Assembly: GCA_964511075.1 (NCBI GenBank) | Contig: CAZEDM010000010.1 | Coordinates: 25,507 to 89,506, forward strand | Source: an uncultured Ignavibacteria bacterium | GTDB lineage: Bacteria > Zixibacteria > MSB-5A5 > RBG-16-43-9 | Reading direction: 5' to 3' | DNA length: 64,000 nt | Made by a program: the position numbers and the translations under genes | The notes under the pieces: model-generated | Told to the model about the DNA's origin: nothing | What the model saw: only the letters and a program-made list of their open reading frames with translations | Databases searched by the model: none | Part shown: piece after piece, positions 1 to 64,000 of the stretch | How the letters are laid out: every line of letters starts with the position of its first letter | How positions within the stretch are numbered: the first letter of the stretch is position 1

Positions 1-636
1 AACCCCTTTAATTCTTTTACCGCCTGTAAATAAGTGAATTCTTAGTCCCTGTTTTTGAATTTTCACATTAAAAAAAACTTTTTCGGGACAATAGTAGAAT
101 ACTCCATTTTTAGCAGGTTTTCTCCATATAGCTTTATTGATTTTCATAACGGTTTCATGAAATTCTTCATACAATTTTTTTGAATTTGTATAGTCTTTAT
201 ATAAATCTTCAAGATTGTACTCACTTATCTGGGAGACCTTATCAGGTTCTTCGATTACCTGATTAGGATATTTTTCATACTCTGATTTTAATTCAATAAC
301 TTCAAGATCTTTCGGACATTGTGTCCAGTCGTGTTCCCAGCAAACTATCATATCACATTTAGAGCCGGAATTCATGCTGTTTAAATGTCCATGTTTTACA
401 AAATCTGATGATTTAAACTCAAATTCTATGTTCACCTCCTCCCATTGACCCCTGCCCACATATCGCTTTGCTATACAATCAGGAAATCCCCGTCGTATTG
501 TCTCTATGTATAAATTCAAATCATTAGTCAGCTTTGAGAATAAGAAGATTACTCCATTTTCTTCAACAGGAGCATAAACAAGACCTCGAAAATTTATTAG
601 TTTCCCGACAACATTTTTTCTTCTAATCATAATCAT
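1..636 (-). CDS. hypothetical protein, N-terminal part only (3' end beyond window start); PD-(D/E)xK-like motif (FPDC ... NIEFEFK)
   Basis: Own minus-strand translation from ATG at 636. It reads MIMIRRKNVVGKLINFRGLVYAPVEENGVIFLFSKLTNDLNLYIETIRRGFPDCIAKRYVGRGQWEEVNIEFEFKSSDF... and stays open for more than 210 codons to position 1. It is absent from the ORF track because there is no stop in the window. Confidence 0.4.
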   Translation of the reverse strand, partial: MIMIRRKNVVGKLINFRGLVYAPVEENGVIFLFSKLTNDLNLYIETIRRGFPDCIAKRYVGRGQWEEVNIEFEFKSSDFVKHGHLNSMNSGSKCDMIVCWEHDWTQCPKDLEVIELKSEYEKYPNQVIEEPDKVSQISEYNLEDLYKDYTNSKKLYEEFHETVMKINKAIWRKPAKNGVFYYCPEKVFFNVKIQKQGLRIHLFTGGKRIKGV

Positions 637-831
637 CCCTTATATATACAAGCACTTATTGATAAATGTTTCCTTTTCTTCGTCGTTCGCCTTCGTTCAT
701 TGTTTAGTCACTAAAAATTATTGGACTTAACTTGGTTAGAAGCGTAATAAGTTCGTTTACTCCTTCGAAATTGTGGTTATAGACGAATCTGCTGCATTTA
801 TTCCGATTTTAGGTGATGTTAACATGGTAAC

Positions 832-1080
832 TCATCTCCTCCTATCACAGTTCGTGCAAATATAAGTACCCTCAGAATCCACCACAAAGGATGTCTTTTC
901 ATCACGCCCACAGCAAGCACACTCTGCATAAACAACATCCATAATGGGAGGCTTACAGCGCCGAGTGCGCCCACAGTTGGAACAAACAATATGATCTGCT
1001 TTTACTAAAAATGTTGCACGAAATTCACGTTTACCACAACATGCACACTCGCAACCTGAGACTTGACCCCATATTGGCAT
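832..1080 (-). CDS. Cys-rich zinc-ribbon protein (four CxxC pairs)
   Basis: The 82-aa ORF has CECACCG, CSNCG, CACCG and CTNCD motifs. An AGGAG-like RBS (aggagt) lies upstream on the minus strand. It is co-oriented with the gene at 1-636. Confidence 0.5.
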   Translation of the reverse strand: MPIWGQVSGCECACCGKREFRATFLVKADHIVCSNCGRTRRCKPPIMDVVYAECACCGRDEKTSFVVDSEGTYICTNCDRRR

Positions 1081-1210
1081 TTTGCTAACTCCTTGCCTTA
1101 AACTTGGCGATTTCGCCTAAATGGTTAACAGATGACCATCTCGAATATATTCTCCCTTTGGATGTAGATTTAAACTTTAACGTTCACTATATAATAAATC
1201 CAAGAAATCT

Positions 1211-1235
1211 TTGCAACAAAAATTTTTGATTTTTA
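1211..1235. promoter_or_regulatory. AT-rich dyad motif TTGCAACAAAAATTTTTGATTTTTA (copy 1)
   Basis: Contains the perfect palindrome CAAAAATTTTTG. It lies about 130 nt upstream of the zinc-ribbon gene start on the minus strand. Confidence 0.35.
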
Positions 1236-1293
1236 TTAGTTCCTTAGCCCACTATCCCCTATTGATGCTACCCTGTGTCAAATGCTGTTATTG

Positions 1294-2064
1294 TCAATCT
1301 TTCCCCCTTTTTAATTCTAATTCAATCCTCTTCTTTGCCTCATTTATGACAAATAAAATATCCTTATGCCTGGTTGCGGGTAAGTTGTTATAATCCATTA
1401 AGGTGTGTTCGAATTCATGCCCCGGGATAAGCTCGTCAATAACGAATCTTACAGTCTGCATGGCAGTATTATGGTGGTTGTATTCACCCATGGTTTGAAT
1501 CGAGGCATATTTTAACGCACAAAACAGGCTCCATTTATTATTCTCTTCATCATCTTCGCATTTTCTATCATCTTCTTTGTGCCAGTTGGTCGAATCGGCA
1601 AGCAATTTCCCTGCCATCTCCAGCGCTTTCAAATCAACCTCCCGTGCAGGAGGGCAATACCACCAGTTAATGGCAAAATTCACTTCATCAGGTTTAATAT
1701 CCAACATCTCCCACAAAAAATACCCCAGGGAAGTCTTCATATAGATATCATCAGCTCCCCGATGATTTACCGCTTCGTATTTTATCTCTGTGGTTTTGCC
1801 GTTGGGGTAGGTAAGTGTGCCGGTTATTTCCTGTTTCTTGATAAGAGAAAATAATTTGGTGCTGTCCAGGCCGTTTTTCAAAAAATCTGGAGGTAAATCC
1901 ATCGTAAAAATAAACCCCTCCAAGAATTCAGAGGACCCTTGTAATTTTCCCTCTGTGACTTTCAGGGTAATTGGAAGATAATTATCGGGCAGTTCTTCCT
2001 GTGCATAGGCAAAAACGGAAAACAGGCATAATAAAATAAAGCATGTAACCATTTTAAATCTCAC
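1294..2064 (-). CDS. secreted hypothetical protein (N-terminal signal peptide)
   Basis: The 256-aa ORF begins with a hydrophobic N-terminus, MRFKMVTCFILLCLFSVFAYAQEE. No recognisable catalytic motifs. Confidence 0.5.
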   Translation of the reverse strand: MRFKMVTCFILLCLFSVFAYAQEELPDNYLPITLKVTEGKLQGSSEFLEGFIFTMDLPPDFLKNGLDSTKLFSLIKKQEITGTLTYPNGKTTEIKYEAVNHRGADDIYMKTSLGYFLWEMLDIKPDEVNFAINWWYCPPAREVDLKALEMAGKLLADSTNWHKEDDRKCEDDEENNKWSLFCALKYASIQTMGEYNHHNTAMQTVRFVIDELIPGHEFEHTLMDYNNLPATRHKDILFVINEAKKRIELELKRGKD

Positions 2065-2171
2065 AAGTTCTCCTTTTCAGTTTTTTAATTAATTGCATTT
2101 GACTCTGATATACCTGTCAAGGGATTCAAATTAGAGCTTTAGCTTAGAATAAAATACTGAATCCAAAAAAA

Positions 2172-2196
2172 CTTGGCAATAAAAATTTGATTTTAC
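2172..2196. promoter_or_regulatory. AT-rich dyad motif CTTGGCAATAAAAATTTGATTTTAC (copy 2)
   Basis: About 85 percent identical to copy 1. It lies about 110 nt upstream of the secreted-protein gene start on the minus strand. Confidence 0.35.
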
Positions 2197-2230
2197 AGGC
2201 TGGTTTTTCGCAGATTGCCCGACGAATCTA

Positions 2231-2271
2231 CCAAAAAATAACGTCCGACACCCGCCGGGGTGGGTCGGACG
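2231..2271 (-). terminator. intrinsic terminator (minus strand) downstream of the ABM-like gene
   Basis: The minus strand reads cgtccgaccca-ccccgg-cgggtgtcggacg followed by TTATTTTTTGG. Confidence 0.6.
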
Positions 2272-2282
2272 CTACAAAATTT

Positions 2283-2343
2283 GTAGGGACAGGGCTCGTC
2301 CCTGTCCGAACCCTAATGCGGACAGCCACCAGGGCTGTCCCTA
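2283..2343. repeat. GC-rich nested hairpin element (GTAGGGACAG...CTGTCCCTAC)
   Basis: A 10-bp outer stem encloses the inner ctgtcc/ggacag stem. It sits in an otherwise AT-rich spacer. Confidence 0.5.
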
Positions 2344-2350
2344 CATTCTG

Positions 2351-2674
2351 TCAAATGTCTATGGCAGCTTTTACCTCATAGTGCTGGGAGCGCTCATCGA
2401 AACGTGAAAGTAAAGCTCGTGCTTCAGGCGGCACGACTGCTTTCTCGTAGTCCTCGCCGGCAAACTCCCGCACAGCTTCGAGGGAATCAAACCACATTAT
2501 GGTGATGAACTCAGCCTCATCGCCGAAATTGCGCCGCAAAAGATCGATGCCGCGATACCCGCGAATGTGACGGTTGCTTATGCCGACGATGATCTCGCTT
2601 TTGAGCAGGTTCTCGTAGGCATCGGCGTTTGCCTGGGTGGTGTAACCATGCCAGATTCTGGAAATCATGGGCAA
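2351..2674 (-). CDS. small alpha/beta-barrel protein, ABM (antibiotic biosynthesis monooxygenase)-like
   Basis: The 107-aa ORF matches the ABM/Dabb-like size and pattern (W.G... EFITIMWFDSLEAVREFAG.DYE). Its GC is locally higher than the flanks. The family assignment is from memory of the fold family. Confidence 0.4.
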   Translation of the reverse strand: MPMISRIWHGYTTQANADAYENLLKSEIIVGISNRHIRGYRGIDLLRRNFGDEAEFITIMWFDSLEAVREFAGEDYEKAVVPPEARALLSRFDERSQHYEVKAAIDI

Positions 2675-2695
2675 GTCCTTGTTATAGGGTGTAAA

Positions 2696-3487
2696 TTACT
2701 TTTTCGCTATTTTCTTATCGGGTTTGTTCTCTGCAACGGTTTTGTTTCCGTTTCTGTAATATGAGGAATCTAAAATAACAAACAGCATAGTGATCTCATT
2801 CAGGATGGCGCGGATAAAAGTTCGCTCATCCTGGCCGATTTTATCGACTGGCAGAACGCAGCAGACAAGGAGGTTTAAGTTCTGCGGATTACAGATGACC
2901 GTGCTGAAGGGCGAAACCAGCTGTTTCTCGATAATCATTTTATTGCTGATAGTGGGGTGGCTGGAAGAAAAGCCCCGCCTGGTTTCAAGGCACTCGGTGA
3001 TGGTTTTCCGGGTATGGCTGTTGATTATTCTGAACAAGACCCAGTTTACGTTTACGATTTCAAGAACGCGGCCGCCGAGGAAACGAAAAGCTTTTTTAAA
3101 ATCGTTCTTCGTCTCCGGATACTTGTTGGTGTTGTTGAAGATCGATTTAATCTCCTGGATCTGGACGTTTACCTTGCCGATGTAATTCAGCGAATCGAAA
3201 AGCTTTTCCTCGGCCGTCTTCTTGTCGTTATTGATTTTTTCGATCAGCTCTCTTTGTCTGCATTCCTCACGCTTGTATAAATTCAGTATCAGGATACTCA
3301 GAAAAAACAAAATGCCGAGTAGAATACCCTCGGCAATCTCCTCATCGATAATAAATTTTTCCGATAGATATACAGAGTCCCTGATCATTATCGGAGTAGA
3401 GATCATGGAAAAAAATAGAATCGAATAGATTATCAAGTACAGAATCTGCAGGAATGAAGGTCGAGAGGTTAATTTTTTCATATGCAA
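2696..3487 (-). CDS. membrane-anchored hypothetical protein
   Basis: The 263-aa ORF has two N-terminal hydrophobic helices followed by a charged coiled-coil-like region. No kinase motifs seen. Confidence 0.45.
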   Translation of the reverse strand: MHMKKLTSRPSFLQILYLIIYSILFFSMISTPIMIRDSVYLSEKFIIDEEIAEGILLGILFFLSILILNLYKREECRQRELIEKINNDKKTAEEKLFDSLNYIGKVNVQIQEIKSIFNNTNKYPETKNDFKKAFRFLGGRVLEIVNVNWVLFRIINSHTRKTITECLETRRGFSSSHPTISNKMIIEKQLVSPFSTVICNPQNLNLLVCCVLPVDKIGQDERTFIRAILNEITMLFVILDSSYYRNGNKTVAENKPDKKIAKK

Positions 3488-3549
3488 GCAAAAAATGGCA
3501 ATAAGTAATCTTTATTTTCGATACCAGGCTTCAAGGACGAAATCCAAGA

Positions 3550-3601
3550 AATAACATCCAACACCCGCCTCAGCAGGCCGGGCGCTGCAAGCTGCCCGGC
3601 C
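3550..3601 (-). terminator. GC hairpin (ggccgggc/gcccggcc) plus conserved 20-mer, probable terminator region for the ICMT gene
   Basis: An 8-bp GC stem lies 20 nt after the stop. It shares AATAAC(A/G)TCC(A/G)ACACCCGCC with the 2237-2256 terminator. Confidence 0.35.
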
Positions 3602-3620
3602 AAATCTGTTAACTTGACCC

Positions 3621-4187
3621 TCAAAACAGGCCCGAGAGCACCTCCTTAAGAATGAAGGGTAACAGTAAAAGCAGGCAGTGAATCTCAGCCAGGGTGGAGG
3701 AGAGCAAGTATTTATTTCTTATACCTAAATTCCTGAGATGTAGGTTGCGGGGAAGCCAGCGGGGGACGTTCGACACATATTCCAGATAGGATGACCCATA
3801 GCACTTTAAAAGAGACTTTTCCTCGAAGCGGACAGCAAATGAATACACCGTTACACACCAGATGAAGGTGATGGGAAGAAACCAGAGAAGCTCTGATATG
3901 ACGGTTAGCCCCAGGCAGATGAGGATGTTCCCGATGTAAACTGGATTTCTGACGAACTGATAGGGCCCGCTGGTGGTCAATTCCCTCAGGCCCTTCAAGC
4001 GATAGCGCAGGTGCTGTTGCGCCCAGAGACGCACAGCCGTTCCCGCCAAGAAAACGATTATGCCCAGGGGCCAGATGAGGTATTCGGCTTCCGTTTCGAA
4101 ACGAGGCCAGACAAAAACGAAGATGAGCGGCAGGCTGGCCAACTCACCCCTGAACCGATGAATCAACCGAAGAATCGATTCTCGCAT
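3621..4187 (-). CDS. isoprenylcysteine carboxyl methyltransferase (ICMT)/phospholipid methyltransferase family membrane protein
   Basis: The 188-aa polytopic protein carries TSGPYQFVRNPVYIGN. This matches the ICMT-family G.Y...R(H/N)P.Y signature, which is established knowledge. Confidence 0.7.
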   Translation of the reverse strand: MRESILRLIHRFRGELASLPLIFVFVWPRFETEAEYLIWPLGIIVFLAGTAVRLWAQQHLRYRLKGLRELTTSGPYQFVRNPVYIGNILICLGLTVISELLWFLPITFIWCVTVYSFAVRFEEKSLLKCYGSSYLEYVSNVPRWLPRNLHLRNLGIRNKYLLSSTLAEIHCLLLLLPFILKEVLSGLF

Positions 4188-4564
4188 TAATATCCTTTAT
4201 CCTAAATACTGAGTTTTCCTTAACTTGTTTGTGCTGGAAAAGGCTTCAGGATCACGATTCCAGTTCATTGGGGAATTGTCGTCAAAACCCCGACATAGAC
4301 GACGGGATTCCCGAATTTATCGCTTGGGACAGGTTACCAGGATTTCGCTGTGTGGGGAAAAGTCCAACTCTTTGCTCCGATAAGGATTAATCAGGCAAAT
4401 GTGCCCGACCAACAAAGAATCAACATTTCTGTACCCGTAGTCGGGGCTCCCAGCCCCGTAACGACTTACAAAAGAGAAAACATTAATTTTGTTTGTAAAA
4501 AAGAGGGGATGCTCTTATATTTTCCATTTAAGACTGGTATGAAAAGAAGACAAAGGAGAGAATA

Positions 4565-5434
4565 ATGAAAAAGTTCGGAATTATACTCATATTAATAGCA
4601 ATCTTGGGAATAGTCCTTTATTTCCTGCTCAAGACCAACGGGGATAAGAACAAAAACCAGCTCTTCGCCTCAGGCACGATCGAGATCACAGAAGTGGAGA
4701 TAGGCTCCAGGCTTTCAGGCAGGATAGAAAAGCTGTGGGTGGATGAAGGGGACAGCGTGGCAAAGGACCAGGTCTTAATCGAGCTGGAGGCCAAAGAATT
4801 ACAGGCTCAGCTAAAACAGACTCAGGCGGCATACCAGGTCTCTCTGGCTCAGCTTTCCCAGGCGAAATCCAATCTGGCTAATCTTAAAGATAACTTAAAC
4901 CGGATAAGTGAGCTTTACCAGGCAGGTGGCGCTACCCAGCAGCAATTAGATGACCTGAAGACGAAATATCAGGTAGCAGAAGACCAGCTTAATTTAAGCC
5001 AGCACCTGGTTGAGCAGAACAAAGCCAATATAGACTTGATCAAGACCCAGATAGATAATTCCATTATCAAATCCCCAATCGATGGTCTGGTGCTGAGTAA
5101 GAATACAGAGAGAGGAGAGGTGGTATTACCCGGAACCTCCCTTTTAACCGTTGGAGACCTATCCCGTCCTTGGGTGAAAATCTACATAAAAGAGACCGAG
5201 CTGGGCAGAGTCAAATTGGGTCAAAAAGCAGAGGTTAAAGTCGATACCTACCCGGATAAAGCCTTCGAGGGGAAGGTTACCTATATCTCCAGCCAGGCAG
5301 AGTTCACCCCCAAGAATATCCAGACCAAAGAGGAAAGGGTGAAGCTGGTTTTCGGCATAAAGGTTAGCTTGGAAAATCCTCTTCAGATATTAAAGCCGGG
5401 TATGCCGGCAGATGTAACCCTGTCAAAAGATTAA
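4565..5434 (+). CDS. HlyD-family periplasmic adaptor (membrane fusion protein)
   Basis: N-terminal TM anchor. A biotin-lipoyl-like hairpin (IEITEVEIGSRLSGRIEKLWVDEGDSVAKDQVLIELE) and a coiled coil are present. RBS aggagag lies before the ATG. It is the first gene of an operon with ABC components. Confidence 0.85.
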   Translation: MKKFGIILILIAILGIVLYFLLKTNGDKNKNQLFASGTIEITEVEIGSRLSGRIEKLWVDEGDSVAKDQVLIELEAKELQAQLKQTQAAYQVSLAQLSQAKSNLANLKDNLNRISELYQAGGATQQQLDDLKTKYQVAEDQLNLSQHLVEQNKANIDLIKTQIDNSIIKSPIDGLVLSKNTERGEVVLPGTSLLTVGDLSRPWVKIYIKETELGRVKLGQKAEVKVDTYPDKAFEGKVTYISSQAEFTPKNIQTKEERVKLVFGIKVSLENPLQILKPGMPADVTLSKD

Positions 5435-5554
5435 ACAAGAAAACTGGAGTGCAAGAGCTTGCTTTTGCAATCTTTTCAATTTTGATTCTCTTTAAATTTC
5501 AACTGCTTAGCTTAAAAAAGCACCAGCAAGCTGGAGCACTCCTAATGAAATTTT

Positions 5555-6481
5555 ATGCTGGAGACTATAAATCTACAGAAGAGCTTCGATTCGCTGGTTG
5601 CCATCGATGATCTCAGCCTGAAAATAGAAAAAGGAGAGATGGTGGGGTTGGTGGGTCCGGATGGTGCGGGCAAGACCACCCTGATGCGAATTTTATCTGC
5701 GATACTTCCTCCCACTTCCGGCTCCGCAAAAGTAGCAGGATATGATATAATCAGGGATGCAGAAAAACTCAAAGAGAAAATCGGCTATATGCCCCAGAGA
5801 TTCGGTCTGTATGAGGATTTAACTGTTTTGGAGAACCTTGATTTCTTTTCCGAGCTTTATCAGTTGCCCAGAAAGAAAAAAGAGGAAAAATATAGGGAGG
5901 TATTCAGGTTCAGCCAGCTTGAGCCTTTTAAGGATTTCTTAGCCGGGAATCTTTCCGGCGGAATGAAGCAGAAATTAGCCTTATCCTGCGTGCTTCTGCA
6001 TACCCCGGAGGTTTTACTCTTAGATGAGCCTACCCGGGGAGTGGATCCGCTCTCCCGCAGGGATTTCTGGAGAATCCTTTTTGAGCAGCAGAAAGGGGGT
6101 ATGACCATTTTCATCTCCACCTCCTATATGGATGAGGCGGAAAGGTGCCAGAAGGTGGCATTTCTGGATAAAGGCAGGTTAATCGCCTACCAGACTCCAG
6201 CCAAATTAAAAATGATTATGGGCAGGGCTCTTTACGAGATGAGTTGTAACAAAACAAGAGCAGCAAAATCTATTCTGGAAAAAGAGGAAAGCATATCCGG
6301 GGTCTCCCTGTTTGGCGAAAAGATTCATTTTACCCTGAAGGATGAAAATATCTTAGAAATCCTCAAAACCAGGCTGAAAGAGACGGGCATCGAGATTTTC
6401 AGCCTGAATACAGCCGAACCCTCAATGGAGGATATCTTTATCTTCTTAAAGCAGGATAAAAAAGAGACTCAGAATGGATAG
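5555..6481 (+). CDS. ABC transporter ATP-binding protein (ABC-2/DrrA-like)
   Basis: Walker A GPDGAGKTT, signature LSGGMKQKL and Walker B LLLDEPT. Confidence 0.9.
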   Translation: MLETINLQKSFDSLVAIDDLSLKIEKGEMVGLVGPDGAGKTTLMRILSAILPPTSGSAKVAGYDIIRDAEKLKEKIGYMPQRFGLYEDLTVLENLDFFSELYQLPRKKKEEKYREVFRFSQLEPFKDFLAGNLSGGMKQKLALSCVLLHTPEVLLLDEPTRGVDPLSRRDFWRILFEQQKGGMTIFISTSYMDEAERCQKVAFLDKGRLIAYQTPAKLKMIMGRALYEMSCNKTRAAKSILEKEESISGVSLFGEKIHFTLKDENILEILKTRLKETGIEIFSLNTAEPSMEDIFIFLKQDKKETQNG

Positions 6482-7406
6482 AGACGATTTCGCAGTTGAG
6501 GTCGAAAACTTAGTCAAAAAATTCGGCGATTTCACCGCAGTGGATAATATCACCTTCCAGGTGAAAAAAGGAGAGGTCTTCGGTTTCTTGGGACCCAATG
6601 GTGCTGGAAAGACCACCACCATCAGGATGCTCTGCGGGCTTTTGACTCCCACCTCAGGCAGGGGAAGAGTGGGAGAATACGATATTTTCACCCAGTCAGA
6701 GAAAGTCAAGGAAAACATTGGGTATATGTCCCAGAAGTTCTCCTTATACGAGGAATTAACTGTGGAGGAGAATATCGATTTTTACTCTGGGATTTACAAG
6801 GTCAAAAAGGAGCTTAAAAAAGAGAGGAAAGAATGGGTCTTGAGGATGGCAGAGCTTGAGGATAAAAGGGAAAGGCAGACGAGGGAGTTAGCCCTGGGTT
6901 GGAAGCAGAGATTAGCCTTGGGCTGTGCACTTCTGCATAACCCCCCCATCCTTTTTTTGGATGAGCCTACTTCTGGAGTTGATCCCATTTCAAGACGTAA
7001 TTTCTGGGATTTAATCTATTCCATCTCAGATAATGGGACCACGGTTTTCGTTACCACCCATTATATGGATGAAGCTGAATACTGTCATCGCCTGGGGCTT
7101 ATCTTCAAGGGGAAGTTAGTGCAGATGGGAACTCCGGAGGAGTTAAAAGGCAAATCTGTGTCCGGCTCAATCTGGGAGCTGGAATGTGATAATCCAATTG
7201 AGGCTCTGGATTTTTTGCACAAGGATGAAAGGGTCATCGAAGCCTCCCTTTTCGGAATGAATATTCATCTACTCCTCCCCTCAGGTGAGGAACCAAATTA
7301 TCTTTCTCAAATTCTTAAGGAGAAAGGGATTGAGGTCGTACGGTTACAGAAGGTTACCCCTTCCTTAGAGGATGCTTTTGTGTCTTTAATCCGCAAGGAG
7401 AATTAG
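6474..7406 (+). CDS. ABC transporter ATP-binding protein (second, paralogous ATPase)
   Basis: Walker A GPNGAGKTTT and Walker B LFLDEPTSGVD. It overlaps the upstream gene by 8 nt. Confidence 0.9.
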   Translation: MDRDDFAVEVENLVKKFGDFTAVDNITFQVKKGEVFGFLGPNGAGKTTTIRMLCGLLTPTSGRGRVGEYDIFTQSEKVKENIGYMSQKFSLYEELTVEENIDFYSGIYKVKKELKKERKEWVLRMAELEDKRERQTRELALGWKQRLALGCALLHNPPILFLDEPTSGVDPISRRNFWDLIYSISDNGTTVFVTTHYMDEAEYCHRLGLIFKGKLVQMGTPEELKGKSVSGSIWELECDNPIEALDFLHKDERVIEASLFGMNIHLLLPSGEEPNYLSQILKEKGIEVVRLQKVTPSLEDAFVSLIRKEN

Positions 7407-7410
7407 AAAG

Positions 7411-8523
7411 GTGAATCTTAAAAGGCTCTGGGCAGTTGGCTACAAGGAATCTCTTCAGATTCTAAGAGATATCAGGGTTTTGATAATGGCGTTTGCCATT
7501 CCCCTTATACTGCTGATCCTTTTCGGCTATGCAGTCACCCTGGATATTAATAATCTGCTCATGGGGGTCTATGACCAGGACAATTCACGGGAAAGCAGGG
7601 AACTGGTGGAAAGCCTGGTTCAATCAGGATATTTCTCAATTAAAGATTATGTGAAAAGTTATGAGGAACTGGAGACACTCCTTGAGAAAAGTGAAATCAA
7701 AATTGCCCTGGTGATACCTCAGAATTTCTCCGCGGACTTAAAATCGGGCAAAAAGATAGAGGTTCAAACTATATTAGATGGCAGCGATGCTAACACTGCC
7801 AGCATAGGAAGTGGGTATCTTTCAGGAGGGTTACTGCTTTTCTCTTCAAAGATGGCCCAGTCGGATAATGCGCCTGCGATCGAGGGAAGAACCAGGATAT
7901 GGTACAACCAGGAGCTTAAAAGCAAAAATTTCATCATACCCGGCTTGATAGCGGTGATTATGATGATAATAGGTGCCCTGCTTACCTCCCTGGTGATAGC
8001 ACGGGAATGGGAAAGGGGAACTATGGAGCAGTTAATTGCCACACCGGTCAAGTCCTCCGAGCTGATCTTCGGTAAGCTGATACCCTATTTTCTTGTGGGG
8101 ATGATAGATCTGCTTGTGGCAGTTATTCTGGCAAGGCTCCTCTTCAAAGTTCCCTTTAGAGGTGATTACCTTTTTATGTTTTTGGTCTCGGGGATATTTC
8201 TGCTTGGAGCCTTAGGCATCGGAATGTTCATCTCCATCTTGACCAAATCCCAGCAGTTAGCTTATCAGATGGCTATGCTGACGTCCTTTCTTCCCGGGTA
8301 CATCCTCTCAGGTTTCATCTTCCCCATTTTCAATATGCCCCTGTTCTTGAGGGTTATCACCCATATCGTGCCAGCCCGGTATTATATAAGAATCCTTCAG
8401 GATATTTTTCTGAAAGGTAATGGCCTTAAGATCCTGGGAGGGGAGATTCTGCTTTTATCAATATTCGCCCTGATGATGCTGACCATAGCCAATCTCATCT
8501 TTAAGAAAAGACTGCCGGATTAA
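7411..8523 (+). CDS. ABC-2 family transporter permease
   Basis: GTG start. N-terminal TM, a large extracytoplasmic loop, then five C-terminal TM helices. This is the typical ABC-2 (YhhJ-like) topology. Confidence 0.8.
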   Translation: MNLKRLWAVGYKESLQILRDIRVLIMAFAIPLILLILFGYAVTLDINNLLMGVYDQDNSRESRELVESLVQSGYFSIKDYVKSYEELETLLEKSEIKIALVIPQNFSADLKSGKKIEVQTILDGSDANTASIGSGYLSGGLLLFSSKMAQSDNAPAIEGRTRIWYNQELKSKNFIIPGLIAVIMMIIGALLTSLVIAREWERGTMEQLIATPVKSSELIFGKLIPYFLVGMIDLLVAVILARLLFKVPFRGDYLFMFLVSGIFLLGALGIGMFISILTKSQQLAYQMAMLTSFLPGYILSGFIFPIFNMPLFLRVITHIVPARYYIRILQDIFLKGNGLKILGGEILLLSIFALMMLTIANLIFKKRLPD

Positions 8524-8524
8524 T

Positions 8525-9676
8525 ATGTGGGAAAGAATCAAACATATCTTTCTAAAGGAAACCATCCAGATCCGCAGGGATAGAAGGATGCTGATGGTCA
8601 TATTTGTGGCTCCGCTCCTTCAGCTGGTCTTGTTAGGGTATGCTGCCACCATGGACATAAACCGGATTCCCACAGCCGTACTGGATTACTCCAAAACCCA
8701 GGAGAGCAGAGAGTTTATTTCGCTTTTCAGTAACTCAAGCCGCTTTAAGATTAATCATTTTCCGGAAAGTCAAAAAGAGCTGATAGAGCTTTTAGACCAG
8801 GGTAAAATCTGGGTGGGAATTGAAATAGAAAATGATTTTGCCAAAAAGATGAAGAAAGGAAAGACTATTCCCGTTCAGATTTTAATTGACGGGACTAATT
8901 CCAATACCGCAGGGGTGGTCTCAGGCTATATAAACCAGTTGCTTCTCTCCTATAACAAGAGGATCAGCCAGAATAAGATACAGAAGAAACTTGCTCAGAG
9001 CTTGCTCTTCGGGCAAGTCCATCCGGTGAAAATCCTGAGCCTGGAGAACCAGGCAAGAGCCTGGTACAACCCTGAATTAAAAAGCAGAGATTATAATCTG
9101 CCCGGGGTTTTGGCTTTGCTCCTGATAATTACCACCATGATGTTGACCTCTATGGCAATTGTTAGGGAGAAAGAGATCGGAACCATTGAGCAGATAATGG
9201 TGACCCCTATAAGAACATTTGAGCTTATCCTGGGTAAAGTTTCTCCCTTTGCTCTGATCGGATTTATAGATGTGACTCTTATAACTCTGGTTGCGATTTT
9301 GTGGTTCAGAATTCCATTCAGAGGCAATTTCCTTTTTCTGCTTTTATCCGTAGGGGTTTACCTGCTAACCACCATTGGAATAGGACTTTTAATCTCTACC
9401 CTTTCCAGAACCCAGCAGCAGGCGATGATGCTTACCTTTTTCTTTCTTATGCCGGCAATAATTCTTTCCGGTTTTATGTTTCCCGTCGACAATATGCCCA
9501 GGCTGATTCAATATCTCAGTTATGCCAATCCCCTGAGATATTTTCTGGTTATTGTCAGGGGGGTTTTCCTCAAAGGAAGTGGATTGACCCTTCTCTGGGA
9601 TCAGCTCCTAGCTTTAGCCTTTATCGGGATCGTGGTTCTCCTTCTGAGTATAATTCGTTTCCAGAAGAAACTATGA
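8525..9676 (+). CDS. ABC-2 family transporter permease (second)
   Basis: Paralogous to the preceding ORF with the same topology. It is separated from the preceding stop by 1 nt. Confidence 0.8.
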   Translation: MWERIKHIFLKETIQIRRDRRMLMVIFVAPLLQLVLLGYAATMDINRIPTAVLDYSKTQESREFISLFSNSSRFKINHFPESQKELIELLDQGKIWVGIEIENDFAKKMKKGKTIPVQILIDGTNSNTAGVVSGYINQLLLSYNKRISQNKIQKKLAQSLLFGQVHPVKILSLENQARAWYNPELKSRDYNLPGVLALLLIITTMMLTSMAIVREKEIGTIEQIMVTPIRTFELILGKVSPFALIGFIDVTLITLVAILWFRIPFRGNFLFLLLSVGVYLLTTIGIGLLISTLSRTQQQAMMLTFFFLMPAIILSGFMFPVDNMPRLIQYLSYANPLRYFLVIVRGVFLKGSGLTLLWDQLLALAFIGIVVLLLSIIRFQKKL

Positions 9677-9975
9677 TATGAAACGTAATTTTTGACATAT
9701 AATCGCAAAGGGTTACGCAGGCTTAATTTCAAATTAAACAACGGCTTACAAGGTTCACCTTTAAAAAGAGTGCAAATACAAAGTTAATTTCTCTCAAAAT
9801 CTGGTTTCCGGGCCGATCAACATTTAGGGTAAGTTAAAGAATATCAAGAGATAAGGGGAATGCAGTTTTTTGGTACACGTTTTGAATAAATGAAAATAGG
9901 TTGTACAGCTTTTTATTCAGGTTTAAAGCAGGGAGATACTTCTTATTTAGCTGTAACTTCGACTTAAATTAAAGC

Positions 9976-10003
9976 TTGACAAAACTTATTTATTAGTTAA
10001 AAT
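9976..10003 (+). promoter_or_regulatory. sigma70-like promoter candidate (TTGACA-16 nt-TAAAAT)
   Basis: TTGACA at 9976-9981 and TAAAAT at 9998-10003. It sits in a 370-bp AT-rich gap upstream of the small membrane protein and TPR gene. Confidence 0.35.
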
Positions 10004-10049
10004 GTAAAGATGTTGCAGTATTTAGAGAAAAGTTTTTAAGACATTAGCT

Positions 10050-10268
10050 TTGGTGGAAGGTATCAGGTTTTCCAAGTTTGACAGAGTTTTTAATTATACC
10101 CTGGCTGGATTTTTGATCTTCCTGGGTCTTTTGGTTATAACAGGTGTATTCAAAATAGACCCAAGATTTCGTAATATATTTGGTGGAGTAATTCTGGCTT
10201 ATGGGCTTTTAAGGCTCTGGCTTTTAAAGGGTCGATATCGAAAAGAGGAAGAGAAGAGAAAAGAATAA
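10050..10268 (+). CDS. small membrane protein (hypothetical)
   Basis: The 72-aa ORF has two hydrophobic helices and a basic C-terminal tail. It precedes the TPR gene. Coding status uncertain. Confidence 0.35.
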   Translation: MVEGIRFSKFDRVFNYTLAGFLIFLGLLVITGVFKIDPRFRNIFGGVILAYGLLRLWLLKGRYRKEEEKRKE

Positions 10269-10294
10269 AAAATCCAGATTGTGAAATAAAACAC

Positions 10295-12034
10295 TTGACA
10301 GTGAAGGGATTTATGCTAAGTTTAAGGATTTTAAGTAAAGGTCTCATGAAAGAGAATAAAGTATTGTTCAGAATCTGGCTTTCAGCCTTGATCCTCTTAT
10401 TGACCTTGTATACTACAGGAGGTTGCCAGGATCTGGATAGCGGTAAAAAAGCCTACCAGAACGGAGACTACGATAAAGCCATAGCTCTGCTTACAGCTTA
10501 TCTGGGTAAAAAACCCAATGAGGCAGAAGCCTATTATTATTTGGGGAAGTGTTATTTCGAAAAGGGGGATTGGGATAATGCAATAAAACAGTATCAGGAC
10601 GCCATAGACAGGAAATCAAAATACTTAGAGGCGATCTATGAACTGGGGTTATCTTATCTGAATAAAGGCTCCTATGATGAGGCATTGAGGACATTTGACC
10701 AAGGTCTACAGATAAAAAGCAAATATGCGGATTTTTTAAACGGAAAGGGGCTGGTACAGATGGCTCAGGGTAAACTGGTGGAGGCGGATTTGAGTTTTCG
10801 CGAGGCCATCTCTGCAGATTCCAAAAAGCCGGAGTATCATAAGAACTTAGGAGATGTCAATCTGAAAAAAGAAGTACCCTCTATTGCCATTGAGCAATAC
10901 AAAAAAGCTTTAAGTTTAGATTCCACTTTGGCACGTGTTCACTACAGCTTAGGTAAAGCCTATCTTCTGCAGATGGATTTCAATGCGGCGGTGGAGGAAT
11001 TTAAAAAAACGGTCAGATTCGAGCCGAAGCTCAAGTCAGTTTATATAGAGCTGGGTGATATTTATTTCCTTGCCAAGAAATATCCAGAATCAGGATGGGC
11101 TTATAATGAATATATAAAACTGGACCAGACCGATCCTAAGGCCTATTTAGGTCTGGGTAAGTCGTATTTTTATATGTATCAATTAGACAGTGCCACGGTT
11201 GATCTGAACAGAGCTATTGAGATGGACAGCAATCTAACTGATGCCTATTATTATTTAGGCAAGTGCTATTCGGATAAAGGGATATATCCGGAGGCAGCTA
11301 AAGCCTACAATGAGTATGTGGCAAAATATGCAGGTAAGAATAATTTCGAATGGACAGCAAGAGATAGGGATTTTTTGGTAGACTACGGGAAGGTGCTCTA
11401 TAACATGGGAGATTCTCTCAGTTTAGAAAAAGCGACGAGATATTTCACTCTGGCAACAGAGGTGGACTCAAATTACAGCGAATCGTTCTTCTATCTGGGT
11501 TTGACCTATTATCAACTTAAGAAATTCAATGAAGCTATTCCAGCCTTGAAAAGAAAAATAGAGCTGGACTCAACCAGTTTCGCCAGCTATCTGAATCTGG
11601 CCTATTGTTATGTAAATTTAAAACAGTTTAAGGAGGCCTTGGAGCCCCTGAAAAAGGTGGTGGAGTTAAAACCGGATTATCTCCAGGCTCATCAATATCT
11701 GGCTTACATCTATCTGTCAGAGCTTAAATCTTATGCTGAGGCCAAGGAGGAATATGAGAAGATTCTTCAAATAAATCCAGACGACTGCCAGGCTAAAGGA
11801 AATCTGGGATACGTGCTTTTGACTTTAAACAGAGCCTCTGAGGCTATAAGGCCTCTTTTGGAGGCGGTGAGATGTAAGTCAAATGATGTCTCCTTTAATC
11901 TGTGGCTGGCACAGGCTTATGATATAACCAGTCAGTGGGAGAAGGCAAAGGAAGCCTACCGAAAGGTAATAAAATTAGACCCCAACAACAAAACGGCGAA
12001 GGATCGTCTGGCTTTCATAGATTTTAACTACTGA
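10295..12034 (+). CDS. tetratricopeptide-repeat (TPR) lipoprotein
   Basis: Signal/lipobox-like LLLTLYTTGGC is followed by many TPR units (AEAYYYLGKCYFEKGDWDNAIKQYQDAID...). The true start may be an internal Met (MLSLRIL or MKENKVLF). Confidence 0.8.
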   Translation: MTVKGFMLSLRILSKGLMKENKVLFRIWLSALILLLTLYTTGGCQDLDSGKKAYQNGDYDKAIALLTAYLGKKPNEAEAYYYLGKCYFEKGDWDNAIKQYQDAIDRKSKYLEAIYELGLSYLNKGSYDEALRTFDQGLQIKSKYADFLNGKGLVQMAQGKLVEADLSFREAISADSKKPEYHKNLGDVNLKKEVPSIAIEQYKKALSLDSTLARVHYSLGKAYLLQMDFNAAVEEFKKTVRFEPKLKSVYIELGDIYFLAKKYPESGWAYNEYIKLDQTDPKAYLGLGKSYFYMYQLDSATVDLNRAIEMDSNLTDAYYYLGKCYSDKGIYPEAAKAYNEYVAKYAGKNNFEWTARDRDFLVDYGKVLYNMGDSLSLEKATRYFTLATEVDSNYSESFFYLGLTYYQLKKFNEAIPALKRKIELDSTSFASYLNLAYCYVNLKQFKEALEPLKKVVELKPDYLQAHQYLAYIYLSELKSYAEAKEEYEKILQINPDDCQAKGNLGYVLLTLNRASEAIRPLLEAVRCKSNDVSFNLWLAQAYDITSQWEKAKEAYRKVIKLDPNNKTAKDRLAFIDFNY

Positions 12035-12081
12035 TTTTAAGGAATATAATTGGATTTCAAGGGTATATATAAAGGAGCGAT

Positions 12082-12789
12082 ATGGTGGAGGAAAAAAAGG
12101 ATGCCCAAGAGGAAAACCTGCGTTACAAGTATATAGGTTTTGACGTTTATCCTCTTAAGGCTAAGAGATTCTGGAAAAATACGGAAGAGGAGAAAAAATA
12201 TTTAGAGCAGGTCAGGAATAGAGAAGAACACGGGGAAAGAGAAGAAAGAGACCATAGTGTAGTCTATGTCTCGGTTTTCTCGCCTGTGGAAAAAATCATA
12301 CTGACTTTGACTTCAGCTTTGATGATTTTGAGTCTTTTCCTTCCGTGGTTTAACTTCTCCCAGGGAGAAACGGTTATACGCTATAGTGCCCTGCAATACC
12401 TGTTTAAATTCGGAAGCCTGATGACCTATTCTGGTTTAGGAGGAGCACTTATGGGAATCCTGGCGGTATTGTTCCTGTTGATGATTATCGTTTCTTTTTT
12501 ATTGGGAATTTTCAACCTGCTATCCATATACGGCAAAACCAGCATGGAAGAAAACTATCTTCCTAAGATCAAAAGGTCACTTAAGTTCAATTCAATACCT
12601 TTCGTTCTGTGGATTATGGCAATTGTCCTGTCAATAATTGGGATAGCAACTCCACTGGCCAGTGCTTTGGGAGTAAAACAGCTCAAGGAAGCTTTCAATG
12701 TGGTTACCCTGGTGAGCATATCCGGCATAGGTCTGTGGATCAGCATAGGATGTTGGGTCTTGAATAGTGTTAAAGCCAATGACTTATAA
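12082..12789 (+). CDS. membrane protein, hypothetical (charged N-terminus, 4-5 TM)
   Basis: A 235-aa ORF in the Ton-system operon context. Confidence 0.5.
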   Translation: MVEEKKDAQEENLRYKYIGFDVYPLKAKRFWKNTEEEKKYLEQVRNREEHGEREERDHSVVYVSVFSPVEKIILTLTSALMILSLFLPWFNFSQGETVIRYSALQYLFKFGSLMTYSGLGGALMGILAVLFLLMIIVSFLLGIFNLLSIYGKTSMEENYLPKIKRSLKFNSIPFVLWIMAIVLSIIGIATPLASALGVKQLKEAFNVVTLVSISGIGLWISIGCWVLNSVKANDL

Positions 12790-12879
12790 GAGGTCGAAGG
12801 AGGTCAGGATGAGATAGGCTCTGGTTAGATAAAAAGAGAAATTCGAATTTAATTCTAAACATTAAAGGAGGTATTTTTC

Positions 12880-13608
12880 GTGAAACAATCTGTATTCGTA
12901 ACCCTGGTTTTGGTGGTCTCCTTGGCAGTAGGATTTTTAATCTGGAGCCAGTTGCCCGCATACCTGAGAGAGGGAGGACCACTGGTTGGAGTACTGATCT
13001 CTTTATCCGTTATGCTTTTGTCTTTTATCCTGGAGCGACTTTTCACGTTGAGGAAAGCCCGGGGAAGAACTTCGATTCAGTCCTTTTTCAAGAATGTGAT
13101 AATGATGCTGGACAAAGGAGATTTTGATAGTGCAGTTGCTGCCTGTGATAAGCAGAGAGGCACAACCGCCAATGTTTTAAGGGCTGGAATTGAGAGGTAC
13201 AAACAATTGAAAGATGCGGGCATTGCCTCGGAGAAGCGATTAAGCGAGACCCAGAGAGCAATAGAGGAAGCCAATGCTTTAGAGGTTCCACTTTTAGAGA
13301 GGAACTTGATCGCCCTGTCCACTATCGCCTCCATCGCAACCATGGTAGGTCTTTTAGGGACCACCATCGGTATGATCAGGGCATTTGCGGCAACTTCACA
13401 AAGGGTTGGAGGAGTGGTGGATGCTATGATGTTGGCAAGAGGAATAGCTGAAGCTTTAGTGAATACTGCCGGAGGGCTTTTCAACGCTATCATAGGTATT
13501 GTGGCATATAATTTTTTTGTTAATAAGGTGGACGCCTTTAACTATACCATGGACGAGGCAACTTATGAAGTTTTACAGCTTTTGAAGAGTAAGGAGGCTG
13601 AGAAGTAA
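12880..13608 (+). CDS. exbB: MotA/TolQ/ExbB proton-channel family protein
   Basis: GTG start with RBS aaaggagg. Three TM helices and the conserved LLGTTIGMIRAF motif. Confidence 0.85.
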   Translation: MKQSVFVTLVLVVSLAVGFLIWSQLPAYLREGGPLVGVLISLSVMLLSFILERLFTLRKARGRTSIQSFFKNVIMMLDKGDFDSAVAACDKQRGTTANVLRAGIERYKQLKDAGIASEKRLSETQRAIEEANALEVPLLERNLIALSTIASIATMVGLLGTTIGMIRAFAATSQRVGGVVDAMMLARGIAEALVNTAGGLFNAIIGIVAYNFFVNKVDAFNYTMDEATYEVLQLLKSKEAEK

Positions 13609-14072
13609 TGCTGAAGAAGATGAAAAGGAGAATAGGGGTCAAGATTGATATGACCCCTATGGTGGACATCGCCTTTCTGCTTTTAATCTTCTATATGACC
13701 ACCACCCAGTTCAAGCCTCCGGAAAAGAGATCGGTGTCTCTCCCTGTTTCCCACTCCCAGATGAAGCTACCGGAGACGGATATTTTGACCATTACTGTTA
13801 CCAAAGAAGATAGTATCTTCGTAGATTATCTCACCAGGAAGGAAGTAGAGATACAGGGTAAAAAGGAGAAGGTCACTGAGAGGATCTATGAGGAGGTTAA
13901 TCTTAATACGGTGGTTGGAGTGATAAACTCCATTCGGGCAAAATATCCACGGATATTTGTGGTGATTAAAGCAGACAAGGATGCTCGTTATGGGGTGATG
14001 CAAAGCCTGATGACCACCATGAGAGATAACTATATGCCTCGCTTTCAATTAGTAACCGAAACCGAAACTTGA
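13608..14072 (+). CDS. exbD: ExbD/TolR biopolymer transport protein
   Basis: Motif IDMTPMVDIAFLLLIFYM. Its start overlaps the exbB stop. Confidence 0.85.
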   Translation: MLKKMKRRIGVKIDMTPMVDIAFLLLIFYMTTTQFKPPEKRSVSLPVSHSQMKLPETDILTITVTKEDSIFVDYLTRKEVEIQGKKEKVTERIYEEVNLNTVVGVINSIRAKYPRIFVVIKADKDARYGVMQSLMTTMRDNYMPRFQLVTETET

Positions 14073-14116
14073 GTTAATTATATGATATAGAGCAATTTTT
14101 TTGAGGAGTAATTTTT

Positions 14117-14668
14117 ATGGCAGCAGTTGATGTAGGAGGACCAAGTCCTCGAGGTAAAAAGACCAGCGGTCTCAGAAGGCCTAAAAGGAGGATTGGGATA
14201 CGCATTGATATGACCCCTATGGTGGATATAGCTTTTCTTCTTCTGATCTTCTATATGGTAACCACCATCTTCAGTATGCCTCAGGCTATGGAAATCAATC
14301 TTCCTCCCCAGGACCTTCCAGTACCTGTAGCAGAATCCAACCTCTTAACCTTGAGGGTAGATGCAAACGGAGAGATGTACTGGAATATGGGAGTGGAAAA
14401 GCCAGAACCTCTGCCCTGGGATTCTTTAAAATCTCTGCTTTTACGAATGAATTCTAAAAAGCCTAAGCTGGTAACTCTGATAAAGATTCATAAAGATGCT
14501 AAGTATTCCAAGATGGTAGATATAATTGATGAGGTTCAACTGATTGAGAGGCAGATAAAGGAGAAAAACGAAGGATTCAGCTATCGTTTCAGCTTCGCCC
14601 CTTTTACAGATGAGGATGAAGGGCTTATCACCGGAAAGCTCAAGCCCAAAGGAGGGAGTAAAAAATGA
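14117..14668 (+). CDS. exbD: ExbD/TolR biopolymer transport protein (second copy)
   Basis: Motif IDMTPMVDIAFLLLIFYMVTT. Confidence 0.8.
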   Translation: MAAVDVGGPSPRGKKTSGLRRPKRRIGIRIDMTPMVDIAFLLLIFYMVTTIFSMPQAMEINLPPQDLPVPVAESNLLTLRVDANGEMYWNMGVEKPEPLPWDSLKSLLLRMNSKKPKLVTLIKIHKDAKYSKMVDIIDEVQLIERQIKEKNEGFSYRFSFAPFTDEDEGLITGKLKPKGGSKK

Positions 14669-15399
14669 AAATAGCAACTCCTTATGGAGCATTCGAGCTT
14701 AAAAGAGCTTATCAGAGGAACCTGGGTTCAGCCGTAATTCTGGCTGGTCTGGTGCATATCGTATTAATAGGTTCCTTTCTACTTTTTTCTCATATCAGGG
14801 CCCAGAAGCCCTCAGCTACCAAAATCATTACAATAAAGAGCGTAGCTGATTTGGGTGCGCCTCCCTCTCTATCGCAGAGTATGACTCGTCAAGTTGCAGT
14901 AGCTGCTCCTGCTGCAGCTGCGCCACCATCGGTTGGTATTCCTGAAGCGGTTCCGGATGAGGAGGTCAAGGAGACTGTCACCCTGGCTACCCAGGCGGAG
15001 CTGGGGGTCTTGCAGAACCCCACTATTACTACGGAAGGAGCGGGCAGCGGAGAATCCCTCGTGGTAAATATCCCCGCAGAAGAGTATCTGCCTTCGTCAG
15101 AGGAGTTCGTTCCCTATGAGGAAGCTCCGGTTCCAATAAAATGGGTTAAGCCAGATTACCCCGAGTTAGCCAAGAAGGCAGGAGTGGAGGGTGTGGTTTG
15201 GGTACAGGCTTTGGTGGATAAACACGGCAAGGTCCGGGATGCCAAGTGCATCGATAACCCCAAACTGAGCGTGAATCCGAATATCTTCTGCGAGGATGCA
15301 GTGAAAGCAGCTATGAAGAATGAATATAAACCAGCCATCAGCAACAAGGAACCAGTGGCTGTCTGGGTGCAGTATAAAGTAGAATTCACTCTGAAATAA
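14665..15399 (+). CDS. tonB: energy transducer TonB
   Basis: N-terminal TM, an Ala/Pro-rich linker, and a TonB C-terminal domain (PDYPELAKKAGVEGVVWVQALVDKHGKV). It overlaps exbD by 4 nt. Confidence 0.8.
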   Translation: MKIATPYGAFELKRAYQRNLGSAVILAGLVHIVLIGSFLLFSHIRAQKPSATKIITIKSVADLGAPPSLSQSMTRQVAVAAPAAAAPPSVGIPEAVPDEEVKETVTLATQAELGVLQNPTITTEGAGSGESLVVNIPAEEYLPSSEEFVPYEEAPVPIKWVKPDYPELAKKAGVEGVVWVQALVDKHGKVRDAKCIDNPKLSVNPNIFCEDAVKAAMKNEYKPAISNKEPVAVWVQYKVEFTLK

Positions 15400-15443
15400 G
15401 GATGTAAATTAACCGGGGATGCTCTGAAATATAGAAAAATCTT

Positions 15444-15476
15444 AAGGCAGTTTATTTTAAACTGCCTTTTGTTTTT
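15444..15476 (+). terminator. intrinsic terminator after tonB
   Basis: Perfect 10-bp stem aaggcagttt/aaactgcctt with loop atttt, followed by TTGTTTTT. Confidence 0.8.
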
Positions 15477-15496
15477 AAAATTAATTCAAAAGGAAG

Positions 15497-17848
15497 GTGG
15501 AAATGCCAAAATTTCTTCGCTTAAGGCAATATGTTTTCCTAATTTTTGTATTCTTAACTCTATCTCCGGGGAATCTTTTAGCTGGTGAACAGGATATCTC
15601 TCTACCCCCCTTTGACCGCACTGTCAATTTAGCTCTGTATTTCGTTCTGCTCTCTGCCATCCTGGGATTGGCCTACGGCTTATATCTGGCTTTCAAGGTT
15701 ATCAGGAAAGATCAAGGTACGCCCAAGATGATAGAGGTGGCAAAGGCAATTCAGGAGGGGGCCAAAGCCTATTTAACGCGACAGTTCCGGGTTCTGTTCT
15801 TCTTCATAATACTTCTGACCATAATACTTTTTTTCGTTTATAGAAATATCTATCTCCTTCCAGATGGAAGCACGGACTGGAAGCTGGTCTGGGGAATAGC
15901 CTTATCCTTTCTGGCTGGTTCAACCCTCTCTGCCATGACCGGTCTTATCGGTATGTCTGTTGCTGTCAGGGGTAATGTAAGAGTAGCCCATGCAGCCAGG
16001 ACTTCCTTTAAAAATGCCCTGGAAACTGCTTTTCAATCCGGTACAGTTACCGGAATGTTTACTATTGGGATGGGGCTGGTGGGAGCAACAATCATCTTTA
16101 TGCTCTTCAGGGAACAGGCGATGATGGTTTTGATCGGCTTTGGATTTGGAGGGAGTTTGGTAGCGCTTTTTATGAGGGTAGGTGGTGGAATCTACACCAA
16201 AGCCGCAGATGTGGGGGCAGATTTAGTGGGTAAGGTCGAAGCAGGAATTCCGGAGGATGACCCCCGGAATGCGGCTGTAATCGCAGATAACGTGGGCGAT
16301 AACGTGGGGGATTGTGCCGGAATGGCCGCAGACCTTTTTGAGTCCTATGAGGTCACTCTGGTCGCGGCTATGATCTTGGGAGCATCCTATGCCGCATTTA
16401 ACCCCACCCCTTTTGGCGGGGATCTGGCTTTAAAATTGATTGTCTTCCCACTTTTAGTAAGGGCAGTAGGGGTTTTCGCCTCTATCCTGGGAACCTGGAG
16501 CGTCAAAGGAAAAGACAAAAGGGATTTCAATCCGATGAGGCCTATCCAGAACGGGTTTTTAGTCTCTGCGATAACATCCACCATCGGCTTCGGACTTATA
16601 AACTACTTCTACATAAAAACCCCTGAAGGTACCCCGGACATGAGATTTTTCTGGGCAACTTTTTCCGGAATCGTTCTGGCAGTTCTTATCAGTTATCTAA
16701 CAGAATACTATACTGCGGTGGAATACAACCCAGTTAAGGAAACTGCACGTGCTACCAGGACCGGACCTGCAACTACCATTTTAGCAGGGTTCTCAGAGGG
16801 TATGGAATCCACAGTTCTGGCTATTGTAGTTATTGCTGTTACTATCATGACCTCAAACCTTATCTTCGGAGGAGATTTAGCCTTAGCCGCCTATGGAATT
16901 GCCTTGGCTGGAATGGGCATGTTAACCACTACCGGAATTATAGTCTCCATGGATTCCTATGGACCGGTATCAGACAATGCCAATGGTATCTTTGAGATGT
17001 CCAAGGTCTTAGAGGAGGATAAAAATCCAGAGGCACATCATATCGTTCACAAATTAGATGCGGTAGGAAATACCACCAAGGCGGTGACCAAAGGTTTTGC
17101 CATAGGCTCTGCAGTAATAGCAGCGGTTTCGCTGTTCAGATCTTATGGCTCAGATATAAATCTGCTTGACCCAGCTTATAAATTCTTCGAAAGGGGTATT
17201 CAGATAAATATGCCTAAGGCTTTCGTAGGTCTTTTAATCGGAGGAGCCATGCCTTTCCTTTTCAGTTCCTTAGCCATAAGGGCGGTTGCGAGAGCAGCTT
17301 TTCAGGTGGTGGAGGAAGTAAGAAGGCAGTTCAAGGAAATACCCGGAATTATGGAAGGGAAAAATAAACCAGAATATTACAGATGTGTTAATATCTCCAC
17401 TGTTGCCGCGCAAAAGGAGCTTATCACGCCCGGGCTTCTGGCAATCCTTTCCCCCTTGATAGTGGGGTTTCTCTTAGGAGTGGACGGTTTAGGAGGCTTT
17501 TTAGCCGGGATAATCTTAACTGGCCAGCTTCTGGCGGTGATGCTTTCCAATGCAGGCGGAACCTGGGATAATGCTAAGAAGACCATAGAGGCTGGGCTTT
17601 ATGGTGGAAAAGGCTCAGAGGCTCATAAGGCAAGCGTGATTGGAGATACAGTGGGCGATCCCTTCAAGGATACAGCAGGGCCTTCCCTTAACCCACTGAT
17701 CAAAGTAATGAACTTGGTCTCCATTCTTATTCTACCCTTGATTATAGGCAAGAGCCAGCTTTCCACCGACCTTAAAATTCCCTCCGCTATTGTAGCTTTC
17801 GTGGTTCTCTTTATCGCATTACTGATTAGTAAGAGAAGCAAAGAATAG
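15497..17848 (+). CDS. hppA: membrane-bound H(+)-translocating pyrophosphatase (K+-independent type)
   Basis: Signatures GDNVGDCAGMAADLFESY, GDTVGDPFKDTAGPSLNPLIKVM, and GNTTKA with Lys. Confidence 0.9.
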   Translation: MEMPKFLRLRQYVFLIFVFLTLSPGNLLAGEQDISLPPFDRTVNLALYFVLLSAILGLAYGLYLAFKVIRKDQGTPKMIEVAKAIQEGAKAYLTRQFRVLFFFIILLTIILFFVYRNIYLLPDGSTDWKLVWGIALSFLAGSTLSAMTGLIGMSVAVRGNVRVAHAARTSFKNALETAFQSGTVTGMFTIGMGLVGATIIFMLFREQAMMVLIGFGFGGSLVALFMRVGGGIYTKAADVGADLVGKVEAGIPEDDPRNAAVIADNVGDNVGDCAGMAADLFESYEVTLVAAMILGASYAAFNPTPFGGDLALKLIVFPLLVRAVGVFASILGTWSVKGKDKRDFNPMRPIQNGFLVSAITSTIGFGLINYFYIKTPEGTPDMRFFWATFSGIVLAVLISYLTEYYTAVEYNPVKETARATRTGPATTILAGFSEGMESTVLAIVVIAVTIMTSNLIFGGDLALAAYGIALAGMGMLTTTGIIVSMDSYGPVSDNANGIFEMSKVLEEDKNPEAHHIVHKLDAVGNTTKAVTKGFAIGSAVIAAVSLFRSYGSDINLLDPAYKFFERGIQINMPKAFVGLLIGGAMPFLFSSLAIRAVARAAFQVVEEVRRQFKEIPGIMEGKNKPEYYRCVNISTVAAQKELITPGLLAILSPLIVGFLLGVDGLGGFLAGIILTGQLLAVMLSNAGGTWDNAKKTIEAGLYGGKGSEAHKASVIGDTVGDPFKDTAGPSLNPLIKVMNLVSILILPLIIGKSQLSTDLKIPSAIVAFVVLFIALLISKRSKE

Positions 17849-18065
17849 TAAAAATCAGGCCTAGACTATATCTGAATAATTTATTTAATTACTGTCAGCT
17901 GATCTTTTGACCAATGACTTTCTCCTTTCCGGAATAATCGCAACGAAAACAGGAACTTAAAAGACAAAAAATACCAAAGACAATTCCCTTTTCCATTGAT
18001 TTTTGAAACCTTTTTGAGTTTATTTCGTTAAAATATTATGTATATCTTTATAAACAGGAGGTAGA

Positions 18066-18812
18066 ATGGAAGAGCAAACCAAGTCATTCGAGCCAGAAAA
18101 AACGGAGAGAATGGGATTTCTTTCCCGCATCGCAGGGATATTTTTCGAACCCAGAAAACTCTTCAATTATCTGAATTATAAGCCGTCCTGGCTTTTTGCT
18201 TTTATTCTGATTCTGATAATTGCCATAATCATAGCGGAGGTGATTTTGCCCCAGAATCTCCTTTTACAAAAAGAGATAGTATCCCAAATACCCCGGCTTT
18301 CCTCAGCTCCTCCAGAAGTTCTGGAGAGGATGACCGAGGTTGATACAGGCAAGAGAATAAGTACAGCCGTGAGCGAGGTTTTCAAGAATCTCATAGGACT
18401 TTTCCTGCTCACCTCCATGGTTTATTTTTTCTGCAATATCATCCTGGGCGGTGAGAGCAGTTACAAAAAGGTCTTATCGGTGGTGACATACACTTCCTTT
18501 GTTCCCCTCTTAGGGGCGATACTTAAAACACCTTTGATACTGGCAAAAAACTCTGCGGATGTTCAGACGAGTCTGGCACTGTTGATGCCGGAAGGTGATT
18601 TTACCAAGATCAGATATCTGCTGCTCGCATTTATAGATATCTTCGCAATCTGGCAGGTAATCCTAATAGCCCTGGGAATGATGGTTCTATATAGATTCAC
18701 CAAGGGAAAAGCTTTTACTGCTGCCATAATAAGTTGGCTAGTTGTTGTATTATTAGGTATAGGGTTAAGCGTGATGGGAATGTCCTTTGCGGGAGTCCCG
18801 ATCAGCTGGTAA
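18066..18812 (+). CDS. Yip1-family membrane protein
   Basis: The 248-aa ORF has five TM helices and a Yip1/DUF1282-like layout. RBS aggaggt lies upstream. Confidence 0.5.
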   Translation: MEEQTKSFEPEKTERMGFLSRIAGIFFEPRKLFNYLNYKPSWLFAFILILIIAIIIAEVILPQNLLLQKEIVSQIPRLSSAPPEVLERMTEVDTGKRISTAVSEVFKNLIGLFLLTSMVYFFCNIILGGESSYKKVLSVVTYTSFVPLLGAILKTPLILAKNSADVQTSLALLMPEGDFTKIRYLLLAFIDIFAIWQVILIALGMMVLYRFTKGKAFTAAIISWLVVVLLGIGLSVMGMSFAGVPISW

Positions 18813-18834
18813 AAATCTTTTTTTTAAAGGAGTG

Positions 18835-20142
18835 ATGATGAGAAAGAAAATTGCCTTCACCATTTGTATAATCCTTTTCCTCTGGATGAGCTTTGCAGCT
18901 CAGGCACAGTATGTTCAAAAGAAAATTCTCACCATTGAGGACTGCGTTAACATTGCCCAGAAAAACAGCTTCCAGGCTCGTTCTGCCCAGGAGACTTACA
19001 ATTCTGCCAAATGGGAGCTTTTAGGTGGCTGGTCAGGGCTATTGCCCAGTGTCGATCTCAGTTCAGGCTGGCGCAGGTCAAGTGAGGACATTTTAAATTT
19101 CAGGCTGGGGCAGTTGGTAAGCTCTCGAGATCGATATAGTTTCAATTTAGGACTAACCCAGACCGTTTTCAACGGAGGGGCAAACTGGGCTAATTACAAT
19201 TATAAAAAGGCAGGCAAGAGGTCTGCCTGGGACAATTTGAAATTATCCGAGAAATCGGTGGAGCTGAGCGTGAAAGAGGGATGTTATAATTTACTAAAAG
19301 CCCAGATGCTATATGAGGTTCAAAAGGATGCGGTGAAGAAAAGCACAGAGCAGCTTAATATGGCAAAGGCCAGATATGACTTAGGCTCAGCCTCTCTGTC
19401 CGATTATCTTAAGGCTAAGGTTCAACTGGGAAATGATAGTCTGAATTTAATCACCTACGCCAATAACGTTAAATTAGCAGAGGCTTCCCTCAATAGTCTG
19501 TTAGGTCTGGATATAGACACACCCCTGGAGATCGATGCCAGGCTGGAATATAAAAAATTAGAAACGGATTTAGAGTCCGAGCTAAAAAGAGCTTTAGAGA
19601 AACACCCGCAGATAGATAAATCCAGGATGGGAGTGAATCAGGCACATTCCAACCTCACCATCGCCAGAAGTGCCAACTTTCCCAGTATACATTTTTATGG
19701 AGATTATTCCTGGAGCGATATCGAGTTTCCCAGATCAAGTAGCGATTGGAAAAATTATGATTCCTGGGATATAGGGATAAGCATAAGTATAAATTTATTT
19801 GAAGGTTTTGCCACTACCTCCAGTGTGAGAAGCGCCAAGGCTAACCTTAAGTTAGCCCAGGAGAATTTGGAGCAGAGCAAAAGGGATTTAGAGCTGGAGA
19901 TAAGACAGACGTATCTTTCGGTAAAAGAGGCAGAACAGAAGATTCAATTGACGGAGGAGGCATTGAAGTCAGCAGAGGAAGATCTGAAGCTGACCCAGGA
20001 GAAATATAACCTGGGGGCGGCATCGATTTTGGAACTTCTGGATGCCAATGTCTCCTATAAAACTGCCAAAAACAACCAGGTGGAAGCCCTGTATGACTAC
20101 AACTTAGCTGTGGCGGAGTTCGAAAAAGCCATTCACAGATGA
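18835..20142 (+). CDS. TolC-family outer membrane efflux protein
   Basis: The signal peptide starts at MMRKKIAFTICIILFLWMSFAAQAQ, and the track ORF starts 48 nt earlier. Two repeated coiled-coil/beta halves typical of TolC/OprM are present. RBS aaaggagtg. Confidence 0.8.
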   Translation: MMRKKIAFTICIILFLWMSFAAQAQYVQKKILTIEDCVNIAQKNSFQARSAQETYNSAKWELLGGWSGLLPSVDLSSGWRRSSEDILNFRLGQLVSSRDRYSFNLGLTQTVFNGGANWANYNYKKAGKRSAWDNLKLSEKSVELSVKEGCYNLLKAQMLYEVQKDAVKKSTEQLNMAKARYDLGSASLSDYLKAKVQLGNDSLNLITYANNVKLAEASLNSLLGLDIDTPLEIDARLEYKKLETDLESELKRALEKHPQIDKSRMGVNQAHSNLTIARSANFPSIHFYGDYSWSDIEFPRSSSDWKNYDSWDIGISISINLFEGFATTSSVRSAKANLKLAQENLEQSKRDLELEIRQTYLSVKEAEQKIQLTEEALKSAEEDLKLTQEKYNLGAASILELLDANVSYKTAKNNQVEALYDYNLAVAEFEKAIHR

Positions 20143-20176
20143 GTAACTTTAGAAACTTATTTAAGGAGATATTACT

Positions 20177-21409
20177 ATGAAGAAAAGAAATAAAATCATT
20201 ATAGTGATTGGCGTAATAGCTCTGATATTCATTTTCGTGCTGGTCAATCTGTTCAGGTCTGGTGAGAAAACTTATAAGGTGGAGGTGGATAAGGTCAAAA
20301 AGGGGGATATAACCTCCATAGTGACCGGAAGCGGTAAAGTCCAGGCCATAACGGATGTTAAGATCAGCGCCACGGTTCCAGGAGTGATAATAAGCCTGCC
20401 AGTGAAAGACGGAGATATGGTTAAAAAAGGACAGCTTTTGGTTCAGATAGACCCATCAGAATACAAATCAACCGTAGCTCAGGCAGAAGCCCAGGTAAAC
20501 TCAGCCAGGGCAAGTCTAGAACAGGCTAAACTGGTTTATGAACGCCAGAAGAAGCTTTACGAGAAGAATCTGACGTCTCAGGAGCAATTTGATCAGACCC
20601 AGACCCAATATAATGTTGCCAAAGCACAATACGAGCAGAGCCAGGCGAATCTGAACCAGGCCAAAGACCTTTTGGCCAAAACTACTATCACCTCTCCTAT
20701 GAATGGAAAGATAACCGAGCTTATGAAAAAAGAAGGCGAGATGGTAACTGGAGCCACTTACAACCCGACTGAGATTATGACTATATCGGACCTTACTGCG
20801 TTTGAGGTTGAGGTGGAGATAGATGAGACCGATATCGCAAAGGTGAAATTAGACCAAGGGGCTAAGATAAAAATCGATGCTTTCCCGGATACCTCCTTTG
20901 AAGGAGAGGTCTCGGAGATCGGCAACACAGCCAAGATCACCGGCTACGGCACTCAGGATCAGGTGGTAAATTTCCTGGTTAAGGTTTTGCTCAAAGACGA
21001 GGTTAAGGGAATAAAGCCATGGATGTCAGCCTCAGTCGATATAACCACAGCCTCACAGAAAGAGGTACTGAATATCCCGATTGCCGCAGTGGTGATGCGA
21101 GAGGAGAAGAAAGACACGCTGAATACCAATACCAAAAAAGGTGAAGCCGAGGCCTCGACCTCCACTGAAGAGGAGCCCAAAGATAAAAAGAAGAAAAAAG
21201 AGGTGGAGGGGATTTTCCTGGTGGAGAAAGACAGGGCGAAGTTTGTTCCAGTAAAGACCGGTATTGCTGACCAGCAGAACATAGAGATAGTCTCAGGCCT
21301 GAAGGAAAACGACCAGATAATCACCGGCAGCTATAAGATCTTGAGAACCCTGAAGGACGGGGATAAGGTCAAGATCGAGAAGAAACTGGTGAAAAAAGAG
21401 GGGAGTTAA
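20177..21409 (+). CDS. efflux periplasmic adaptor subunit (MacA/HlyD family)
   Basis: TM anchor, biotin-lipoyl hairpin and coiled coil, with a C-terminal Lys/Glu-rich low-complexity insert. Confidence 0.8.
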
Positions 21410-21410
21410 A

Positions 21411-22091
21411 TTGCTGATTAAAACCGAGAATCTCTGGAAGGTGTATGAGATCGGGGCTGAAAAAGTACAGGCCCTGAGAGGCGTAGATATGGGTGTGGAG
21501 AAGGGGGAGTATCTTGCCATAATGGGTCCTTCCGGCTCTGGGAAATCAACCCTGATGAACCTGATCGGGTGTCTGGATACGCCCACAGAAGGGAAATACT
21601 ATCTCAATAATAGATTAGTGAGCGAGATGAATGACGACGAGCTGGCCTTTATCAGAAATAAGGAGATCGGGTTTGTGTTCCAGACTTTCAACCTTCTGCC
21701 CCGTGCTACTTCCCTGCATAATGTGGAGCTTCCTTTGATCTATAACGGGACCGAATCGAAAGAAAGGATTGAAAGGGCAAGAAAAGCCTTACATATAGTG
21801 GATCTGGAGGACAGGATGACCCATAAGCCGAACGAGCTTTCCGGAGGGGAAAGACAGAGGGTAGCAATAGCCCGGGCCATTGTAAACAATCCCTCGCTCA
21901 TCCTGGCAGACGAGCCCACTGGCAACCTGGATACTGCCACCGGATTAGAGATAATGAAACTTTTTGACCGGCTTCATTCTGAGGGGAATACTATAATCAT
22001 AGTTACGCATGAGCTGGATATCGCCAGATATGCAGACCGGGTCGTGCATATCAGGGATGGGATGGTCGAGAAAGAGGAAAAATTTAGATAG
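21411..22091 (+). CDS. MacB/LolD-type ABC transporter ATP-binding protein
   Basis: TTG start. Walker [10 protein letters not shown], signature [14 protein letters not shown] and Walker [12 protein letters not shown]. Confidence 0.9.
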
Positions 22092-22143
22092 ATTAATTTT
22101 TTTTGCCGGGAGAGAAAAGTTGCAGTTTTTAGAGAGTGTAGGA

Positions 22144-23337
22144 ATGGCTTTAAAGTCACTTATCTCCAATAAGCTTCGCTCTATACTCACTCTCATTGGA
22201 GTCATAATCGGGGTCATGACCGTCATCGCGGTGGTCTCCATCATAGCCGGTATGAATAAATATGTGTCAGACAGGATATCGAGGTTAGGTTCCAGCACCT
22301 TCTTCGTGGATAAGTTCGGCATAACTATGAGTGAGGAGGATTATATAAACGCCCTTAAAAGGAAAGACCTTAGCATGGAGGATATGGAGGCAGTGAGGAA
22401 GAACTGTTCCCTATGCTGGAAAGTAGGAGCTAGGCAGGTTACTTTCAGGAAAGTCAAATATAGAAAAGAATATGTCAGCGATATCACAGTCGTAGGGGCT
22501 ACTGCTAATTTTACTGAGGTCATGGATTTCGATTTGAGCAGTGGAAGGTCACATACGGATTTCGAGGACGAACATAACCGCAGGGTGGCTCTGCTTGGAT
22601 GGGAGGTGGCAGACAACCTGTTTCCCAACCAGGACCCCATAGGCAAAGATGTCAAGATAGGTAATTATTACTTCAGGGTTGTGGGAGTGGCTGAGAAAAG
22701 AGGAACTTTTTTAGGACAGAGTCAGGATGATTTCGTTGTAATCCCCATTACTACTTTTAACAAGATCTTCGGCACCAAAAGGTATATGCTGATATTCGTC
22801 AAGGTGGAGGATTTCAGCTTGATGCAGCAGGCTCAGGACCAGGTTCGCCTGATACTCAGAGCCAGGAGACATGTCCCCTATGACAAACCAGATGATTTCG
22901 CCATTTCGACCTCTGACACTTTTATGGATTTATATCGAAATTTCACCTCAACCGCCTTTATAGTTATGATCGGGGTATCCTCTATCGCTCTGGTGGTCGG
23001 CGGCATAGTCATAATGAACATAATGCTGGTCTCGGTAACGGAGAGGACCAGGGAGATCGGCATACGTAAGGCGGTAGGGGCTAAGAAGAAGAACATCCTC
23101 TGGCAGTTTTTAGTAGAGTCAGTTACCCTGGCAATGGTAGGAGGGTTGATAGGGATTATCCTGGGCAGCATAATCGCCAAGTTAGTGTCAGCTACTACTC
23201 CGCTCCCAGCATCGATTGAACCCTGGTCAGTTATAAGCGGGCTTATTATTGCCTCCTCGGTAGGAATTTTCTTTGGGATCTTTCCTGCTATGAAAGCTGC
23301 CAAGTTAGACCCCATAGCATGTTTAAGGTATGAATAA
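22144..23337 (+). CDS. FtsX-like ABC permease (MacB family)
   Basis: Start chosen at MALKSLISNKLRSILTLIGVIIGV, because the track ORF starts earlier inside the ATPase gene. MacB periplasmic domain plus FtsX TM bundle. Confidence 0.75.
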   Translation: MALKSLISNKLRSILTLIGVIIGVMTVIAVVSIIAGMNKYVSDRISRLGSSTFFVDKFGITMSEEDYINALKRKDLSMEDMEAVRKNCSLCWKVGARQVTFRKVKYRKEYVSDITVVGATANFTEVMDFDLSSGRSHTDFEDEHNRRVALLGWEVADNLFPNQDPIGKDVKIGNYYFRVVGVAEKRGTFLGQSQDDFVVIPITTFNKIFGTKRYMLIFVKVEDFSLMQQAQDQVRLILRARRHVPYDKPDDFAISTSDTFMDLYRNFTSTAFIVMIGVSSIALVVGGIVIMNIMLVSVTERTREIGIRKAVGAKKKNILWQFLVESVTLAMVGGLIGIILGSIIAKLVSATTPLPASIEPWSVISGLIIASSVGIFFGIFPAMKAAKLDPIACLRYE

Positions 23338-23500
23338 GGAACAAAAGACAGAAGATGGAAAATAAAAGATTAGAGATTAAAGGGGGAATATTGCTTGTTT
23401 TCGGTCTCCTGACTAACAGCATTCTCTTCGTGGGTGAAAGGAGAGCAACGAAGAGCGGGATCAGAGATAAAAGATAAAAAAGAAAGAACATCTTGTAATT

Positions 23501-24751
23501 ATGAATCTGTTTGAGGTAAAAGAAGGTATTTTAATGGCCCTGGCCTCTCTTAAGGCTAATAAGATGCGCTCATTTTTGACTATCTTGGGAGTCCTCGTAG
23601 GTGTGACTGCGGTCATCGGGATGGTCTCCATTATCCAGGGTTTGAATAACAGCATGGCTCAGCAGATAGAGTCCCTGGGCTCGGATACAATCTATGTAAC
23701 CCGCTTTAAGATCGGAATTCGTATGGGAAGGATGCCGGAGGAGGAGAGGAATCGCAAGCCTATTACCTTTGAGGATGCTATGGCAGTAAGGGAATACTGC
23801 CCTTCGGTAAGCGAGGTTTCTCCCCAGAACTGGGGACCTGGCTCCAAAATCATAAAATACGGCAAGGAGGAGGTATCCTATTTCGATCTGATTGGAGTTA
23901 TGCCAGAATATGAGGTGGTGAATAATAACTACATAGCAGAAGGAAGGTTTTTCACTGATGCAGATGTAAACTATCGAGCTGATGTGCTGATATTGGGTCC
24001 GGATCTGGCTGAGAAACTTTTCCCTTTCCAGGACCCTGTGGGCAAAGAGGTGCTCTTAGGAGGAGCCAACTATTCTCCCAGGAGATTTACGGTTATCGGG
24101 GTGATGGAGAAAAGGCCTAACCTTCTGGGTGAGAGTATGAATAATTTCGTGCTTTTGCCTTACTGGACCTATATGCAGCTTTATCCGGAGGAGAAGGAAT
24201 TGCTCTTAGTTGCCAGGCCCAGATCACCGGCACTGATGTCCAAGGCGATTGACGAGATAACTGAGCTGATGAGGAGAAGGAGAGCCGTTCCTCCAGATAA
24301 GCCTAATGATTTCGCTGTCTCCACCCAGGATGACCTGATGAATGTTTATCATCAGATCACCGGTGCTATCTATTTGGTGATGGTGGTTATCTCCTCCATC
24401 GGGTTATTGGTCGGAGGAGTAGGGGTGATGAACATCATGCTGGTCTCGGTAACGGAAAGGACCAGGGAGATCGGGATAAGAAAGGCTATCGGGGCAAAGA
24501 AAAGAGATATTATCTGGCAGTTTTTGATCGAGGCCATGACTTTGAGCGGAAGCGGCGGGATATTGGGCATACTCATAGGACTTCTTTTAAGTCAGCTGAT
24601 TGGTGCAGTTACCCCACTACCAGCCAGCGTATCCTTGCCCTGGGTAATCATAGGCTTCTCCGTAGCAGTGGGGGTAGGATTGGTATTCGGCATCTATCCA
24701 GCTTATCGGGCGGCCAAGGTCGATCCAATTATCTCCTTAAGATACGAATAA
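23501..24751 (+). CDS. FtsX-like ABC permease (MacB family, second)
   Basis: Paralogous to the preceding ORF, with a conserved C-terminal ...DPI..LRYE. Confidence 0.85.
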   Translation: MNLFEVKEGILMALASLKANKMRSFLTILGVLVGVTAVIGMVSIIQGLNNSMAQQIESLGSDTIYVTRFKIGIRMGRMPEEERNRKPITFEDAMAVREYCPSVSEVSPQNWGPGSKIIKYGKEEVSYFDLIGVMPEYEVVNNNYIAEGRFFTDADVNYRADVLILGPDLAEKLFPFQDPVGKEVLLGGANYSPRRFTVIGVMEKRPNLLGESMNNFVLLPYWTYMQLYPEEKELLLVARPRSPALMSKAIDEITELMRRRRAVPPDKPNDFAVSTQDDLMNVYHQITGAIYLVMVVISSIGLLVGGVGVMNIMLVSVTERTREIGIRKAIGAKKRDIIWQFLIEAMTLSGSGGILGILIGLLLSQLIGAVTPLPASVSLPWVIIGFSVAVGVGLVFGIYPAYRAAKVDPIISLRYE

Positions 24752-24807
24752 AAAGATTTGACCAAACATAAGCACGGGGCTTAGAGTAATTATAATCGGA
24801 ATCGAGG

Positions 24808-26157
24808 ATGAATTTTATTATGGATATTTCTGAAGGATTTAATTATAATGGAAATATGAAAAGGATGATCATATTTATAGTTTTGGCTTTTCTGTTGTCT
24901 TTAAATTCTTATTCTTTCTCTCAAACCGACTTCGGATATCAGGAGGATTTGGAGAAGGAGGGGTTCTTCTTAGACTATGCCTATTTCAAGGGAAGCGGAA
25001 AAGATGACTGGAGGTTAGAAGTTTATTACAGGATCTTCAATCACAAGCTGACCTTTGTCAAGGACGAAGAGAGATTCAGAGCTAGCTACGAGATCGAGAT
25101 AGCGCTCTTCAGTAAAAATAAACAGTTCACCGCCAGCTCTCATGAGGAGGAATATATAGTTGAGACCTATCAGGAGACTCAATCCACTGAGAATTTTTTA
25201 ATCAATCAGCTCAATCTCTACCTCCCGGAAGGTGACTATAAGCTAAGAGTAAAGTTGATCGACCATAATTCCAATCAGGTATCACAACTGGAGAAACAGA
25301 TTTACCTTCCCTCTCGGGAAACACACAAGATAATCTTCAGTGGCCTGGAGCTGGCTCGCAGCGTCAAGGAAGATGTGGACTCCTCCAAATTCAGCAAAAG
25401 AGGTAAAGAGGTCATACCCAGCGTTTCGGCCTTTTTCGGCGACCCGCAGAATTTCCTCTGGGTTTATCTGGAGCTCTATAATCTGAAGCTCTCGGGGACC
25501 TTGGATTATCTCTTGCTCTATGAGCTGGAAGCGGTCAATAAATCTATAGTTTTTAAGGATACCTCTGAAACCACGCTTATGCCTTCGGCTGACGAGGTCT
25601 TCTATGAATTCAAGAAAATCCAGATAGAAAATATACCTGGGGGCTCGTATACGCTTCGGGTTAGACTGACAGATAAACGGGGCAGGGAGATAGCCAAGGT
25701 TCATAAAGATCTGAATATCGTGTGGTCCTTACTTTATCAGGTGAAGACCGAATACCTTAAGGCAGTGGATCTTTTGCGATATGTGGCTAATAGCAAGGAA
25801 CTGGAGGAGTTGAAAGAGGCAAAAGAAGGAGAGAGGGTGACTAAATGGCTAGAGTTCTGGAAATCCAAAGATCCCACCCCGGATACACCGGAGAATGAGT
25901 TAAGGGATGAGTATTATAAAAGGGTGAGATACGCTAATCAGCACTTCCGCATCTATGATAAGGAAGGGTACAAGACCGACATGGGGATGGTCTATATAAA
26001 GTTCGGTCCACCAGATGAGATTGACAGACACCCTTTTGAGCTTTCCAGCCGTGCCTATCAGATCTGGTATTATTACCGCCTCAATCGCAGGTTCTTATTC
26101 GTCGATGTAACTGGTTACGGAGAATATGAGCTACAGTATCCTTATGATGGAAGGTGA
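24808..26157 (+). CDS. GWxTD domain protein (secreted)
   Basis: C-terminal EGYKTDMGMVYIKFGPPDEIDRHPF matches the GWxTD motif block. Signal peptide present; a likelier start is the internal MKRMIIFIV. Confidence 0.6.
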   Translation: MNFIMDISEGFNYNGNMKRMIIFIVLAFLLSLNSYSFSQTDFGYQEDLEKEGFFLDYAYFKGSGKDDWRLEVYYRIFNHKLTFVKDEERFRASYEIEIALFSKNKQFTASSHEEEYIVETYQETQSTENFLINQLNLYLPEGDYKLRVKLIDHNSNQVSQLEKQIYLPSRETHKIIFSGLELARSVKEDVDSSKFSKRGKEVIPSVSAFFGDPQNFLWVYLELYNLKLSGTLDYLLLYELEAVNKSIVFKDTSETTLMPSADEVFYEFKKIQIENIPGGSYTLRVRLTDKRGREIAKVHKDLNIVWSLLYQVKTEYLKAVDLLRYVANSKELEELKEAKEGERVTKWLEFWKSKDPTPDTPENELRDEYYKRVRYANQHFRIYDKEGYKTDMGMVYIKFGPPDEIDRHPFELSSRAYQIWYYYRLNRRFLFVDVTGYGEYELQYPYDGR

Positions 26158-26220
26158 TAAAAATGGGCTTAAAAGCATTTATATCCTTTTATATTCAACC
26201 TTTTTAAGGAGGTATAAATA

Positions 26221-27633
26221 ATGGGAAATGGCTTAAAACAAATACTGGTATTAATCTCCCTATTATCGGTTTTTTTCCTCCTTTTATTCTGGTCTGTAGA
26301 TTCATTCGCTTTTCCCACCGATTCTCTCAAGTTAGATCTGGATTACTCGGTTTTTAAATATCTCCCAGATATAGACAAGAGCTATTTGGAGATATATTAT
26401 TCCCTGAAACAAAAGGAGCTGGATTACATCCAGCAGGTTGAGGGATTCGGAACAATAGTTTCCTTGGAGTTAAGCTTGAAGGATCAGGAAGGCAAGGAAG
26501 CCAAGGAGAAGGAATGGAAAGTAGGAAGCCTGGTTCAGGACGCAGAAAAGGCCAAGATCTCTGATGCTCAGATGATAGACATTCTGGGAGATACCATAAA
26601 GCCGGGAGTCTACTCTTTAGAGCTAAAAGTGATTGATCTCAATTCCAATAGGGTGGGGGTGAAAAAAACTGAAGTCACAGTTCCGGATTTCCGAGGTGAG
26701 TCCTTACAGATGAGCGATATGGAGCTGGCTTTAAACCTGTCAGAAGAGGATACCGCAGAAGTGAAATTCAACAAATCCGGAATCAGGGTTTTGCCTAATC
26801 CCGGAAGGGAGTATATTTCAAAGGAAGGGATGCTCTATCTGTATGCGGAGATCTATAATCTCCAATTCAGCCAGGAAGGAGAGAAAAAAGGGTATTCCCT
26901 GAATTTTTCCGTATTGGATTCAGCTGGTTCAAATCCCAAGGACTATGGTACCCAGATAAATGCCAAGCCGGGTAACACAGCCGTGGTTATGAACGCCCTG
27001 AATATCGGCTCCCTTGCCCCCGGTAAATATCAATTGAGGATTTTAGCCAGAGACCTTGATTCAGGGGAGGAGGTCGAAAGGATAAAGCCTTTTAAGGTGG
27101 GAACCAGAGCAGCAGGGGAGATAACTGAGGGACCTCTAACTGAGAAGGAAGCGAAAGATTTGAGAAATATGCTCTCCTACATTGGCACCAGGGATGAATT
27201 GAACATGTACGATCAACTTAATTTAGCTGGCAAGAAACAGTTTATGGTTGAGTTCTGGAAGAGAAATGACCCTGATCCTTTAACGCCGGAGAATGAATTT
27301 AAGATCGAGTATTACAGAAGGTGGGAGGAGGCTAAACGTAAATACTCCTCCAACAGAGTGGAAAAGGATGGCTGGAGAACCGATATGGGAAGGGTCTATA
27401 TTATCTACGGGGAACCAGATGACATTGAAAGACATCCTTATTCTATAACTTCCAAATCCTGGGAGAGATGGAACTACGATCATATCCAGGGAGGGGTCTA
27501 TTTTATCTTCATAGATGATGCAGGCTTCGGGGTTTATAAGCTGATTCACTCCACGGCTAAAGGAGAGATCAAGGACTCTCGGTGGCAGGAGAGGGTTGAT
27601 ACGGAGGGGGCAAGTGAGATCTCGGATTATTAA
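26221..27633 (+). CDS. GWxTD domain protein (secreted, paralogue)
   Basis: C-terminal DGWRTDMGRVYIIYGEPDDIERHPY is an exact GWxTD motif. Signal peptide present; RBS aaggaggt. Confidence 0.7.
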   Translation: MGNGLKQILVLISLLSVFFLLLFWSVDSFAFPTDSLKLDLDYSVFKYLPDIDKSYLEIYYSLKQKELDYIQQVEGFGTIVSLELSLKDQEGKEAKEKEWKVGSLVQDAEKAKISDAQMIDILGDTIKPGVYSLELKVIDLNSNRVGVKKTEVTVPDFRGESLQMSDMELALNLSEEDTAEVKFNKSGIRVLPNPGREYISKEGMLYLYAEIYNLQFSQEGEKKGYSLNFSVLDSAGSNPKDYGTQINAKPGNTAVVMNALNIGSLAPGKYQLRILARDLDSGEEVERIKPFKVGTRAAGEITEGPLTEKEAKDLRNMLSYIGTRDELNMYDQLNLAGKKQFMVEFWKRNDPDPLTPENEFKIEYYRRWEEAKRKYSSNRVEKDGWRTDMGRVYIIYGEPDDIERHPYSITSKSWERWNYDHIQGGVYFIFIDDAGFGVYKLIHSTAKGEIKDSRWQERVDTEGASEISDY

Positions 27634-27671
27634 GGGTAAAAAGGCTTCTGGATTTCATCGGTTCCCTTTAG

Positions 27672-28415
27672 ATGATAAAGACCTTCGATATAAGTAAGAT
27701 CTTTCTGGACAAAAAGAGAGGGAAGATAGTAGCGGTCGATGAGGTTACTATAGAATGCAAACCCGGGAAGATCTTTGGGCTTTTAGGCTTGAACGGCGCA
27801 GGCAAGACCACGCTGATGCGTCTTCTTTCCACAGTTTTAAAACCAACTTCCGGCACGGCTCAGGTAGCTGGCTTTGACATCCTTCAAGAGCCTCAAAAGG
27901 TGAAATCTAATATCGGGTTCCTATCCTCTGATACTGCCCTTTACCCCAGATTAACCGCAGAGGAGACCGTTACCTATTTTGCCAGATTGAACGGAATGGA
28001 GGAGAAGCTCATACAGGAGAGGAAGGAAAAACTCTTCAGGATCTTCGATATGGATTGGTACAGGGACAGACGGGTAGATAAACTTTCCTCCGGTATGAAG
28101 CAGAAAGTCTCTTTAGCCCGCACCGTGGTTCATGACCCGAAGGTGCTGATCTTAGATGAGCCCACCCTGGGACTGGATGTAATCACCTCCAGAAATATCA
28201 TACAATTCATACGTAAAGCCAAAGAGGAGAACAAATGCATCCTGTTTTCTACCCATATAATGCACGAGGCAGAGAAGCTCTGTGATGAAATCGCCATCAT
28301 CCATAGGGGAAGGATATTGACAGTTGGCACCCTGGAAGAGCTACGACACAAAGCCGGGCTGGAGGATTTAGACGAGGTCTTTGTTAAATTCATAGGGAGG
28401 GAAAATGAATCTTAA
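27672..28415 (+). CDS. ABC transporter ATP-binding protein (ABC-2/NatA-like)
   Basis: Walker A GLNGAGKTT, signature LSSGMKQKV and Walker B LILDEPTLGLD. Confidence 0.9.
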   Translation: MIKTFDISKIFLDKKRGKIVAVDEVTIECKPGKIFGLLGLNGAGKTTLMRLLSTVLKPTSGTAQVAGFDILQEPQKVKSNIGFLSSDTALYPRLTAEETVTYFARLNGMEEKLIQERKEKLFRIFDMDWYRDRRVDKLSSGMKQKVSLARTVVHDPKVLILDEPTLGLDVITSRNIIQFIRKAKEENKCILFSTHIMHEAEKLCDEIAIIHRGRILTVGTLEELRHKAGLEDLDEVFVKFIGRENES

Positions 28416-29598
28416 GAAAATAAGGATAATCTACCTAAAGGAGATGAAGGATACCTTAAGGGATAGACGAACTCTTATCTCTATGCTCTTGGTTCCTATT
28501 TTCCTCTTTCCTGTTTTGATTTTTGGGATGACTTCCTTAACTATGAAGATGGCCAAAAAAACTGCGGAAAGGGTTAGTCCCATAGCAGTTATAGGCGAAG
28601 AGGAAGCACCCGTACTCTTCTCCCTGCTCAAGGAAAACAGGTCTTTTACCATAGTCAGCCAAGAGGACTTCAGATTAGCCCTGAAGGAGAAAGAGATTGC
28701 CGCAGCAATAGAGTTCTCCAAGGGTTTTGAGGAAAAGATCAATGCTGGAGAATCTGCCCAGGCTCAGATCTACTATGATGCCGCTGAGATCAGATCAGAT
28801 ATGACCTCTGACAAGTTAGTAAATATCCTGGATGCTTACCAGGAGAGTGTCGTCACCCAGAGGTTAAAGATAAAGAATGTGGATAAGTCTTTGCTTCATC
28901 CGGTAGAAATTCAGAAAGAAAACCTTGCCCCCAAGGAGAAGATGGGAGGATACTTCCTCTCCATGTTTTTACCCTATCTGATTATGATTATGGCCTTGAC
29001 CGGAGCGATGTATCCAGCCATCGATTTAACTGCCGGTGAAAAAGAAAGGGGCACCATGGAGACTCTACTGGTGTCTCCAGCTACTCGGGCTGAGATCACC
29101 TCAGGTAAACTTTTAGCTGTTTTCACTGCCTCCCTTATCACCGCTATGGTATCAACAGCCAGTATGGTTATCAGTGCCGGTAGCGGTTTTGGCAGATTTG
29201 AGAAAATGGGTGAGAATGCGATTTTCTCCATCAATCCCCTTTCCATTTTAATCCTGCTTATACTTATGATCCCCTACTGCTGTCTGGCAAGCTCGGTTTT
29301 GCTCTCCTTAGCCCTTTTCGCAAAATCCTACAAGGAAGCCCAAAGCTACATTTCGCCTCTGCTGATAATCATCATTCTGCCGGCTATGGGTTCTTTTCTG
29401 CCAGGGCTGGAATTATCAGTGGGTATGGCTTTCATCCCGGTGATAAACATAAGCCTGACTTTAAAAGAGGTTCTCCTGGGAACATACAGTTGGGGGTATA
29501 TAGGGCTGATCTTCTTAAGCACCGTATTATATGCCGGGCTGGCGATTTTTATCACCCAACGGCTTTTCAAAAAAGAACAGGTTCTTTTCCGGACATAG
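28405..29598 (+). CDS. ABC-2 family transporter permease (NatB-like)
   Basis: N-terminal TM, a roughly 150-aa external loop, then five TM helices. It overlaps the ATPase by 11 nt. Confidence 0.75.
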   Translation: MNLKKIRIIYLKEMKDTLRDRRTLISMLLVPIFLFPVLIFGMTSLTMKMAKKTAERVSPIAVIGEEEAPVLFSLLKENRSFTIVSQEDFRLALKEKEIAAAIEFSKGFEEKINAGESAQAQIYYDAAEIRSDMTSDKLVNILDAYQESVVTQRLKIKNVDKSLLHPVEIQKENLAPKEKMGGYFLSMFLPYLIMIMALTGAMYPAIDLTAGEKERGTMETLLVSPATRAEITSGKLLAVFTASLITAMVSTASMVISAGSGFGRFEKMGENAIFSINPLSILILLILMIPYCCLASSVLLSLALFAKSYKEAQSYISPLLIIIILPAMGSFLPGLELSVGMAFIPVINISLTLKEVLLGTYSWGYIGLIFLSTVLYAGLAIFITQRLFKKEQVLFRT

Positions 29599-29618
29599 TT
29601 TTTTGCATTTCGTAGTGC

Positions 29619-29677
29619 GAGGCTTCAGCCTCGCTTGGGACAGGTGACCCTGAAAGGGTCGCACTACACTATCCTGA
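29619..29677. repeat. GC-rich nested hairpin element (GTAGTGCGA...TCGCACTAC)
   Basis: The 9-bp outer stem gtagtgcga/tcgcactac encloses the inner hairpin gcgaggc-ttca-gcctcgc. It lies between convergent genes. Confidence 0.5.
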
Positions 29678-29741
29678 GAAACTTAAAATTTCCCCTATGC
29701 GTCTTACGGAATTTTAGAAGCGGATAGTTTGCATTAAGCTG

Positions 29742-29771
29742 CAAATCCCACCTTGTGAGCAAGGTGGGATT
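29742..29771. terminator. perfect 12-bp hairpin aaatcccacctt/aaggtgggattt (possible terminator for the minus-strand lipoprotein gene)
   Basis: Perfect inverted repeat with a 6-nt loop, about 50 nt past the stop of the 29822..30613 gene. There is no clean U-tract. Confidence 0.35.
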
Positions 29772-29821
29772 TATTGAATTAGAGAGGCAGGCGATACAAA
29801 GATTAAATCCAAAAATTATGT

Positions 29822-30613
29822 TTATTCTTTAAAAACCCAGGTCCCTTCGGCTCTGATTCTCTCATCCTCAATCTGTTGAAAAATCAATTTCAAAGATTTC
29901 ACCCTTTTAGACAGGACAGGATTATTTAAGAAATCTCGCTTGGGAAAACAGAGCATCAGGTTCTTCTGATGGGTTTCCCACTCTGGTTTTCTATCCTCAG
30001 AGTGTAATTGCGGGAATCTTTCCCCTGCCTTTCGAGAAAGGGCTGGAGTTTCGTTTTCTTCCTCCAGAATTTGCAGTGGTTCATACTGATTCCCAGCATC
30101 GTCTTCGATAAAGATGATCCAACGGCTGGGGTCCAGATAGAGTTCTGACCAGGAAGTCTGTAATTTGCACCAGATAAGGAGATGGCTTTCAACCTCGTAA
30201 CGCTGAAAATAGGAGGTACGAAACCTTCTTTCCTCCTCAGGGGTCATATTAATCAAGACAGCGTAGTATTCTAACCCAGCTTCAATAAGCAGGGTATCCA
30301 TCAAAGTAGCATTAATCAGAATAGGGAATTGATTTTCTCCACCATCTCGATCCGTACCCTCAAACATATTGAGAGGGTTGAGTAATTGCAGAGGCGCTCC
30401 ACTCCTTGCAACCGCTCCGAACTGCACTGTCCATTTCTCCCACAATTTGGGGAAAAATTCCTCTGTCCGGACAGAGCTTTTTGAATCTAAAGAAGTGTCC
30501 ACATATTTTTTGGAAGAAGGCACGGCAGCACAGGAACTCAATACAGAGAAGGAAAAAACGATATCACAAAGAAACAATATGTACCACCGTGCCTTAAGCT
30601 TACAGGACTCCAT
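29822..30613 (-). CDS. lipoprotein, hypothetical
   Basis: Signal plus lipobox-like VLSSC in a 263-aa ORF. It is the last gene of the long minus-strand block. Confidence 0.5.
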   Translation of the reverse strand: MESCKLKARWYILFLCDIVFSFSVLSSCAAVPSSKKYVDTSLDSKSSVRTEEFFPKLWEKWTVQFGAVARSGAPLQLLNPLNMFEGTDRDGGENQFPILINATLMDTLLIEAGLEYYAVLINMTPEEERRFRTSYFQRYEVESHLLIWCKLQTSWSELYLDPSRWIIFIEDDAGNQYEPLQILEEENETPALSRKAGERFPQLHSEDRKPEWETHQKNLMLCFPKRDFLNNPVLSKRVKSLKLIFQQIEDERIRAEGTWVFKE

Positions 30614-30625
30614 GCGTAATTTCTC

Positions 30626-31498
30626 CTATTCGGCTGGAGGAGAAGCCAGTTGAGTTTCTATCCAAAGCTCCTGCTTTTCAGGTTTTTTCATAACAGGACC
30701 ACCCTTACCACCACCAGGAGGACCCCCACCCATGCCACCTCCAGCGGGACCACCGCCCATACCACCACCAGGAGGCATCATCCCTCCACCACCCATCTGT
30801 TTTTTCATATTCCCTCGATCGCCCAGATTAAGTTCTCCCCACTCCAATCCAAGACAGATCTTCTGTCCTGGCTGGGCATTGATGGCATAATCGAAGGTCT
30901 CACTTCTCTGTAATGGAATCTTGAATTCATAGGTATAAACACCCTGAAGAGAGTCAAAGCTGACTGCCGGGCCTGAAGAACCACCGGTGGGAATGGGTAT
31001 CTCCTGATTGCTTTTCTTGTAGATAACCATGAGTTGCTCAGCCATCGACTCCTGTTTCAGCCTGAGGCGCTCCTTCTGTTCCGGTGTGAGGTTATCCAGA
31101 AATCCACCTTGGCCTTCCATCCCGGATTTTTGCATATCGAAAGGAGGGGGCCCTCCCTTATAGCGGATTCCGAAATCTTTTTTCTCTTTCCCTGAGTTAT
31201 CCAGCCATAAGGTCACACCACCCATACTAATAAGACGTGCCCATTCCTGATTACTGAAACGGAAAAGAACATAAAGGTTTTCGCTGTTGTTACGCAGACC
31301 CAGCTGCACGCCACTTTTCTCCAGATAGTTGGTGGGTTTGCCGATCCATTCCGTCATCTGGCCATCTATTTGCACCGGCTCGTCTGACCAGTAGGTCTGG
31401 ACTTTCTCTTTCCCGCAGCCGGCTAAAAAGACTATACAGAAGAGTGTTGATAGCAGCAGTGTTTTTCCATTCGCCAGCTTAAAACTATGTTTGACCAT
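30626..31498 (-). CDS. lipoprotein with Met/Gly/Pro-rich C-terminal low-complexity tail
   Basis: Lipobox LAGCGKE. The tail reads MGGGGMMPPGGGMGGGPAGGGMGGGPPGGGKGGPVM, encoded at about 30682-30802. Confidence 0.55.
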   Translation of the reverse strand: MVKHSFKLANGKTLLLSTLFCIVFLAGCGKEKVQTYWSDEPVQIDGQMTEWIGKPTNYLEKSGVQLGLRNNSENLYVLFRFSNQEWARLISMGGVTLWLDNSGKEKKDFGIRYKGGPPPFDMQKSGMEGQGGFLDNLTPEQKERLRLKQESMAEQLMVIYKKSNQEIPIPTGGSSGPAVSFDSLQGVYTYEFKIPLQRSETFDYAINAQPGQKICLGLEWGELNLGDRGNMKKQMGGGGMMPPGGGMGGGPAGGGMGGGPPGGGKGGPVMKKPEKQELWIETQLASPPAE

Positions 31499-31590
31499 TT
31501 TTACCTCATGTATAATTGGTTAGAGAGCTGAGGTTAAGAAGTATTTCCTAACCTCAGCCTGATGAGAGATACAAAGGGAGAGGGCCTCGC

Positions 31591-32526
31591 TCATTTGAGA
31601 AAAACCATGCGGTTGGTTACAGAATAAGCTCCTGCTTCAATGCGATAAAAATAGATTCCGCTGGCTACCTTTACTCCGGTTTTATCTCTACCATCCCAGA
31701 TTACCCCTCTGCTGCCTGCGTTCTGGTACTCGTCCACTAACTGCTTTACTTTTTGACCCTGGATATTATAGATGGTGAGCTTGACCCGGGAATCCTCAGG
31801 CAGGTTGTAGGCGATCTCGGTCTCAGGATTAAAGGGATTAGGATAGTTCCATGCTTCGATAGTCTCGGCAGCAGACGTTTTTTTGGATCCAGCATTTTCG
31901 GTGTTCTCAGTTGATAGAACACCATATCCTTCCACTATCCCATCGACTACAACTTTTATCTCCTGGCGGGAAGCACCTTGGTCCCTCATTTTCTTGATCT
32001 TCTCCATGACAGCTTCCCTTTGCTCATCAGTCAGCTTGGATAGGAAGGGTGGTCCGAAACCACCTGGACCACCAGGGCCCGGGTGTTCAGGCGGTTCGAT
32101 CCCAAATCCTTCAAGCATTTTATCCACTTCAGCTTTAATTTCCTTTGGGGAGGCATTCTGGCTTTGCAGCTCCTTCATTTTCTCCTGAATAGCTTCTCTC
32201 TGCTCATCTGTCAATTTGCCCAACAAGTCACTCGGAAGCCCAAAGCCCCTATGTCTATTCGCTCCTTCTGGTTTTTCCGGCACTTCGACTCCATACCCTT
32301 CAAGCATTTTATCCACTTCAGCTTTAATTTCCTTTGGGGAGGCATTCTGGCTTTGCAGCTCCTTTACCTCCTCCTGAATAGCTTCTCTCTGCTCATCTGT
32401 CAGGCCGGATAAGAAGCCTTTTCCATCAGGGGCCTGAGGAAACTGGGCAGAAATTGCCTCCCAGGGATGCATAATTATAAGGGCTAAAAGGACCAGAATC
32501 CCGATGGATATTTTATGCGCTTTCAT
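31591..32526 (-). CDS. secreted protein with three LTXXQ (Spy/CpxP-like) repeats and a T9SS C-terminal sorting domain
   Basis: Signal peptide, then three roughly 57-aa repeats (LTDEQREAIQE.[MV]KELQSQNASPKEIKAEVDKMLEG). The C-terminus (...KLTIYNIQGQKV.QLVD...SGIYFYRIEAGAYSVTNRMVFLK) matches the Por/T9SS CTD. Confidence 0.7.
   Translation of the reverse strand: MKAHKISIGILVLLALIIMHPWEAISAQFPQAPDGKGFLSGLTDEQREAIQEEVKELQSQNASPKEIKAEVDKMLEGYGVEVPEKPEGANRHRGFGLPSDLLGKLTDEQREAIQEKMKELQSQNASPKEIKAEVDKMLEGFGIEPPEHPGPGGPGGFGPPFLSKLTDEQREAVMEKIKKMRDQGASRQEIKVVVDGIVEGYGVLSTENTENAGSKKTSAAETIEAWNYPNPFNPETEIAYNLPEDSRVKLTIYNIQGQKVKQLVDEYQNAGSRGVIWDGRDKTGVKVASGIYFYRIEAGAYSVTNRMVFLK
32085..32400. repeat. near-identical ~125-nt direct repeat (period ~177 nt) inside the LTXXQ/T9SS gene
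   Basis: Sequence at 32100-32225 is nearly identical to 32275-32400 (ttcaagcattttatccacttcagctttaatttcctttggggaggcattctggctttgcagctcc...). Confidence 0.8.
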
Positions 32527-32771
32527 TGCGAGCTCCTCTCTGTTGAAATCATCTTCTTCAGATTTCTCAGCTCATTATAGAACTGAACGAACTGGCTGTT
32601 GATGAATTCCACCTTCAGCTGATCGATATCCCCCTCCACCTCAAAGGTGAAAATACTCTTTGATTTTTTTTGATCTGATCTGATGAGAGGATAGCCCTTT
32701 ATTTTCAGATAGGCTGAAAATGCCAGGTCATCCGTGGTGATGTGATTATTCCTGATCTTATCCGATTTCAT
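32523..32771 (-). CDS. small hypothetical protein (82 aa)
   Basis: ORF in operon context. It overlaps the downstream gene by 4 nt and starts 3 nt after the upstream stop. Confidence 0.4.
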   Translation of the reverse strand: MKSDKIRNNHITTDDLAFSAYLKIKGYPLIRSDQKKSKSIFTFEVEGDIDQLKVEFINSQFVQFYNELRNLKKMISTERSSQ

Positions 32772-32773
32772 GA

Positions 32774-33295
32774 TTATTTTCTGTCCTCCAGTCTTTTTTT
32801 AAACGGTTTCTCCCTTGCTCCCTTTCCAGGCATGCCCTCCATTCTCATGGGGTTAGCTCTTTCCTTGAAAAAGGTGAAGAATTTCTTCTGCTGCTCCGGG
32901 GTCAAGAATGACTTTTCCTCTAACATATGCATAATTGCCTTTTTCTGCAGCTCAGTCTGAAGGCTGCCAATCTCCTCGGAAAGCGTATTAACTTTATCCA
33001 TATTCGGTTGCTCAACTGAAAGTTCGTTCATAAGCTTGGTTCTCTTAGCTCTGAGGGAATCAAAAATCGGCTCCATTTCCCCTCTGATCTTCCTGAAGTG
33101 GGCTTCAAATTTTTTCACCTGCTCCTCATTTAAATCCAGCTCCTGCTTGATAAAACCCACCGGCGTATCAGCTCGCACCGGGGGTGGGGGGAAGGGTTTT
33201 CTGGGATAAAATCGGTGATAGGCGATGGTTACCAGTGCGGTAACATTGATAAGGGTTAAGACTATTAGAAACAGAATAAGTAAATTCTTCTTCAT
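32774..33295 (-). CDS. periplasmic LTXXQ-motif protein (Spy/CpxP/ZraP-like 'heavy-metal sensor' family)
   Basis: TM/signal followed by LNEEQVKKF, LSVEQ and LTPEQQKKF motifs, in a 173-aa ORF. It lies immediately downstream of the anti-sigma gene. Confidence 0.6.
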   Translation of the reverse strand: MKKNLLILFLIVLTLINVTALVTIAYHRFYPRKPFPPPPVRADTPVGFIKQELDLNEEQVKKFEAHFRKIRGEMEPIFDSLRAKRTKLMNELSVEQPNMDKVNTLSEEIGSLQTELQKKAIMHMLEEKSFLTPEQQKKFFTFFKERANPMRMEGMPGKGAREKPFKKRLEDRK

Positions 33296-33304
33296 CCTTA
33301 CCTC

Positions 33305-33799
33305 CTATTCTCCCGAGATCATATTCAAATAGGTGGCTTCAATGGAACCGCTGGGTAAATCGGAGAGGGGGTTGACATAGTGAGAATCGACAAACTGTTT
33401 TAAAGCTGTGGTGCGGTTATTTAGCTGGGATACTGCCTGCCCATTTATCGAAGGTAGATTCCCCAGGGAATAGCCCAGCAGAATACAAACCCCTAAAACT
33501 GCAACTGCAAGTACGGGACGAGCCCAGCCTGAGACCCTCCCTATACCACCTACCACGGGATTTTTCCCTTCTTCATAATCGATGATCCTCTGGTTAAGTC
33601 TTGTCCAGAAATAAGGAGGGGGCTGAATTCTCTCTTTGTCTTTAAGGATATTCCACAGGAGGAAAAATTCCTTTAGCAGACGGGAGCATTCATGACAGAT
33701 CTTAAGGTGTTTTTCCATTTGCACCAGCTGATCTTCTGGCAGTTTCTTCTCCAAAAAGAAAAGAAAATTGGCTCTGACATTTTTACAGTTCATTTTCAC
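33305..33799 (-). CDS. zinc-binding (ZAS-type) anti-sigma factor
   Basis: The N-terminus has C5-x25-H31-x3-C-x2-C (HLKICHEC), matching the ZAS C/H-x23-26-H-x3-C-x2-C motif. A single TM (VLAVAVLGVCILLGY) and a short periplasmic tail follow. Confidence 0.6.
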   Translation of the reverse strand: MKMNCKNVRANFLFFLEKKLPEDQLVQMEKHLKICHECSRLLKEFFLLWNILKDKERIQPPPYFWTRLNQRIIDYEEGKNPVVGGIGRVSGWARPVLAVAVLGVCILLGYSLGNLPSINGQAVSQLNNRTTALKQFVDSHYVNPLSDLPSGSIEATYLNMISGE

Positions 33800-33865
33800 T
33801 GATCTCCGCTTCAGTATTAAGACACAGATTCTGACAAAAACTTGCGATTTTTTCTCATATTCTTT

Positions 33866-35821
33866 TTACTCATACCTCAGGGCATCAATAGGGTTCAAAA
33901 GTGAGGCCTTGCGTGCCGGGTAGAATCCAAAGAAAAGTCCCACCGCCAGGGCAAAAGAGAAAGACAGAGCCACGGAAACAGGAGTGATCACCGTCTCCCA
34001 TCCGCCGAATTTGCTCATGAGGTTGCTGACCGATATCCCTAAGAAGATGCCGATTATCCCGCCGCTCAGCGATACGATGATAGCCTCGATAAGAAACTGG
34101 CTCAGGATATCGCGTCTCTGTGCACCAATGGCCTTGCGGATACCTATTTCCCTGGTCCTCTCAGTAACGGATACGAACATTATGTTCATAATGCCGATTC
34201 CTCCCACGATAAGGCTTACCGCTGCTATACCGGCAAGTAGCATAGTAAAAGTATTACTGGTTTCCTGCACGGTAGTGAGAATATCGGCCTGGGACATAAT
34301 ATTGAAGTCATCTTCATCGCCTGATTTGAGCCTGTGCCTTTCACGCAAGATGGAGGTGATTTCAGCTTCGGCTTTGTCCATAACCTTTTCAGACTTTGCC
34401 TTCACATTGATAATCGAAACATAATCCACCCCAAATAACCGTTTCTGCGCAGTTTTCAGAGGAATAAAGATGACATCATCTTCATCCCTGAATCCGCTGC
34501 CTCCTTTTTCGCTCATTACGCCGATAACCTGAAAACTGCTGCGCTTTATCTTTATATACTCTCCGATGGGGTCTTTTTCTCCGAAGAGCTCTTCAACTAC
34601 TGTTTTCCCCAGGACGGCTACCCGCCGCATCAGGCGATTATCCTCCTCAGTCAAAAAAGTTCCCTGTTCCACTGGAAAATTTCTCACATCTGGATAGTTT
34701 GGTGTCACTCCATTTATCCCGGTATTGGTGTTTTCATTTCCGTAAACTGCCTGAGCATTTCTGGAAAAATTTGCATCAGTTTTCTCCACGGAAGGGCATT
34801 CCTCAGCTATAGCCTGAGCATCTTCATATACCAAAGAGGTAACGCTTCCGCTGGCTGAACGGGTAGGTCCTCTTTGAAATGCACCAGAACGCACCATCAG
34901 AAGATTTGCTCCCAGCTGACTGATACGCTTAGTAATCTGAGCCCCGGCCCCTTGGCCTATGGCTATCATCGCAATTACTGCTCCAACTCCCACGATGATT
35001 CCCAGCATGGTCAAAAAACTGCGAAGTTTATTGGAGAAGATGGAAGATATGGCCATGGTTAAGCTTTCTATTATTTCAGCCAGAGAGAACCGTCTCTTTT
35101 TCTTCTGACTTCCTGCGGACATATAAGTCAGGCTAACCTCTTTCACATCTGTTGTCCTCTGGTCTTCCACGATCTGGCCATCTTTTAAGCGAATGATCCT
35201 TTGAGCATGGGAGGCTACCGAGTCGTCGTGCGTTATCAGGACTATGGTAATGCCCTTATTATGCAGTTCTTTAAGGATGGACATTATCTCCTGGCCGGAT
35301 CTGGAATCGAGATTACCCGTGGGCTCATCAGCCAGGATTATGGAAGGCTGGTTCACCAGAGCACGGGCTATGGCAACTCTCTGCTGTTGACCTCCGGATA
35401 ATTCTCTGGGGCGGTGATGAGCCCTGTCCTCAAGATTCACCGAGCGCAGGGCGTTAAGCGCCATCTCTTTTCGTTTCCTATGGTCACCCGCATATATGAG
35501 AGGAAGCTCCACATTGGACAGAGCGGTCAAACGAGGAAGAAGATTGAAAGTCTGAAAAACAAAGCCTATATTCTCATTTCTTATATAGGCAAGCCGGGAT
35601 TCGGAGAACTTGCTTACATTTATGCCATCAAATAGGAATTCACCATCGGTGGGAATATCCAGACAGCCCAGGATATTCAGGAGAGTGGACTTGCCCGATC
35701 CCGAAGGTCCCATTATAGCGATAAACTCGCCATCCTCTATTTTCAGGCTTATGTCCTTCAAAGCCGGGACCTCCACAGTCCCCATCTGGTAGATTTTGCT
35801 TATATTTTTTAACTCTATCAT
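33866..35821 (-). CDS. macB: MacB-type fused ABC transporter ATP-binding/permease protein
   Basis: An N-terminal ATPase domain ([34 protein letters not shown]) is fused to a periplasmic domain and an FtsX TM bundle. 651 aa. Confidence 0.9.
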   Translation of the reverse strand: MIELKNISKIYQMGTVEVPALKDISLKIEDGEFIAIMGPSGSGKSTLLNILGCLDIPTDGEFLFDGINVSKFSESRLAYIRNENIGFVFQTFNLLPRLTALSNVELPLIYAGDHRKRKEMALNALRSVNLEDRAHHRPRELSGGQQQRVAIARALVNQPSIILADEPTGNLDSRSGQEIMSILKELHNKGITIVLITHDDSVASHAQRIIRLKDGQIVEDQRTTDVKEVSLTYMSAGSQKKKRRFSLAEIIESLTMAISSIFSNKLRSFLTMLGIIVGVGAVIAMIAIGQGAGAQITKRISQLGANLLMVRSGAFQRGPTRSASGSVTSLVYEDAQAIAEECPSVEKTDANFSRNAQAVYGNENTNTGINGVTPNYPDVRNFPVEQGTFLTEEDNRLMRRVAVLGKTVVEELFGEKDPIGEYIKIKRSSFQVIGVMSEKGGSGFRDEDDVIFIPLKTAQKRLFGVDYVSIINVKAKSEKVMDKAEAEITSILRERHRLKSGDEDDFNIMSQADILTTVQETSNTFTMLLAGIAAVSLIVGGIGIMNIMFVSVTERTREIGIRKAIGAQRRDILSQFLIEAIIVSLSGGIIGIFLGISVSNLMSKFGGWETVITPVSVALSFSFALAVGLFFGFYPARKASLLNPIDALRYE

Positions 35822-36813
35822 CTCGGTCCCCTCATCATACCCGGCATTGATGGCCTGAAGTTATCTTTCTTCTTCTGGGTATTTTCCGTACTGCCTGTTA
35901 CTATTATGTTGTCACCTTCCTTCAGACCTTCGATCACCTCAATTAACTTTCCATCCGTGATACCGGTTTTGATCTTTCTGGGTATGGGCCTGTCCGTTAA
36001 TAACATAACCAAACTCATATCATCTACTTCCTTTACTGCATTTTTAGGTATCACCAGCACACTATCTTTCTTTGCTGTTATAAATTCCACGTTGGCTGTC
36101 ATTCCAGAGGCCCAATAGCGTGGAACTTTCTGGGGTTCCACCATCACCTCGTATTCCACCACATCCGAAACCAGATCGCCCTCGCGTGAGATCTTGGTGA
36201 CCTTTCCATTCAATTCTTCATCCGGAAAGGCATCCAGCGTAATCCTGGTCTTTTGTCCCAATTGGATCTTGCCTATATCTGCCTCATCCACTTCCACGGT
36301 TGCCACAAGCCTGTCTGCAATTACGAAGAGAACGCTGGCAGTGGAGACATTCTGTCCCGGCTCACAGGAGCGATCTATTACCTCCCCGGATATCGAATTG
36401 GTGAGAGGCACCGACTTGTAGGCTTTATCTGCGATCTCATAAGCCATCTCCGCCTCTTTTATAGTCTCAGAATCATTTTGCCTTTGCGCAGATTCCAGAC
36501 CCGAGCGCGCCGCATCCAGGAGTGAAATCCTATCCTCGCTTGAGATCCAGGCAAGGATATCCCCTTTCTTGACTTTGTCTCCCTCATCCACCAGAACTTT
36601 GTCTATCCTTCCGCTGACAGACGGGCTTACCTCGACCCTGGTGTAGGGCTCGATGGTGCCGGTGGAAAGAACTTTAATCTCTATGTTGCCTCTTTCTACC
36701 CTGGTTGTCTGATAAGTAGGCTGAGTTGAATTTTTGTCATTCCTTTTTTTAAAATAAAACAGTCCAGCCAGAACGATGATTATAAATATGATTCCTATTA
36801 TTAACTTTTTCAT
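35818..36813 (-). CDS. macA: efflux periplasmic adaptor subunit (MacA-like)
   Basis: TM anchor plus lipoyl hairpin. It overlaps macB by 4 nt. Confidence 0.8.
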   Translation of the reverse strand: MKKLIIGIIFIIIVLAGLFYFKKRNDKNSTQPTYQTTRVERGNIEIKVLSTGTIEPYTRVEVSPSVSGRIDKVLVDEGDKVKKGDILAWISSEDRISLLDAARSGLESAQRQNDSETIKEAEMAYEIADKAYKSVPLTNSISGEVIDRSCEPGQNVSTASVLFVIADRLVATVEVDEADIGKIQLGQKTRITLDAFPDEELNGKVTKISREGDLVSDVVEYEVMVEPQKVPRYWASGMTANVEFITAKKDSVLVIPKNAVKEVDDMSLVMLLTDRPIPRKIKTGITDGKLIEVIEGLKEGDNIIVTGSTENTQKKKDNFRPSMPGMMRGPR

Positions 36814-38072
36814 TAGCTCCTCCTTCCCCAGACGTTTTCTAATCTGGCGATAGCTACCCGCAGATTATATAAGGCATTGACCTGTTTATTCTCTGCGCTG
36901 GTAAGATCGCTTTCTTTCTGTTGCAGGAAAAAATAAGATGTCAGCCCTTGCTCGTACTGAAGCTTGGTCAGCTGGTACATCTCACGGGAAGCCTGCAAAG
37001 TTTTACTATTTACCTCGATTATTTTCTCTGCAAGTTCCCAGTTTGAATAAGCCTGCTCAATCTCCTCCTCTATTTGCTGCTCCAGCTCAACAATTTTCGC
37101 ATCCTGTTCTGTAAGTGAGAGAGTGGCCTCTTTGACCTTTGCTTTTCTGGAGAAACCATCAAAGAGAGGTAAGGATAAGCTTAATCCCGCACTCCACCCT
37201 CCTCCTTCCAGGTTTAGTAAGTCGCTACCCTGCCATCCATAGGAGGAGGATAATGAGACAGATGGATAATAGTCGCTTTTAGCCTGGGTAACCTGTAATT
37301 TCAACACTTCCTTGTTAATCCTTTGGTAGCGTATATCCGACCTTTCGGTTTTCGCCTGTTCAATTATACTATTAAGAGAGGGAAAACTTATGCTTTCGTC
37401 TGCATAGCTTATGGATAATTCTGCCCTTCTGGGTCTGCCCAGAAGCAGATTAAGCTCTATCTTAGCCAAGGTCAATTCATCTTCTGCCTGCTTCTTGTCA
37501 TATTCTGCCTGGGATAGACTAGCCTCGGATTCCTTTACCGCGGGAGAGCTTTCTCTGCCTGCATCGTATTTCAATTTGATAAACACAAGGTCTTCCTTTC
37601 GTCTTTTCAGGACGTCCTCAGCCAGTGCAATCTGTTCCTGCTTCAATAGGATTTTAAAAAAAGCCTCCTTTACCGAGAGGATCAGGTCCTCCTCCCCTTG
37701 ATGATAATTCTCCTCAGCTATCTCAACTTTAGCTTTAGCAATCTTTATACCTGCGCGAATACTTCCTCCTTGGTAAAAGGGATAGGAAAGCCCTAGGCTG
37801 GCTGAATAGCTGTTTGTTCTTTCCCCGGATGAACCTTCGTTATTCCGGTATGAACTGGAAAGATTCAGGCTGGGATAATAGGAAGAATAAGCGGAAGTCA
37901 CACCCACCTGGGATTTTTCAATTGCAGTTTTTAGCTGAACCAGTTTAGGGTTATTCTCTTTTGCCAGGTAGATGCATTCCTGGAGGGTTAAAGGCTGCTG
38001 GGCAAAAGAACTGGTATTTAGAACCGACAAAAAGAAGATAAATAGAAAGTGGCGATGGAATTTAACAGTCAT
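36813..38072 (-). CDS. TolC-family outer membrane protein
   Basis: Signal peptide and duplicated TolC repeats. Its stop overlaps the macA start. Confidence 0.8.
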   Translation of the reverse strand: MTVKFHRHFLFIFFLSVLNTSSFAQQPLTLQECIYLAKENNPKLVQLKTAIEKSQVGVTSAYSSYYPSLNLSSSYRNNEGSSGERTNSYSASLGLSYPFYQGGSIRAGIKIAKAKVEIAEENYHQGEEDLILSVKEAFFKILLKQEQIALAEDVLKRRKEDLVFIKLKYDAGRESSPAVKESEASLSQAEYDKKQAEDELTLAKIELNLLLGRPRRAELSISYADESISFPSLNSIIEQAKTERSDIRYQRINKEVLKLQVTQAKSDYYPSVSLSSSYGWQGSDLLNLEGGGWSAGLSLSLPLFDGFSRKAKVKEATLSLTEQDAKIVELEQQIEEEIEQAYSNWELAEKIIEVNSKTLQASREMYQLTKLQYEQGLTSYFFLQQKESDLTSAENKQVNALYNLRVAIARLENVWGRRS

Positions 38073-38172
38073 CTTGTCTCCTTATTTTTTTCAGATTATT
38101 TAGAATTCACTTCCTAAAACTCCTTTCTTCAAGCATATGACACATGCTTTTTATCAAACTTGCGGCTCGAGC

Positions 38173-38748
38173 TCATTTTTCTTTCAGGAGATGAATCAAA
38201 TTTTTCTGCAGGTTTGTTTTTGCACGGTGGATAAGGGATTCGATGGAAGAAAGGGATTTATGTAGAACTTTGGCGATTTCCTGGTAAGACAGCCCTTCGT
38301 ACTGGTGAAGGACGAAGGCTGCTTTTTGCTTTGCAGGCAGGGAATCGATCGCTTCCCGTATGAGTATATCCTGTTCCTTTCTTTCCAGCGCCTTATCCGG
38401 CCGCTCCGAGTCTGAAGTCTGTAGCCCGGTAACCTGTTGACGCTCTCCCTCCAATAAAGAGCTCAGACTCTTAAGCCAGGAGGGCCTCTTTTTGTCGCGG
38501 ATGAAGTTCAGAGAACGATTTACCGCAATACGGTAAAGCCAGGTGGAGACTTTAGCTTCACCCCGGAAATTTTCAGCAGCTTTATATACCTGAAAAAATA
38601 CCTCCTGAGATACATCCTCAGCATCCTGTTTATTGCCAATCAGGTTGTAGCAGGTGTTAAGGACCAGCACCTGATATTTCTCAACCAGTGCTCTGAAGGC
38701 ACCATGGTCTTTTGCTGAGATCCTCCGTATTAGTTCGGCATCATTCAT
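38173..38748 (-). CDS. ECF-type RNA polymerase sigma-70 family factor
   Basis: Region 2 (VSQEVFFQVYKAAENFRGEAKVSTWLYRIAVNRSLNFIR) and region 4 (LSYQEIAKVLHKSLSSIESLIHRAKTNL). Confidence 0.85.
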   Translation of the reverse strand: MNDAELIRRISAKDHGAFRALVEKYQVLVLNTCYNLIGNKQDAEDVSQEVFFQVYKAAENFRGEAKVSTWLYRIAVNRSLNFIRDKKRPSWLKSLSSLLEGERQQVTGLQTSDSERPDKALERKEQDILIREAIDSLPAKQKAAFVLHQYEGLSYQEIAKVLHKSLSSIESLIHRAKTNLQKNLIHLLKEK

Positions 38749-39164
38749 TGGGAATAATGGAATTGAACTAACCCCTTAACATACAGAGACTTCCTTTAGT
38801 CGGATATTCCCCTCAAGAAAAGTGCAGTGATACAGCACGATTGTGAAAATAGTTGAGAAATTTGTTAAGTCAACATAATTCTAATAGCAAAAATAAGAAA
38901 GTAACTATTGTAAGGCTCTAAGGATTTTAGCATTTACTCCCATCTCCACGGTTTTATGGACGGTTTTAATATTCTCAGATTTTGTTTAACCCCTTCCACA
39001 GTTGTCCTGAATTATTTGATTACTTTTTGGGTTGACTTTTTAGACAGAAAAAATGGCAAGCACTTTCAAATTTGTCATCACATTTTGAATTTTCATTTCT
39101 TTAGATATATAAAAGTTGATAAAGTGATATATCCCTTCTGGTATTCTTAGTTTTTAAAATTTCA

Positions 39165-39200
39165 CCCGCAAGCTATTTCAACTTGCGGATTTCTTTATCT
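39165..39200 (+). terminator. intrinsic terminator-like hairpin with U-tract (no annotated plus-strand gene upstream)
   Basis: Stem ccgcaag/cttgcgg (7 bp), loop ctatttcaa, then ATTTCTTTAT. Confidence 0.5.
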
Positions 39201-39246
39201 CCTAGGCTTCTATTTTCTTATATAAGATATCGGGTAGACTCGCAAA

Positions 39247-39275
39247 GAGTGGAGACAAGCTCCACCCTTTTTCAG
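39247..39275 (-). terminator. terminator hairpin directly after the stop of the small secreted protein gene
   Basis: gtggag-acaag-ctccac, flanked by A-run/T-run (gaaaaag on minus, ctttttc on plus). It is 10 nt from the stop codon. Confidence 0.5.
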
Positions 39276-39596
39276 CTATTCACTCCTCAAGGGACAGCTA
39301 TATTTGGCCCCATATCCGGTGCCGTCTTTTGGTCCTATGCCAAAAATCCCGGTTCCATCACCTGGCCCATAACCTTTGTCTTTCCTGCACTGGGATTTCA
39401 TTCCTATCCCTTGTCCGTAGTTGTCACAGATGCCATCCTTATTCTTATCCACAAAATAGTGCCCCTTAGCTGTATCCGCCCTGGAATAAGAGGGCTGACT
39501 GAAAACCAAGCCAGTGGTCACGAGCATAAAGGATAGGAGGACTAAAAGGATCAAGCCGGTTTTGGGGATGAGGTTGTTTTTGAAAAGTTTCGGCAT
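39276..39596 (-). CDS. small secreted Gly-rich protein, hypothetical
   Basis: Start chosen at MPKLFKNNLIPKTGLILLVLLSF (signal peptide). The mature part is Gly/Asp/Cys-containing. Confidence 0.4.
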   Translation of the reverse strand: MPKLFKNNLIPKTGLILLVLLSFMLVTTGLVFSQPSYSRADTAKGHYFVDKNKDGICDNYGQGIGMKSQCRKDKGYGPGDGTGIFGIGPKDGTGYGAKYSCPLRSE

Positions 39597-39839
39597 TTCA
39601 AAGCTCCTTTCTTTTTTGAGTTTTTCAAATTTCAGACTGGTCTCCTGATTCTGCATTCATTTGGTTTGACACTCAAAAAGCAGAAAAGTTTAAAAGGAAA
39701 GAATTTTTTATTGTGAAGACAGTTCGATGCTTGTCTGTGCCAACTATCAAAATCTTATGGCATTCTGCAACTCAATTTATTTTATTAGTTTGAAACCTTT
39801 TGGGAATTACAAATTGCAGATTATTCTAGAGGTGAACCG

Positions 39840-40622
39840 ATGAGTAGAAGAGAATCGAAATCTTTTGAGCAATTGGTTAGCTTAATGAGAAAACTCCGTT
39901 CCAAAAAGGGCTGCCCCTGGGACAGGACCCAGACCCATAGGTCACTTCTTCCTTATCTTCTGGAAGAGGCTTATGAGGTCTTGGATTCAGTGGAGAAAAA
40001 GGATGATTTGAAACTTAAGGAGGAATTAGGGGATCTGCTTTTGCAGATAGTTTTTCATTCCGAGATAGCCAGGGAGGAGAACAGGTTTGATATCTATGAG
40101 GTCATCGGAAATCTGAGGGAAAAGCTTATTCAAAGGCATCCTCATGTTTTCAAAAAGAAGAAGAAGTTGTCTTCGACTCAGGTGATAAAAAACTGGGAGC
40201 ATATAAAGCTGGCAACCTCGAATAACAAATCGGTCCTATCAGGGATACCTGAAAAGCTTCCCGCTCTGCTCAAGGCTTATAGAGTGGGAGAAAAGGTAAG
40301 TAGATATGGATTCGACTGGCAGAGAAAAGGGGACATACTTCCCAAGTTGAAAGAGGAGTTAAGGGAATTTGAAAAAGCCTATCGAAGAAAGAATAGGAAA
40401 AGAATCGAGGAGGAGTTCGGGGACATATTCTTCACCCTGGTGAACCTATCCCGTCATCTGAAAATAAATCCAGAACTTGCCCTGGGAAGGACTGTTCAGA
40501 AATTCATTCGAAGATTCAATTATATTGAAGAAGAGTTATCCAGAAACAAGAAGAGTTTGAGAGAGACCAGCCTGAAAGAACTCGATAACCTGTGGGAGAA
40601 ATCCAAAGGGAGAAAAGTATAA
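39840..40622 (+). CDS. mazG: nucleoside triphosphate pyrophosphohydrolase MazG
   Basis: Two MazG EE..E..D blocks: EEAYEVLD/EELGDLLLQIVFHSEIA and EEFGDIFFTLVNLSRHL. CPWD motif. Confidence 0.85.
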   Translation: MSRRESKSFEQLVSLMRKLRSKKGCPWDRTQTHRSLLPYLLEEAYEVLDSVEKKDDLKLKEELGDLLLQIVFHSEIAREENRFDIYEVIGNLREKLIQRHPHVFKKKKKLSSTQVIKNWEHIKLATSNNKSVLSGIPEKLPALLKAYRVGEKVSRYGFDWQRKGDILPKLKEELREFEKAYRRKNRKRIEEEFGDIFFTLVNLSRHLKINPELALGRTVQKFIRRFNYIEEELSRNKKSLRETSLKELDNLWEKSKGRKV

Positions 40623-40659
40623 AAAAAGAAGGGCATTTTATTAAATGCCCTTCTTTTAG
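40621..40659. terminator. bidirectional intrinsic terminator between convergent mazG and the OmpA-family gene
   Basis: Stem gaagggcat/atgcccttc, loop tttattaa, with an A-run upstream and a T-run downstream. Confidence 0.85.
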
Positions 40660-40673
40660 GCTATTCTTCGGTT

Positions 40674-42194
40674 TTACATAACTCGCTTCAGCTCTACTCT
40701 CCGGTTCTTGGCCCGGCCCTCTTCGGTTTTGTTGTCCGCTATGGGCTGGGTCTCACCGTAACCCTTGGCAGTCAGATTGCCTGCCTTAACTCCCTTGCTG
40801 ATTAAGTATTGCATCACCGCATCGGCCCGTGCATTAGAGAGCTTAAGGTTGTGAGCATCTGAACCCTGAGAGTCAGTGTGTCCACCGATTTCCACCTTGA
40901 CATCCGGCCGCTCAATCAAGCTGGCTGCTACCTGGTCTAAGATGGTCTTGGAATCAGAAGTCAGTACAGATTTGTTGGATTCAAAGTGGACGCCATACAG
41001 GACCACCGGTTTCTCCGGTTCAGGTATGAACTCAGAGATCGGACAGCCTGTGTTATCCACTTTTGCGCCAGCCGGAGTACCCGCACATTTATCCATGCCG
41101 TCACAGACACCGTCATTATCCGTATCCATGGGGCAACCATTAGCATCCACCTTGCAGGCTTTCTTGGTATCAGCGCACTTATCCTTATAATCTGGCACTC
41201 CATCTGCATCCGCATCAAGTGGACAACCGGAGGCATCCACCTTTGCCTCCTTAGGAGTATCAGCGCACTTATCCAATCCATCACAGACACCATCCTTATC
41301 TGCATCCATGGGACAGCCGGTGGCATCTACCTTGCAACCTGCGGCAGTGCCTGGACACTTATCCAGACCATCGCAGATCCCGTCATTGTCCGCATCCAGA
41401 GGACAGCCGCTGGCATCCACCAGACAACCCAGTGGAGTATCCGGGCACTGGTCGTCCTTATCCGGTACACCATCCTTATCCGTGTCCTTGGGTTTTCCAA
41501 AATAGTAGTTTATCCCCACAAAAGCCTCTGGAATTCCCCTGGGAAGATCTAATTCGTCTGCTTCTGTGCCCACTATGTCCTTATCGTCTTTGAAGCTGGT
41601 TAAAAGCCGCGTCATATAATGAAACTTGCCACCGATGTTTATGCCCAGATTCTCTACAGGATAATACTCAATTCCCACACCTACTACAGCGGTTATCTCC
41701 TGGTCTTTTAATTCCACTGAGTCGGCAAGACCCTCTTTATCAGGGTAGAACCAGGCAAGATCGCCCTTATAGTCTTTTATCTTCCATATAGAGACACCGG
41801 GACCGCCAAAGACGTAAGGAGTAAACTTCTTCTCCGGCATAAAGTAGTAATAGGCGGCTAAGTCAATCATTATGTTCTCAAATGTATAGGCACTATCTAC
41901 CTTGGAGAAAGTAAATCCTGCTCCATCTGATTCTTTACCTGTTAGGTCTGCCTGCCAAGTGTAAGCGTAAGTTCCGGTTACGCCAATGGCTAAATTTTTC
42001 AGAATACCGTACTTCAGGGTAACTCCACCGTGATAGCCAACAATCCAGACATCGGAGTGGTCAGTTAGAACCGGTTTCCACAGCCCACCCTCTGCCCCCA
42101 ATCCGAACATACCCTTCATCTCCATGGGGTATGATGCAACGCTCAGTGTGAGAACTAACACTGCTACCCCAAATAGCCAGGTTAGTTTTTTCAC
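40674..42194 (-). CDS. OmpA-family outer membrane protein with thrombospondin type-3 (TSP3) Ca-binding repeats
   Basis: Signal peptide, an N-terminal beta-rich domain, and repeated D.D.DG(V/I)(P/C)D..D.C motifs. A C-terminal OmpA domain follows (GHTDSQGSDAHNLKLSNARADAV...RRVEL). Confidence 0.85.
   Translation of the reverse strand: MKKLTWLFGVAVLVLTLSVASYPMEMKGMFGLGAEGGLWKPVLTDHSDVWIVGYHGGVTLKYGILKNLAIGVTGTYAYTWQADLTGKESDGAGFTFSKVDSAYTFENIMIDLAAYYYFMPEKKFTPYVFGGPGVSIWKIKDYKGDLAWFYPDKEGLADSVELKDQEITAVVGVGIEYYPVENLGINIGGKFHYMTRLLTSFKDDKDIVGTEADELDLPRGIPEAFVGINYYFGKPKDTDKDGVPDKDDQCPDTPLGCLVDASGCPLDADNDGICDGLDKCPGTAAGCKVDATGCPMDADKDGVCDGLDKCADTPKEAKVDASGCPLDADADGVPDYKDKCADTKKACKVDANGCPMDTDNDGVCDGMDKCAGTPAGAKVDNTGCPISEFIPEPEKPVVLYGVHFESNKSVLTSDSKTILDQVAASLIERPDVKVEIGGHTDSQGSDAHNLKLSNARADAVMQYLISKGVKAGNLTAKGYGETQPIADNKTEEGRAKNRRVELKRVM
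41040..41495. repeat. tandem degenerate repeats encoding TSP3 motifs
   Basis: Repeated gat-rich about 40-60-nt units (e.g. ...ggatgc(a/c)gat(a/g)a(g/t)gatgg...). They encode GCPLDADNDGICDGLDKC-type repeats. Confidence 0.7.
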
Positions 42195-42338
42195 CTTCTT
42201 ACCTCCTTTTATAAGTTTTTAGTTTTGATCTACTTCTCTTCAAAGATTGATTTTTCTCCTGGGTATCACCCCCTCCAAATGATTTCAGTTAAAAATCCCT
42301 TTTTATTTATTCATACTCTAACATCTAAAGTTTTATGA

Positions 42339-42367
42339 ATTTAAAGAAATACCAACTTACTTGTCAA
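42339..42367 (-). promoter_or_regulatory. sigma70-like promoter candidate for the OmpA-family gene (TTGACA-17-TTAAAT on minus strand)
   Basis: Minus-strand TTGACA at 42367-42362 and TTAAAT at 42344-42339. Confidence 0.3.
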
Positions 42368-42397
42368 GAGTTTTTTTATTTTTTTTAAAAAAAGGTT

Positions 42398-43681
42398 TTA
42401 GTAGAGCTTAGTTATCTTCGCCCCTCTATAATAATGGGAGAGGATTGCCCTATAGCTTTGTCCTGCCCGAGCCCTTCCTAAAGCCCCCACCTGGCACATT
42501 CCCACGCCATGTCCGTTTCCAAAACCCTTGAACTCTATCTTTTCCACATCCCCTGAAGGGTCTCTCTGTAAATAGATATCGAAGAAGGTGCTGGGAAGTA
42601 TAGGATGGGGAGGGTTCTTTCTCCTCAAAACCCATCTTATGCTATCTTTTTCCAGCCTGAAAAGATTCCTGTCCGTTCTCAGCTCCAGAAGAGAAACCCT
42701 GCCAGAGGGGGACCTTTTAAGGACTTCTAAATTCAAAATCTTTCCGATTCCCCCTTTAGGAATCTCCTGATAAGAACTCAGATATTTTGAAAGGATTTCC
42801 TCCAGCTCCTCTCTTGACCAGCTTTCCTCCCAGGTGGAGTTCTTTGCCCAGGTGCAGTACCCATCATCCCCGGAGGAATGAAGATAGGGTTCTGGGGGTT
42901 TGTTCCATACTTCTTCAATCCTCTCGGTACAGCCACCGCAATTGGCATGATAATGAGCCTTGATCGGCTTTCCCTCGTAAACTAAGATCATCCCTTTGGT
43001 TTCCTTAATTGCCAGGTTAGATAATCTATCCTCAGAATCTGCTCCCAGATAGACCTGATCAGCTACCGTGGATTCCAGATCATATGTTTTCCCCTGATAA
43101 TCCCCTAAGGAGTAAAGGGCGTAGGTTCTGGCGGCTATGGTCTGAGCCTTTAAGGCTTCAAATTCTTTTTCAGTCCACTTCCCTATCTCAGCCGGCAGAA
43201 CCCCTTTCAGATAATCCTCCATAAAGACTAAGTTCAGGGCTAAAGCCCGGTTACCCTCTGGCGAAAATCTGATCTCCAGTACACCCCTGTACTTTTTCCC
43301 ATTCAGGAAAAAGCACCCCTCTTTCCCCCGGGGCTCAAAAACAATTTTCTGCAGATTTCCCTCTAACTCTTTTTGCCCCTTTGCTCCTAAGCTTATTCCA
43401 CCAGGATTTATTTTCAGCCAGATCCGGGCGGAGGAGAAGTACTCAGATAGATCTCCTTTTTGAGAATAACAACGAATTACAAATGAGCCATTCGGGGATA
43501 CCACCAGCTCCTCTCTGGTTTCTAATAGCTTGACCCTGACACTGGGATATTTCAGTCTACGATAATAAACCTCCTCGCGATAGATAGGCATCTGAGCACA
43601 GTTGGATAGGAAGATGATCAAAAGAGTCAAGCTCAGTTTGGTCCAGAAAGCCGTCAGTTTTCTGTTCCTTAAGGTAAGCAT
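42398..43681 (-). CDS. SpoIID/LytB domain-containing protein
   Basis: Signal/TM N-terminus, a conserved HYHANCGGCTE block and a C-terminal GVGMCQVGA, in a 427-aa ORF. The family assignment is from memory of SpoIID/LytB motifs. Confidence 0.65.
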   Translation of the reverse strand: MLTLRNRKLTAFWTKLSLTLLIIFLSNCAQMPIYREEVYYRRLKYPSVRVKLLETREELVVSPNGSFVIRCYSQKGDLSEYFSSARIWLKINPGGISLGAKGQKELEGNLQKIVFEPRGKEGCFFLNGKKYRGVLEIRFSPEGNRALALNLVFMEDYLKGVLPAEIGKWTEKEFEALKAQTIAARTYALYSLGDYQGKTYDLESTVADQVYLGADSEDRLSNLAIKETKGMILVYEGKPIKAHYHANCGGCTERIEEVWNKPPEPYLHSSGDDGYCTWAKNSTWEESWSREELEEILSKYLSSYQEIPKGGIGKILNLEVLKRSPSGRVSLLELRTDRNLFRLEKDSIRWVLRRKNPPHPILPSTFFDIYLQRDPSGDVEKIEFKGFGNGHGVGMCQVGALGRARAGQSYRAILSHYYRGAKITKLY

Positions 43682-44853
43682 ATTTTCCCTGAGATTTTGT
43701 TCTTATCTGTTACGAACACACCTGAATCATCTCCAGACAGCTGAGACAAAGTGATAAATGCAAACAGAGCAAAAGAAAGCGCTTCTACTGCCAGGACATT
43801 GTATCCTAACTCCTCTGATAGATATACCTTAGCCGGATAGAAAAGCTCCTTAAGTCTTGCATATAGATATCGGTTTTTTGCTCCACCTCCACAGAGGATA
43901 AGTTCCTCTATTTCTGCTTGAGGCTTAAGTAATCTCATATGGGCAGCATAAACTGATCCTGCTGTAAGCTCACTTGCCGTGGTAATGAGGTCCTCCTTTT
44001 TCGAGGAATAATTACTAATCTTCCTCGCAAAGCCTTCAGTAAATTTTTGATTAAAATCCTCACGACCTAAGCTTTTCCTTCCTTTGTGTAAGAGGGAGAT
44101 TTTTTTTATAAATAGGTCTAAGATAGGCTGGATAACTTTTCCCTCAAAAGCTATTTTACCATCTTTGTCGTAATTCTTTTGGAAATACCTTCTCATAAGA
44201 TTATCTATGAGCATATTGCCGGGACCAAAATCCCTTCCCCATATTTTGTCCACTCTTGTTCCCCGGGGCAAGAAAGTGAGATTGGTGATTCCTCCGATAT
44301 TCAGAACTGCTTGGGGTTTCTCCTTGTTGTTGAAAAGGTGAAAATGGGTTAAGGAAGTCAGAGGTGCACCCTCTCCCCCTCTGGCGATATCCTTTCTTCT
44401 GAAATCTCCTATAGTCAAAATTCCTGTGCGGGCAGAGATGATCTGCGGCTCGCCTATCTGTAGCGTTCCCCTTATTTGGTATGGTCCGATCTTCTTTTTA
44501 ACAGGGAGGTGCCTGACAGTTTGACCATGCGAGCCTATAAGGTTAATATCCTTTAAGCTCAAGCCATAGCTTCTGGTTATCTTTTTTGCAGCTTGAGCTA
44601 AATACTCTCCCAAAAGGAAATCCAGTCTTATAATTTCATCGACATTCTGGAACTCGGGCTCTGATATCCTCAGGATCTCTTTTCGTAGGCAAGCAGGGTA
44701 TTCATAGCTTTTGAAACCGAGCTGTTTGATCTTAAGCCCGCCGTTCTTATTCTCTATCTCTGCCAGACAGGCATCTATTCCATTTGCCGAGGTGCCGGAC
44801 ATAAGGCCTATGACTTTCAGCTTCTTTTTCCCCGAAATTTTTTCAAGACTCAA
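43669..44853 (-). CDS. anmK: anhydro-N-acetylmuramic acid kinase
   Basis: N-terminal IGLMSGTSANGIDA matches the AnmK signature. Size 394 aa. Confidence 0.85.
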   Translation of the reverse strand: MSLEKISGKKKLKVIGLMSGTSANGIDACLAEIENKNGGLKIKQLGFKSYEYPACLRKEILRISEPEFQNVDEIIRLDFLLGEYLAQAAKKITRSYGLSLKDINLIGSHGQTVRHLPVKKKIGPYQIRGTLQIGEPQIISARTGILTIGDFRRKDIARGGEGAPLTSLTHFHLFNNKEKPQAVLNIGGITNLTFLPRGTRVDKIWGRDFGPGNMLIDNLMRRYFQKNYDKDGKIAFEGKVIQPILDLFIKKISLLHKGRKSLGREDFNQKFTEGFARKISNYSSKKEDLITTASELTAGSVYAAHMRLLKPQAEIEELILCGGGAKNRYLYARLKELFYPAKVYLSEELGYNVLAVEALSFALFAFITLSQLSGDDSGVFVTDKNKISGKICLP

Positions 44854-44854
44854 T

Positions 44855-45838
44855 TTAACCTCTGGATAATTTCTTCTTCAAGGTAAGAATTCTATCTGTC
44901 GCCTCATATAATCGCGCAGTATTCAGTTCTCTATCTTTAAACTTCTTTTCAAAAAAATCAAGAACCTTTACTTGTTCCTCAAGATTTTCGCTAATGATAA
45001 TGACATCATCTCCCGCCTCTAAAGCCAAAATACAGGCGCTTTCCAAAGGGAAGTTGTTCCTTATACCTTTCATCTGCATATCATCGGTGACGATTAACCC
45101 TTTAAAATTCAATTCCCTTCTAAGGATACCGGTACAGATTTTCTCCGAAAGGGTAGCAGGAGAAGAGGAATCGAGTTCAGTCGCCATCACATGGGTGCTC
45201 ATTATAAAATCGACTTCACAAGAGATCGCGGTTTTAAAAGGAGGGAAGTCTATCCTCTCAAACCTTTCTTTTGAGTTAGAACTGGATGGTAGAGTCTTAT
45301 GCGGATCCACTGAGATATCCCCGATGCCCGGGAAATGTTTGGCACAGGCTAAAACACCTTCACCTCTTATAGCTTCAAGGGTTATCCTCGAGAACTCCGA
45401 CACCAGCTCAGGCTCAGACCCAAATGACCTCTCACCTATCACCGGATTAGCAGGGTTAGTGAGCACATCCACCACCGGGGCTAAGTTCACATTTACGCCC
45501 AGTTTTTTTAGCTCCCTTGCAGTCTGGCTATAAGCTTCATACACACCTTCCTTGTCCCCCTTCTTCCCATAATAAAGATTAGCCTGGGAACAGGGAAAGT
45601 CCTGTGTGATCCGGTTCACCCTTCCACCTTCCTGGTCGATCATCACAAAAAGTGGGATAGCAGAGCTTTTCTGGAGCAACTCAATATGCTTTTTGAGATC
45701 CTCCTTAGTCCCTATGTTTTCCGAGAAAAGGATCACCCCACCCAGCTGGTATCTGCGGATTAATTTTATAAACTCTTCCGGGGGCTCTACTCCTTTATAC
45801 CCCAAGGAGAAAATCTGACCAAGCTTTAGGTCCTTCAC
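44855..45838 (-). CDS. nagZ: beta-N-acetylhexosaminidase (GH3)
   Basis: GH3 N-terminal domain motifs LGGVILFSENI and KHFPGIGD.SVDPH. Confidence 0.85.
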   Translation of the reverse strand: MKDLKLGQIFSLGYKGVEPPEEFIKLIRRYQLGGVILFSENIGTKEDLKKHIELLQKSSAIPLFVMIDQEGGRVNRITQDFPCSQANLYYGKKGDKEGVYEAYSQTARELKKLGVNVNLAPVVDVLTNPANPVIGERSFGSEPELVSEFSRITLEAIRGEGVLACAKHFPGIGDISVDPHKTLPSSSNSKERFERIDFPPFKTAISCEVDFIMSTHVMATELDSSSPATLSEKICTGILRRELNFKGLIVTDDMQMKGIRNNFPLESACILALEAGDDVIIISENLEEQVKVLDFFEKKFKDRELNTARLYEATDRILTLKKKLSRG

Positions 45839-45848
45839 TCTTTTCTTC

Positions 45849-47423
45849 CTATACCGTGCAGATTAAATTCTTCCCCTGGCCTTTAGCTAAATACAAGGCC
45901 TGGTCAACCTTTTTAATCAGCTCCTCCGGCTCAACTCCGTTCTCCGGATAGGTAGCCACCCCCAGACTTACGGTCAAGCTGGCCTTTATTTTTTTCTCTT
46001 TATCCTGGAACAGGGTTTTTTCAACCTTGGAACGAATTCTCTCTCCAATGTTTCGCGCATCTTCCTTGGAGGTCTGTGGCAGTATCACCACAAATTCCTC
46101 CCCTCCATATCTAACCAGGATATCCACATCTCTTATGCAGCCTTTAATTACTACGGCTAGATCTTTTAGAATCAGATTGCCAAAGAGATGTCCGTAGGTG
46201 TCATTATACTTTTTAAACCAGTCGATGTCTATCATCAATAAAGAGAGGCTCTGATGATACCTTCTGCCTCTCTTAAGCTCACCCTCCAGCTTTCTCACAA
46301 AGTAACGATAATTATAGATTCCAGTAAGCTCATCAATGATGGTAAGGTCTTCCATCTTCTGATGCAGTCGGGCATTCTCTAAAGCCATTGCTGCAGAACC
46401 AGCCAATATGGAGAAGACCTTATGGTCCTGTTCCGAGAAGGCACCTACTTTTTTGGATTCGGCATTCAAGACCCCTATCGTTTTTCCATGGGAGATCATA
46501 GGGACTGCCATCTCAGAATGGGCACCTTCCAAACCAGGTATATAGCGGGAGTCATCCTTTACCTCATAGATCCTTACCCCTTTTCCCTCTTTTAGAACTG
46601 AGCCGGTGATACCGCTCAAGGGTATGCGGGGAGGGTCGGTGTATTTGAGCTTCTCCCCAAATTCTATTTTCCCTTTTAAAAGAAAAACGTCCTTTTCCTC
46701 GTTCAGAAGTAAAATGGAGAAATGCTGATATCTTAGAACCCTGTGGGCTATCTCCAGGACCTCATCTATAACCTGTTCGAACTTGTAGATCTCACCCAGG
46801 GAACGGCTTGCCTCATATACGGTCTCAATCTGTACCTGGGATTTCTCCAGCTCCGAGGTCCTCTGGTTTAAGGTATCGAATACCTGCATGAGGTTTGTCT
46901 GTGAAGCCTTCAGGAAAGTAGAAAGCTTGCCGATTCCAGCGGCAAATAACCAGATGAAAGATATGCGGATTAAAAGATCGCCCAGAAAAAGCTCATTCAG
47001 GTGGAGGGCGTTGGCTATCAGGTAAAAGAAGCTGGCTAAGAAAGCCAGGAAAAGTCCTGAGCCAAAACCCAGGTGATATGCGCCCAGTGAGATAGAGAGG
47101 TAATATAGCAGATAAAAATCGCTTTTGACCCCGCCGGTGACTAAGATCAGGAGAGTTATGAAAACCAAATCAATGATTGAAGTCAGGCTATAAAACTGGA
47201 CATTTTTGGGTTTGAACTTATTGACATAGATGTAGAGACCCACAAGCTGGAGTAGGAAGATGGCAAGCAAAGCCCAGCTGTAAGAGGCATAGGGCAGACT
47301 ATCCCGGGCAAAGGCAAGCCAGATGCAAAGCCCCAAAAAAAGCAAGCTTCTGGCAAAAAAGAAAAGGTTATTTGCCCCTAAATAGTTTTCCCAGCTATTT
47401 TTTTGCAGGGGAGAACTGTTCAT
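45849..47423 (-). CDS. membrane sensor diguanylate cyclase (6 TM - GAF - GGDEF)
   Basis: The C-terminus has the DELTGIYNYRYF...RYGGEEFVVILPQT (GGEEF) active site. A central GAF-like region and an N-terminal polytopic domain are present. Confidence 0.85.
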   Translation of the reverse strand: MNSSPLQKNSWENYLGANNLFFFARSLLFLGLCIWLAFARDSLPYASYSWALLAIFLLQLVGLYIYVNKFKPKNVQFYSLTSIIDLVFITLLILVTGGVKSDFYLLYYLSISLGAYHLGFGSGLFLAFLASFFYLIANALHLNELFLGDLLIRISFIWLFAAGIGKLSTFLKASQTNLMQVFDTLNQRTSELEKSQVQIETVYEASRSLGEIYKFEQVIDEVLEIAHRVLRYQHFSILLLNEEKDVFLLKGKIEFGEKLKYTDPPRIPLSGITGSVLKEGKGVRIYEVKDDSRYIPGLEGAHSEMAVPMISHGKTIGVLNAESKKVGAFSEQDHKVFSILAGSAAMALENARLHQKMEDLTIIDELTGIYNYRYFVRKLEGELKRGRRYHQSLSLLMIDIDWFKKYNDTYGHLFGNLILKDLAVVIKGCIRDVDILVRYGGEEFVVILPQTSKEDARNIGERIRSKVEKTLFQDKEKKIKASLTVSLGVATYPENGVEPEELIKKVDQALYLAKGQGKNLICTV

Positions 47424-47492
47424 CTGAAAATTGTTTTAATTAAACCTTAAGACTTCTACAGCTTATTTTTTTTATCGGCAGAAAGCTGAAAA

Positions 47493-49166
47493 TTAAATAT
47501 TCGTCCTGCTAACAGTTTTTTTGAAAAGGAGACTTTTCAAAGCCTCAGCCAAGAGGAGCAAAGTCAAAGCCAGAAGCACTAAAGCACCTAAGGGAACGAT
47601 CTGAAAACTTAAGGAGCCAGAGAAGATTTGTTCTAAGTAAGGTTGAGCCATCAGGATAAGTGACCATATGGTCATGATCAACATAAAAGCCATGGGTATA
47701 ACTGCATAAAACCAGGTCTTTCTGGTTTCCTTTAGCCAGACGGTGATTCCCAAAAGGGTTAAGGCTGCTAATAACTGATTGCTCGTTCCGAACAGGGGCC
47801 AGAAAATTCTCCAGGCTGGCAAAAAGTTTCCGGAGGGATCTTTTACTTTAAGCATTACTGAAAAAGCCGGAATCAGAAGGGTAAAAAAGGTGGGCCCAGC
47901 CTTGGAGAATCTCCCTCTCCAGTTAGTCAGCTCCTGAAATACATATCTTCCCAGCCTGGTACAGACATCCAGGGTGTCGTATATGAAGGTGGCAAAGGCT
48001 AAGAGGCCAAAGCTCATAGCGAGATCTGGATCTATCTTGAAAATAGAGAGGAATCTGCTTATTCCCCCAGCATAGATCTCGTCCGGCTTTCCCTTGAGCA
48101 AAGCTCCAGAGCGGGTGAGCATCATAAGTGTAGCCAGGGCGATGACTGCCACCAGTCCCTCCAGGAGCATCCCTCCGTAGCCGATCAGTTTGGCATCTCT
48201 CTCTTTTTTAAGCTGCTTGGAGGAGGTGCCTGAACTAACCACAGCATGGAAACCGGAGCAGGCACCACAGGCCACGGTTATGAAAAGTATAGGAAAAAGC
48301 GGTCCCTGATCGCTATTCCAGGTTATAAAAGGAGGGTAGCTTATCTTGAACCCTCCCAGAAGAATTCCAGATATCCCAGCTATTAAAGTCCCGTAGAGGA
48401 AAAGCCCTCCCAAATATCCTCTTGGCTGAAGCAGGAGCCATAAGGGAATGATGGAGGCTATGAAACAGTAGAACAGGAGAACTAAGTCCCAGAGCTTGAG
48501 TGGCTCCAATCCTAAAATGGGGGTGAGACTAATCGGTATTTTCTGCCCGTACCAGATGGCAAGCACTACCAGGGGCAGGAAAATCATCGTGGAAAGCCAT
48601 AAAGGGGACCTGAGCTTGTAAAGCGAGATACCCATAAATAAGGCCAAGGCAAGATAGATGAAAGAGGAGGAGGCAACCCCTGCCCCGTAGGTTTTCTGGA
48701 TAAAAGCATTGGCGGTAATATCAGTAAACGCAACTATGACATAGACCAAGGAAAACCAGATGAACAGAAGGAAAAGAAGGTAAGCTCTTCTGCTCATGTG
48801 CTCTTTAACCACCTGGGCAATAGACCTGGCTTTGTGTCTGACAGAGGCAACCAGGGAGGTTAAATCGTGCACTCCGCCTACGAGTATCGAGCCAACTAAT
48901 ATCCAGATCAAAGCAGGCAGCCAGCCGAACAGAAGCCCGGCTAAAATGGGTCCCACGATGGGACCTGCAGCAGAGATGGCAGAGAAATGCTGCCCCAAGA
49001 GGATTGCCCTGCGGGTAGGTATATAATCCACCCCGTCATACATGGTCAGTGAGGGGACCGGGTTTTTATCGTCTAATTTTAGCCTTTTTTCTAAAAATCT
49101 GCCGTAGAGCAAATAACCACCCAATAAAATCAGTCCTGAAAGCAATGCAATGAAAAGAAGACTCAT
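47493..49166 (-). CDS. cstA: carbon starvation protein A (peptide/pyruvate transporter family)
   Basis: The N-terminus MSLLFIALLSGLILLGGYLLYGRFLEKRL...QHFSAISAAGPIVGPILA is characteristic of CstA. 557 aa with many TM helices. Confidence 0.9.
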   Translation of the reverse strand: MSLLFIALLSGLILLGGYLLYGRFLEKRLKLDDKNPVPSLTMYDGVDYIPTRRAILLGQHFSAISAAGPIVGPILAGLLFGWLPALIWILVGSILVGGVHDLTSLVASVRHKARSIAQVVKEHMSRRAYLLFLLFIWFSLVYVIVAFTDITANAFIQKTYGAGVASSSFIYLALALFMGISLYKLRSPLWLSTMIFLPLVVLAIWYGQKIPISLTPILGLEPLKLWDLVLLFYCFIASIIPLWLLLQPRGYLGGLFLYGTLIAGISGILLGGFKISYPPFITWNSDQGPLFPILFITVACGACSGFHAVVSSGTSSKQLKKERDAKLIGYGGMLLEGLVAVIALATLMMLTRSGALLKGKPDEIYAGGISRFLSIFKIDPDLAMSFGLLAFATFIYDTLDVCTRLGRYVFQELTNWRGRFSKAGPTFFTLLIPAFSVMLKVKDPSGNFLPAWRIFWPLFGTSNQLLAALTLLGITVWLKETRKTWFYAVIPMAFMLIMTIWSLILMAQPYLEQIFSGSLSFQIVPLGALVLLALTLLLLAEALKSLLFKKTVSRTNI

Positions 49167-49169
49167 CTT

Positions 49170-49793
49170 TCAATTCCTTTTAGGGTTGAAGGGAACACCC
49201 GGGCAGATATTTTTCTGTGAACAGAACCGGCAGCCTGAATTTTTTAAATATACCTTTTCCAAGATCAACACCAAAATGTATATACAGAAAAACAATAGCC
49301 AGAAGAGGTTCCTGAATCTTATAAGTTGCAGCAATGAGCCTAAAAGGGGGAGAACCCAAACGGGATAGATAAACAACATATAATCGTAGCCTGAGGTGAA
49401 ATTATCTGCCTCACTTTTGGGAAAAAGATACCCGGCAATTTTACCCCAGCCAACATTACAATATTTTCTATAATAGAAACAATAGACACAGCGGGACAGG
49501 GGAAGCACCAGACTTATAGTCAGAAGGCTATAGAAGATATAGACATAGGAGAGCTCAGCCTTTATCTGATAAAAGACGTATATGCCCGAGCCAAAGATAA
49601 GTCCAAGCAGGATCAATCTTCCCAAGACCAGAGCCTTAGGATAATCTGAAAAACAGGGTTCTGATTTGATCTTCTTATCCTCTTCCATCCATCTGACCCC
49701 TAAACCCGAAAAAAAGATTGACCTTAAAAAAACAACTATATATATTAATAAAAAAATTTTTGAAACCAAAGGGATTTTTTCTCGTTTAATCAA
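49170..49793 (-). CDS. membrane protein with Cys clusters, hypothetical
   Basis: TTG start in the track with no clear SD. An alternative ATG lies at 49688. Motifs CVYCFYYRKYC and CRFCSQKNIC. Confidence 0.4.
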   Translation of the reverse strand: MIKREKIPLVSKIFLLIYIVVFLRSIFFSGLGVRWMEEDKKIKSEPCFSDYPKALVLGRLILLGLIFGSGIYVFYQIKAELSYVYIFYSLLTISLVLPLSRCVYCFYYRKYCNVGWGKIAGYLFPKSEADNFTSGYDYMLFIYPVWVLPLLGSLLQLIRFRNLFWLLFFCIYILVLILEKVYLKNSGCRFCSQKNICPGVPFNPKRN

Positions 49794-49817
49794 ATTGAGG
49801 TCAAAAAGGAAGGGAGT

Positions 49818-50963
49818 ATGACGAAACCTTTAAAGTTTTCTTCTCTTTTAGCGGTTATTTCTTTTCTACTTCTGCCTCAGATAATCTTGGCTACAGAGTT
49901 CAAAGCCGGGGATAACATAGTTATTCCGGAGTCAACCCTTATTCAGGATGACTATTTCATAAGTGGGGAAAATATCAAATTCTCCGGCATAATAGAGGGA
50001 GATTTTATCTCAGCCTGTCAAACCTTGACCAGCAAGGGAAAAGTTGAAGGGAATCTGATGGCAGTAGCCCAGCATATAGATATCTCCGGTGAGGTGGGCG
50101 GAAGCTTTCGCGGTGGTGCGCAGGATATCACCCTGGATAGCCAACTCGGAAGAAATTTTCTGGGATTTGCCCAGAGCATAAATCTTAAAGAGAGCTCTGA
50201 GATAGGCGGAGATGTGATAGCTTTTTGTGGAGACCTGAGAGTTTCAGGGAAAGTGGAAAAAGGCCTGAGGGGAAGTTTTGGCGCTGTGGTCATCTCTGGG
50301 ATAATAAATGGAGATGTAAACTTAGAGAAAGCAGACGAGGTAACCATACTGCCGGATGCAAGAATCTACGGAAATTTGAAGTATAAGTCTAAAAAGGAAG
50401 CCAAAATAGAAAAGGGTGCCGTGATAAGCGGAAAGGTTAACTGGACACAGATCCAGCCTAAAAAGGCAAAGAGGGGGTTAACCTGGGCTAAACTTCTCAT
50501 TGCATTTTTATTCTTCTGCGCATCATTAGTCACCGGGCTGTTTATGCTTCTCATAGCTAAAAAGGAGGTTAAGGCGGCTAAGGAGGCGGTGTTCAAGGAT
50601 TTTCTGAAGAACTTAGGTCTCGGCTTTGTCTTTGTGGTCTGCGTGCCGATTGCGGCGGTTATTTTGCTTTTCACTATGATAGGGATACCCCTATCCATCA
50701 TCGTAATTTTCGCCTATATGGTTCTTTTTTACGTTGCCAAGATCTTCGTAGGAATGGCTCTGGGTGAGAAAGTACTACAGCTTTTCAAGACAAACGGTGT
50801 GCCCTCTGCAAGTTGGTCTTTGTTGATCGGGCTTTTTATACTTTATATATTGTTTTTAATCCCTTACCTGAACTGGATGATATATCTTTTAACTCTTTTC
50901 GTTGGTTTCGGCTCAGTCCTTCAAGCCAAGAAATATCTTATCCCTCCCTCACCAACCACCTAA
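49818..50963 (+). CDS. bactofilin-like (polymer-forming cytoskeletal family) beta-helix protein with signal peptide and C-terminal TM helices
   Basis: RBS aaggaaggg. N-terminal signal (SSLLAVISFLLLPQIILA). Repeating G.V.G.(I/L).. units of about 18 aa run through residues 25-200. Three or four TM helices follow at the C-terminus. Confidence 0.5.
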   Translation: MTKPLKFSSLLAVISFLLLPQIILATEFKAGDNIVIPESTLIQDDYFISGENIKFSGIIEGDFISACQTLTSKGKVEGNLMAVAQHIDISGEVGGSFRGGAQDITLDSQLGRNFLGFAQSINLKESSEIGGDVIAFCGDLRVSGKVEKGLRGSFGAVVISGIINGDVNLEKADEVTILPDARIYGNLKYKSKKEAKIEKGAVISGKVNWTQIQPKKAKRGLTWAKLLIAFLFFCASLVTGLFMLLIAKKEVKAAKEAVFKDFLKNLGLGFVFVVCVPIAAVILLFTMIGIPLSIIVIFAYMVLFYVAKIFVGMALGEKVLQLFKTNGVPSASWSLLIGLFILYILFLIPYLNWMIYLLTLFVGFGSVLQAKKYLIPPSPTT

Positions 50964-50973
50964 CTCTTACCTG

Positions 50974-51003
50974 AAAAAAGCCCCCTGCTGGGGGCTTTTT
51001 TGT
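50974..51003 (+). terminator. intrinsic terminator after the bactofilin-like gene
   Basis: aaaaaagccccc-tgctg-ggggcttttttt. Confidence 0.85.
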
Positions 51004-51115
51004 TGGTATTTCGAAGCGTTTGGGTTTGTCCAAAACGTTTTTATTGGTGTAGGGACGGAACATTATTCTGTCCCTACAAAAGATGGTATAAGATAGGTGT
51101 CCTGCCGTTACCTCT

Positions 51116-51562
51116 TTAAGACCCTTTTTTCTTCTCCAAAATCTCCTCAGCCAATGATAAAGCCACCCCGGAAAGCATTACCTCCACCCCCAATTTGGTG
51201 AAATCTCCTGAGATGAGCTCCCTCTTGACATTGGCATAAAAGGCGCAGGCAGCTTCTTTTTCTACCACCAGCCCGGAGATTTTTCCGGCGCTTTCTCCTA
51301 CAAAGGTGACCTCGCCCAATTCCTCACTTATCACGTAGCCGGACAGGTTATGCAGCTGAAGATGACAATTAGAGGTATAGACCACTACCAAGGGACCTTT
51401 GGATTTTCCTAAGGTTACCTCCGGGTAAAGCTCTAAGATTACGCTTCTTTTTCCTTTGAGGTTGACTATTTTCAGCCGGTGATGGTCTTTTTCCTGACAG
51501 AGGCTTTCCGGCTTAAGGCAGGCTGCGATTTTTTTGATATCTTTTTCCGAAAATATTCCCAT
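51116..51562 (-). CDS. hypothetical protein
   Basis: Start chosen at MGIFSEKDIKK, and the track ORF extends 8 codons upstream. No recognised motifs. Confidence 0.4.
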   Translation of the reverse strand: MGIFSEKDIKKIAACLKPESLCQEKDHHRLKIVNLKGKRSVILELYPEVTLGKSKGPLVVVYTSNCHLQLHNLSGYVISEELGEVTFVGESAGKISGLVVEKEAACAFYANVKRELISGDFTKLGVEVMLSGVALSLAEEILEKKKGS

Positions 51563-51600
51563 CTGTCTTTCCCTAATACCTACCACCTATAGACTATTCA

Positions 51601-51867
51601 TCATAGATACCACCATCTGAAATAAACCAGAACCGATATCACCATTAAAATAGAGACGAAGTTGATCTTAATCATCAATCCGAAGGCAAGGGATATGGAA
51701 TAGAATTCCAGGGAAATGGTTTTAAAACCTACATCAATGCTTCTGGTGAAAAGGGTCTTGATGGCACCCTCCGGTAGGAAGGAGCCGACCAGATTGCCGA
51801 CCAGACCTCCCACCACTGCAGCCAGGAGCAGAATGATGACTATGGATGTTATCTCCGGGGTTCTCAA
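51601..51867 (-). CDS. small membrane protein (2 TM), hypothetical
   Basis: 88-aa ORF overlapping the purQ stop by 4 nt. Confidence 0.4.
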
Positions 51868-52565
51868 TTCATCTTCCCTCTGACGAAACGAACGATCGAT
51901 TCAAATATATATCTGCCATCCTCTGAGTCTAAGATTTTCTCCCCGCACCTCTCCGGATGAGGCATCATTCCCAGCACGTTTCTTTTGAGATTGCAGATAC
52001 CGGCTATATCGTCCAGCGCACCATTGGGATTGTAGGAAGGGTCCAAATTCCCTTCAGGATCACAATAGCGAAAAACGATCTGCTTATTATCCTGCAACTC
52101 CTCAAGCCCTTTTGAGGGAATATAATAATTTCCATCGGTATGTGCCACAGGTATTTTCAAGACCTGGTTATCACGGCAGACATTGGTGAAAGGGGTGTTT
52201 GTCTCCTCTGTCCTGACATGAACATATCTACATACAAATCTCAAAGAGATGTTCCTCAACATAGCACCGGGCAGAAGCCCTGCCTCTAAGAGGATTTGAA
52301 AACCGTTACAGATACCGATAACCAGCCCTCCATTTCTGGCAAACTCAAAAACTTTTTTCATTATGGGGGCAAACCGTGCAATAGCCCCGGTGCGTAAGTA
52401 GTCCCCATAGGAAAATCCACCCGGCAGAATCAAGCAATCGCAGTTCCGCAGCTCCTCTTCCTGGTGCCAGAGGAACTCCACCTCCTGTTTTATCACCGAT
52501 TTCACCATCTGGTAGGCATCGTAGTCGCAGTTAGAGCCGGGAAAGATGATCACGCCGAATTTCAT
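51864..52565 (-). CDS. purQ: phosphoribosylformylglycinamidine synthase subunit PurQ (glutamine amidotransferase)
   Basis: [18 protein letters not shown]... with the GATase catalytic GICNGFQIL and a His near the C-terminus. Confidence 0.9.
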
Positions 52566-52825
52566 TTCAATATCTCCACCTTGAAGTCCTCAATCACCGG
52601 GTTAGCCAAAAGCTTATCCGAGATCTCATTCAGCAGTTTCTGAGCCTCCTTTTCGTTATCTGCGAGAAAGTTTATCTCAAAGAATTTCCCGCTTCTTATC
52701 TCCTCAACTCCCTTATAGCCCATATCGTCCAGAGCTCTTTTTATGGTGGTGCCCTGGGGGTCCAAGACGCCCTCCTTTAACCTGACATAAACTACTGCCT
52801 TTTTGACTTTTTCGCTTTTGCTCAT
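52562..52825 (-). CDS. purS: phosphoribosylformylglycinamidine synthase subunit PurS
   Basis: The 87-aa ORF has the [21 protein letters not shown] pattern typical of PurS. It overlaps purQ by 4 nt. Confidence 0.85.
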
Positions 52826-52849
52826 ATCTACCGTCTCTTTAATAATTTT

Positions 52850-53575
52850 TTATTTATCTGCCAAGTCTTCCTCTTCTGGTTCTACCTGAATCAAACGGTA
52901 GATCTCCCTGCTAACCCCGGAGAGAATGTAGATCATCCCCAGGGGGAAGATAACCAGTCTGGGTTTTATCAAGACCGCGATGAAAGCTCCCAGAATACAT
53001 ATTAGTTTAATCATATTTTTTCTGGAATTCAAGGAAAATTTTGGCAGGGTGTCATATTCTATTCCGCTGACCATAAGTGCGGAGAAAACTATTATCATGG
53101 TGACCAGGGCTTCGGGATGGGTAAGCTCACCCCAGAGCTGGTAGGAGAAAAGGGTGTAACCGCAAAGGGTGACTGCAGCCATAGGAATCGGCAGTCCGGT
53201 GAAATAGAGCTTATCCTCAAGTCTTGATTCCAAGTTAAAACGGGCTAATCTGAAAGCACCGCAGATTATGAAGAGAAAACCTAAAATCCAGCCCCAGGTG
53301 CCCAGCACGTAGAGTTTGAAAGAATAGAAAATAACTGCCGGGGCAACTCCAAAGGAGACTAAATCTGCAAAGGAGTCCAGCTCAATGCCGAAACGGGAAG
53401 TGCTTCTGGAAAAGCGGGCAAGCTTACCATCCAGGGCATCGAAAAAGCCGGCTAAGATCACAAGCCAGCAAGCTGAAACTGCCTCTCCCTCAAAGCTCTG
53501 CAGGATGGATAAAAACCCGCAGAGCATATTGCCTACAGTGAAAACTCCGGGGAAGAAACTTTTGAAATCTCGCAT
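52850..53575 (-). CDS. pssA: CDP-diacylglycerol--serine O-phosphatidyltransferase (CDP-alcohol phosphatidyltransferase family)
   Basis: Motif DALDGKLAR....S.FG.ELDSFADLVSFGVAP, i.e. D(x)2DG(x)2AR...G...D. Confidence 0.85.
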   Translation of the reverse strand: MRDFKSFFPGVFTVGNMLCGFLSILQSFEGEAVSACWLVILAGFFDALDGKLARFSRSTSRFGIELDSFADLVSFGVAPAVIFYSFKLYVLGTWGWILGFLFIICGAFRLARFNLESRLEDKLYFTGLPIPMAAVTLCGYTLFSYQLWGELTHPEALVTMIIVFSALMVSGIEYDTLPKFSLNSRKNMIKLICILGAFIAVLIKPRLVIFPLGMIYILSGVSREIYRLIQVEPEEEDLADK

Positions 53576-53592
53576 GTGTAATCTTTTTATAT

Positions 53593-53711
53593 GGAGTGCA
53601 AACCTTCAGGTTTGCGTGAATTTAGACTTTTGTTTCTACACTGTTCGTGCGGGAATGGGAATTCCCGCACGCAATTCACTCCTAAGGTTCGGGAAATCCA
53701 ATTCCCGAACC
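53593..53711. repeat. cluster of GC-rich perfect hairpins (REP-like / candidate structured RNA) in the psd-pssA gap
   Basis: Hairpins gcaaacc-ttca-ggtttgc, gtgcgggaat-ggg-attcccgcac (10 bp) and ggttcgggaa-atcca-ttcccgaacc (10 bp). A long-range pairing joins ggagtg..gtgaatt to aattcactcc. Confidence 0.6.
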
Positions 53712-53733
53712 AATCCTGAAAGACCTTGAGGCT

Positions 53734-54378
53734 TTACGCTCCATAGGTTCCGATAATACTCTCACCTGCTTTGACCTTCTGGTTCAACTTCACCGTGATT
53801 TTAACCTTCTCCGGCAGGAAAAGCTCCACCCTTGAGCCGAATTTTATCATCCCGAATCTTTCTCCTGCTTTGATCTTATCTCCCTCTTTTATCCGGCAGA
53901 CAATCCTGCGGGCAAGAAAACCGGAGATCTGTCTTAAAACCAGTTTCACATCCTCATTTTCTAAGCCCAGCTCGTTGCGCTCGTTTTCCAGAGAAGCTTC
54001 TTCTTTATAGCTGAGGTTGAATTTACCCGGAGTATATTTCGTGTATCTGACAACCCCGCTTATGGGGTTTCTGTTTATATGCACATCCAGCAAAGACAGG
54101 AAAATCGAGACCTTGGTGCCAGAGGAATTTAAAAATTTATTTTCGGAGAAAGGGTAAAGCTCCACTATTTTACCATCCGCAGGGGAAAGGATGAAATTAT
54201 CACCTATAACAATTTTCCTCTCCGGGTCCCGAAAAGAGAAAAGAAAGAAAAGAGTAAGGAGGGAAAAAATGATCGTTAAGCCTGAGAGGATTTCGCTCTG
54301 GGTGAGAACGGAAAATAAAAAAAGAATAATAGTCAAAATCAAACTGGTGAAGATAATTCCTAAACCTTCTTTGGACAT
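53734..54378 (-). CDS. psd: phosphatidylserine decarboxylase (short, archaeal-type family)
   Basis: N-terminal TMs. The C-terminus FGMIKFGSRVELFLP carries the G-S self-cleavage site typical of Psd proenzymes. Confidence 0.8.
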   Translation of the reverse strand: MSKEGLGIIFTSLILTIILFLFSVLTQSEILSGLTIIFSLLTLFFLFSFRDPERKIVIGDNFILSPADGKIVELYPFSENKFLNSSGTKVSIFLSLLDVHINRNPISGVVRYTKYTPGKFNLSYKEEASLENERNELGLENEDVKLVLRQISGFLARRIVCRIKEGDKIKAGERFGMIKFGSRVELFLPEKVKITVKLNQKVKAGESIIGTYGA

Positions 54379-54404
54379 GTCATTTCCTTATAATCACTAG
54401 AGAA

Positions 54405-54755
54405 TTATTTGTGATCTGATAATTTGCCCTCGAAATCTCTTATAATCTTGTTCCCCTCTTTTACAAATTCTTTATAGTAATCTTTAACTCTATTAATTAT
54501 TCTATCAATAAAAACTAGCTTGCCATCTTCGCCAAATCTTTTCCCTATAAGCTGTTCATATTCAAACTTGTTCTTTTTTGAAAACTTTTCAGAACCTTTC
54601 TTTTTAATGCTTGCAATTGAGTATGGTTGTACAAAGTTTTGAATCGCCACTTCTAAAAGTGTATGTCCACAAGAAAAATAATTGATGACTCTACCAAATT
54701 CATCAGTTTCTCTTTTCATCATTTCAACTTCTTTTTTACATGTTGGACAAATCAT
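54405..54755 (-). CDS. zinc-ribbon protein, hypothetical
   Basis: N-terminal CPTC...CGH motif in a 116-aa Lys-rich protein. Confidence 0.45.
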   Translation of the reverse strand: MICPTCKKEVEMMKRETDEFGRVINYFSCGHTLLEVAIQNFVQPYSIASIKKKGSEKFSKKNKFEYEQLIGKRFGEDGKLVFIDRIINRVKDYYKEFVKEGNKIIRDFEGKLSDHK

Positions 54756-54820
54756 ATTTTACTCTTAACATTTTTATTTAGCCTCTCTAAACTTTTTGTT
54801 TTAAGTTGCTGGCTAAACAA

Positions 54821-55318
54821 TCACTTTTTGAATCCTATTTGTCTTGTCTTAGATTCCGGAGTGGTCAATAGTGTTTTTATTGCATCAAAAACTACTTTAA
54901 ATTGCTGGTCGTATTTCTTTTCCATTTCTTCTATCTTTCTTTGTAGATCCTTATGAGTTGTCATTATTTCTCTTAATTTGGCAAAGGTTCGCATAATCTG
55001 GATATTAACAAAGATTGCCTTTTTGCTTCTTAAAACACTGGACAACATTGCTACACCCTGTTCAGTGAAAGCAAACACATTTGGAGCATGCTTAATCTTT
55101 GAACTTATCACAATTTGTGATAAGTTAATGATTTGCTGGCGAGTTAAAGGAAACATAAAATCCTCAGGGAAACGCTCAATGTTTCTTCTAACAGCTTGAT
55201 TTAATACTCTGGTTTCAACACCGTATAGCTCGGCTAAGTCGCGATCTATCATCACCTTCTGTCCTTTAATCAAATAAATCCTGCTTTCTATTCGCTGTAG
55301 GGGAATTAGATCTTTCAT
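54821..55318 (-). CDS. ORF6N-domain (KilA-N-related DNA-binding) protein
   Basis: GQKVMIDRDLAELYGVETRVLNQAVRRNIERFPEDFMF.LT...FAFTEQGVAMLSSVLRS matches the ORF6N domain consensus as I recall it. Confidence 0.7.
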   Translation of the reverse strand: MKDLIPLQRIESRIYLIKGQKVMIDRDLAELYGVETRVLNQAVRRNIERFPEDFMFPLTRQQIINLSQIVISSKIKHAPNVFAFTEQGVAMLSSVLRSKKAIFVNIQIMRTFAKLREIMTTHKDLQRKIEEMEKKYDQQFKVVFDAIKTLLTTPESKTRQIGFKK

Positions 55319-55367
55319 GGTCTTTTCCTCAGAAACATATCTTTCAGGATACTTAATTACTACCTAT

Positions 55368-56675
55368 TTATCGTTTCCTTTTCTGCGTAAACACCCTCTT
55401 AAAAATATAATCCACATTCCTCAGATAATATTTCAAATCAAAACAGTCCAGAATCTCTTTCTGGCTTAAGTATTTTATAATCCCCTGATCTTTAAGGACT
55501 AATTCTTTAAAGCTTTCCCCGGTATTCCAGGCTCTCATTGCATTTTCCTGCACCAAAGTGTAGGCTTCTTCTCTGGTTTTGGTTTTCTGGGTAAGTTTGG
55601 TCAGAACCCTCTGGGAGAAGACCAGTCCTTTGGTCAGGTTTATATTTTTTAACATATTCTCCGGATAGACAGTCAGGTTTTCCATAATACTCTTAAAATT
55701 GACCAGCATATAATCGACTAAACTGGTGGAATCAGGCAAAATCACCCTTTCCACTGCGGAGTTGGTGATATCCCTTTCATGCCACAAGTTCGCATTTTCC
55801 AGAGCGGTTAAGGCACATCCTCTTATCACCCTTGCCATTCCAGTTAGCCTTTCGCACATAAATGGGTTTCTTTTGTGAGGCATTGCGGATGAGCCTTTTT
55901 GCCCTTTGGTGAACCCTTCCTCTAATTCCAGGACCTCGGTCCTTTGAAGGTTCCTTATCTCTGTGGCGAATTTTTCGATCGAGCCTGCGATTATTGCCAT
56001 TGTAGTTACGAACTCCGCGTGCCTGTCTCTCTGAAGTATCTGGGTGGAGACCGAAGCTGGGGTAAGACCTGCTTTTCTGCAGACATATTCTTCAACCTTA
56101 GGGGAAAGGTGAGCGAAATTCCCCACTGCACCGGAAAGCTTTCCCACGGAAACGGTCCTTATGGCTTTTTCCAGTCTCCCTATAGCCCTTTCTATCTCCG
56201 CAAACCATAGGGCGAATTTCAGGCCTAAGCTTATGGGTTCTGCCTGGACCCCATGGGTTCTGCCTATCATAGGCGTATTTTTATACTTTAAGGCTTTCTT
56301 TTTGGTGACCTTTCCAAGTTCTTCTAGGTCCCTGAGGATTATGTTACCGGCATCTTTTAAGAGAAGGGAAAGGGCTGTATCCACCACATCATAGGAGGTC
56401 ATCCCCAGGTGAACATATTTGGAGTCCTCTCCGATATACTCAGCCAGATTGGTCAGGAAAGCAATAACGTCGTGTTTTACTTTCTGTTCGATCCGGTTAA
56501 TCTTCTTTACATTGAAATTAGCCTTTTTGCGAATGCGAGGGACTACACTTTTTGGTATATTCCCTAATTTCGCCTGAGCCTCGCAGGCTAAGATCTCGAT
56601 CTCTATCCATTTTCTGAACTTGTTCTCATCTGACCACAGCTTTTGCATCTGTGGCAGTGTATATCTTTCAATCAT
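55368..56675 (-). CDS. purB: adenylosuccinate lyase
   Basis: MIERYTLPQMQKLWSDENKFRKWIEIEI..., the fumarate-lyase signature GSSAMPHKRNP, and a 435-aa length. Confidence 0.9.
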   Translation of the reverse strand: MIERYTLPQMQKLWSDENKFRKWIEIEILACEAQAKLGNIPKSVVPRIRKKANFNVKKINRIEQKVKHDVIAFLTNLAEYIGEDSKYVHLGMTSYDVVDTALSLLLKDAGNIILRDLEELGKVTKKKALKYKNTPMIGRTHGVQAEPISLGLKFALWFAEIERAIGRLEKAIRTVSVGKLSGAVGNFAHLSPKVEEYVCRKAGLTPASVSTQILQRDRHAEFVTTMAIIAGSIEKFATEIRNLQRTEVLELEEGFTKGQKGSSAMPHKRNPFMCERLTGMARVIRGCALTALENANLWHERDITNSAVERVILPDSTSLVDYMLVNFKSIMENLTVYPENMLKNINLTKGLVFSQRVLTKLTQKTKTREEAYTLVQENAMRAWNTGESFKELVLKDQGIIKYLSQKEILDCFDLKYYLRNVDYIFKRVFTQKRKR

Positions 56676-56678
56676 ATT

Positions 56679-64000: not shown

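Follow-up and report, generated by a model that had tools for sequence, protein, structure and literature searches.

Probable insertion of a MacB-type efflux pump cassette between the ECF sigma and membrane anti-sigma genes of a proposed envelope-stress module in Zixibacteria

A locus of an uncultured Zixibacteria bacterium probably represents an envelope-stress module, composed of an ECF sigma factor and a membrane ZAS-type anti-sigma factor, into which an efflux pump cassette was inserted in this lineage and in which two promoter copies, P1 and P2, would be driven by the sigma factor. It occupies positions 29822-38748 of the window, the whole 64-kb stretch of DNA that was analysed. The ten consecutive minus-strand genes reported by the first-pass annotation were all found (10/10 open reading frames), and the profile matches agree with that description: Sigma70_r2/r4_2, PF02321, MacB_PCD/FtsX and PF13801/PF07813 were matched, with zf-HC2 slightly sub-threshold. 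The genes are followed by a hairpin.

38173..38748, minus strand: ECF (group 4) sigma factor, 191 aa (Sigma70_r2, 71 bits; r4_2, 67 bits; TIGR02937, 118 bits, cutoff 42.9)
36813..38072, minus strand: outer-membrane factor of the TolC/OEP family, 419 aa (PF02321, 245 bits, two repeats; TIGR01844, 176 bits, under the cutoff of 225)
35818..36813, minus strand: periplasmic adaptor (membrane fusion protein, MFP), 331 aa (HlyD_D23; HlyD_3; TIGR01730, 129 bits, cutoff 94.9)
33866..35821, minus strand: fused MacB-type ABC transporter, 651 aa, NBD plus FtsX permease with periplasmic core domain (ABC_tran, 122 bits; MacB_PCD, 187 bits; FtsX, 76 bits)
33305..33799, minus strand: membrane ZAS-type anti-sigma factor with one TM (zf-HC2, 21.3 bits, slightly below the gathering score of 22.2)
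32774..33295, minus strand: membrane-anchored LTXXQ/Metal_resist protein of CnrX/Spy fold, 173 aa (PF13801, 53.9 bits; PF07813, 37.3 bits)
32523..32771, minus strand: DUF5659 protein, 82 aa, without signal peptide (PF18903, 43 bits)
31591..32526, minus strand: secreted T9SS cargo protein, three ~60-aa units plus a type-A C-terminal sorting domain (TIGR04183, 39 bits, cutoff 23; also FlgD_ig and Por_Secre_tail)
30626..31498, minus strand: lipoprotein with a DOMON/CBM9-like beta-sandwich and a Gly/Met/Pro-rich linker
29822..30613, minus strand: lipoprotein, 263 aa, encoded at the end of the module, without a match to any Pfam or NCBIfam family
29743..29772, minus strand: candidate operon terminator, a 13-bp GC-rich hairpin ~50 nt past the last stop codon

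The ten-gene order is kept in the related loci L099, L001, L004, L007, L009, L010 and L018 despite differing flanks, and the downstream genes, already linked to the sigma locus by the first-pass annotation, belong to the same conserved module. The MFP start and the OEP stop overlap by 1 nt. The hairpin, AAAUCCCACCUUG...CAAGGUGGGAUUU, is a probable terminator; the minus-strand fold of 29600-29830 has an energy of -73.2 kcal/mol (z = -5.6). The module is widespread in Zixibacteria, and its base form, without the pump, consists of seven genes: sigma factor, anti-sigma factor, membrane-anchored LTXXQ protein, DUF5659 protein, T9SS LTXXQ-repeat protein, DOMON-like lipoprotein and second lipoprotein. 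The DUF5659 protein is the most conserved of these (mean column identity 82%) and is 77% identical to its copy in L098, while the L098 anti-sigma factor is visibly far more diverged; structure and literature searches found neither a solved relative nor a paper. Each unit of the T9SS cargo begins with LTDEQ, and its orthologues carry 3 to 5 LTxEQ motifs. Profile search assigned no Pfam family to either lipoprotein, and the lipobox Cys is invariant in each of the two. The gene of the 263-aa lipoprotein comes after that of the DOMON lipoprotein in L001, L004, L010, L012, L013, L015 and L016; its single-sequence structure model reached a pLDDT of 30.

The window contains no other ECF sigma factor. 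Among solved structures this one is closest to AlgU, SigW and RpoE (86-106 bits), with CnrH at only 40 bits. Its stop codon lies 4.38 kb from the anti-sigma start, in agreement with the 4.4 kb given earlier. The proposal that the 164-aa protein is the anti-sigma factor of this sigma factor is borne out by conserved adjacency: orthologous sigma and zf-HC2 genes adjoin without a pump in at least seven loci (L008, L011, L014, L015, L016, L098 and the P0151 contig), and because these pairs are adjacent, the protein is assigned as the cognate anti-sigma factor. The pump-less loci come from Zixibacteria and one MAG labelled KSB1, and their sigma factors are 62-72% identical to that of the window. 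PF13490 is present in the orthologues of the anti-sigma factor. Scores of the window protein against the NCBIfam models for anti-sigma factors and RsrA are weak, and profile matches to RsiW and RsrA are weak as well. The start codon is most likely the ATG at 33793, which gives 162 rather than 164 aa and matches the homologues. The ZAS motif reads C5-x25-H31-x3-C35-x2-C38 in the 164-aa numbering, and its residues (C3, H29, C33 and C36 in the 162-aa numbering) are invariant in 33 homologues and 8 further orthologues. The single TM is followed by a periplasmic tail of ~50 aa that ends in the invariant G-S-I-E-A-T-Y.

A promoter-like motif, GCAAGTTT-N12-GTGTC, has exactly two exact matches on both strands of the window (128 kb), with 0 expected. 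The following elements are relevant to the promoter analysis.

38139..38163, minus strand: P1, promoter-like motif of ECF type, GCAAGTTT-N12-GTGTC, located upstream of the OEP gene (PWM 28.6 bits)
33821..33845, minus strand: P2, second copy of the motif, upstream of the anti-sigma gene (PWM 31.2 bits)
38846..38873, minus strand: candidate housekeeping-type promoter of the sigma gene, TTGACT-N16-TATTTT (consensus scan)
38096..38110, minus strand: relic of the anti-sigma 5' end, GTG AAT TCT AAA TAA (V-N-S-K-stop)

Two of the gaps between genes, of 100 nt and ~70 nt, are not tiny as described earlier, and each contains a conserved copy of the motif. P1 is kept at the equivalent position in L001, L004, L007, L009, L010, L018 and L099, and P2 in every locus containing the MacB-to-anti-sigma junction; in pump-less loci, the distant L098 included, the motif occurs once, in the spacer that separates the sigma from the anti-sigma gene. 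Across unrelated MacB loci (~770 kb), a scan with a relaxed pattern returned scattered degenerate matches only, and the GCAAGTTT-N12-GTGTC core was absent. In geometry, GCAAGTT-N16-TCATA resembles the RpoE/AlgU consensus GGAACTT-N16-TCxxA. From its conservation, position and geometry, we infer that the motif is the promoter read by the sigma factor of the locus. The candidate promoter of the sigma gene itself lies inside a ~45-nt block identical in the window and its nearest relative L099 (89% identity over the whole intergenic region upstream of sigma). No ECF-type motif was found upstream of the sigma gene in the window, so autoregulation, typical of ECF systems, is not evident there.

The traces left around P1 support the earlier suggestion that the pump was inserted between the two genes. 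The relic starts 28 nt past the P1 -10 block, and the distance from the -10 to its start codon and N-x-K equals that of the genuine anti-sigma start, MNCK. It forms a 13-codon uORF in L099, L001, L004, L007 and L009, with a TGA that overlaps the start codon of the OEP gene. Alignment of the P1-to-OEP with the P2-to-anti-sigma segment outscored all 200 shuffles in six of eight pump-bearing loci (L001, L004, L007, L009, L010 and L099). Since the window's own alignment (score 34 vs a shuffle maximum of 40, z about 3.7) is not above the best shuffle, the argument for a relic draws mainly on the sister loci. The duplicated promoter together with the relic points to a pump-cassette insertion that duplicated the promoter, the leader and the opening codons. 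Orthologous pumps also occur as stand-alone operons (L020/L021, L019 and L017; MacB identity 70-84%), and in an NJ tree those of L020/L021 and L019 take a basal position relative to the embedded pumps; the NJ trees are small, with some nodes weakly supported or without a support value. The pump-less L008 nests with the pump-bearing L007 and L009 (NJ tree, bootstrap 94/75), and its spacer is a chimera of the left flank of L007 P1 and the right flank of L007 P2. On account of this position and spacer, L008 likely lost its pump by recombination between the repeats; L011, L014, L015 and L016 may have lost the pump or never gained it.

The pump might instead be a passenger that landed in the spacer and is transcribed independently or by read-through, with P1 a decaying duplicate without a role. 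The same pump does occur elsewhere as a stand-alone operon without either motif, and the coding part of the relic beside P1 is decaying. However, the P1 -35 and -10 blocks are intact in 8/8 pump-bearing loci, while the intervening and following sequence diverges and three of the loci have a disrupted relic ORF; moreover, P1 is the only conserved promoter-like element found from the stop codon of the sigma gene to the start of the OEP gene. This makes the passenger explanation improbable.

As for the signal, general envelope or protein-folding stress is favoured ahead of metal. A metal-stress regulon of the CnrYXH type, which would have the LTXXQ/Metal_resist protein bind periplasmic metal and relieve the anti-sigma factor while the pump and the downstream proteins detoxify metal, seems unlikely. 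It draws on the PF13801 match, on an LTXXQ profile that aligns over the whole domain with NccX/CnrX with an equivalent of H119 kept in 9/11 sequences, and on a Met/Gly-rich tail in the DOMON lipoprotein. Moreover, Casas-Pastor et al. 2021 (PMC7826278) tie ECF281, ECF290 and ECF291 to heavy-metal stress by gene context. However, the CnrX ligands H42, H46, E63 and M123 have no conserved counterparts, so the metal-sensing part of the first-pass annotation is not supported; the matches to NccX/CnrX are marginal (E 0.02-0.07) and are outscored by an unrelated eL6 protein. The sole periplasmic His of the LTXXQ protein is Tyr in L007 and L008, and the Met of the lipoprotein tail is Arg/Gly in L008. 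The anti-sigma factor is of ZAS and not CnrY type, CnrH is far more distant from the sigma factor than AlgU, RpoE and SigW are (40 vs 106 bits), and MacB-type pumps are not known to export metals. We also doubt strongly that, as in RsrA, the zinc site of the ZAS motif is itself the sensor of cytoplasmic thiol/redox stress, with the periplasmic partners as outputs only. The invariant C-x25-H-x3-C-x2-C spacing, equal to that of RsrA (C11/H37/C41/C44), the weak matches of RsrA models, and the AhpC, glutaredoxin, rubrerythrin and NifU genes preceding the module in L015 would fit this. But that neighbourhood is seen in L015 only, the anti-sigma factor is membrane-anchored with an invariant periplasmic tail, and the obligatory periplasmic LTXXQ neighbour suggests an extracytoplasmic input. 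A ZAS motif does not imply redox sensing, as had been supposed: the closest solved pair is SigW/RsiW, which is controlled by proteolysis, and in membrane ZAS proteins such as RsiW zinc is structural and control is exerted through proteolysis.

Several known systems resemble the locus in part. CpxP works in the periplasm, where it inhibits a membrane signal transducer or serves as its co-sensor, and the window LTXXQ protein, a candidate periplasmic sensor or co-regulator, shares with CpxP/Spy the LTXXQ family (PF07813, 37 bits) and the stress-response context. It differs in being anchored by an N-terminal TM helix and in being partnered with an anti-sigma factor instead of a histidine kinase, and the module holds a second LTXXQ-repeat protein, exported by T9SS. 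SigW-RsiW of Bacillus subtilis (PDB 5wuq) likewise combines an RpoE/SigW-like ECF sigma factor with a single-pass membrane anti-sigma factor with HxxxCxxC, and both window proteins match 5wuq (sigma at 87.7 bits; anti-sigma profile at E 0.25, below significance). However, sigW and rsiW are adjacent, RsiW is without an LTXXQ partner, and the window locus gave no evidence for PrsW/RasP-type proteases. In CnrYXH-CnrCBA of Cupriavidus metallidurans (ECF291), an ECF sigma factor, a membrane anti-sigma factor and a periplasmic PF13801-fold partner also stand beside a tripartite pump, expected in both cases to be under control of the sigma factor. There the pump is RND and not ABC/MacB-type, CnrY contrasts with the ZAS class, CnrX has metal ligands missing from the window protein, CnrH is only distantly related to the window sigma, and the pump is situated downstream of a compact cnrYXH, not between the sigma and anti-sigma genes. 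MacAB-TolC has the same fused NBD-FtsX permease with MacB periplasmic core domain, MFP and OEP in one tight unit, although the window proteins fall under the equivalog cutoffs for E. coli MacB (553 bits, cutoff 966), MacA and TolC. The literature searched held no MacAB-TolC under an ECF promoter or inside a sigma/anti-sigma operon.

By gene context the trio matches ECF281, for which the relevant passages of Casas-Pastor et al. 2021 (PMC7826278) give a zinc-finger anti-sigma factor at +1 and a heavy-metal-resistance (PF13801) protein at +2. The components and their order are the same, and the pump-less L008, L011, L014, L015, L016 and L098 reproduce this layout; in the window the two stand at +4 and +5 because the three-gene pump lies between. 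The window sigma's nearest solved relatives are AlgU, RpoE and SigW, and the DUF5659 protein, the T9SS LTXXQ-repeat cargo and the DOMON lipoprotein do not figure in those passages. The claim that this is not a described module thus fails for the trio and stands for the pump-split order, which was not found in the literature searched.

In the proposed scenario, a pre-existing OEP-MFP-MacB cassette would have entered the anti-sigma gene a few codons past its start and duplicated about 85-90 bp, made up of the sigma-dependent promoter, leader and ~10 initial codons. The sigma factor, expressed from a housekeeping-type promoter, would be held at the membrane by the anti-sigma factor. A periplasmic signal read via the conserved tail of the latter and/or the LTXXQ partner may release the sigma factor, either through proteolysis, as happens with RsiW, or through a change of conformation like that of CnrYX. 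Once free, the sigma factor would fire both GCAAGTT-N16-TCATA copies, P1 for the pump and P2 for the anti-sigma factor, as negative feedback, and for the periplasmic and surface effectors. The pump and the anti-sigma operon would each possess their own copy of a candidate sigma-dependent promoter.

All ten consecutive minus-strand reading frames reported in the first-pass annotation were recovered where it had placed them, and profile (HMM) searches bore out nearly every gene label. The genes are as follows.

38173-38748, minus: ECF sigma factor, 191 aa (Sigma70_r2 71 bits, r4_2 67 bits, TIGR02937 118 bits vs. a cutoff of 42.9)
36813-38072, minus: OEP/TolC-family protein
35818-36813, minus: membrane-fusion protein (HlyD-family MFP)
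33866-35821, minus: fused MacB-type transporter, 651 aa (ABC_tran, MacB_PCD, FtsX)
33305-33799, minus: zf-HC2 protein (21.3 bits vs. a gathering score of 22.2)
32774-33295, minus: Metal_resist/LTXXQ protein, 173 aa (PF13801 53.9 bits vs. 29.2; PF07813 37.3 vs. 24.3)
32523-32771, minus: DUF5659 protein
31591-32526, minus: T9SS type-A cargo protein with three LTDEQ units
30626-31498, minus: lipoprotein, 290 aa (invariant lipobox cysteine; no family)
29822-30613, minus: lipoprotein, 263 aa (invariant lipobox cysteine; no family)

The sigma factor has the sigma-2 and sigma-4 domains alone and scores above the family cutoff, as expected of an ECF (group 4) sigma-70 protein. The 651-aa transporter unites an NBD, a four-TM FtsX permease and a periplasmic core domain, the features of MacB-type tripartite ABC pumps, and the MFP and OEP genes lie immediately upstream of its gene. 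The pump proteins are not equivalogs of E. coli MacB, MacA and TolC, scoring 553 bits vs. a cutoff of 966 (NF007826), 104 vs. 342 (NF008606) and 83 vs. 495 (NF007002), respectively. The 173-aa protein exceeds the gathering scores of both LTXXQ/Metal_resist profiles, whereas the T9SS repeat protein stays below them (23.8 and 16.9 bits). The latter was assigned as type-A cargo by TIGR04183 (39 bits, cutoff 23) and Por_Secre_tail (29.6 vs. 27), its visibly hydrophobic N-terminus being counted as a signal-peptide feature. The 290-aa lipoprotein shows a DOMON/CBM9-like fold: its beta-sandwich can be superposed on domains of these types. About 50 nt beyond the last stop codon, a strong hairpin probably marks the end of the operon. 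The sole match in an Rfam scan of 29000-40500 was a sub-threshold psbNH, which corresponds to this terminator hairpin. Scanning for tandem repeats yielded a single one, which codes for Gly, Pro and Met and lies within the gene of the DOMON lipoprotein. This 27-nt repeat (30698-30775, 2.9 copies) codes for a Gly/Met/Pro-rich linker whose length and Met content vary among orthologues, with Arg/Gly replacing Met in the related locus L008.

The zf-HC2 protein has the sequence features of a ZAS-type anti-sigma factor. It has an N-terminal anti-sigma domain with H-x3-C-x2-C and an upstream Cys ligand, and its homologues, whose source names are candidate division Zixibacteria, are annotated as PF13490. 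The C-x25-H-x3-C-x2-C motif pointed out in the first-pass annotation does not vary among 33 homologues or among 8 further orthologues. These homologues start at the equivalent of ATG 33793, so that the window protein is probably 162 aa long. The end of its periplasmic C-terminus, G-S-I-E-A-T-Y, is also invariant and might plausibly be contacted by the LTXXQ protein or by a protease.

In the window the sigma and anti-sigma genes are 4.38 kb apart; the orthologous pair is adjacent in at least seven related loci. In the pump-less L008, L011, L014, L015, L016, L098 (KSB1-labelled) and P0151 contig, the zf-HC2 gene directly follows an orthologous sigma gene (62-72% identical) and is itself followed by the genes for the LTXXQ, DUF5659 and T9SS repeat proteins and the lipoproteins. 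The neighbourhood comparison proposed earlier also revealed the complete ten-gene order in seven related loci (L099, L001, L004, L007, L009, L010 and L018); since this order is kept while the flanking genes differ, the cluster behaves as one unit. A screen of the window for a second ECF sigma or zf-HC2 gene able to pair with either partner found none. Because the orthologous pairs are adjacent in the pump-less loci and the window offers no other partner, the suggested pairing of the sigma factor with the protein then taken to be 164 aa long is favoured as far as genomics can go. The opposite case, in which that protein would have no anti-sigma profile or a different sigma partner, appears to be disfavoured by the sequences.

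The sequence CGCAAGTTT-N12-GTGTCAtA occurs in both spacers of the module, after the sigma stop codon and after the MacB stop codon. A search of both strands of the 64-kb window found two exact matches to its core and no more, with none expected by chance:

38139-38163, minus: P1 core, upstream of the OEP gene, exact match to GCAAGTTT-N12-GTGTC
33821-33845, minus: P2 core, upstream of the anti-sigma gene, exact match to GCAAGTTT-N12-GTGTC

No third site scoring 12 bits or more was found in the window by PWM. Both copies are present in every pump-bearing locus and one copy in every pump-less locus, between sigma and anti-sigma; this includes L098, whose anti-sigma is visibly much more diverged. 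In about 770 kb of unrelated MacB loci, a relaxed pattern gave scattered degenerate matches, none with the GCAAGTTT-N12-GTGTC core. Promoters of the RpoE/AlgU type have the consensus GGAACTT-N16-TCxxA, and the motif, when read as GCAAGTT-N16-TCATA, has by analogy the geometry of a promoter of this type. This agrees with the closest solved relatives of the sigma factor, AlgU, SigW and RpoE (86-106 bits; CnrH, 40 bits). We infer that the window sigma reads the GCAAGTTT-N12-GTGTC motif.

In most related loci the sigma gene is preceded by another ECF-like motif, TAAACC-N13-16-GTGTC; in the complete Zixibacteria genome CP070839 (L097) this motif sits about 148 nt ahead of a homologue of the 290-aa lipoprotein that stands alone. 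The sites are:

L001:1041, TAAACC-N13-16-GTGTC
L007:4971, the same motif
L008:2977, the same motif
L009:4982, the same motif
L010:4989, the same motif
L016:9816, the same motif
L098:6525, the same motif
L097:9853, the same motif

This motif could serve as a promoter variant for autoregulation or for the regulon. The window does not contain it, and neither type of ECF-type motif was found upstream of the window's own sigma gene. A candidate GCACTTTT-N16-GACTA in that region was rejected, being poorly conserved in the nearest relative, L099. The same region holds a block of about 45 nt with TTGACT-N16-TATTTT, identical in L099. A generic sigma-70/terminator scan, which gave no more sites than shuffled sequences, was used solely for this conserved TTGACT block.

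The two promoter-like copies carry the traces of an insertion. The stretch reaching from P1 up to the OEP start can be aligned over about 80 nt with the one that runs from P2 into the coding sequence of the anti-sigma, with scores above all 200 shuffles in L001, L004, L007, L009, L010 and L099; the window's own alignment scores 34, below the best shuffle (maximum 40). A start codon followed by N-x-K lies 28 nt after the P1 -10 element, and the true anti-sigma start lies at an equal offset after P2. In L007 the relic reads MNPKEVEKN vs. MNCKNIKKN of its anti-sigma. The relic forms a 13-codon uORF in L099, L001, L004, L007 and L009, and its TGA overlaps the OEP start codon (ATGA/GTGA), which suggests translational coupling or a leader peptide. 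The window relic is shortened to V-N-S-K-stop (38096-38110, minus); it is likewise cut to 4 codons in L018 and is disrupted in L010. Given the segment alignment and the N-x-K start at the matching offset, P1 is, as read from sequence, a second copy of the promoter, leader and first codons of the anti-sigma gene. On the same reading, the OEP-MFP-MacB cassette entered this gene just past its start, duplicating about 85-90 bp of target.

Orthologous pumps also occur on their own, with MacB identities of 70-84%; the next MacB sequences are at 53% identity or less. Of these stand-alone pumps, those of L020 and L021 have a ChlI-like gene on one side and unknown genes on the other; a radical-SAM gene and other unrelated genes come after that of L017, and that of L019 has no anti-sigma homologue downstream. 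An NJ tree places the stand-alone pumps of L020/L021 and L019 on branches below the embedded ones. The pump-less L008 nests with the pump-bearing L007 and L009 (bootstrap 94/75), and its spacer is the L007 P1 left flank joined to the L007 P2 right flank, the product expected of recombination between two promoter copies. Thus, L008 appears to have lost the pump. A phage-integrase-family gene (L008:1641-2411) is located about 770 nt upstream of its sigma gene. In another locus, L029:2-2114, a MacB orthologue (72% identical) is directly followed by a homologue of the 290-aa DOMON-like lipoprotein (44%), which may point to a functional connection of the pump with the lipoprotein; this locus is without sigma, anti-sigma or LTXXQ genes and has a DarT gene downstream.

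Further transport genes were seen in the window and near two pump-less loci. A second, unrelated MacAB-TolC-like set (18787-24751, plus) is 25-53% identical to the pump proteins of the module. In the two pump-less loci a TetR/MFP/ABC cluster with two ABC ATPases and ABC-2 permeases lies about 0.4-2.6 kb downstream of the module.

18787-20142, plus: OEP of the second set
20177-21409, plus: MFP of the second set
21411-22091, plus: ABC ATPase of the second set
22009-23337, plus: FtsX-type permease of the second set
23501-24751, plus: FtsX-type permease of the second set
27672-29598, plus: ABC ATPase and ABC-2 permease pair of the window, converging on the module end
L016:17600-20576: TetR/MFP/ABC cluster
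P0151 contig 15887-20582: TetR/MFP/ABC cluster

A secreted Gly-rich protein of 126 aa (39276-39656, minus), with a DKNKDGICDN motif, several Cys and no Pfam family, is encoded upstream of the 527-nt intergenic region of the sigma gene; a terminator-like hairpin (39249-39265) comes after its gene. The protein was rejected as a module member, as no homologue was found in the screened loci L001-L098; in L099 a gene holds the same position.

The first-pass annotation had also considered metal stress as the signal. The LTXXQ protein has an N-terminal TM anchor and aligns with NccX/CnrX over the whole domain, although marginally (E 0.02-0.07). The metal ligands of CnrX, H42, H46, E63 and H119 (and M123), have no conserved counterparts in the profile alignment apart from a mostly kept H119 equivalent. 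The metal reading is therefore unsupported, and sensing of metal in the manner of CnrX was dropped as the leading interpretation. Two LTXXQ paralogues stand in tandem in L098, and an extra DUF4397 gene lies between the LTXXQ and DUF5659 genes in two pump-less loci (L014:5248-5964 and P0151 contig 11680-12396). The DUF5659 protein, apparently cytoplasmic, is the most conserved of the module (82% column identity). Its window copy (32523-32771, minus) is 77% identical to that of the distant L098, and 41 of about 78 aligned positions are invariant. No structure and no known relative was found for it, nor any paper in the literature searched; PDB profile searches with it and the two lipoproteins returned nothing significant, and a single-sequence AF2 model of the 263-aa lipoprotein failed (pLDDT 30).

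Among known systems, the module resembles CnrYXH-CnrCBA, which likewise links an ECF trio with a tripartite pump. It differs in that the LTXXQ protein does not have the ligand set of a CnrX-type sensor, the sigma factor scores 40 bits with CnrH (4cxf) vs. 106 bits with AlgU, and the anti-sigma is of the 162-aa ZAS type and not a short CnrY type. The types of sigma and anti-sigma resemble those of SigW-RsiW. According to Casas-Pastor 2021 (PMC7826278), the ECF281 context has a zinc-finger anti-sigma at +1 and a heavy-metal-resistance (PF13801) protein at +2. The pump-less orthologous loci have this arrangement, whereas in the window the anti-sigma is at +4 and the PF13801 protein at +5; the base trio is likened to ECF281 by its gene context. 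The arrangement is not described in the literature searched on ECF281, Zixibacteria sigma factors and efflux, ECF with MacB, and DUF5659. A pump cassette that splits a sigma/anti-sigma pair and carries a duplicated ECF promoter was not found there.

The proposed mechanism builds on what the loci show directly (the components and their conserved linkage, a motif present in duplicate, an insertion scar) and adds a putative promoter function, sigma specificity, signal, release mechanism and pump substrate. A housekeeping-type promoter would make the sigma factor, and the membrane ZAS anti-sigma would sequester it. An extracytoplasmic cue, acting via the anti-sigma tail and/or the LTXXQ partner, would free it. 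P1 would then drive OEP-MFP-MacB, and P2 would drive the anti-sigma (feedback) together with the periplasmic and surface proteins. More broadly, and tentatively enough that we would call it doubtful, the seven-gene base module might be a phylum-wide uncharacterised envelope-stress system whose regulon grows and shrinks by cut-and-paste. Its outputs would include a cytoplasmic DUF5659 factor that is ultra-conserved, a DOMON-type lipoprotein, and a poly-LTXXQ (Spy-like) protein that the T9SS exports to act outside the outer membrane. Insertion would have brought in a whole efflux operon and left the ECF promoter and leader in two copies; the pump could be lost again when these promoter copies recombine, and the 13-codon relic uORF would by now have its translation coupled to that of the first pump gene.

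The locus is a sequence-level example of an ECF regulon gaining an output, in which an existing pump operon, accompanied by a duplicate of the putatively sigma-dependent promoter, came to lie just inside the anti-sigma gene. A normally inseparable sigma/anti-sigma pair would thereby be split with the feedback loop unbroken. It also calls for caution, since context-based ECF classification or anti-sigma prediction at +/-1 or 2 would miss the cognate anti-sigma at +4. The candidate promoter motif should be usable for regulon prediction in Zixibacteria genomes. In general, the main value of these data is a clean evolutionary example and a pointer to a conserved, unstudied Zixibacteria module, which in this uncultured phylum brings together a ZAS anti-sigma, an LTXXQ anchor, DUF5659, a T9SS LTXXQ-repeat cargo and a DOMON lipoprotein.

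Follow-up and report, generated by a model that had tools for sequence, protein, structure and literature searches.

A sigma factor gene cluster of Zixibacteria-like bacteria that encodes a putative T9SS-delivered array of helical hairpins

Spy, CpxP, ZraP and CnrX belong to a family of extracytoplasmic proteins of about 100 amino acids that contain two LTxxQ motifs and fold as a four-helix hooked hairpin. The CnrYXH module of Cupriavidus metallidurans combines an ECF sigma factor, a small single-pass anti-sigma factor and a membrane-anchored sensor with the LTXXQ fold, and lies beside an RND-type tripartite efflux system. T9SS type-A cargo proteins, including RgpB, NucA and RemA, combine a Sec signal at the N-terminus with a C-terminal domain (CTD) of about 80 amino acids that adopts a seven-strand Ig-like beta-sandwich fold (PMC11285876). 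For other FCB phyla, the presence of T9SS has been reported as a possibility (PMC11285876).

We identified a gene for a protein with a signal peptide, three helical repeats and a CTD (hereafter, the repeat protein) in the 64-kb window, by which we mean the whole stretch of DNA that was analysed (Table 1). The original prediction regarded a T9SS-tagged LTXXQ-type protein as an odd exception. The combination of repeats and CTD is instead typical of a conserved family that is encoded in a conserved operon. We assign a probability of roughly 45% to the reading that the sigma factor controls the repeat gene and that its product, a member of an undescribed family, is delivered by T9SS to act as a multivalent binding protein, either at the surface or after release.

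Table 1. Features of the gene cluster, with positions in the window.
Feature	Position	Strand	Details
Second conserved lipoprotein, p263	29822..30613	(-)	Last gene of the cluster
Lipoprotein, lipo290	30626..31498	(-)	Own GGFxxxLTPEQ element; Gly/Met-rich tail
Stem-loop, 15 bp	31526..31559	(-)	Directly after the repeat-gene stop codon; centroid -23 kcal/mol, z -3.3
Repeat-protein CDS	31591..32526	(-)	311 aa plus stop codon; from the ORF list
T9SS type-A C-terminal sorting domain (predicted)	31594..31845	(-)	aa 228-311; 7-strand Ig-like sandwich; ends ...NRMVFLK
Repeat unit 3	31894..32052	(-)	aa 159-211; helices 160-164, 167-182, 187-200; divergent copy
Repeat unit 2	32074..32232	(-)	aa 99-151; helices 99-102, 107-122, 127-140; core DNA 90% identical to unit 1
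Repeat unit 1	32263..32421	(-)	aa 36-88; helices 38-41, 44-59, 64-77
Sec signal peptide (predicted)	32446..32526	(-)	aa 1-27, MKAHKISIGILVLLALIIMHPWEAISA followed by Q; read from sequence, cleavage site inferred
DUF5659 protein	32523..32771	(-)	82 aa, no signal peptide; PF18903, 43 bits (cutoff 23.6)
Membrane-anchored LTXXQ / Metal_resist protein (CnrX-like)	32774..33295	(-)	PF13801, 53.9 bits (cutoff 29.2); PF07813, 37.3 bits
Putative anti-sigma factor	33305..33799	(-)	zf-HC2 N-terminus, one TM; PF13490, 21.3 bits (cutoff 22.2)
Tripartite efflux pump, MacAB-TolC-type	33866..38072	(-)	Conserved beside the cluster in most loci
Fused MacB-type ABC ATPase-permease of pump	33866-35821	(-)	
Membrane-fusion protein of pump	35818-36813	(-)	
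OEP of pump	36813-38072	(-)	
ECF-type sigma factor	38173..38748	(-)	Sigma70_r2, 71 bits; Sigma70_r4_2, 67 bits

An NCBI-derived protein collection contains an entry that is 100% identical to the repeat protein (P0001). By inspection, the N-terminus has the features of a Sec signal peptide: a basic n-region and a hydrophobic core of 14 residues, then AISA before the Q at the predicted cleavage site. The signal peptides of homologues align with it, and their A/G/S-Q sequence coincides with this site. AF2 models residues 6-27 as a helix with low pLDDT.

As claimed for this ORF, the signal peptide is followed by three repeats that each carry LTDEQREA. The proposed repeat length of about 57 amino acids did not match the period, as LTDEQ begins at residues 42, 105 and 165 (spacing of 63 and 60 amino acids). 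A block thought to be conserved in every repeat is common to repeats 1 and 2 (SPKEIKAEVDKMLEG), while repeat 3 carries SRQEIKVVVDGIVEG in its place. Each unit is a helix-turn-helix hairpin of about 40 amino acids with a single LTxxQ motif, modelled by AF2 as helices of 4, 16 and 14 residues (pLDDT 80-94). The linkers between hairpins are about 20 amino acids long, Gly/Pro/Arg-rich and disordered (pLDDT below 50). This architecture of Sec signal, hairpin array and T9SS type-A CTD is well supported.

A direct repeat search of the DNA identified three copies of 133 nt at 31901, 32081 and 32270, which correspond to protein repeats 3, 2 and 1, respectively. The copies of repeats 1 and 2 are 90% identical, and the copy of repeat 3 is 65% identical to the reference copy at 32081. 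Without a mismatch, repeats match over at most 68 nt (offset 189 nt). The proposed recent duplication of repeats 1 and 2 is supported. Tandem Repeats Finder called no tandem repeat in the repeat-gene interval. Assembly artefact is an unlikely source of the repeats, because the exact repeat is just 68 nt long and homologues contain 2-8 copies.

The predicted sorting signal at the C-terminus was borne out by profiles and by modelling. Residues 228-308 of 311 score above the cutoffs of TIGR04183 (39.0 bits, cutoff 23), PF18962 (29.6 bits, cutoff 27) and PF13860 (38.6 bits, cutoff 27), with FlgD_ig scoring higher than Por_Secre_tail. The AF2 model has seven strands over residues 224-309 (pLDDT 83-96, mostly above 90). 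Foldseek matched this domain to PorU (6za2), PorZ (5m11) and the CTDs of RgpB (7pq4), NucA (8glk_D, TMt 0.66) and RemA (8gl6_D, TMt 0.67). As in T9SS type-A cargo, PNPFNP occurs close to the start of the domain, and the C-terminal end is basic. By profile, extreme C-terminal position and predicted fold, and with its N-terminal Sec signal, the repeat protein thus resembles T9SS type-A cargo and would probably be exported by this route. It differs from described cargo in that the passenger is a novel helical-hairpin array rather than an enzyme or adhesin domain and in that the host is Zixibacteria-like, a lineage for which T9SS is undocumented in the literature searched. No open-access paper connecting Zixibacteria with T9SS, and nothing joining LTXXQ with T9SS, was found in this search. 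No T9SS component was matched among the part of the window ORFs that was profile-scanned, and the 64-kb window contains no second CTD-bearing ORF.

A word-indexed protein search identified 26 clusters of the repeat family. An exhaustive profile search without the CTD yielded 898 representatives when the E limit was set to <=1e-3 (237 when set to <=1e-30), a family size of about 900 when counted as clusters at 50% identity. Family members contain 2-8 units per protein, and most carry a CTD. About 10% end in a different tail and some lack a tail, implying that surface delivery is not universal in the family. The alternative tail ([ST]WGxIKxxF[KR]) matches no NCBIfam model. The repeat defines an undescribed and uncharacterised family that is found mainly in Zixibacteria-like bacteria. 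Among relatives of PurB, those with a name are Zixibacteria, and the PurB on the contig that carries P0190 is 89% identical.

The consensus of the unit is LT(D/E)EQR..(V/L)..K(I/V).E(M/L)R..GA(S/T)(R/P)EEI(H/R).AV.E(M/L)L..(W/Y)GIE. Units have a mean net charge of -2.7 and the G/P/R-rich linkers one of +0.9. The closest relative of 169 of 502 units lies within the same protein, a pattern that suggests recurrent recent duplication in the family. We found no residue pattern in the family that indicates a binding partner: the conserved His alternates with Arg and Met with Leu, and there is no Cys. Searches of PHROGs and PADLOC gave no phage or defence relation.

The stop codon of the DUF5659 gene overlaps the ATG of the repeat gene (ATGA), and the two genes are translationally coupled. 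A canonical LTXXQ gene had been placed next to the repeat gene. The LTXXQ gene is genuine, though the DUF5659 gene lies in between. Its CnrX-like product contains an N-terminal TM segment, and the profile of this protein matches structures of a VirG-like protein, NccX, Spy, CnrX and ZraP across the domain. NCBIfam anti-sigma models score below threshold for the putative anti-sigma factor, which is conserved in position and synteny. With a predicted sigma factor that contains regions 2 and 4, a small single-pass putative anti-sigma factor, a membrane-anchored putative sensor of the LTXXQ fold and a tripartite efflux system, the cluster resembles CnrYXH. It differs from CnrYXH modules in gene order, in the MacB-ABC type of its pump and in the additional conserved genes for DUF5659, the repeat protein and two lipoproteins. 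The lipoproteins lipo290 and p263 belong to no Pfam or NCBIfam family. PDB sequence searches with lipo290, p263 and DUF5659 returned low-complexity or insignificant matches alone, and a literature search returned nothing on DUF5659.

We collected related loci with a 14-unit alignment of the repeat and compared them with the proteins of the cluster and a CTD model. The operon, found in nearly all of the 17 contexts examined (mostly Zixibacteria-like MAGs), is headed by the ECF sigma factor and also encodes the anti-sigma factor, the CnrX-like LTXXQ protein, usually the pump, DUF5659 and the repeat protein, followed by the hairpin and the two lipoproteins. The same gene order is present in 16 related loci. 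DUF5659 is immediately upstream of the repeat gene wherever upstream DNA is present, except in two loci (L013 and L019). The lipo290 gene lies directly 3' of the repeat gene in 12 loci. The p263 gene is present in six. In L002, L003, L008, L011 and L012 it comes right after lipo290, and in L004 it lies about 4.7 kb downstream. In distant members the sigma factor, two small proteins and the repeat gene are still kept, as is DUF5659 where it is present; one distant member, from Armatimonadota, lacks the conserved operon.

A GC-rich hairpin occupies the same position after the repeat gene in 13 of 13 related loci and is mostly followed by a T-run. We read this hairpin as a terminator or attenuator, or as an mRNA-stabilising hairpin. 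Alignment of the regions upstream of the sigma genes revealed no clear shared ECF promoter, a scan for sigma-70 and terminator consensus sequences remained at background level, and neither Rfam nor tRNA scans returned a hit in the window.

Several of these features can be joined in a possible mechanism, in which the ECF sigma factor would regulate the repeat gene. Envelope stress sensed by the CnrX-like/anti-sigma pair would free the sigma factor, leading to transcription of the operon, and the hairpin after the repeat gene would raise the yield of repeat protein relative to the downstream lipoproteins. Sec would carry the repeat protein through the inner membrane, and T9SS would carry it through the outer one. 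On the cell surface, or after being shed from it, the acidic amphipathic hairpins would form a flexible string that may capture and buffer, independently of ATP, either the stressor or envelope proteins that are damaged. A function as holdase or sponge is suggested by analogy and genomic context.

If this reading is correct, the repeat would be a new domain family, absent from Pfam and NCBIfam, and its gene would be the conserved output of an ECF sigma module of Zixibacteria and of allied candidate phyla of the FCB group. The finding would extend likely T9SS use to this lineage, and would offer a case in which an LTXXQ-like helix was trimmed to the smallest hairpin, amplified in number and exported from the cell. 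The cluster would also provide a testable handle on the envelope-stress biology of an uncultured phylum, consisting of one operon, a sigma factor and an abundant secreted product.

The original prediction assigned the repeats to Spy/CpxP-type LTXXQ chaperone or metal-binding modules, making the protein a polyvalent LTXXQ chaperone sent to the surface. We consider this reading unlikely. The repeat protein shares with Spy, CpxP, ZraP and CnrX an extracytoplasmic location, an LTxxQ helix N-cap motif after a Gly-rich segment and a short 'GF..' helix, and an amphipathic helix, turn and second helix; like CnrX, it is encoded with an ECF sigma/anti-sigma pair. PF13801 is matched by 21 of 21 aligned family members at E<=0.01, one whole unit aligns with residues 7-52 of Spy (E 0.13), and a JGI record names one homologue a 'Spy/CpxP family protein refolding chaperone'. 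The genuine LTXXQ gene two genes upstream is also a possible donor for a partial duplication.

However, the profile check proposed for the repeats gave sub-threshold scores: 16.9 bits for PF07813 (cutoff 24.3), 23.8 bits for PF13801 (cutoff 29.2) and 13 bits for the NCBIfam Spy model (cutoff 174). Some homologues exceed the whole-protein cutoff of PF13801 (31-47 bits), solely by summing partial matches of which no single stretch is significant; all of the best stretches fall within roughly the first 80 of 125 profile positions. Comparison of the repeat profile with the LTXXQ profile of the neighbouring protein by hhalign aligned 19 columns at 21% probability. Against structures, the repeat profile ranks designed helical proteins, troponin C, ribosomal S13 and ABA-1 before Spy, and 4-OT scores as well as or better than Spy with the unit profile. 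Family proteins also match NPA, DUF3106, DUF1002, GA and WHEP models. These matches suggest a generic signal of helix N-cap and amphipathic helix.

Nor did structure prediction bring the repeats closer to Spy/CpxP hairpins: AF2 models isolated two-helix hairpins rather than a dimeric four-helix cradle, and a Foldseek search of PDB with the repeat-only model gave a best E of 0.7 and no Spy, CpxP, CnrX or ZraP. In contrast to that family, the units are about 40 amino acids long with one motif, match just the N-terminal half of the model and form a tandem array with disordered linkers, and the CTD argues against periplasmic residence. The repeat protein shows neither a profile score above the cutoffs, nor the two-motif four-helix domain, nor the significant similarity to solved members that would mark the LTXXQ family. 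At best, each hairpin resembles the first LTXXQ helix and turn of the Spy/CpxP/CnrX domain rather than a complete LTXXQ domain, and may descend from this part.

A broader proposal, which we regard as quite unlikely, is that the operon constitutes a three-compartment envelope-stress system of LTXXQ-type helices. Here, the system would comprise a CnrX-like inner-membrane sensor, a lipoprotein with a single LTPEQ element and a T9SS-exported array of half-LTXXQ hairpins. The repeat protein would carry the Spy/CpxP-type principle of an ATP-independent chaperone or buffer to the surface or outside the cell. It would have arisen when part of an LTXXQ gene was duplicated and the repeat then expanded recurrently in Zixibacteria, a phylum without documented T9SS.

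It is distinctly improbable, in our view, that the protein is a structural or adhesive surface repeat protein, an FCB-group analogue of protein A and GA-module proteins that binds a specific macromolecular ligand in an incidental sigma context. The layout is the same, with tandem helical modules of about 60 amino acids, whose copy number varies, between a signal peptide and a C-terminal sorting signal; the sorting systems differ. Variable copy number with recurrent homogenisation occurs in many surface repeat proteins, and the terminator-like hairpin is consistent with high expression. Profile matches to protein A domains and the GA module are weak, and the local match of the protein A 'LNEEQR' helix to the repeat profile belongs to a similarity confined to the N-cap helix. 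The hairpins here have two helices rather than forming three-helix bundles. The sigma context is unlikely to be incidental, because the ECF sigma/anti-sigma linkage persists in distant members. Were the repeat protein a plain structural coat protein, the result would be an annotation improvement only.

The repeat protein could also be an extracellular metal-ion buffer, like SilE or PcoE, within a CnrYXH-like metal-resistance determinant. The sigma/anti-sigma/CnrX-like triad beside an efflux pump parallels the cnrYXH-cnrCBA arrangement. The units are acidic, many homologues contain linker His (about 0.75 per linker) and EEIH in the unit, and the adjacent lipo290 has a Gly/Met-rich tail. We nevertheless find a metal-buffering role very doubtful, since the ligand positions vary (Arg or Lys replaces the conserved His in half of the units, and Met and Leu alternate at the conserved Met positions, as expected for core residues) and the mature repeat protein contains 2 His and no Cys. 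The pump is also of the MacB type, not the RND/CzcA type.

Finally, we give very little credence to a polyprotein precursor cut in its linkers into peptides of about 60 amino acids, as in nematode polyprotein allergens, and exported by the MacB pump or T9SS: the beads-on-a-string layout with disordered linkers, weak matches to the ABA-1 polyprotein unit and the presence of a MacB-type pump (a known type of peptide exporter) would fit, but the linkers vary in sequence and length without a conserved cleavage motif, the cluster has no conserved protease, and the Sec signal and CTD already make a full export route.

Proteins of the Pfam family DUF3106 likewise contain repeated L(S/T)PEQR-type helices, and their profile (PF11304) is weakly matched by 16 of 21 repeat-family members, with the repeat protein of the window below threshold (18.8 bits, cutoff 24.3). 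DUF3106 proteins differ in lacking a CTD and are also uncharacterised. In Betaproteobacteria, DUF3106 genes adjoin ECF sigma/anti-sigma pairs.

We identified the 311-aa repeat protein as a predicted T9SS cargo whose passenger repeat is undescribed, encoded within an undescribed but conserved sigma-factor operon. The protein consists of a typical signal peptide (MKAHKISIGILVLLALIIMHPWEAISA, then Q), three LTDEQREA(I/V) repeats, and a C-terminal domain, an anatomy that the original prediction had correct save for small details: the repeats are spaced 63 and 60 aa apart rather than ~57. Gln follows the predicted cleavage site in the window protein and in ~11 of 17 aligned homologues (alignment A1); the ‘Q-rule’ is described as specific to Bacteroidetes and as not covering the whole FCB group (PMC5837995).

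The C-terminal ~84 residues score above cutoff on TIGR04183 (39 bits vs 23), PF18962 (29.6 vs 27), and PF13860 (38.6 vs 27). An AlphaFold2 model built from a 21-sequence family alignment predicts a seven-strand beta-sandwich at residues 224–309 (pLDDT mostly >90), and the described T9SS sorting domain (CTD) is a 3+4 seven-strand Ig sandwich (PMC11285876). All Foldseek matches of the full-length model in the PDB are confined to this domain and include the CTDs of PorU (6za2), PorZ (5m11), and RgpB (7pq4), the translocon-bound NucA and RemA CTDs (8glk_D and 8gl6_D, target TM 0.66–0.67), and FlgD Ig domains. Sequence profiles and predicted fold thus both support the proposed Por/T9SS sorting signal and agree with type-A cargo, which is among the closest known counterparts of the protein together with the LTXXQ family, CnrYXH modules, and Gram-positive tandem helical surface modules. 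We found no other CTD-bearing ORF in the 64-kb window and no match to a T9SS component among the window ORFs that were profile-scanned.

Each passenger unit is predicted to comprise a 4-residue helix, a 16-residue helix, a tight GAS turn, and a 14-residue helix (pLDDT 80–94 in full-length and repeat-only models). Linkers between units fall below pLDDT 50 and the model pTM is 0.34, suggesting that the passenger is arranged as beads on a string. These units had been described as Spy/CpxP-like LTXXQ repeats, and only part of that likeness survives. The repeat protein is below cutoff on PF07813 (16.9 vs 24.3) and PF13801 (23.8 vs 29.2). All 21 aligned family members match PF13801 at E ≤ 0.01, several at 31–47 bits, with no single stretch significant and the best stretches within about the first 80 of 125 profile positions; these members also match NPA/ABA-1, DUF3106, DUF1002, GA, and WHEP. 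A 41-unit profile searched against all PDB sequences retrieved de novo designed helical proteins, the troponin C N-helix, protein A, S13, and ABA-1, and none of the 60 matches listed is Spy, CpxP, ZraP, or CnrX. A three-repeat profile did retrieve Spy, at no better than E 0.13; the alignment pairs one unit with Spy residues 7–52. By hhalign, the unit shares 19 columns around LTPEQ with the profile of the neighbouring LTXXQ gene (probability 21%); that gene's own profile matches a VirG-like protein, NccX, Spy, CnrX, and ZraP across the domain. The predicted unit structure did not bear out a Spy/CpxP fold either: the best Foldseek match of the repeat-only model is no better than E 0.7.

From the profile, hhalign, and Foldseek tests we conclude that the unit's likeness to the Spy/CnrX domain extends no further than the first LTXXQ helix and the turn after it. 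The unit may derive from this segment. It is not a member domain of the LTXXQ family, and the LTxEQ motif itself acts like a generic helix N-cap. We consider it unlikely that the protein is a true polyvalent Spy-type chaperone, a reading that would have to accommodate the failed family cutoffs. A protein-A-like surface binding protein unrelated to stress would suit the protein A match and the likeness to Gram-positive tandem helical surface modules, which is architectural only. It would leave the operon's stress-type regulators aside, and seems less probable still.

The repeat unit is described by no Pfam or NCBIfam model. A passenger-only word-indexed search returned 26 clusters from MAGs of Zixibacteria, Latescibacteria, Armatimonadota, and Neomarinimicrobiota, and an exhaustive profile search without the CTD returned 898 representatives at E ≤ 1e-3 (540 at E ≤ 1e-10, 237 at E ≤ 1e-30). 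Family members carry 2 to ~8 units with the consensus LT(D/E)EQR..(V/L)..K(I/V).E(M/L)R..GA(S/T)(R/P)EEI(H/R).AV.E(M/L)L..(W/Y)GIE. Units are acidic (mean net charge -2.7), and linkers are Gly/Pro/Arg-rich (mean 19 aa, mean charge +0.9). Such acidity could suit a metal sponge, but the positions that could serve as ligands are variable and the window protein contains two His and no Cys, making this reading improbable. Flexible linkers might also join the products of a cleaved polyprotein, which is very improbable.

A 133-nt segment of the repeat gene occurs in three DNA copies. As predicted, two are near-identical: the copies encoding repeats 1 and 2 show 90% identity, with an uninterrupted exact match of 68 nt, and the third is 65% identical to the repeat-2 copy. 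For 169 of 502 units across the family, the closest relative is another unit of the same protein, and a pair with at least 90% identity is present in 27 of 159 proteins. The window pair is therefore a family habit of repeated duplication or homogenisation rather than a sign of misassembly, which is unlikely. In some homologues an additional half-motif is nested in the last unit (LTEEQREIIRNLTDEQREAV): the start of the LTxEQ helix is partly duplicated, in frame and over 11 aa, which illustrates ongoing repeat remodelling.

When a strict PNPFN match is required for the T9SS CTD, about half of sampled members (78/176) qualify, and further members have CTD-like ...MVLLK ends. In about one-tenth of the family, a short ‘[ST]WGxIKxxF[KR]’ tail replaces the CTD (P0016, P0017, P0020, P0084, P0094, P0112, and others, with one example from an Eisenbacteria MAG). 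This tail matches no NCBIfam model and may be an undescribed sorting signal. The remaining sampled members have neither ending, and some are truncated fragments. One ‘CTD-less’ homologue (P0003, 266 aa) is followed by a separate 116-aa ORF with a Por_Secre_tail domain, so the missing CTD probably reflects a frameshift or an error in sequencing rather than real architecture.

The repeat gene lies in a conserved operon headed by a triad of sigma factor, putative anti-sigma factor, and CnrX-like protein, with every gene on the minus strand and small gaps. It is translationally coupled to DUF5659, whose stop codon overlaps its ATG (ATGA). A neighbouring LTXXQ gene exists as proposed but is not directly adjacent, because DUF5659 lies between. 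The same gene set recurs in related loci from Zixibacteria, ‘Ignavibacteria’, Gemmatimonadota, and Eisenbacteria MAGs; its tight core comprises DUF5659, the repeat gene, and the 290-aa lipoprotein gene (lipo290), and in some cases the pump is displaced or another takes its place. An ECF sigma factor and two small proteins still precede the repeat gene in two distant members, of which one lacks a CTD and the other has the alternative tail; this is not so for an Armatimonadota member. CnrYXH modules are a context analogue, although the operon's pump is of a different class. Two relatives encode a large secreted protein immediately upstream of the sigma gene (a CTD-bearing 799-aa protein in L004 and, on the P0003 contig, an S8 peptidase encoded by a Peptidase_S8/BACON gene), and this protein may also belong to the regulon. 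For PurB in the window, the named relatives belong to Zixibacteria.

Coordinates of features in the window and in related loci (L-numbers)
Feature	Coordinates	Strand
Operon	29822-38748	-
Gene 1, ECF sigma factor		-
Gene 2, outer-membrane efflux protein		-
Gene 3, membrane-fusion protein		-
Gene 4, fused MacB-type ABC transporter		-
Gene 5, putative zf-HC2 anti-sigma factor		-
Gene 6, TM-anchored Metal_resist/LTXXQ protein		-
Gene 7, DUF5659		-
Gene 8, repeat protein	31591-32526	-
Signal peptide of repeat protein	32446-32526	-
Stem-loop	31526-31559	-
Gene 9, lipo290	30626-31498	-
Gene 10, 263-aa lipoprotein (p263)		-
H+-pyrophosphatase	15497-17848	+
Second efflux-type cluster	18787-29598	+
GWxTD-domain protein	24808-26157	+
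GWxTD-domain protein	26221-27633	+
247-aa ORF, then 397-aa ORF	27672-29598	+
OmpA-family protein	40674-42194	-
P0003 homologue	L002 1138-2302	
Upstream 799-aa protein	L004 4531-6927	
Nested half-motif homologues	L009 1-732; L011 3871-5451; L012 1925-3094	
Alternative-tail member	L013 9806-10567	

A 15-bp stem-loop directly follows the repeat gene's stop codon (z -3.3), and a GC-rich hairpin, mostly followed by a T-run, occupies this position in 13 of 13 related loci. The conserved hairpin is likely a partial terminator/attenuator or mRNA stabiliser; it looks like a device that would raise the repeat gene's output relative to the lipoproteins, setting gene dosage in the operon. No family in Pfam or NCBIfam matches lipo290, which also lies downstream of the repeat gene in L001–L016. 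Its beta-rich domain contains, as an insertion, a conserved ‘GGFxxxLTPEQ(K/Q)xRL’ element of its own; the protein further has a tail rich in Gly, Met, and Pro (GGGMMPPGGGMGGGPAGGGMGGG) and the motif ‘PEKQELWVKTxLAxPP’, which is conserved at the C-terminus.

We tentatively propose (probability roughly 0.45) that the operon is the regulon of its sigma factor and that Sec followed by T9SS exports the repeat protein. Outside the outer membrane this flexible, acidic, amphipathic protein would bind multivalently, as a holdase or sponge, in response to whatever stress the CnrX-like sensor reports. Most of the uncertainty concerns this biochemical role. In the literature searched, DUF5659 is not mentioned by any paper, nor is T9SS in combination with either Zixibacteria or LTXXQ. 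The result is a solid annotation and a source of hypotheses, and overturns nothing.

A second cluster of efflux type runs convergently towards the operon and includes an OEP, an HlyD-type fusion protein, two MacB_PCD/FtsX permeases, and two GWxTD-domain proteins. Translations alone assign ABC-ATPase motifs to its 247-aa ORF and a hydrophobic character to the 397-aa ORF that follows. The OmpA-family protein (an N-terminal beta-barrel plus thrombospondin type-3 repeat) and the H+-pyrophosphatase are both ordinary and provide lineage context only.
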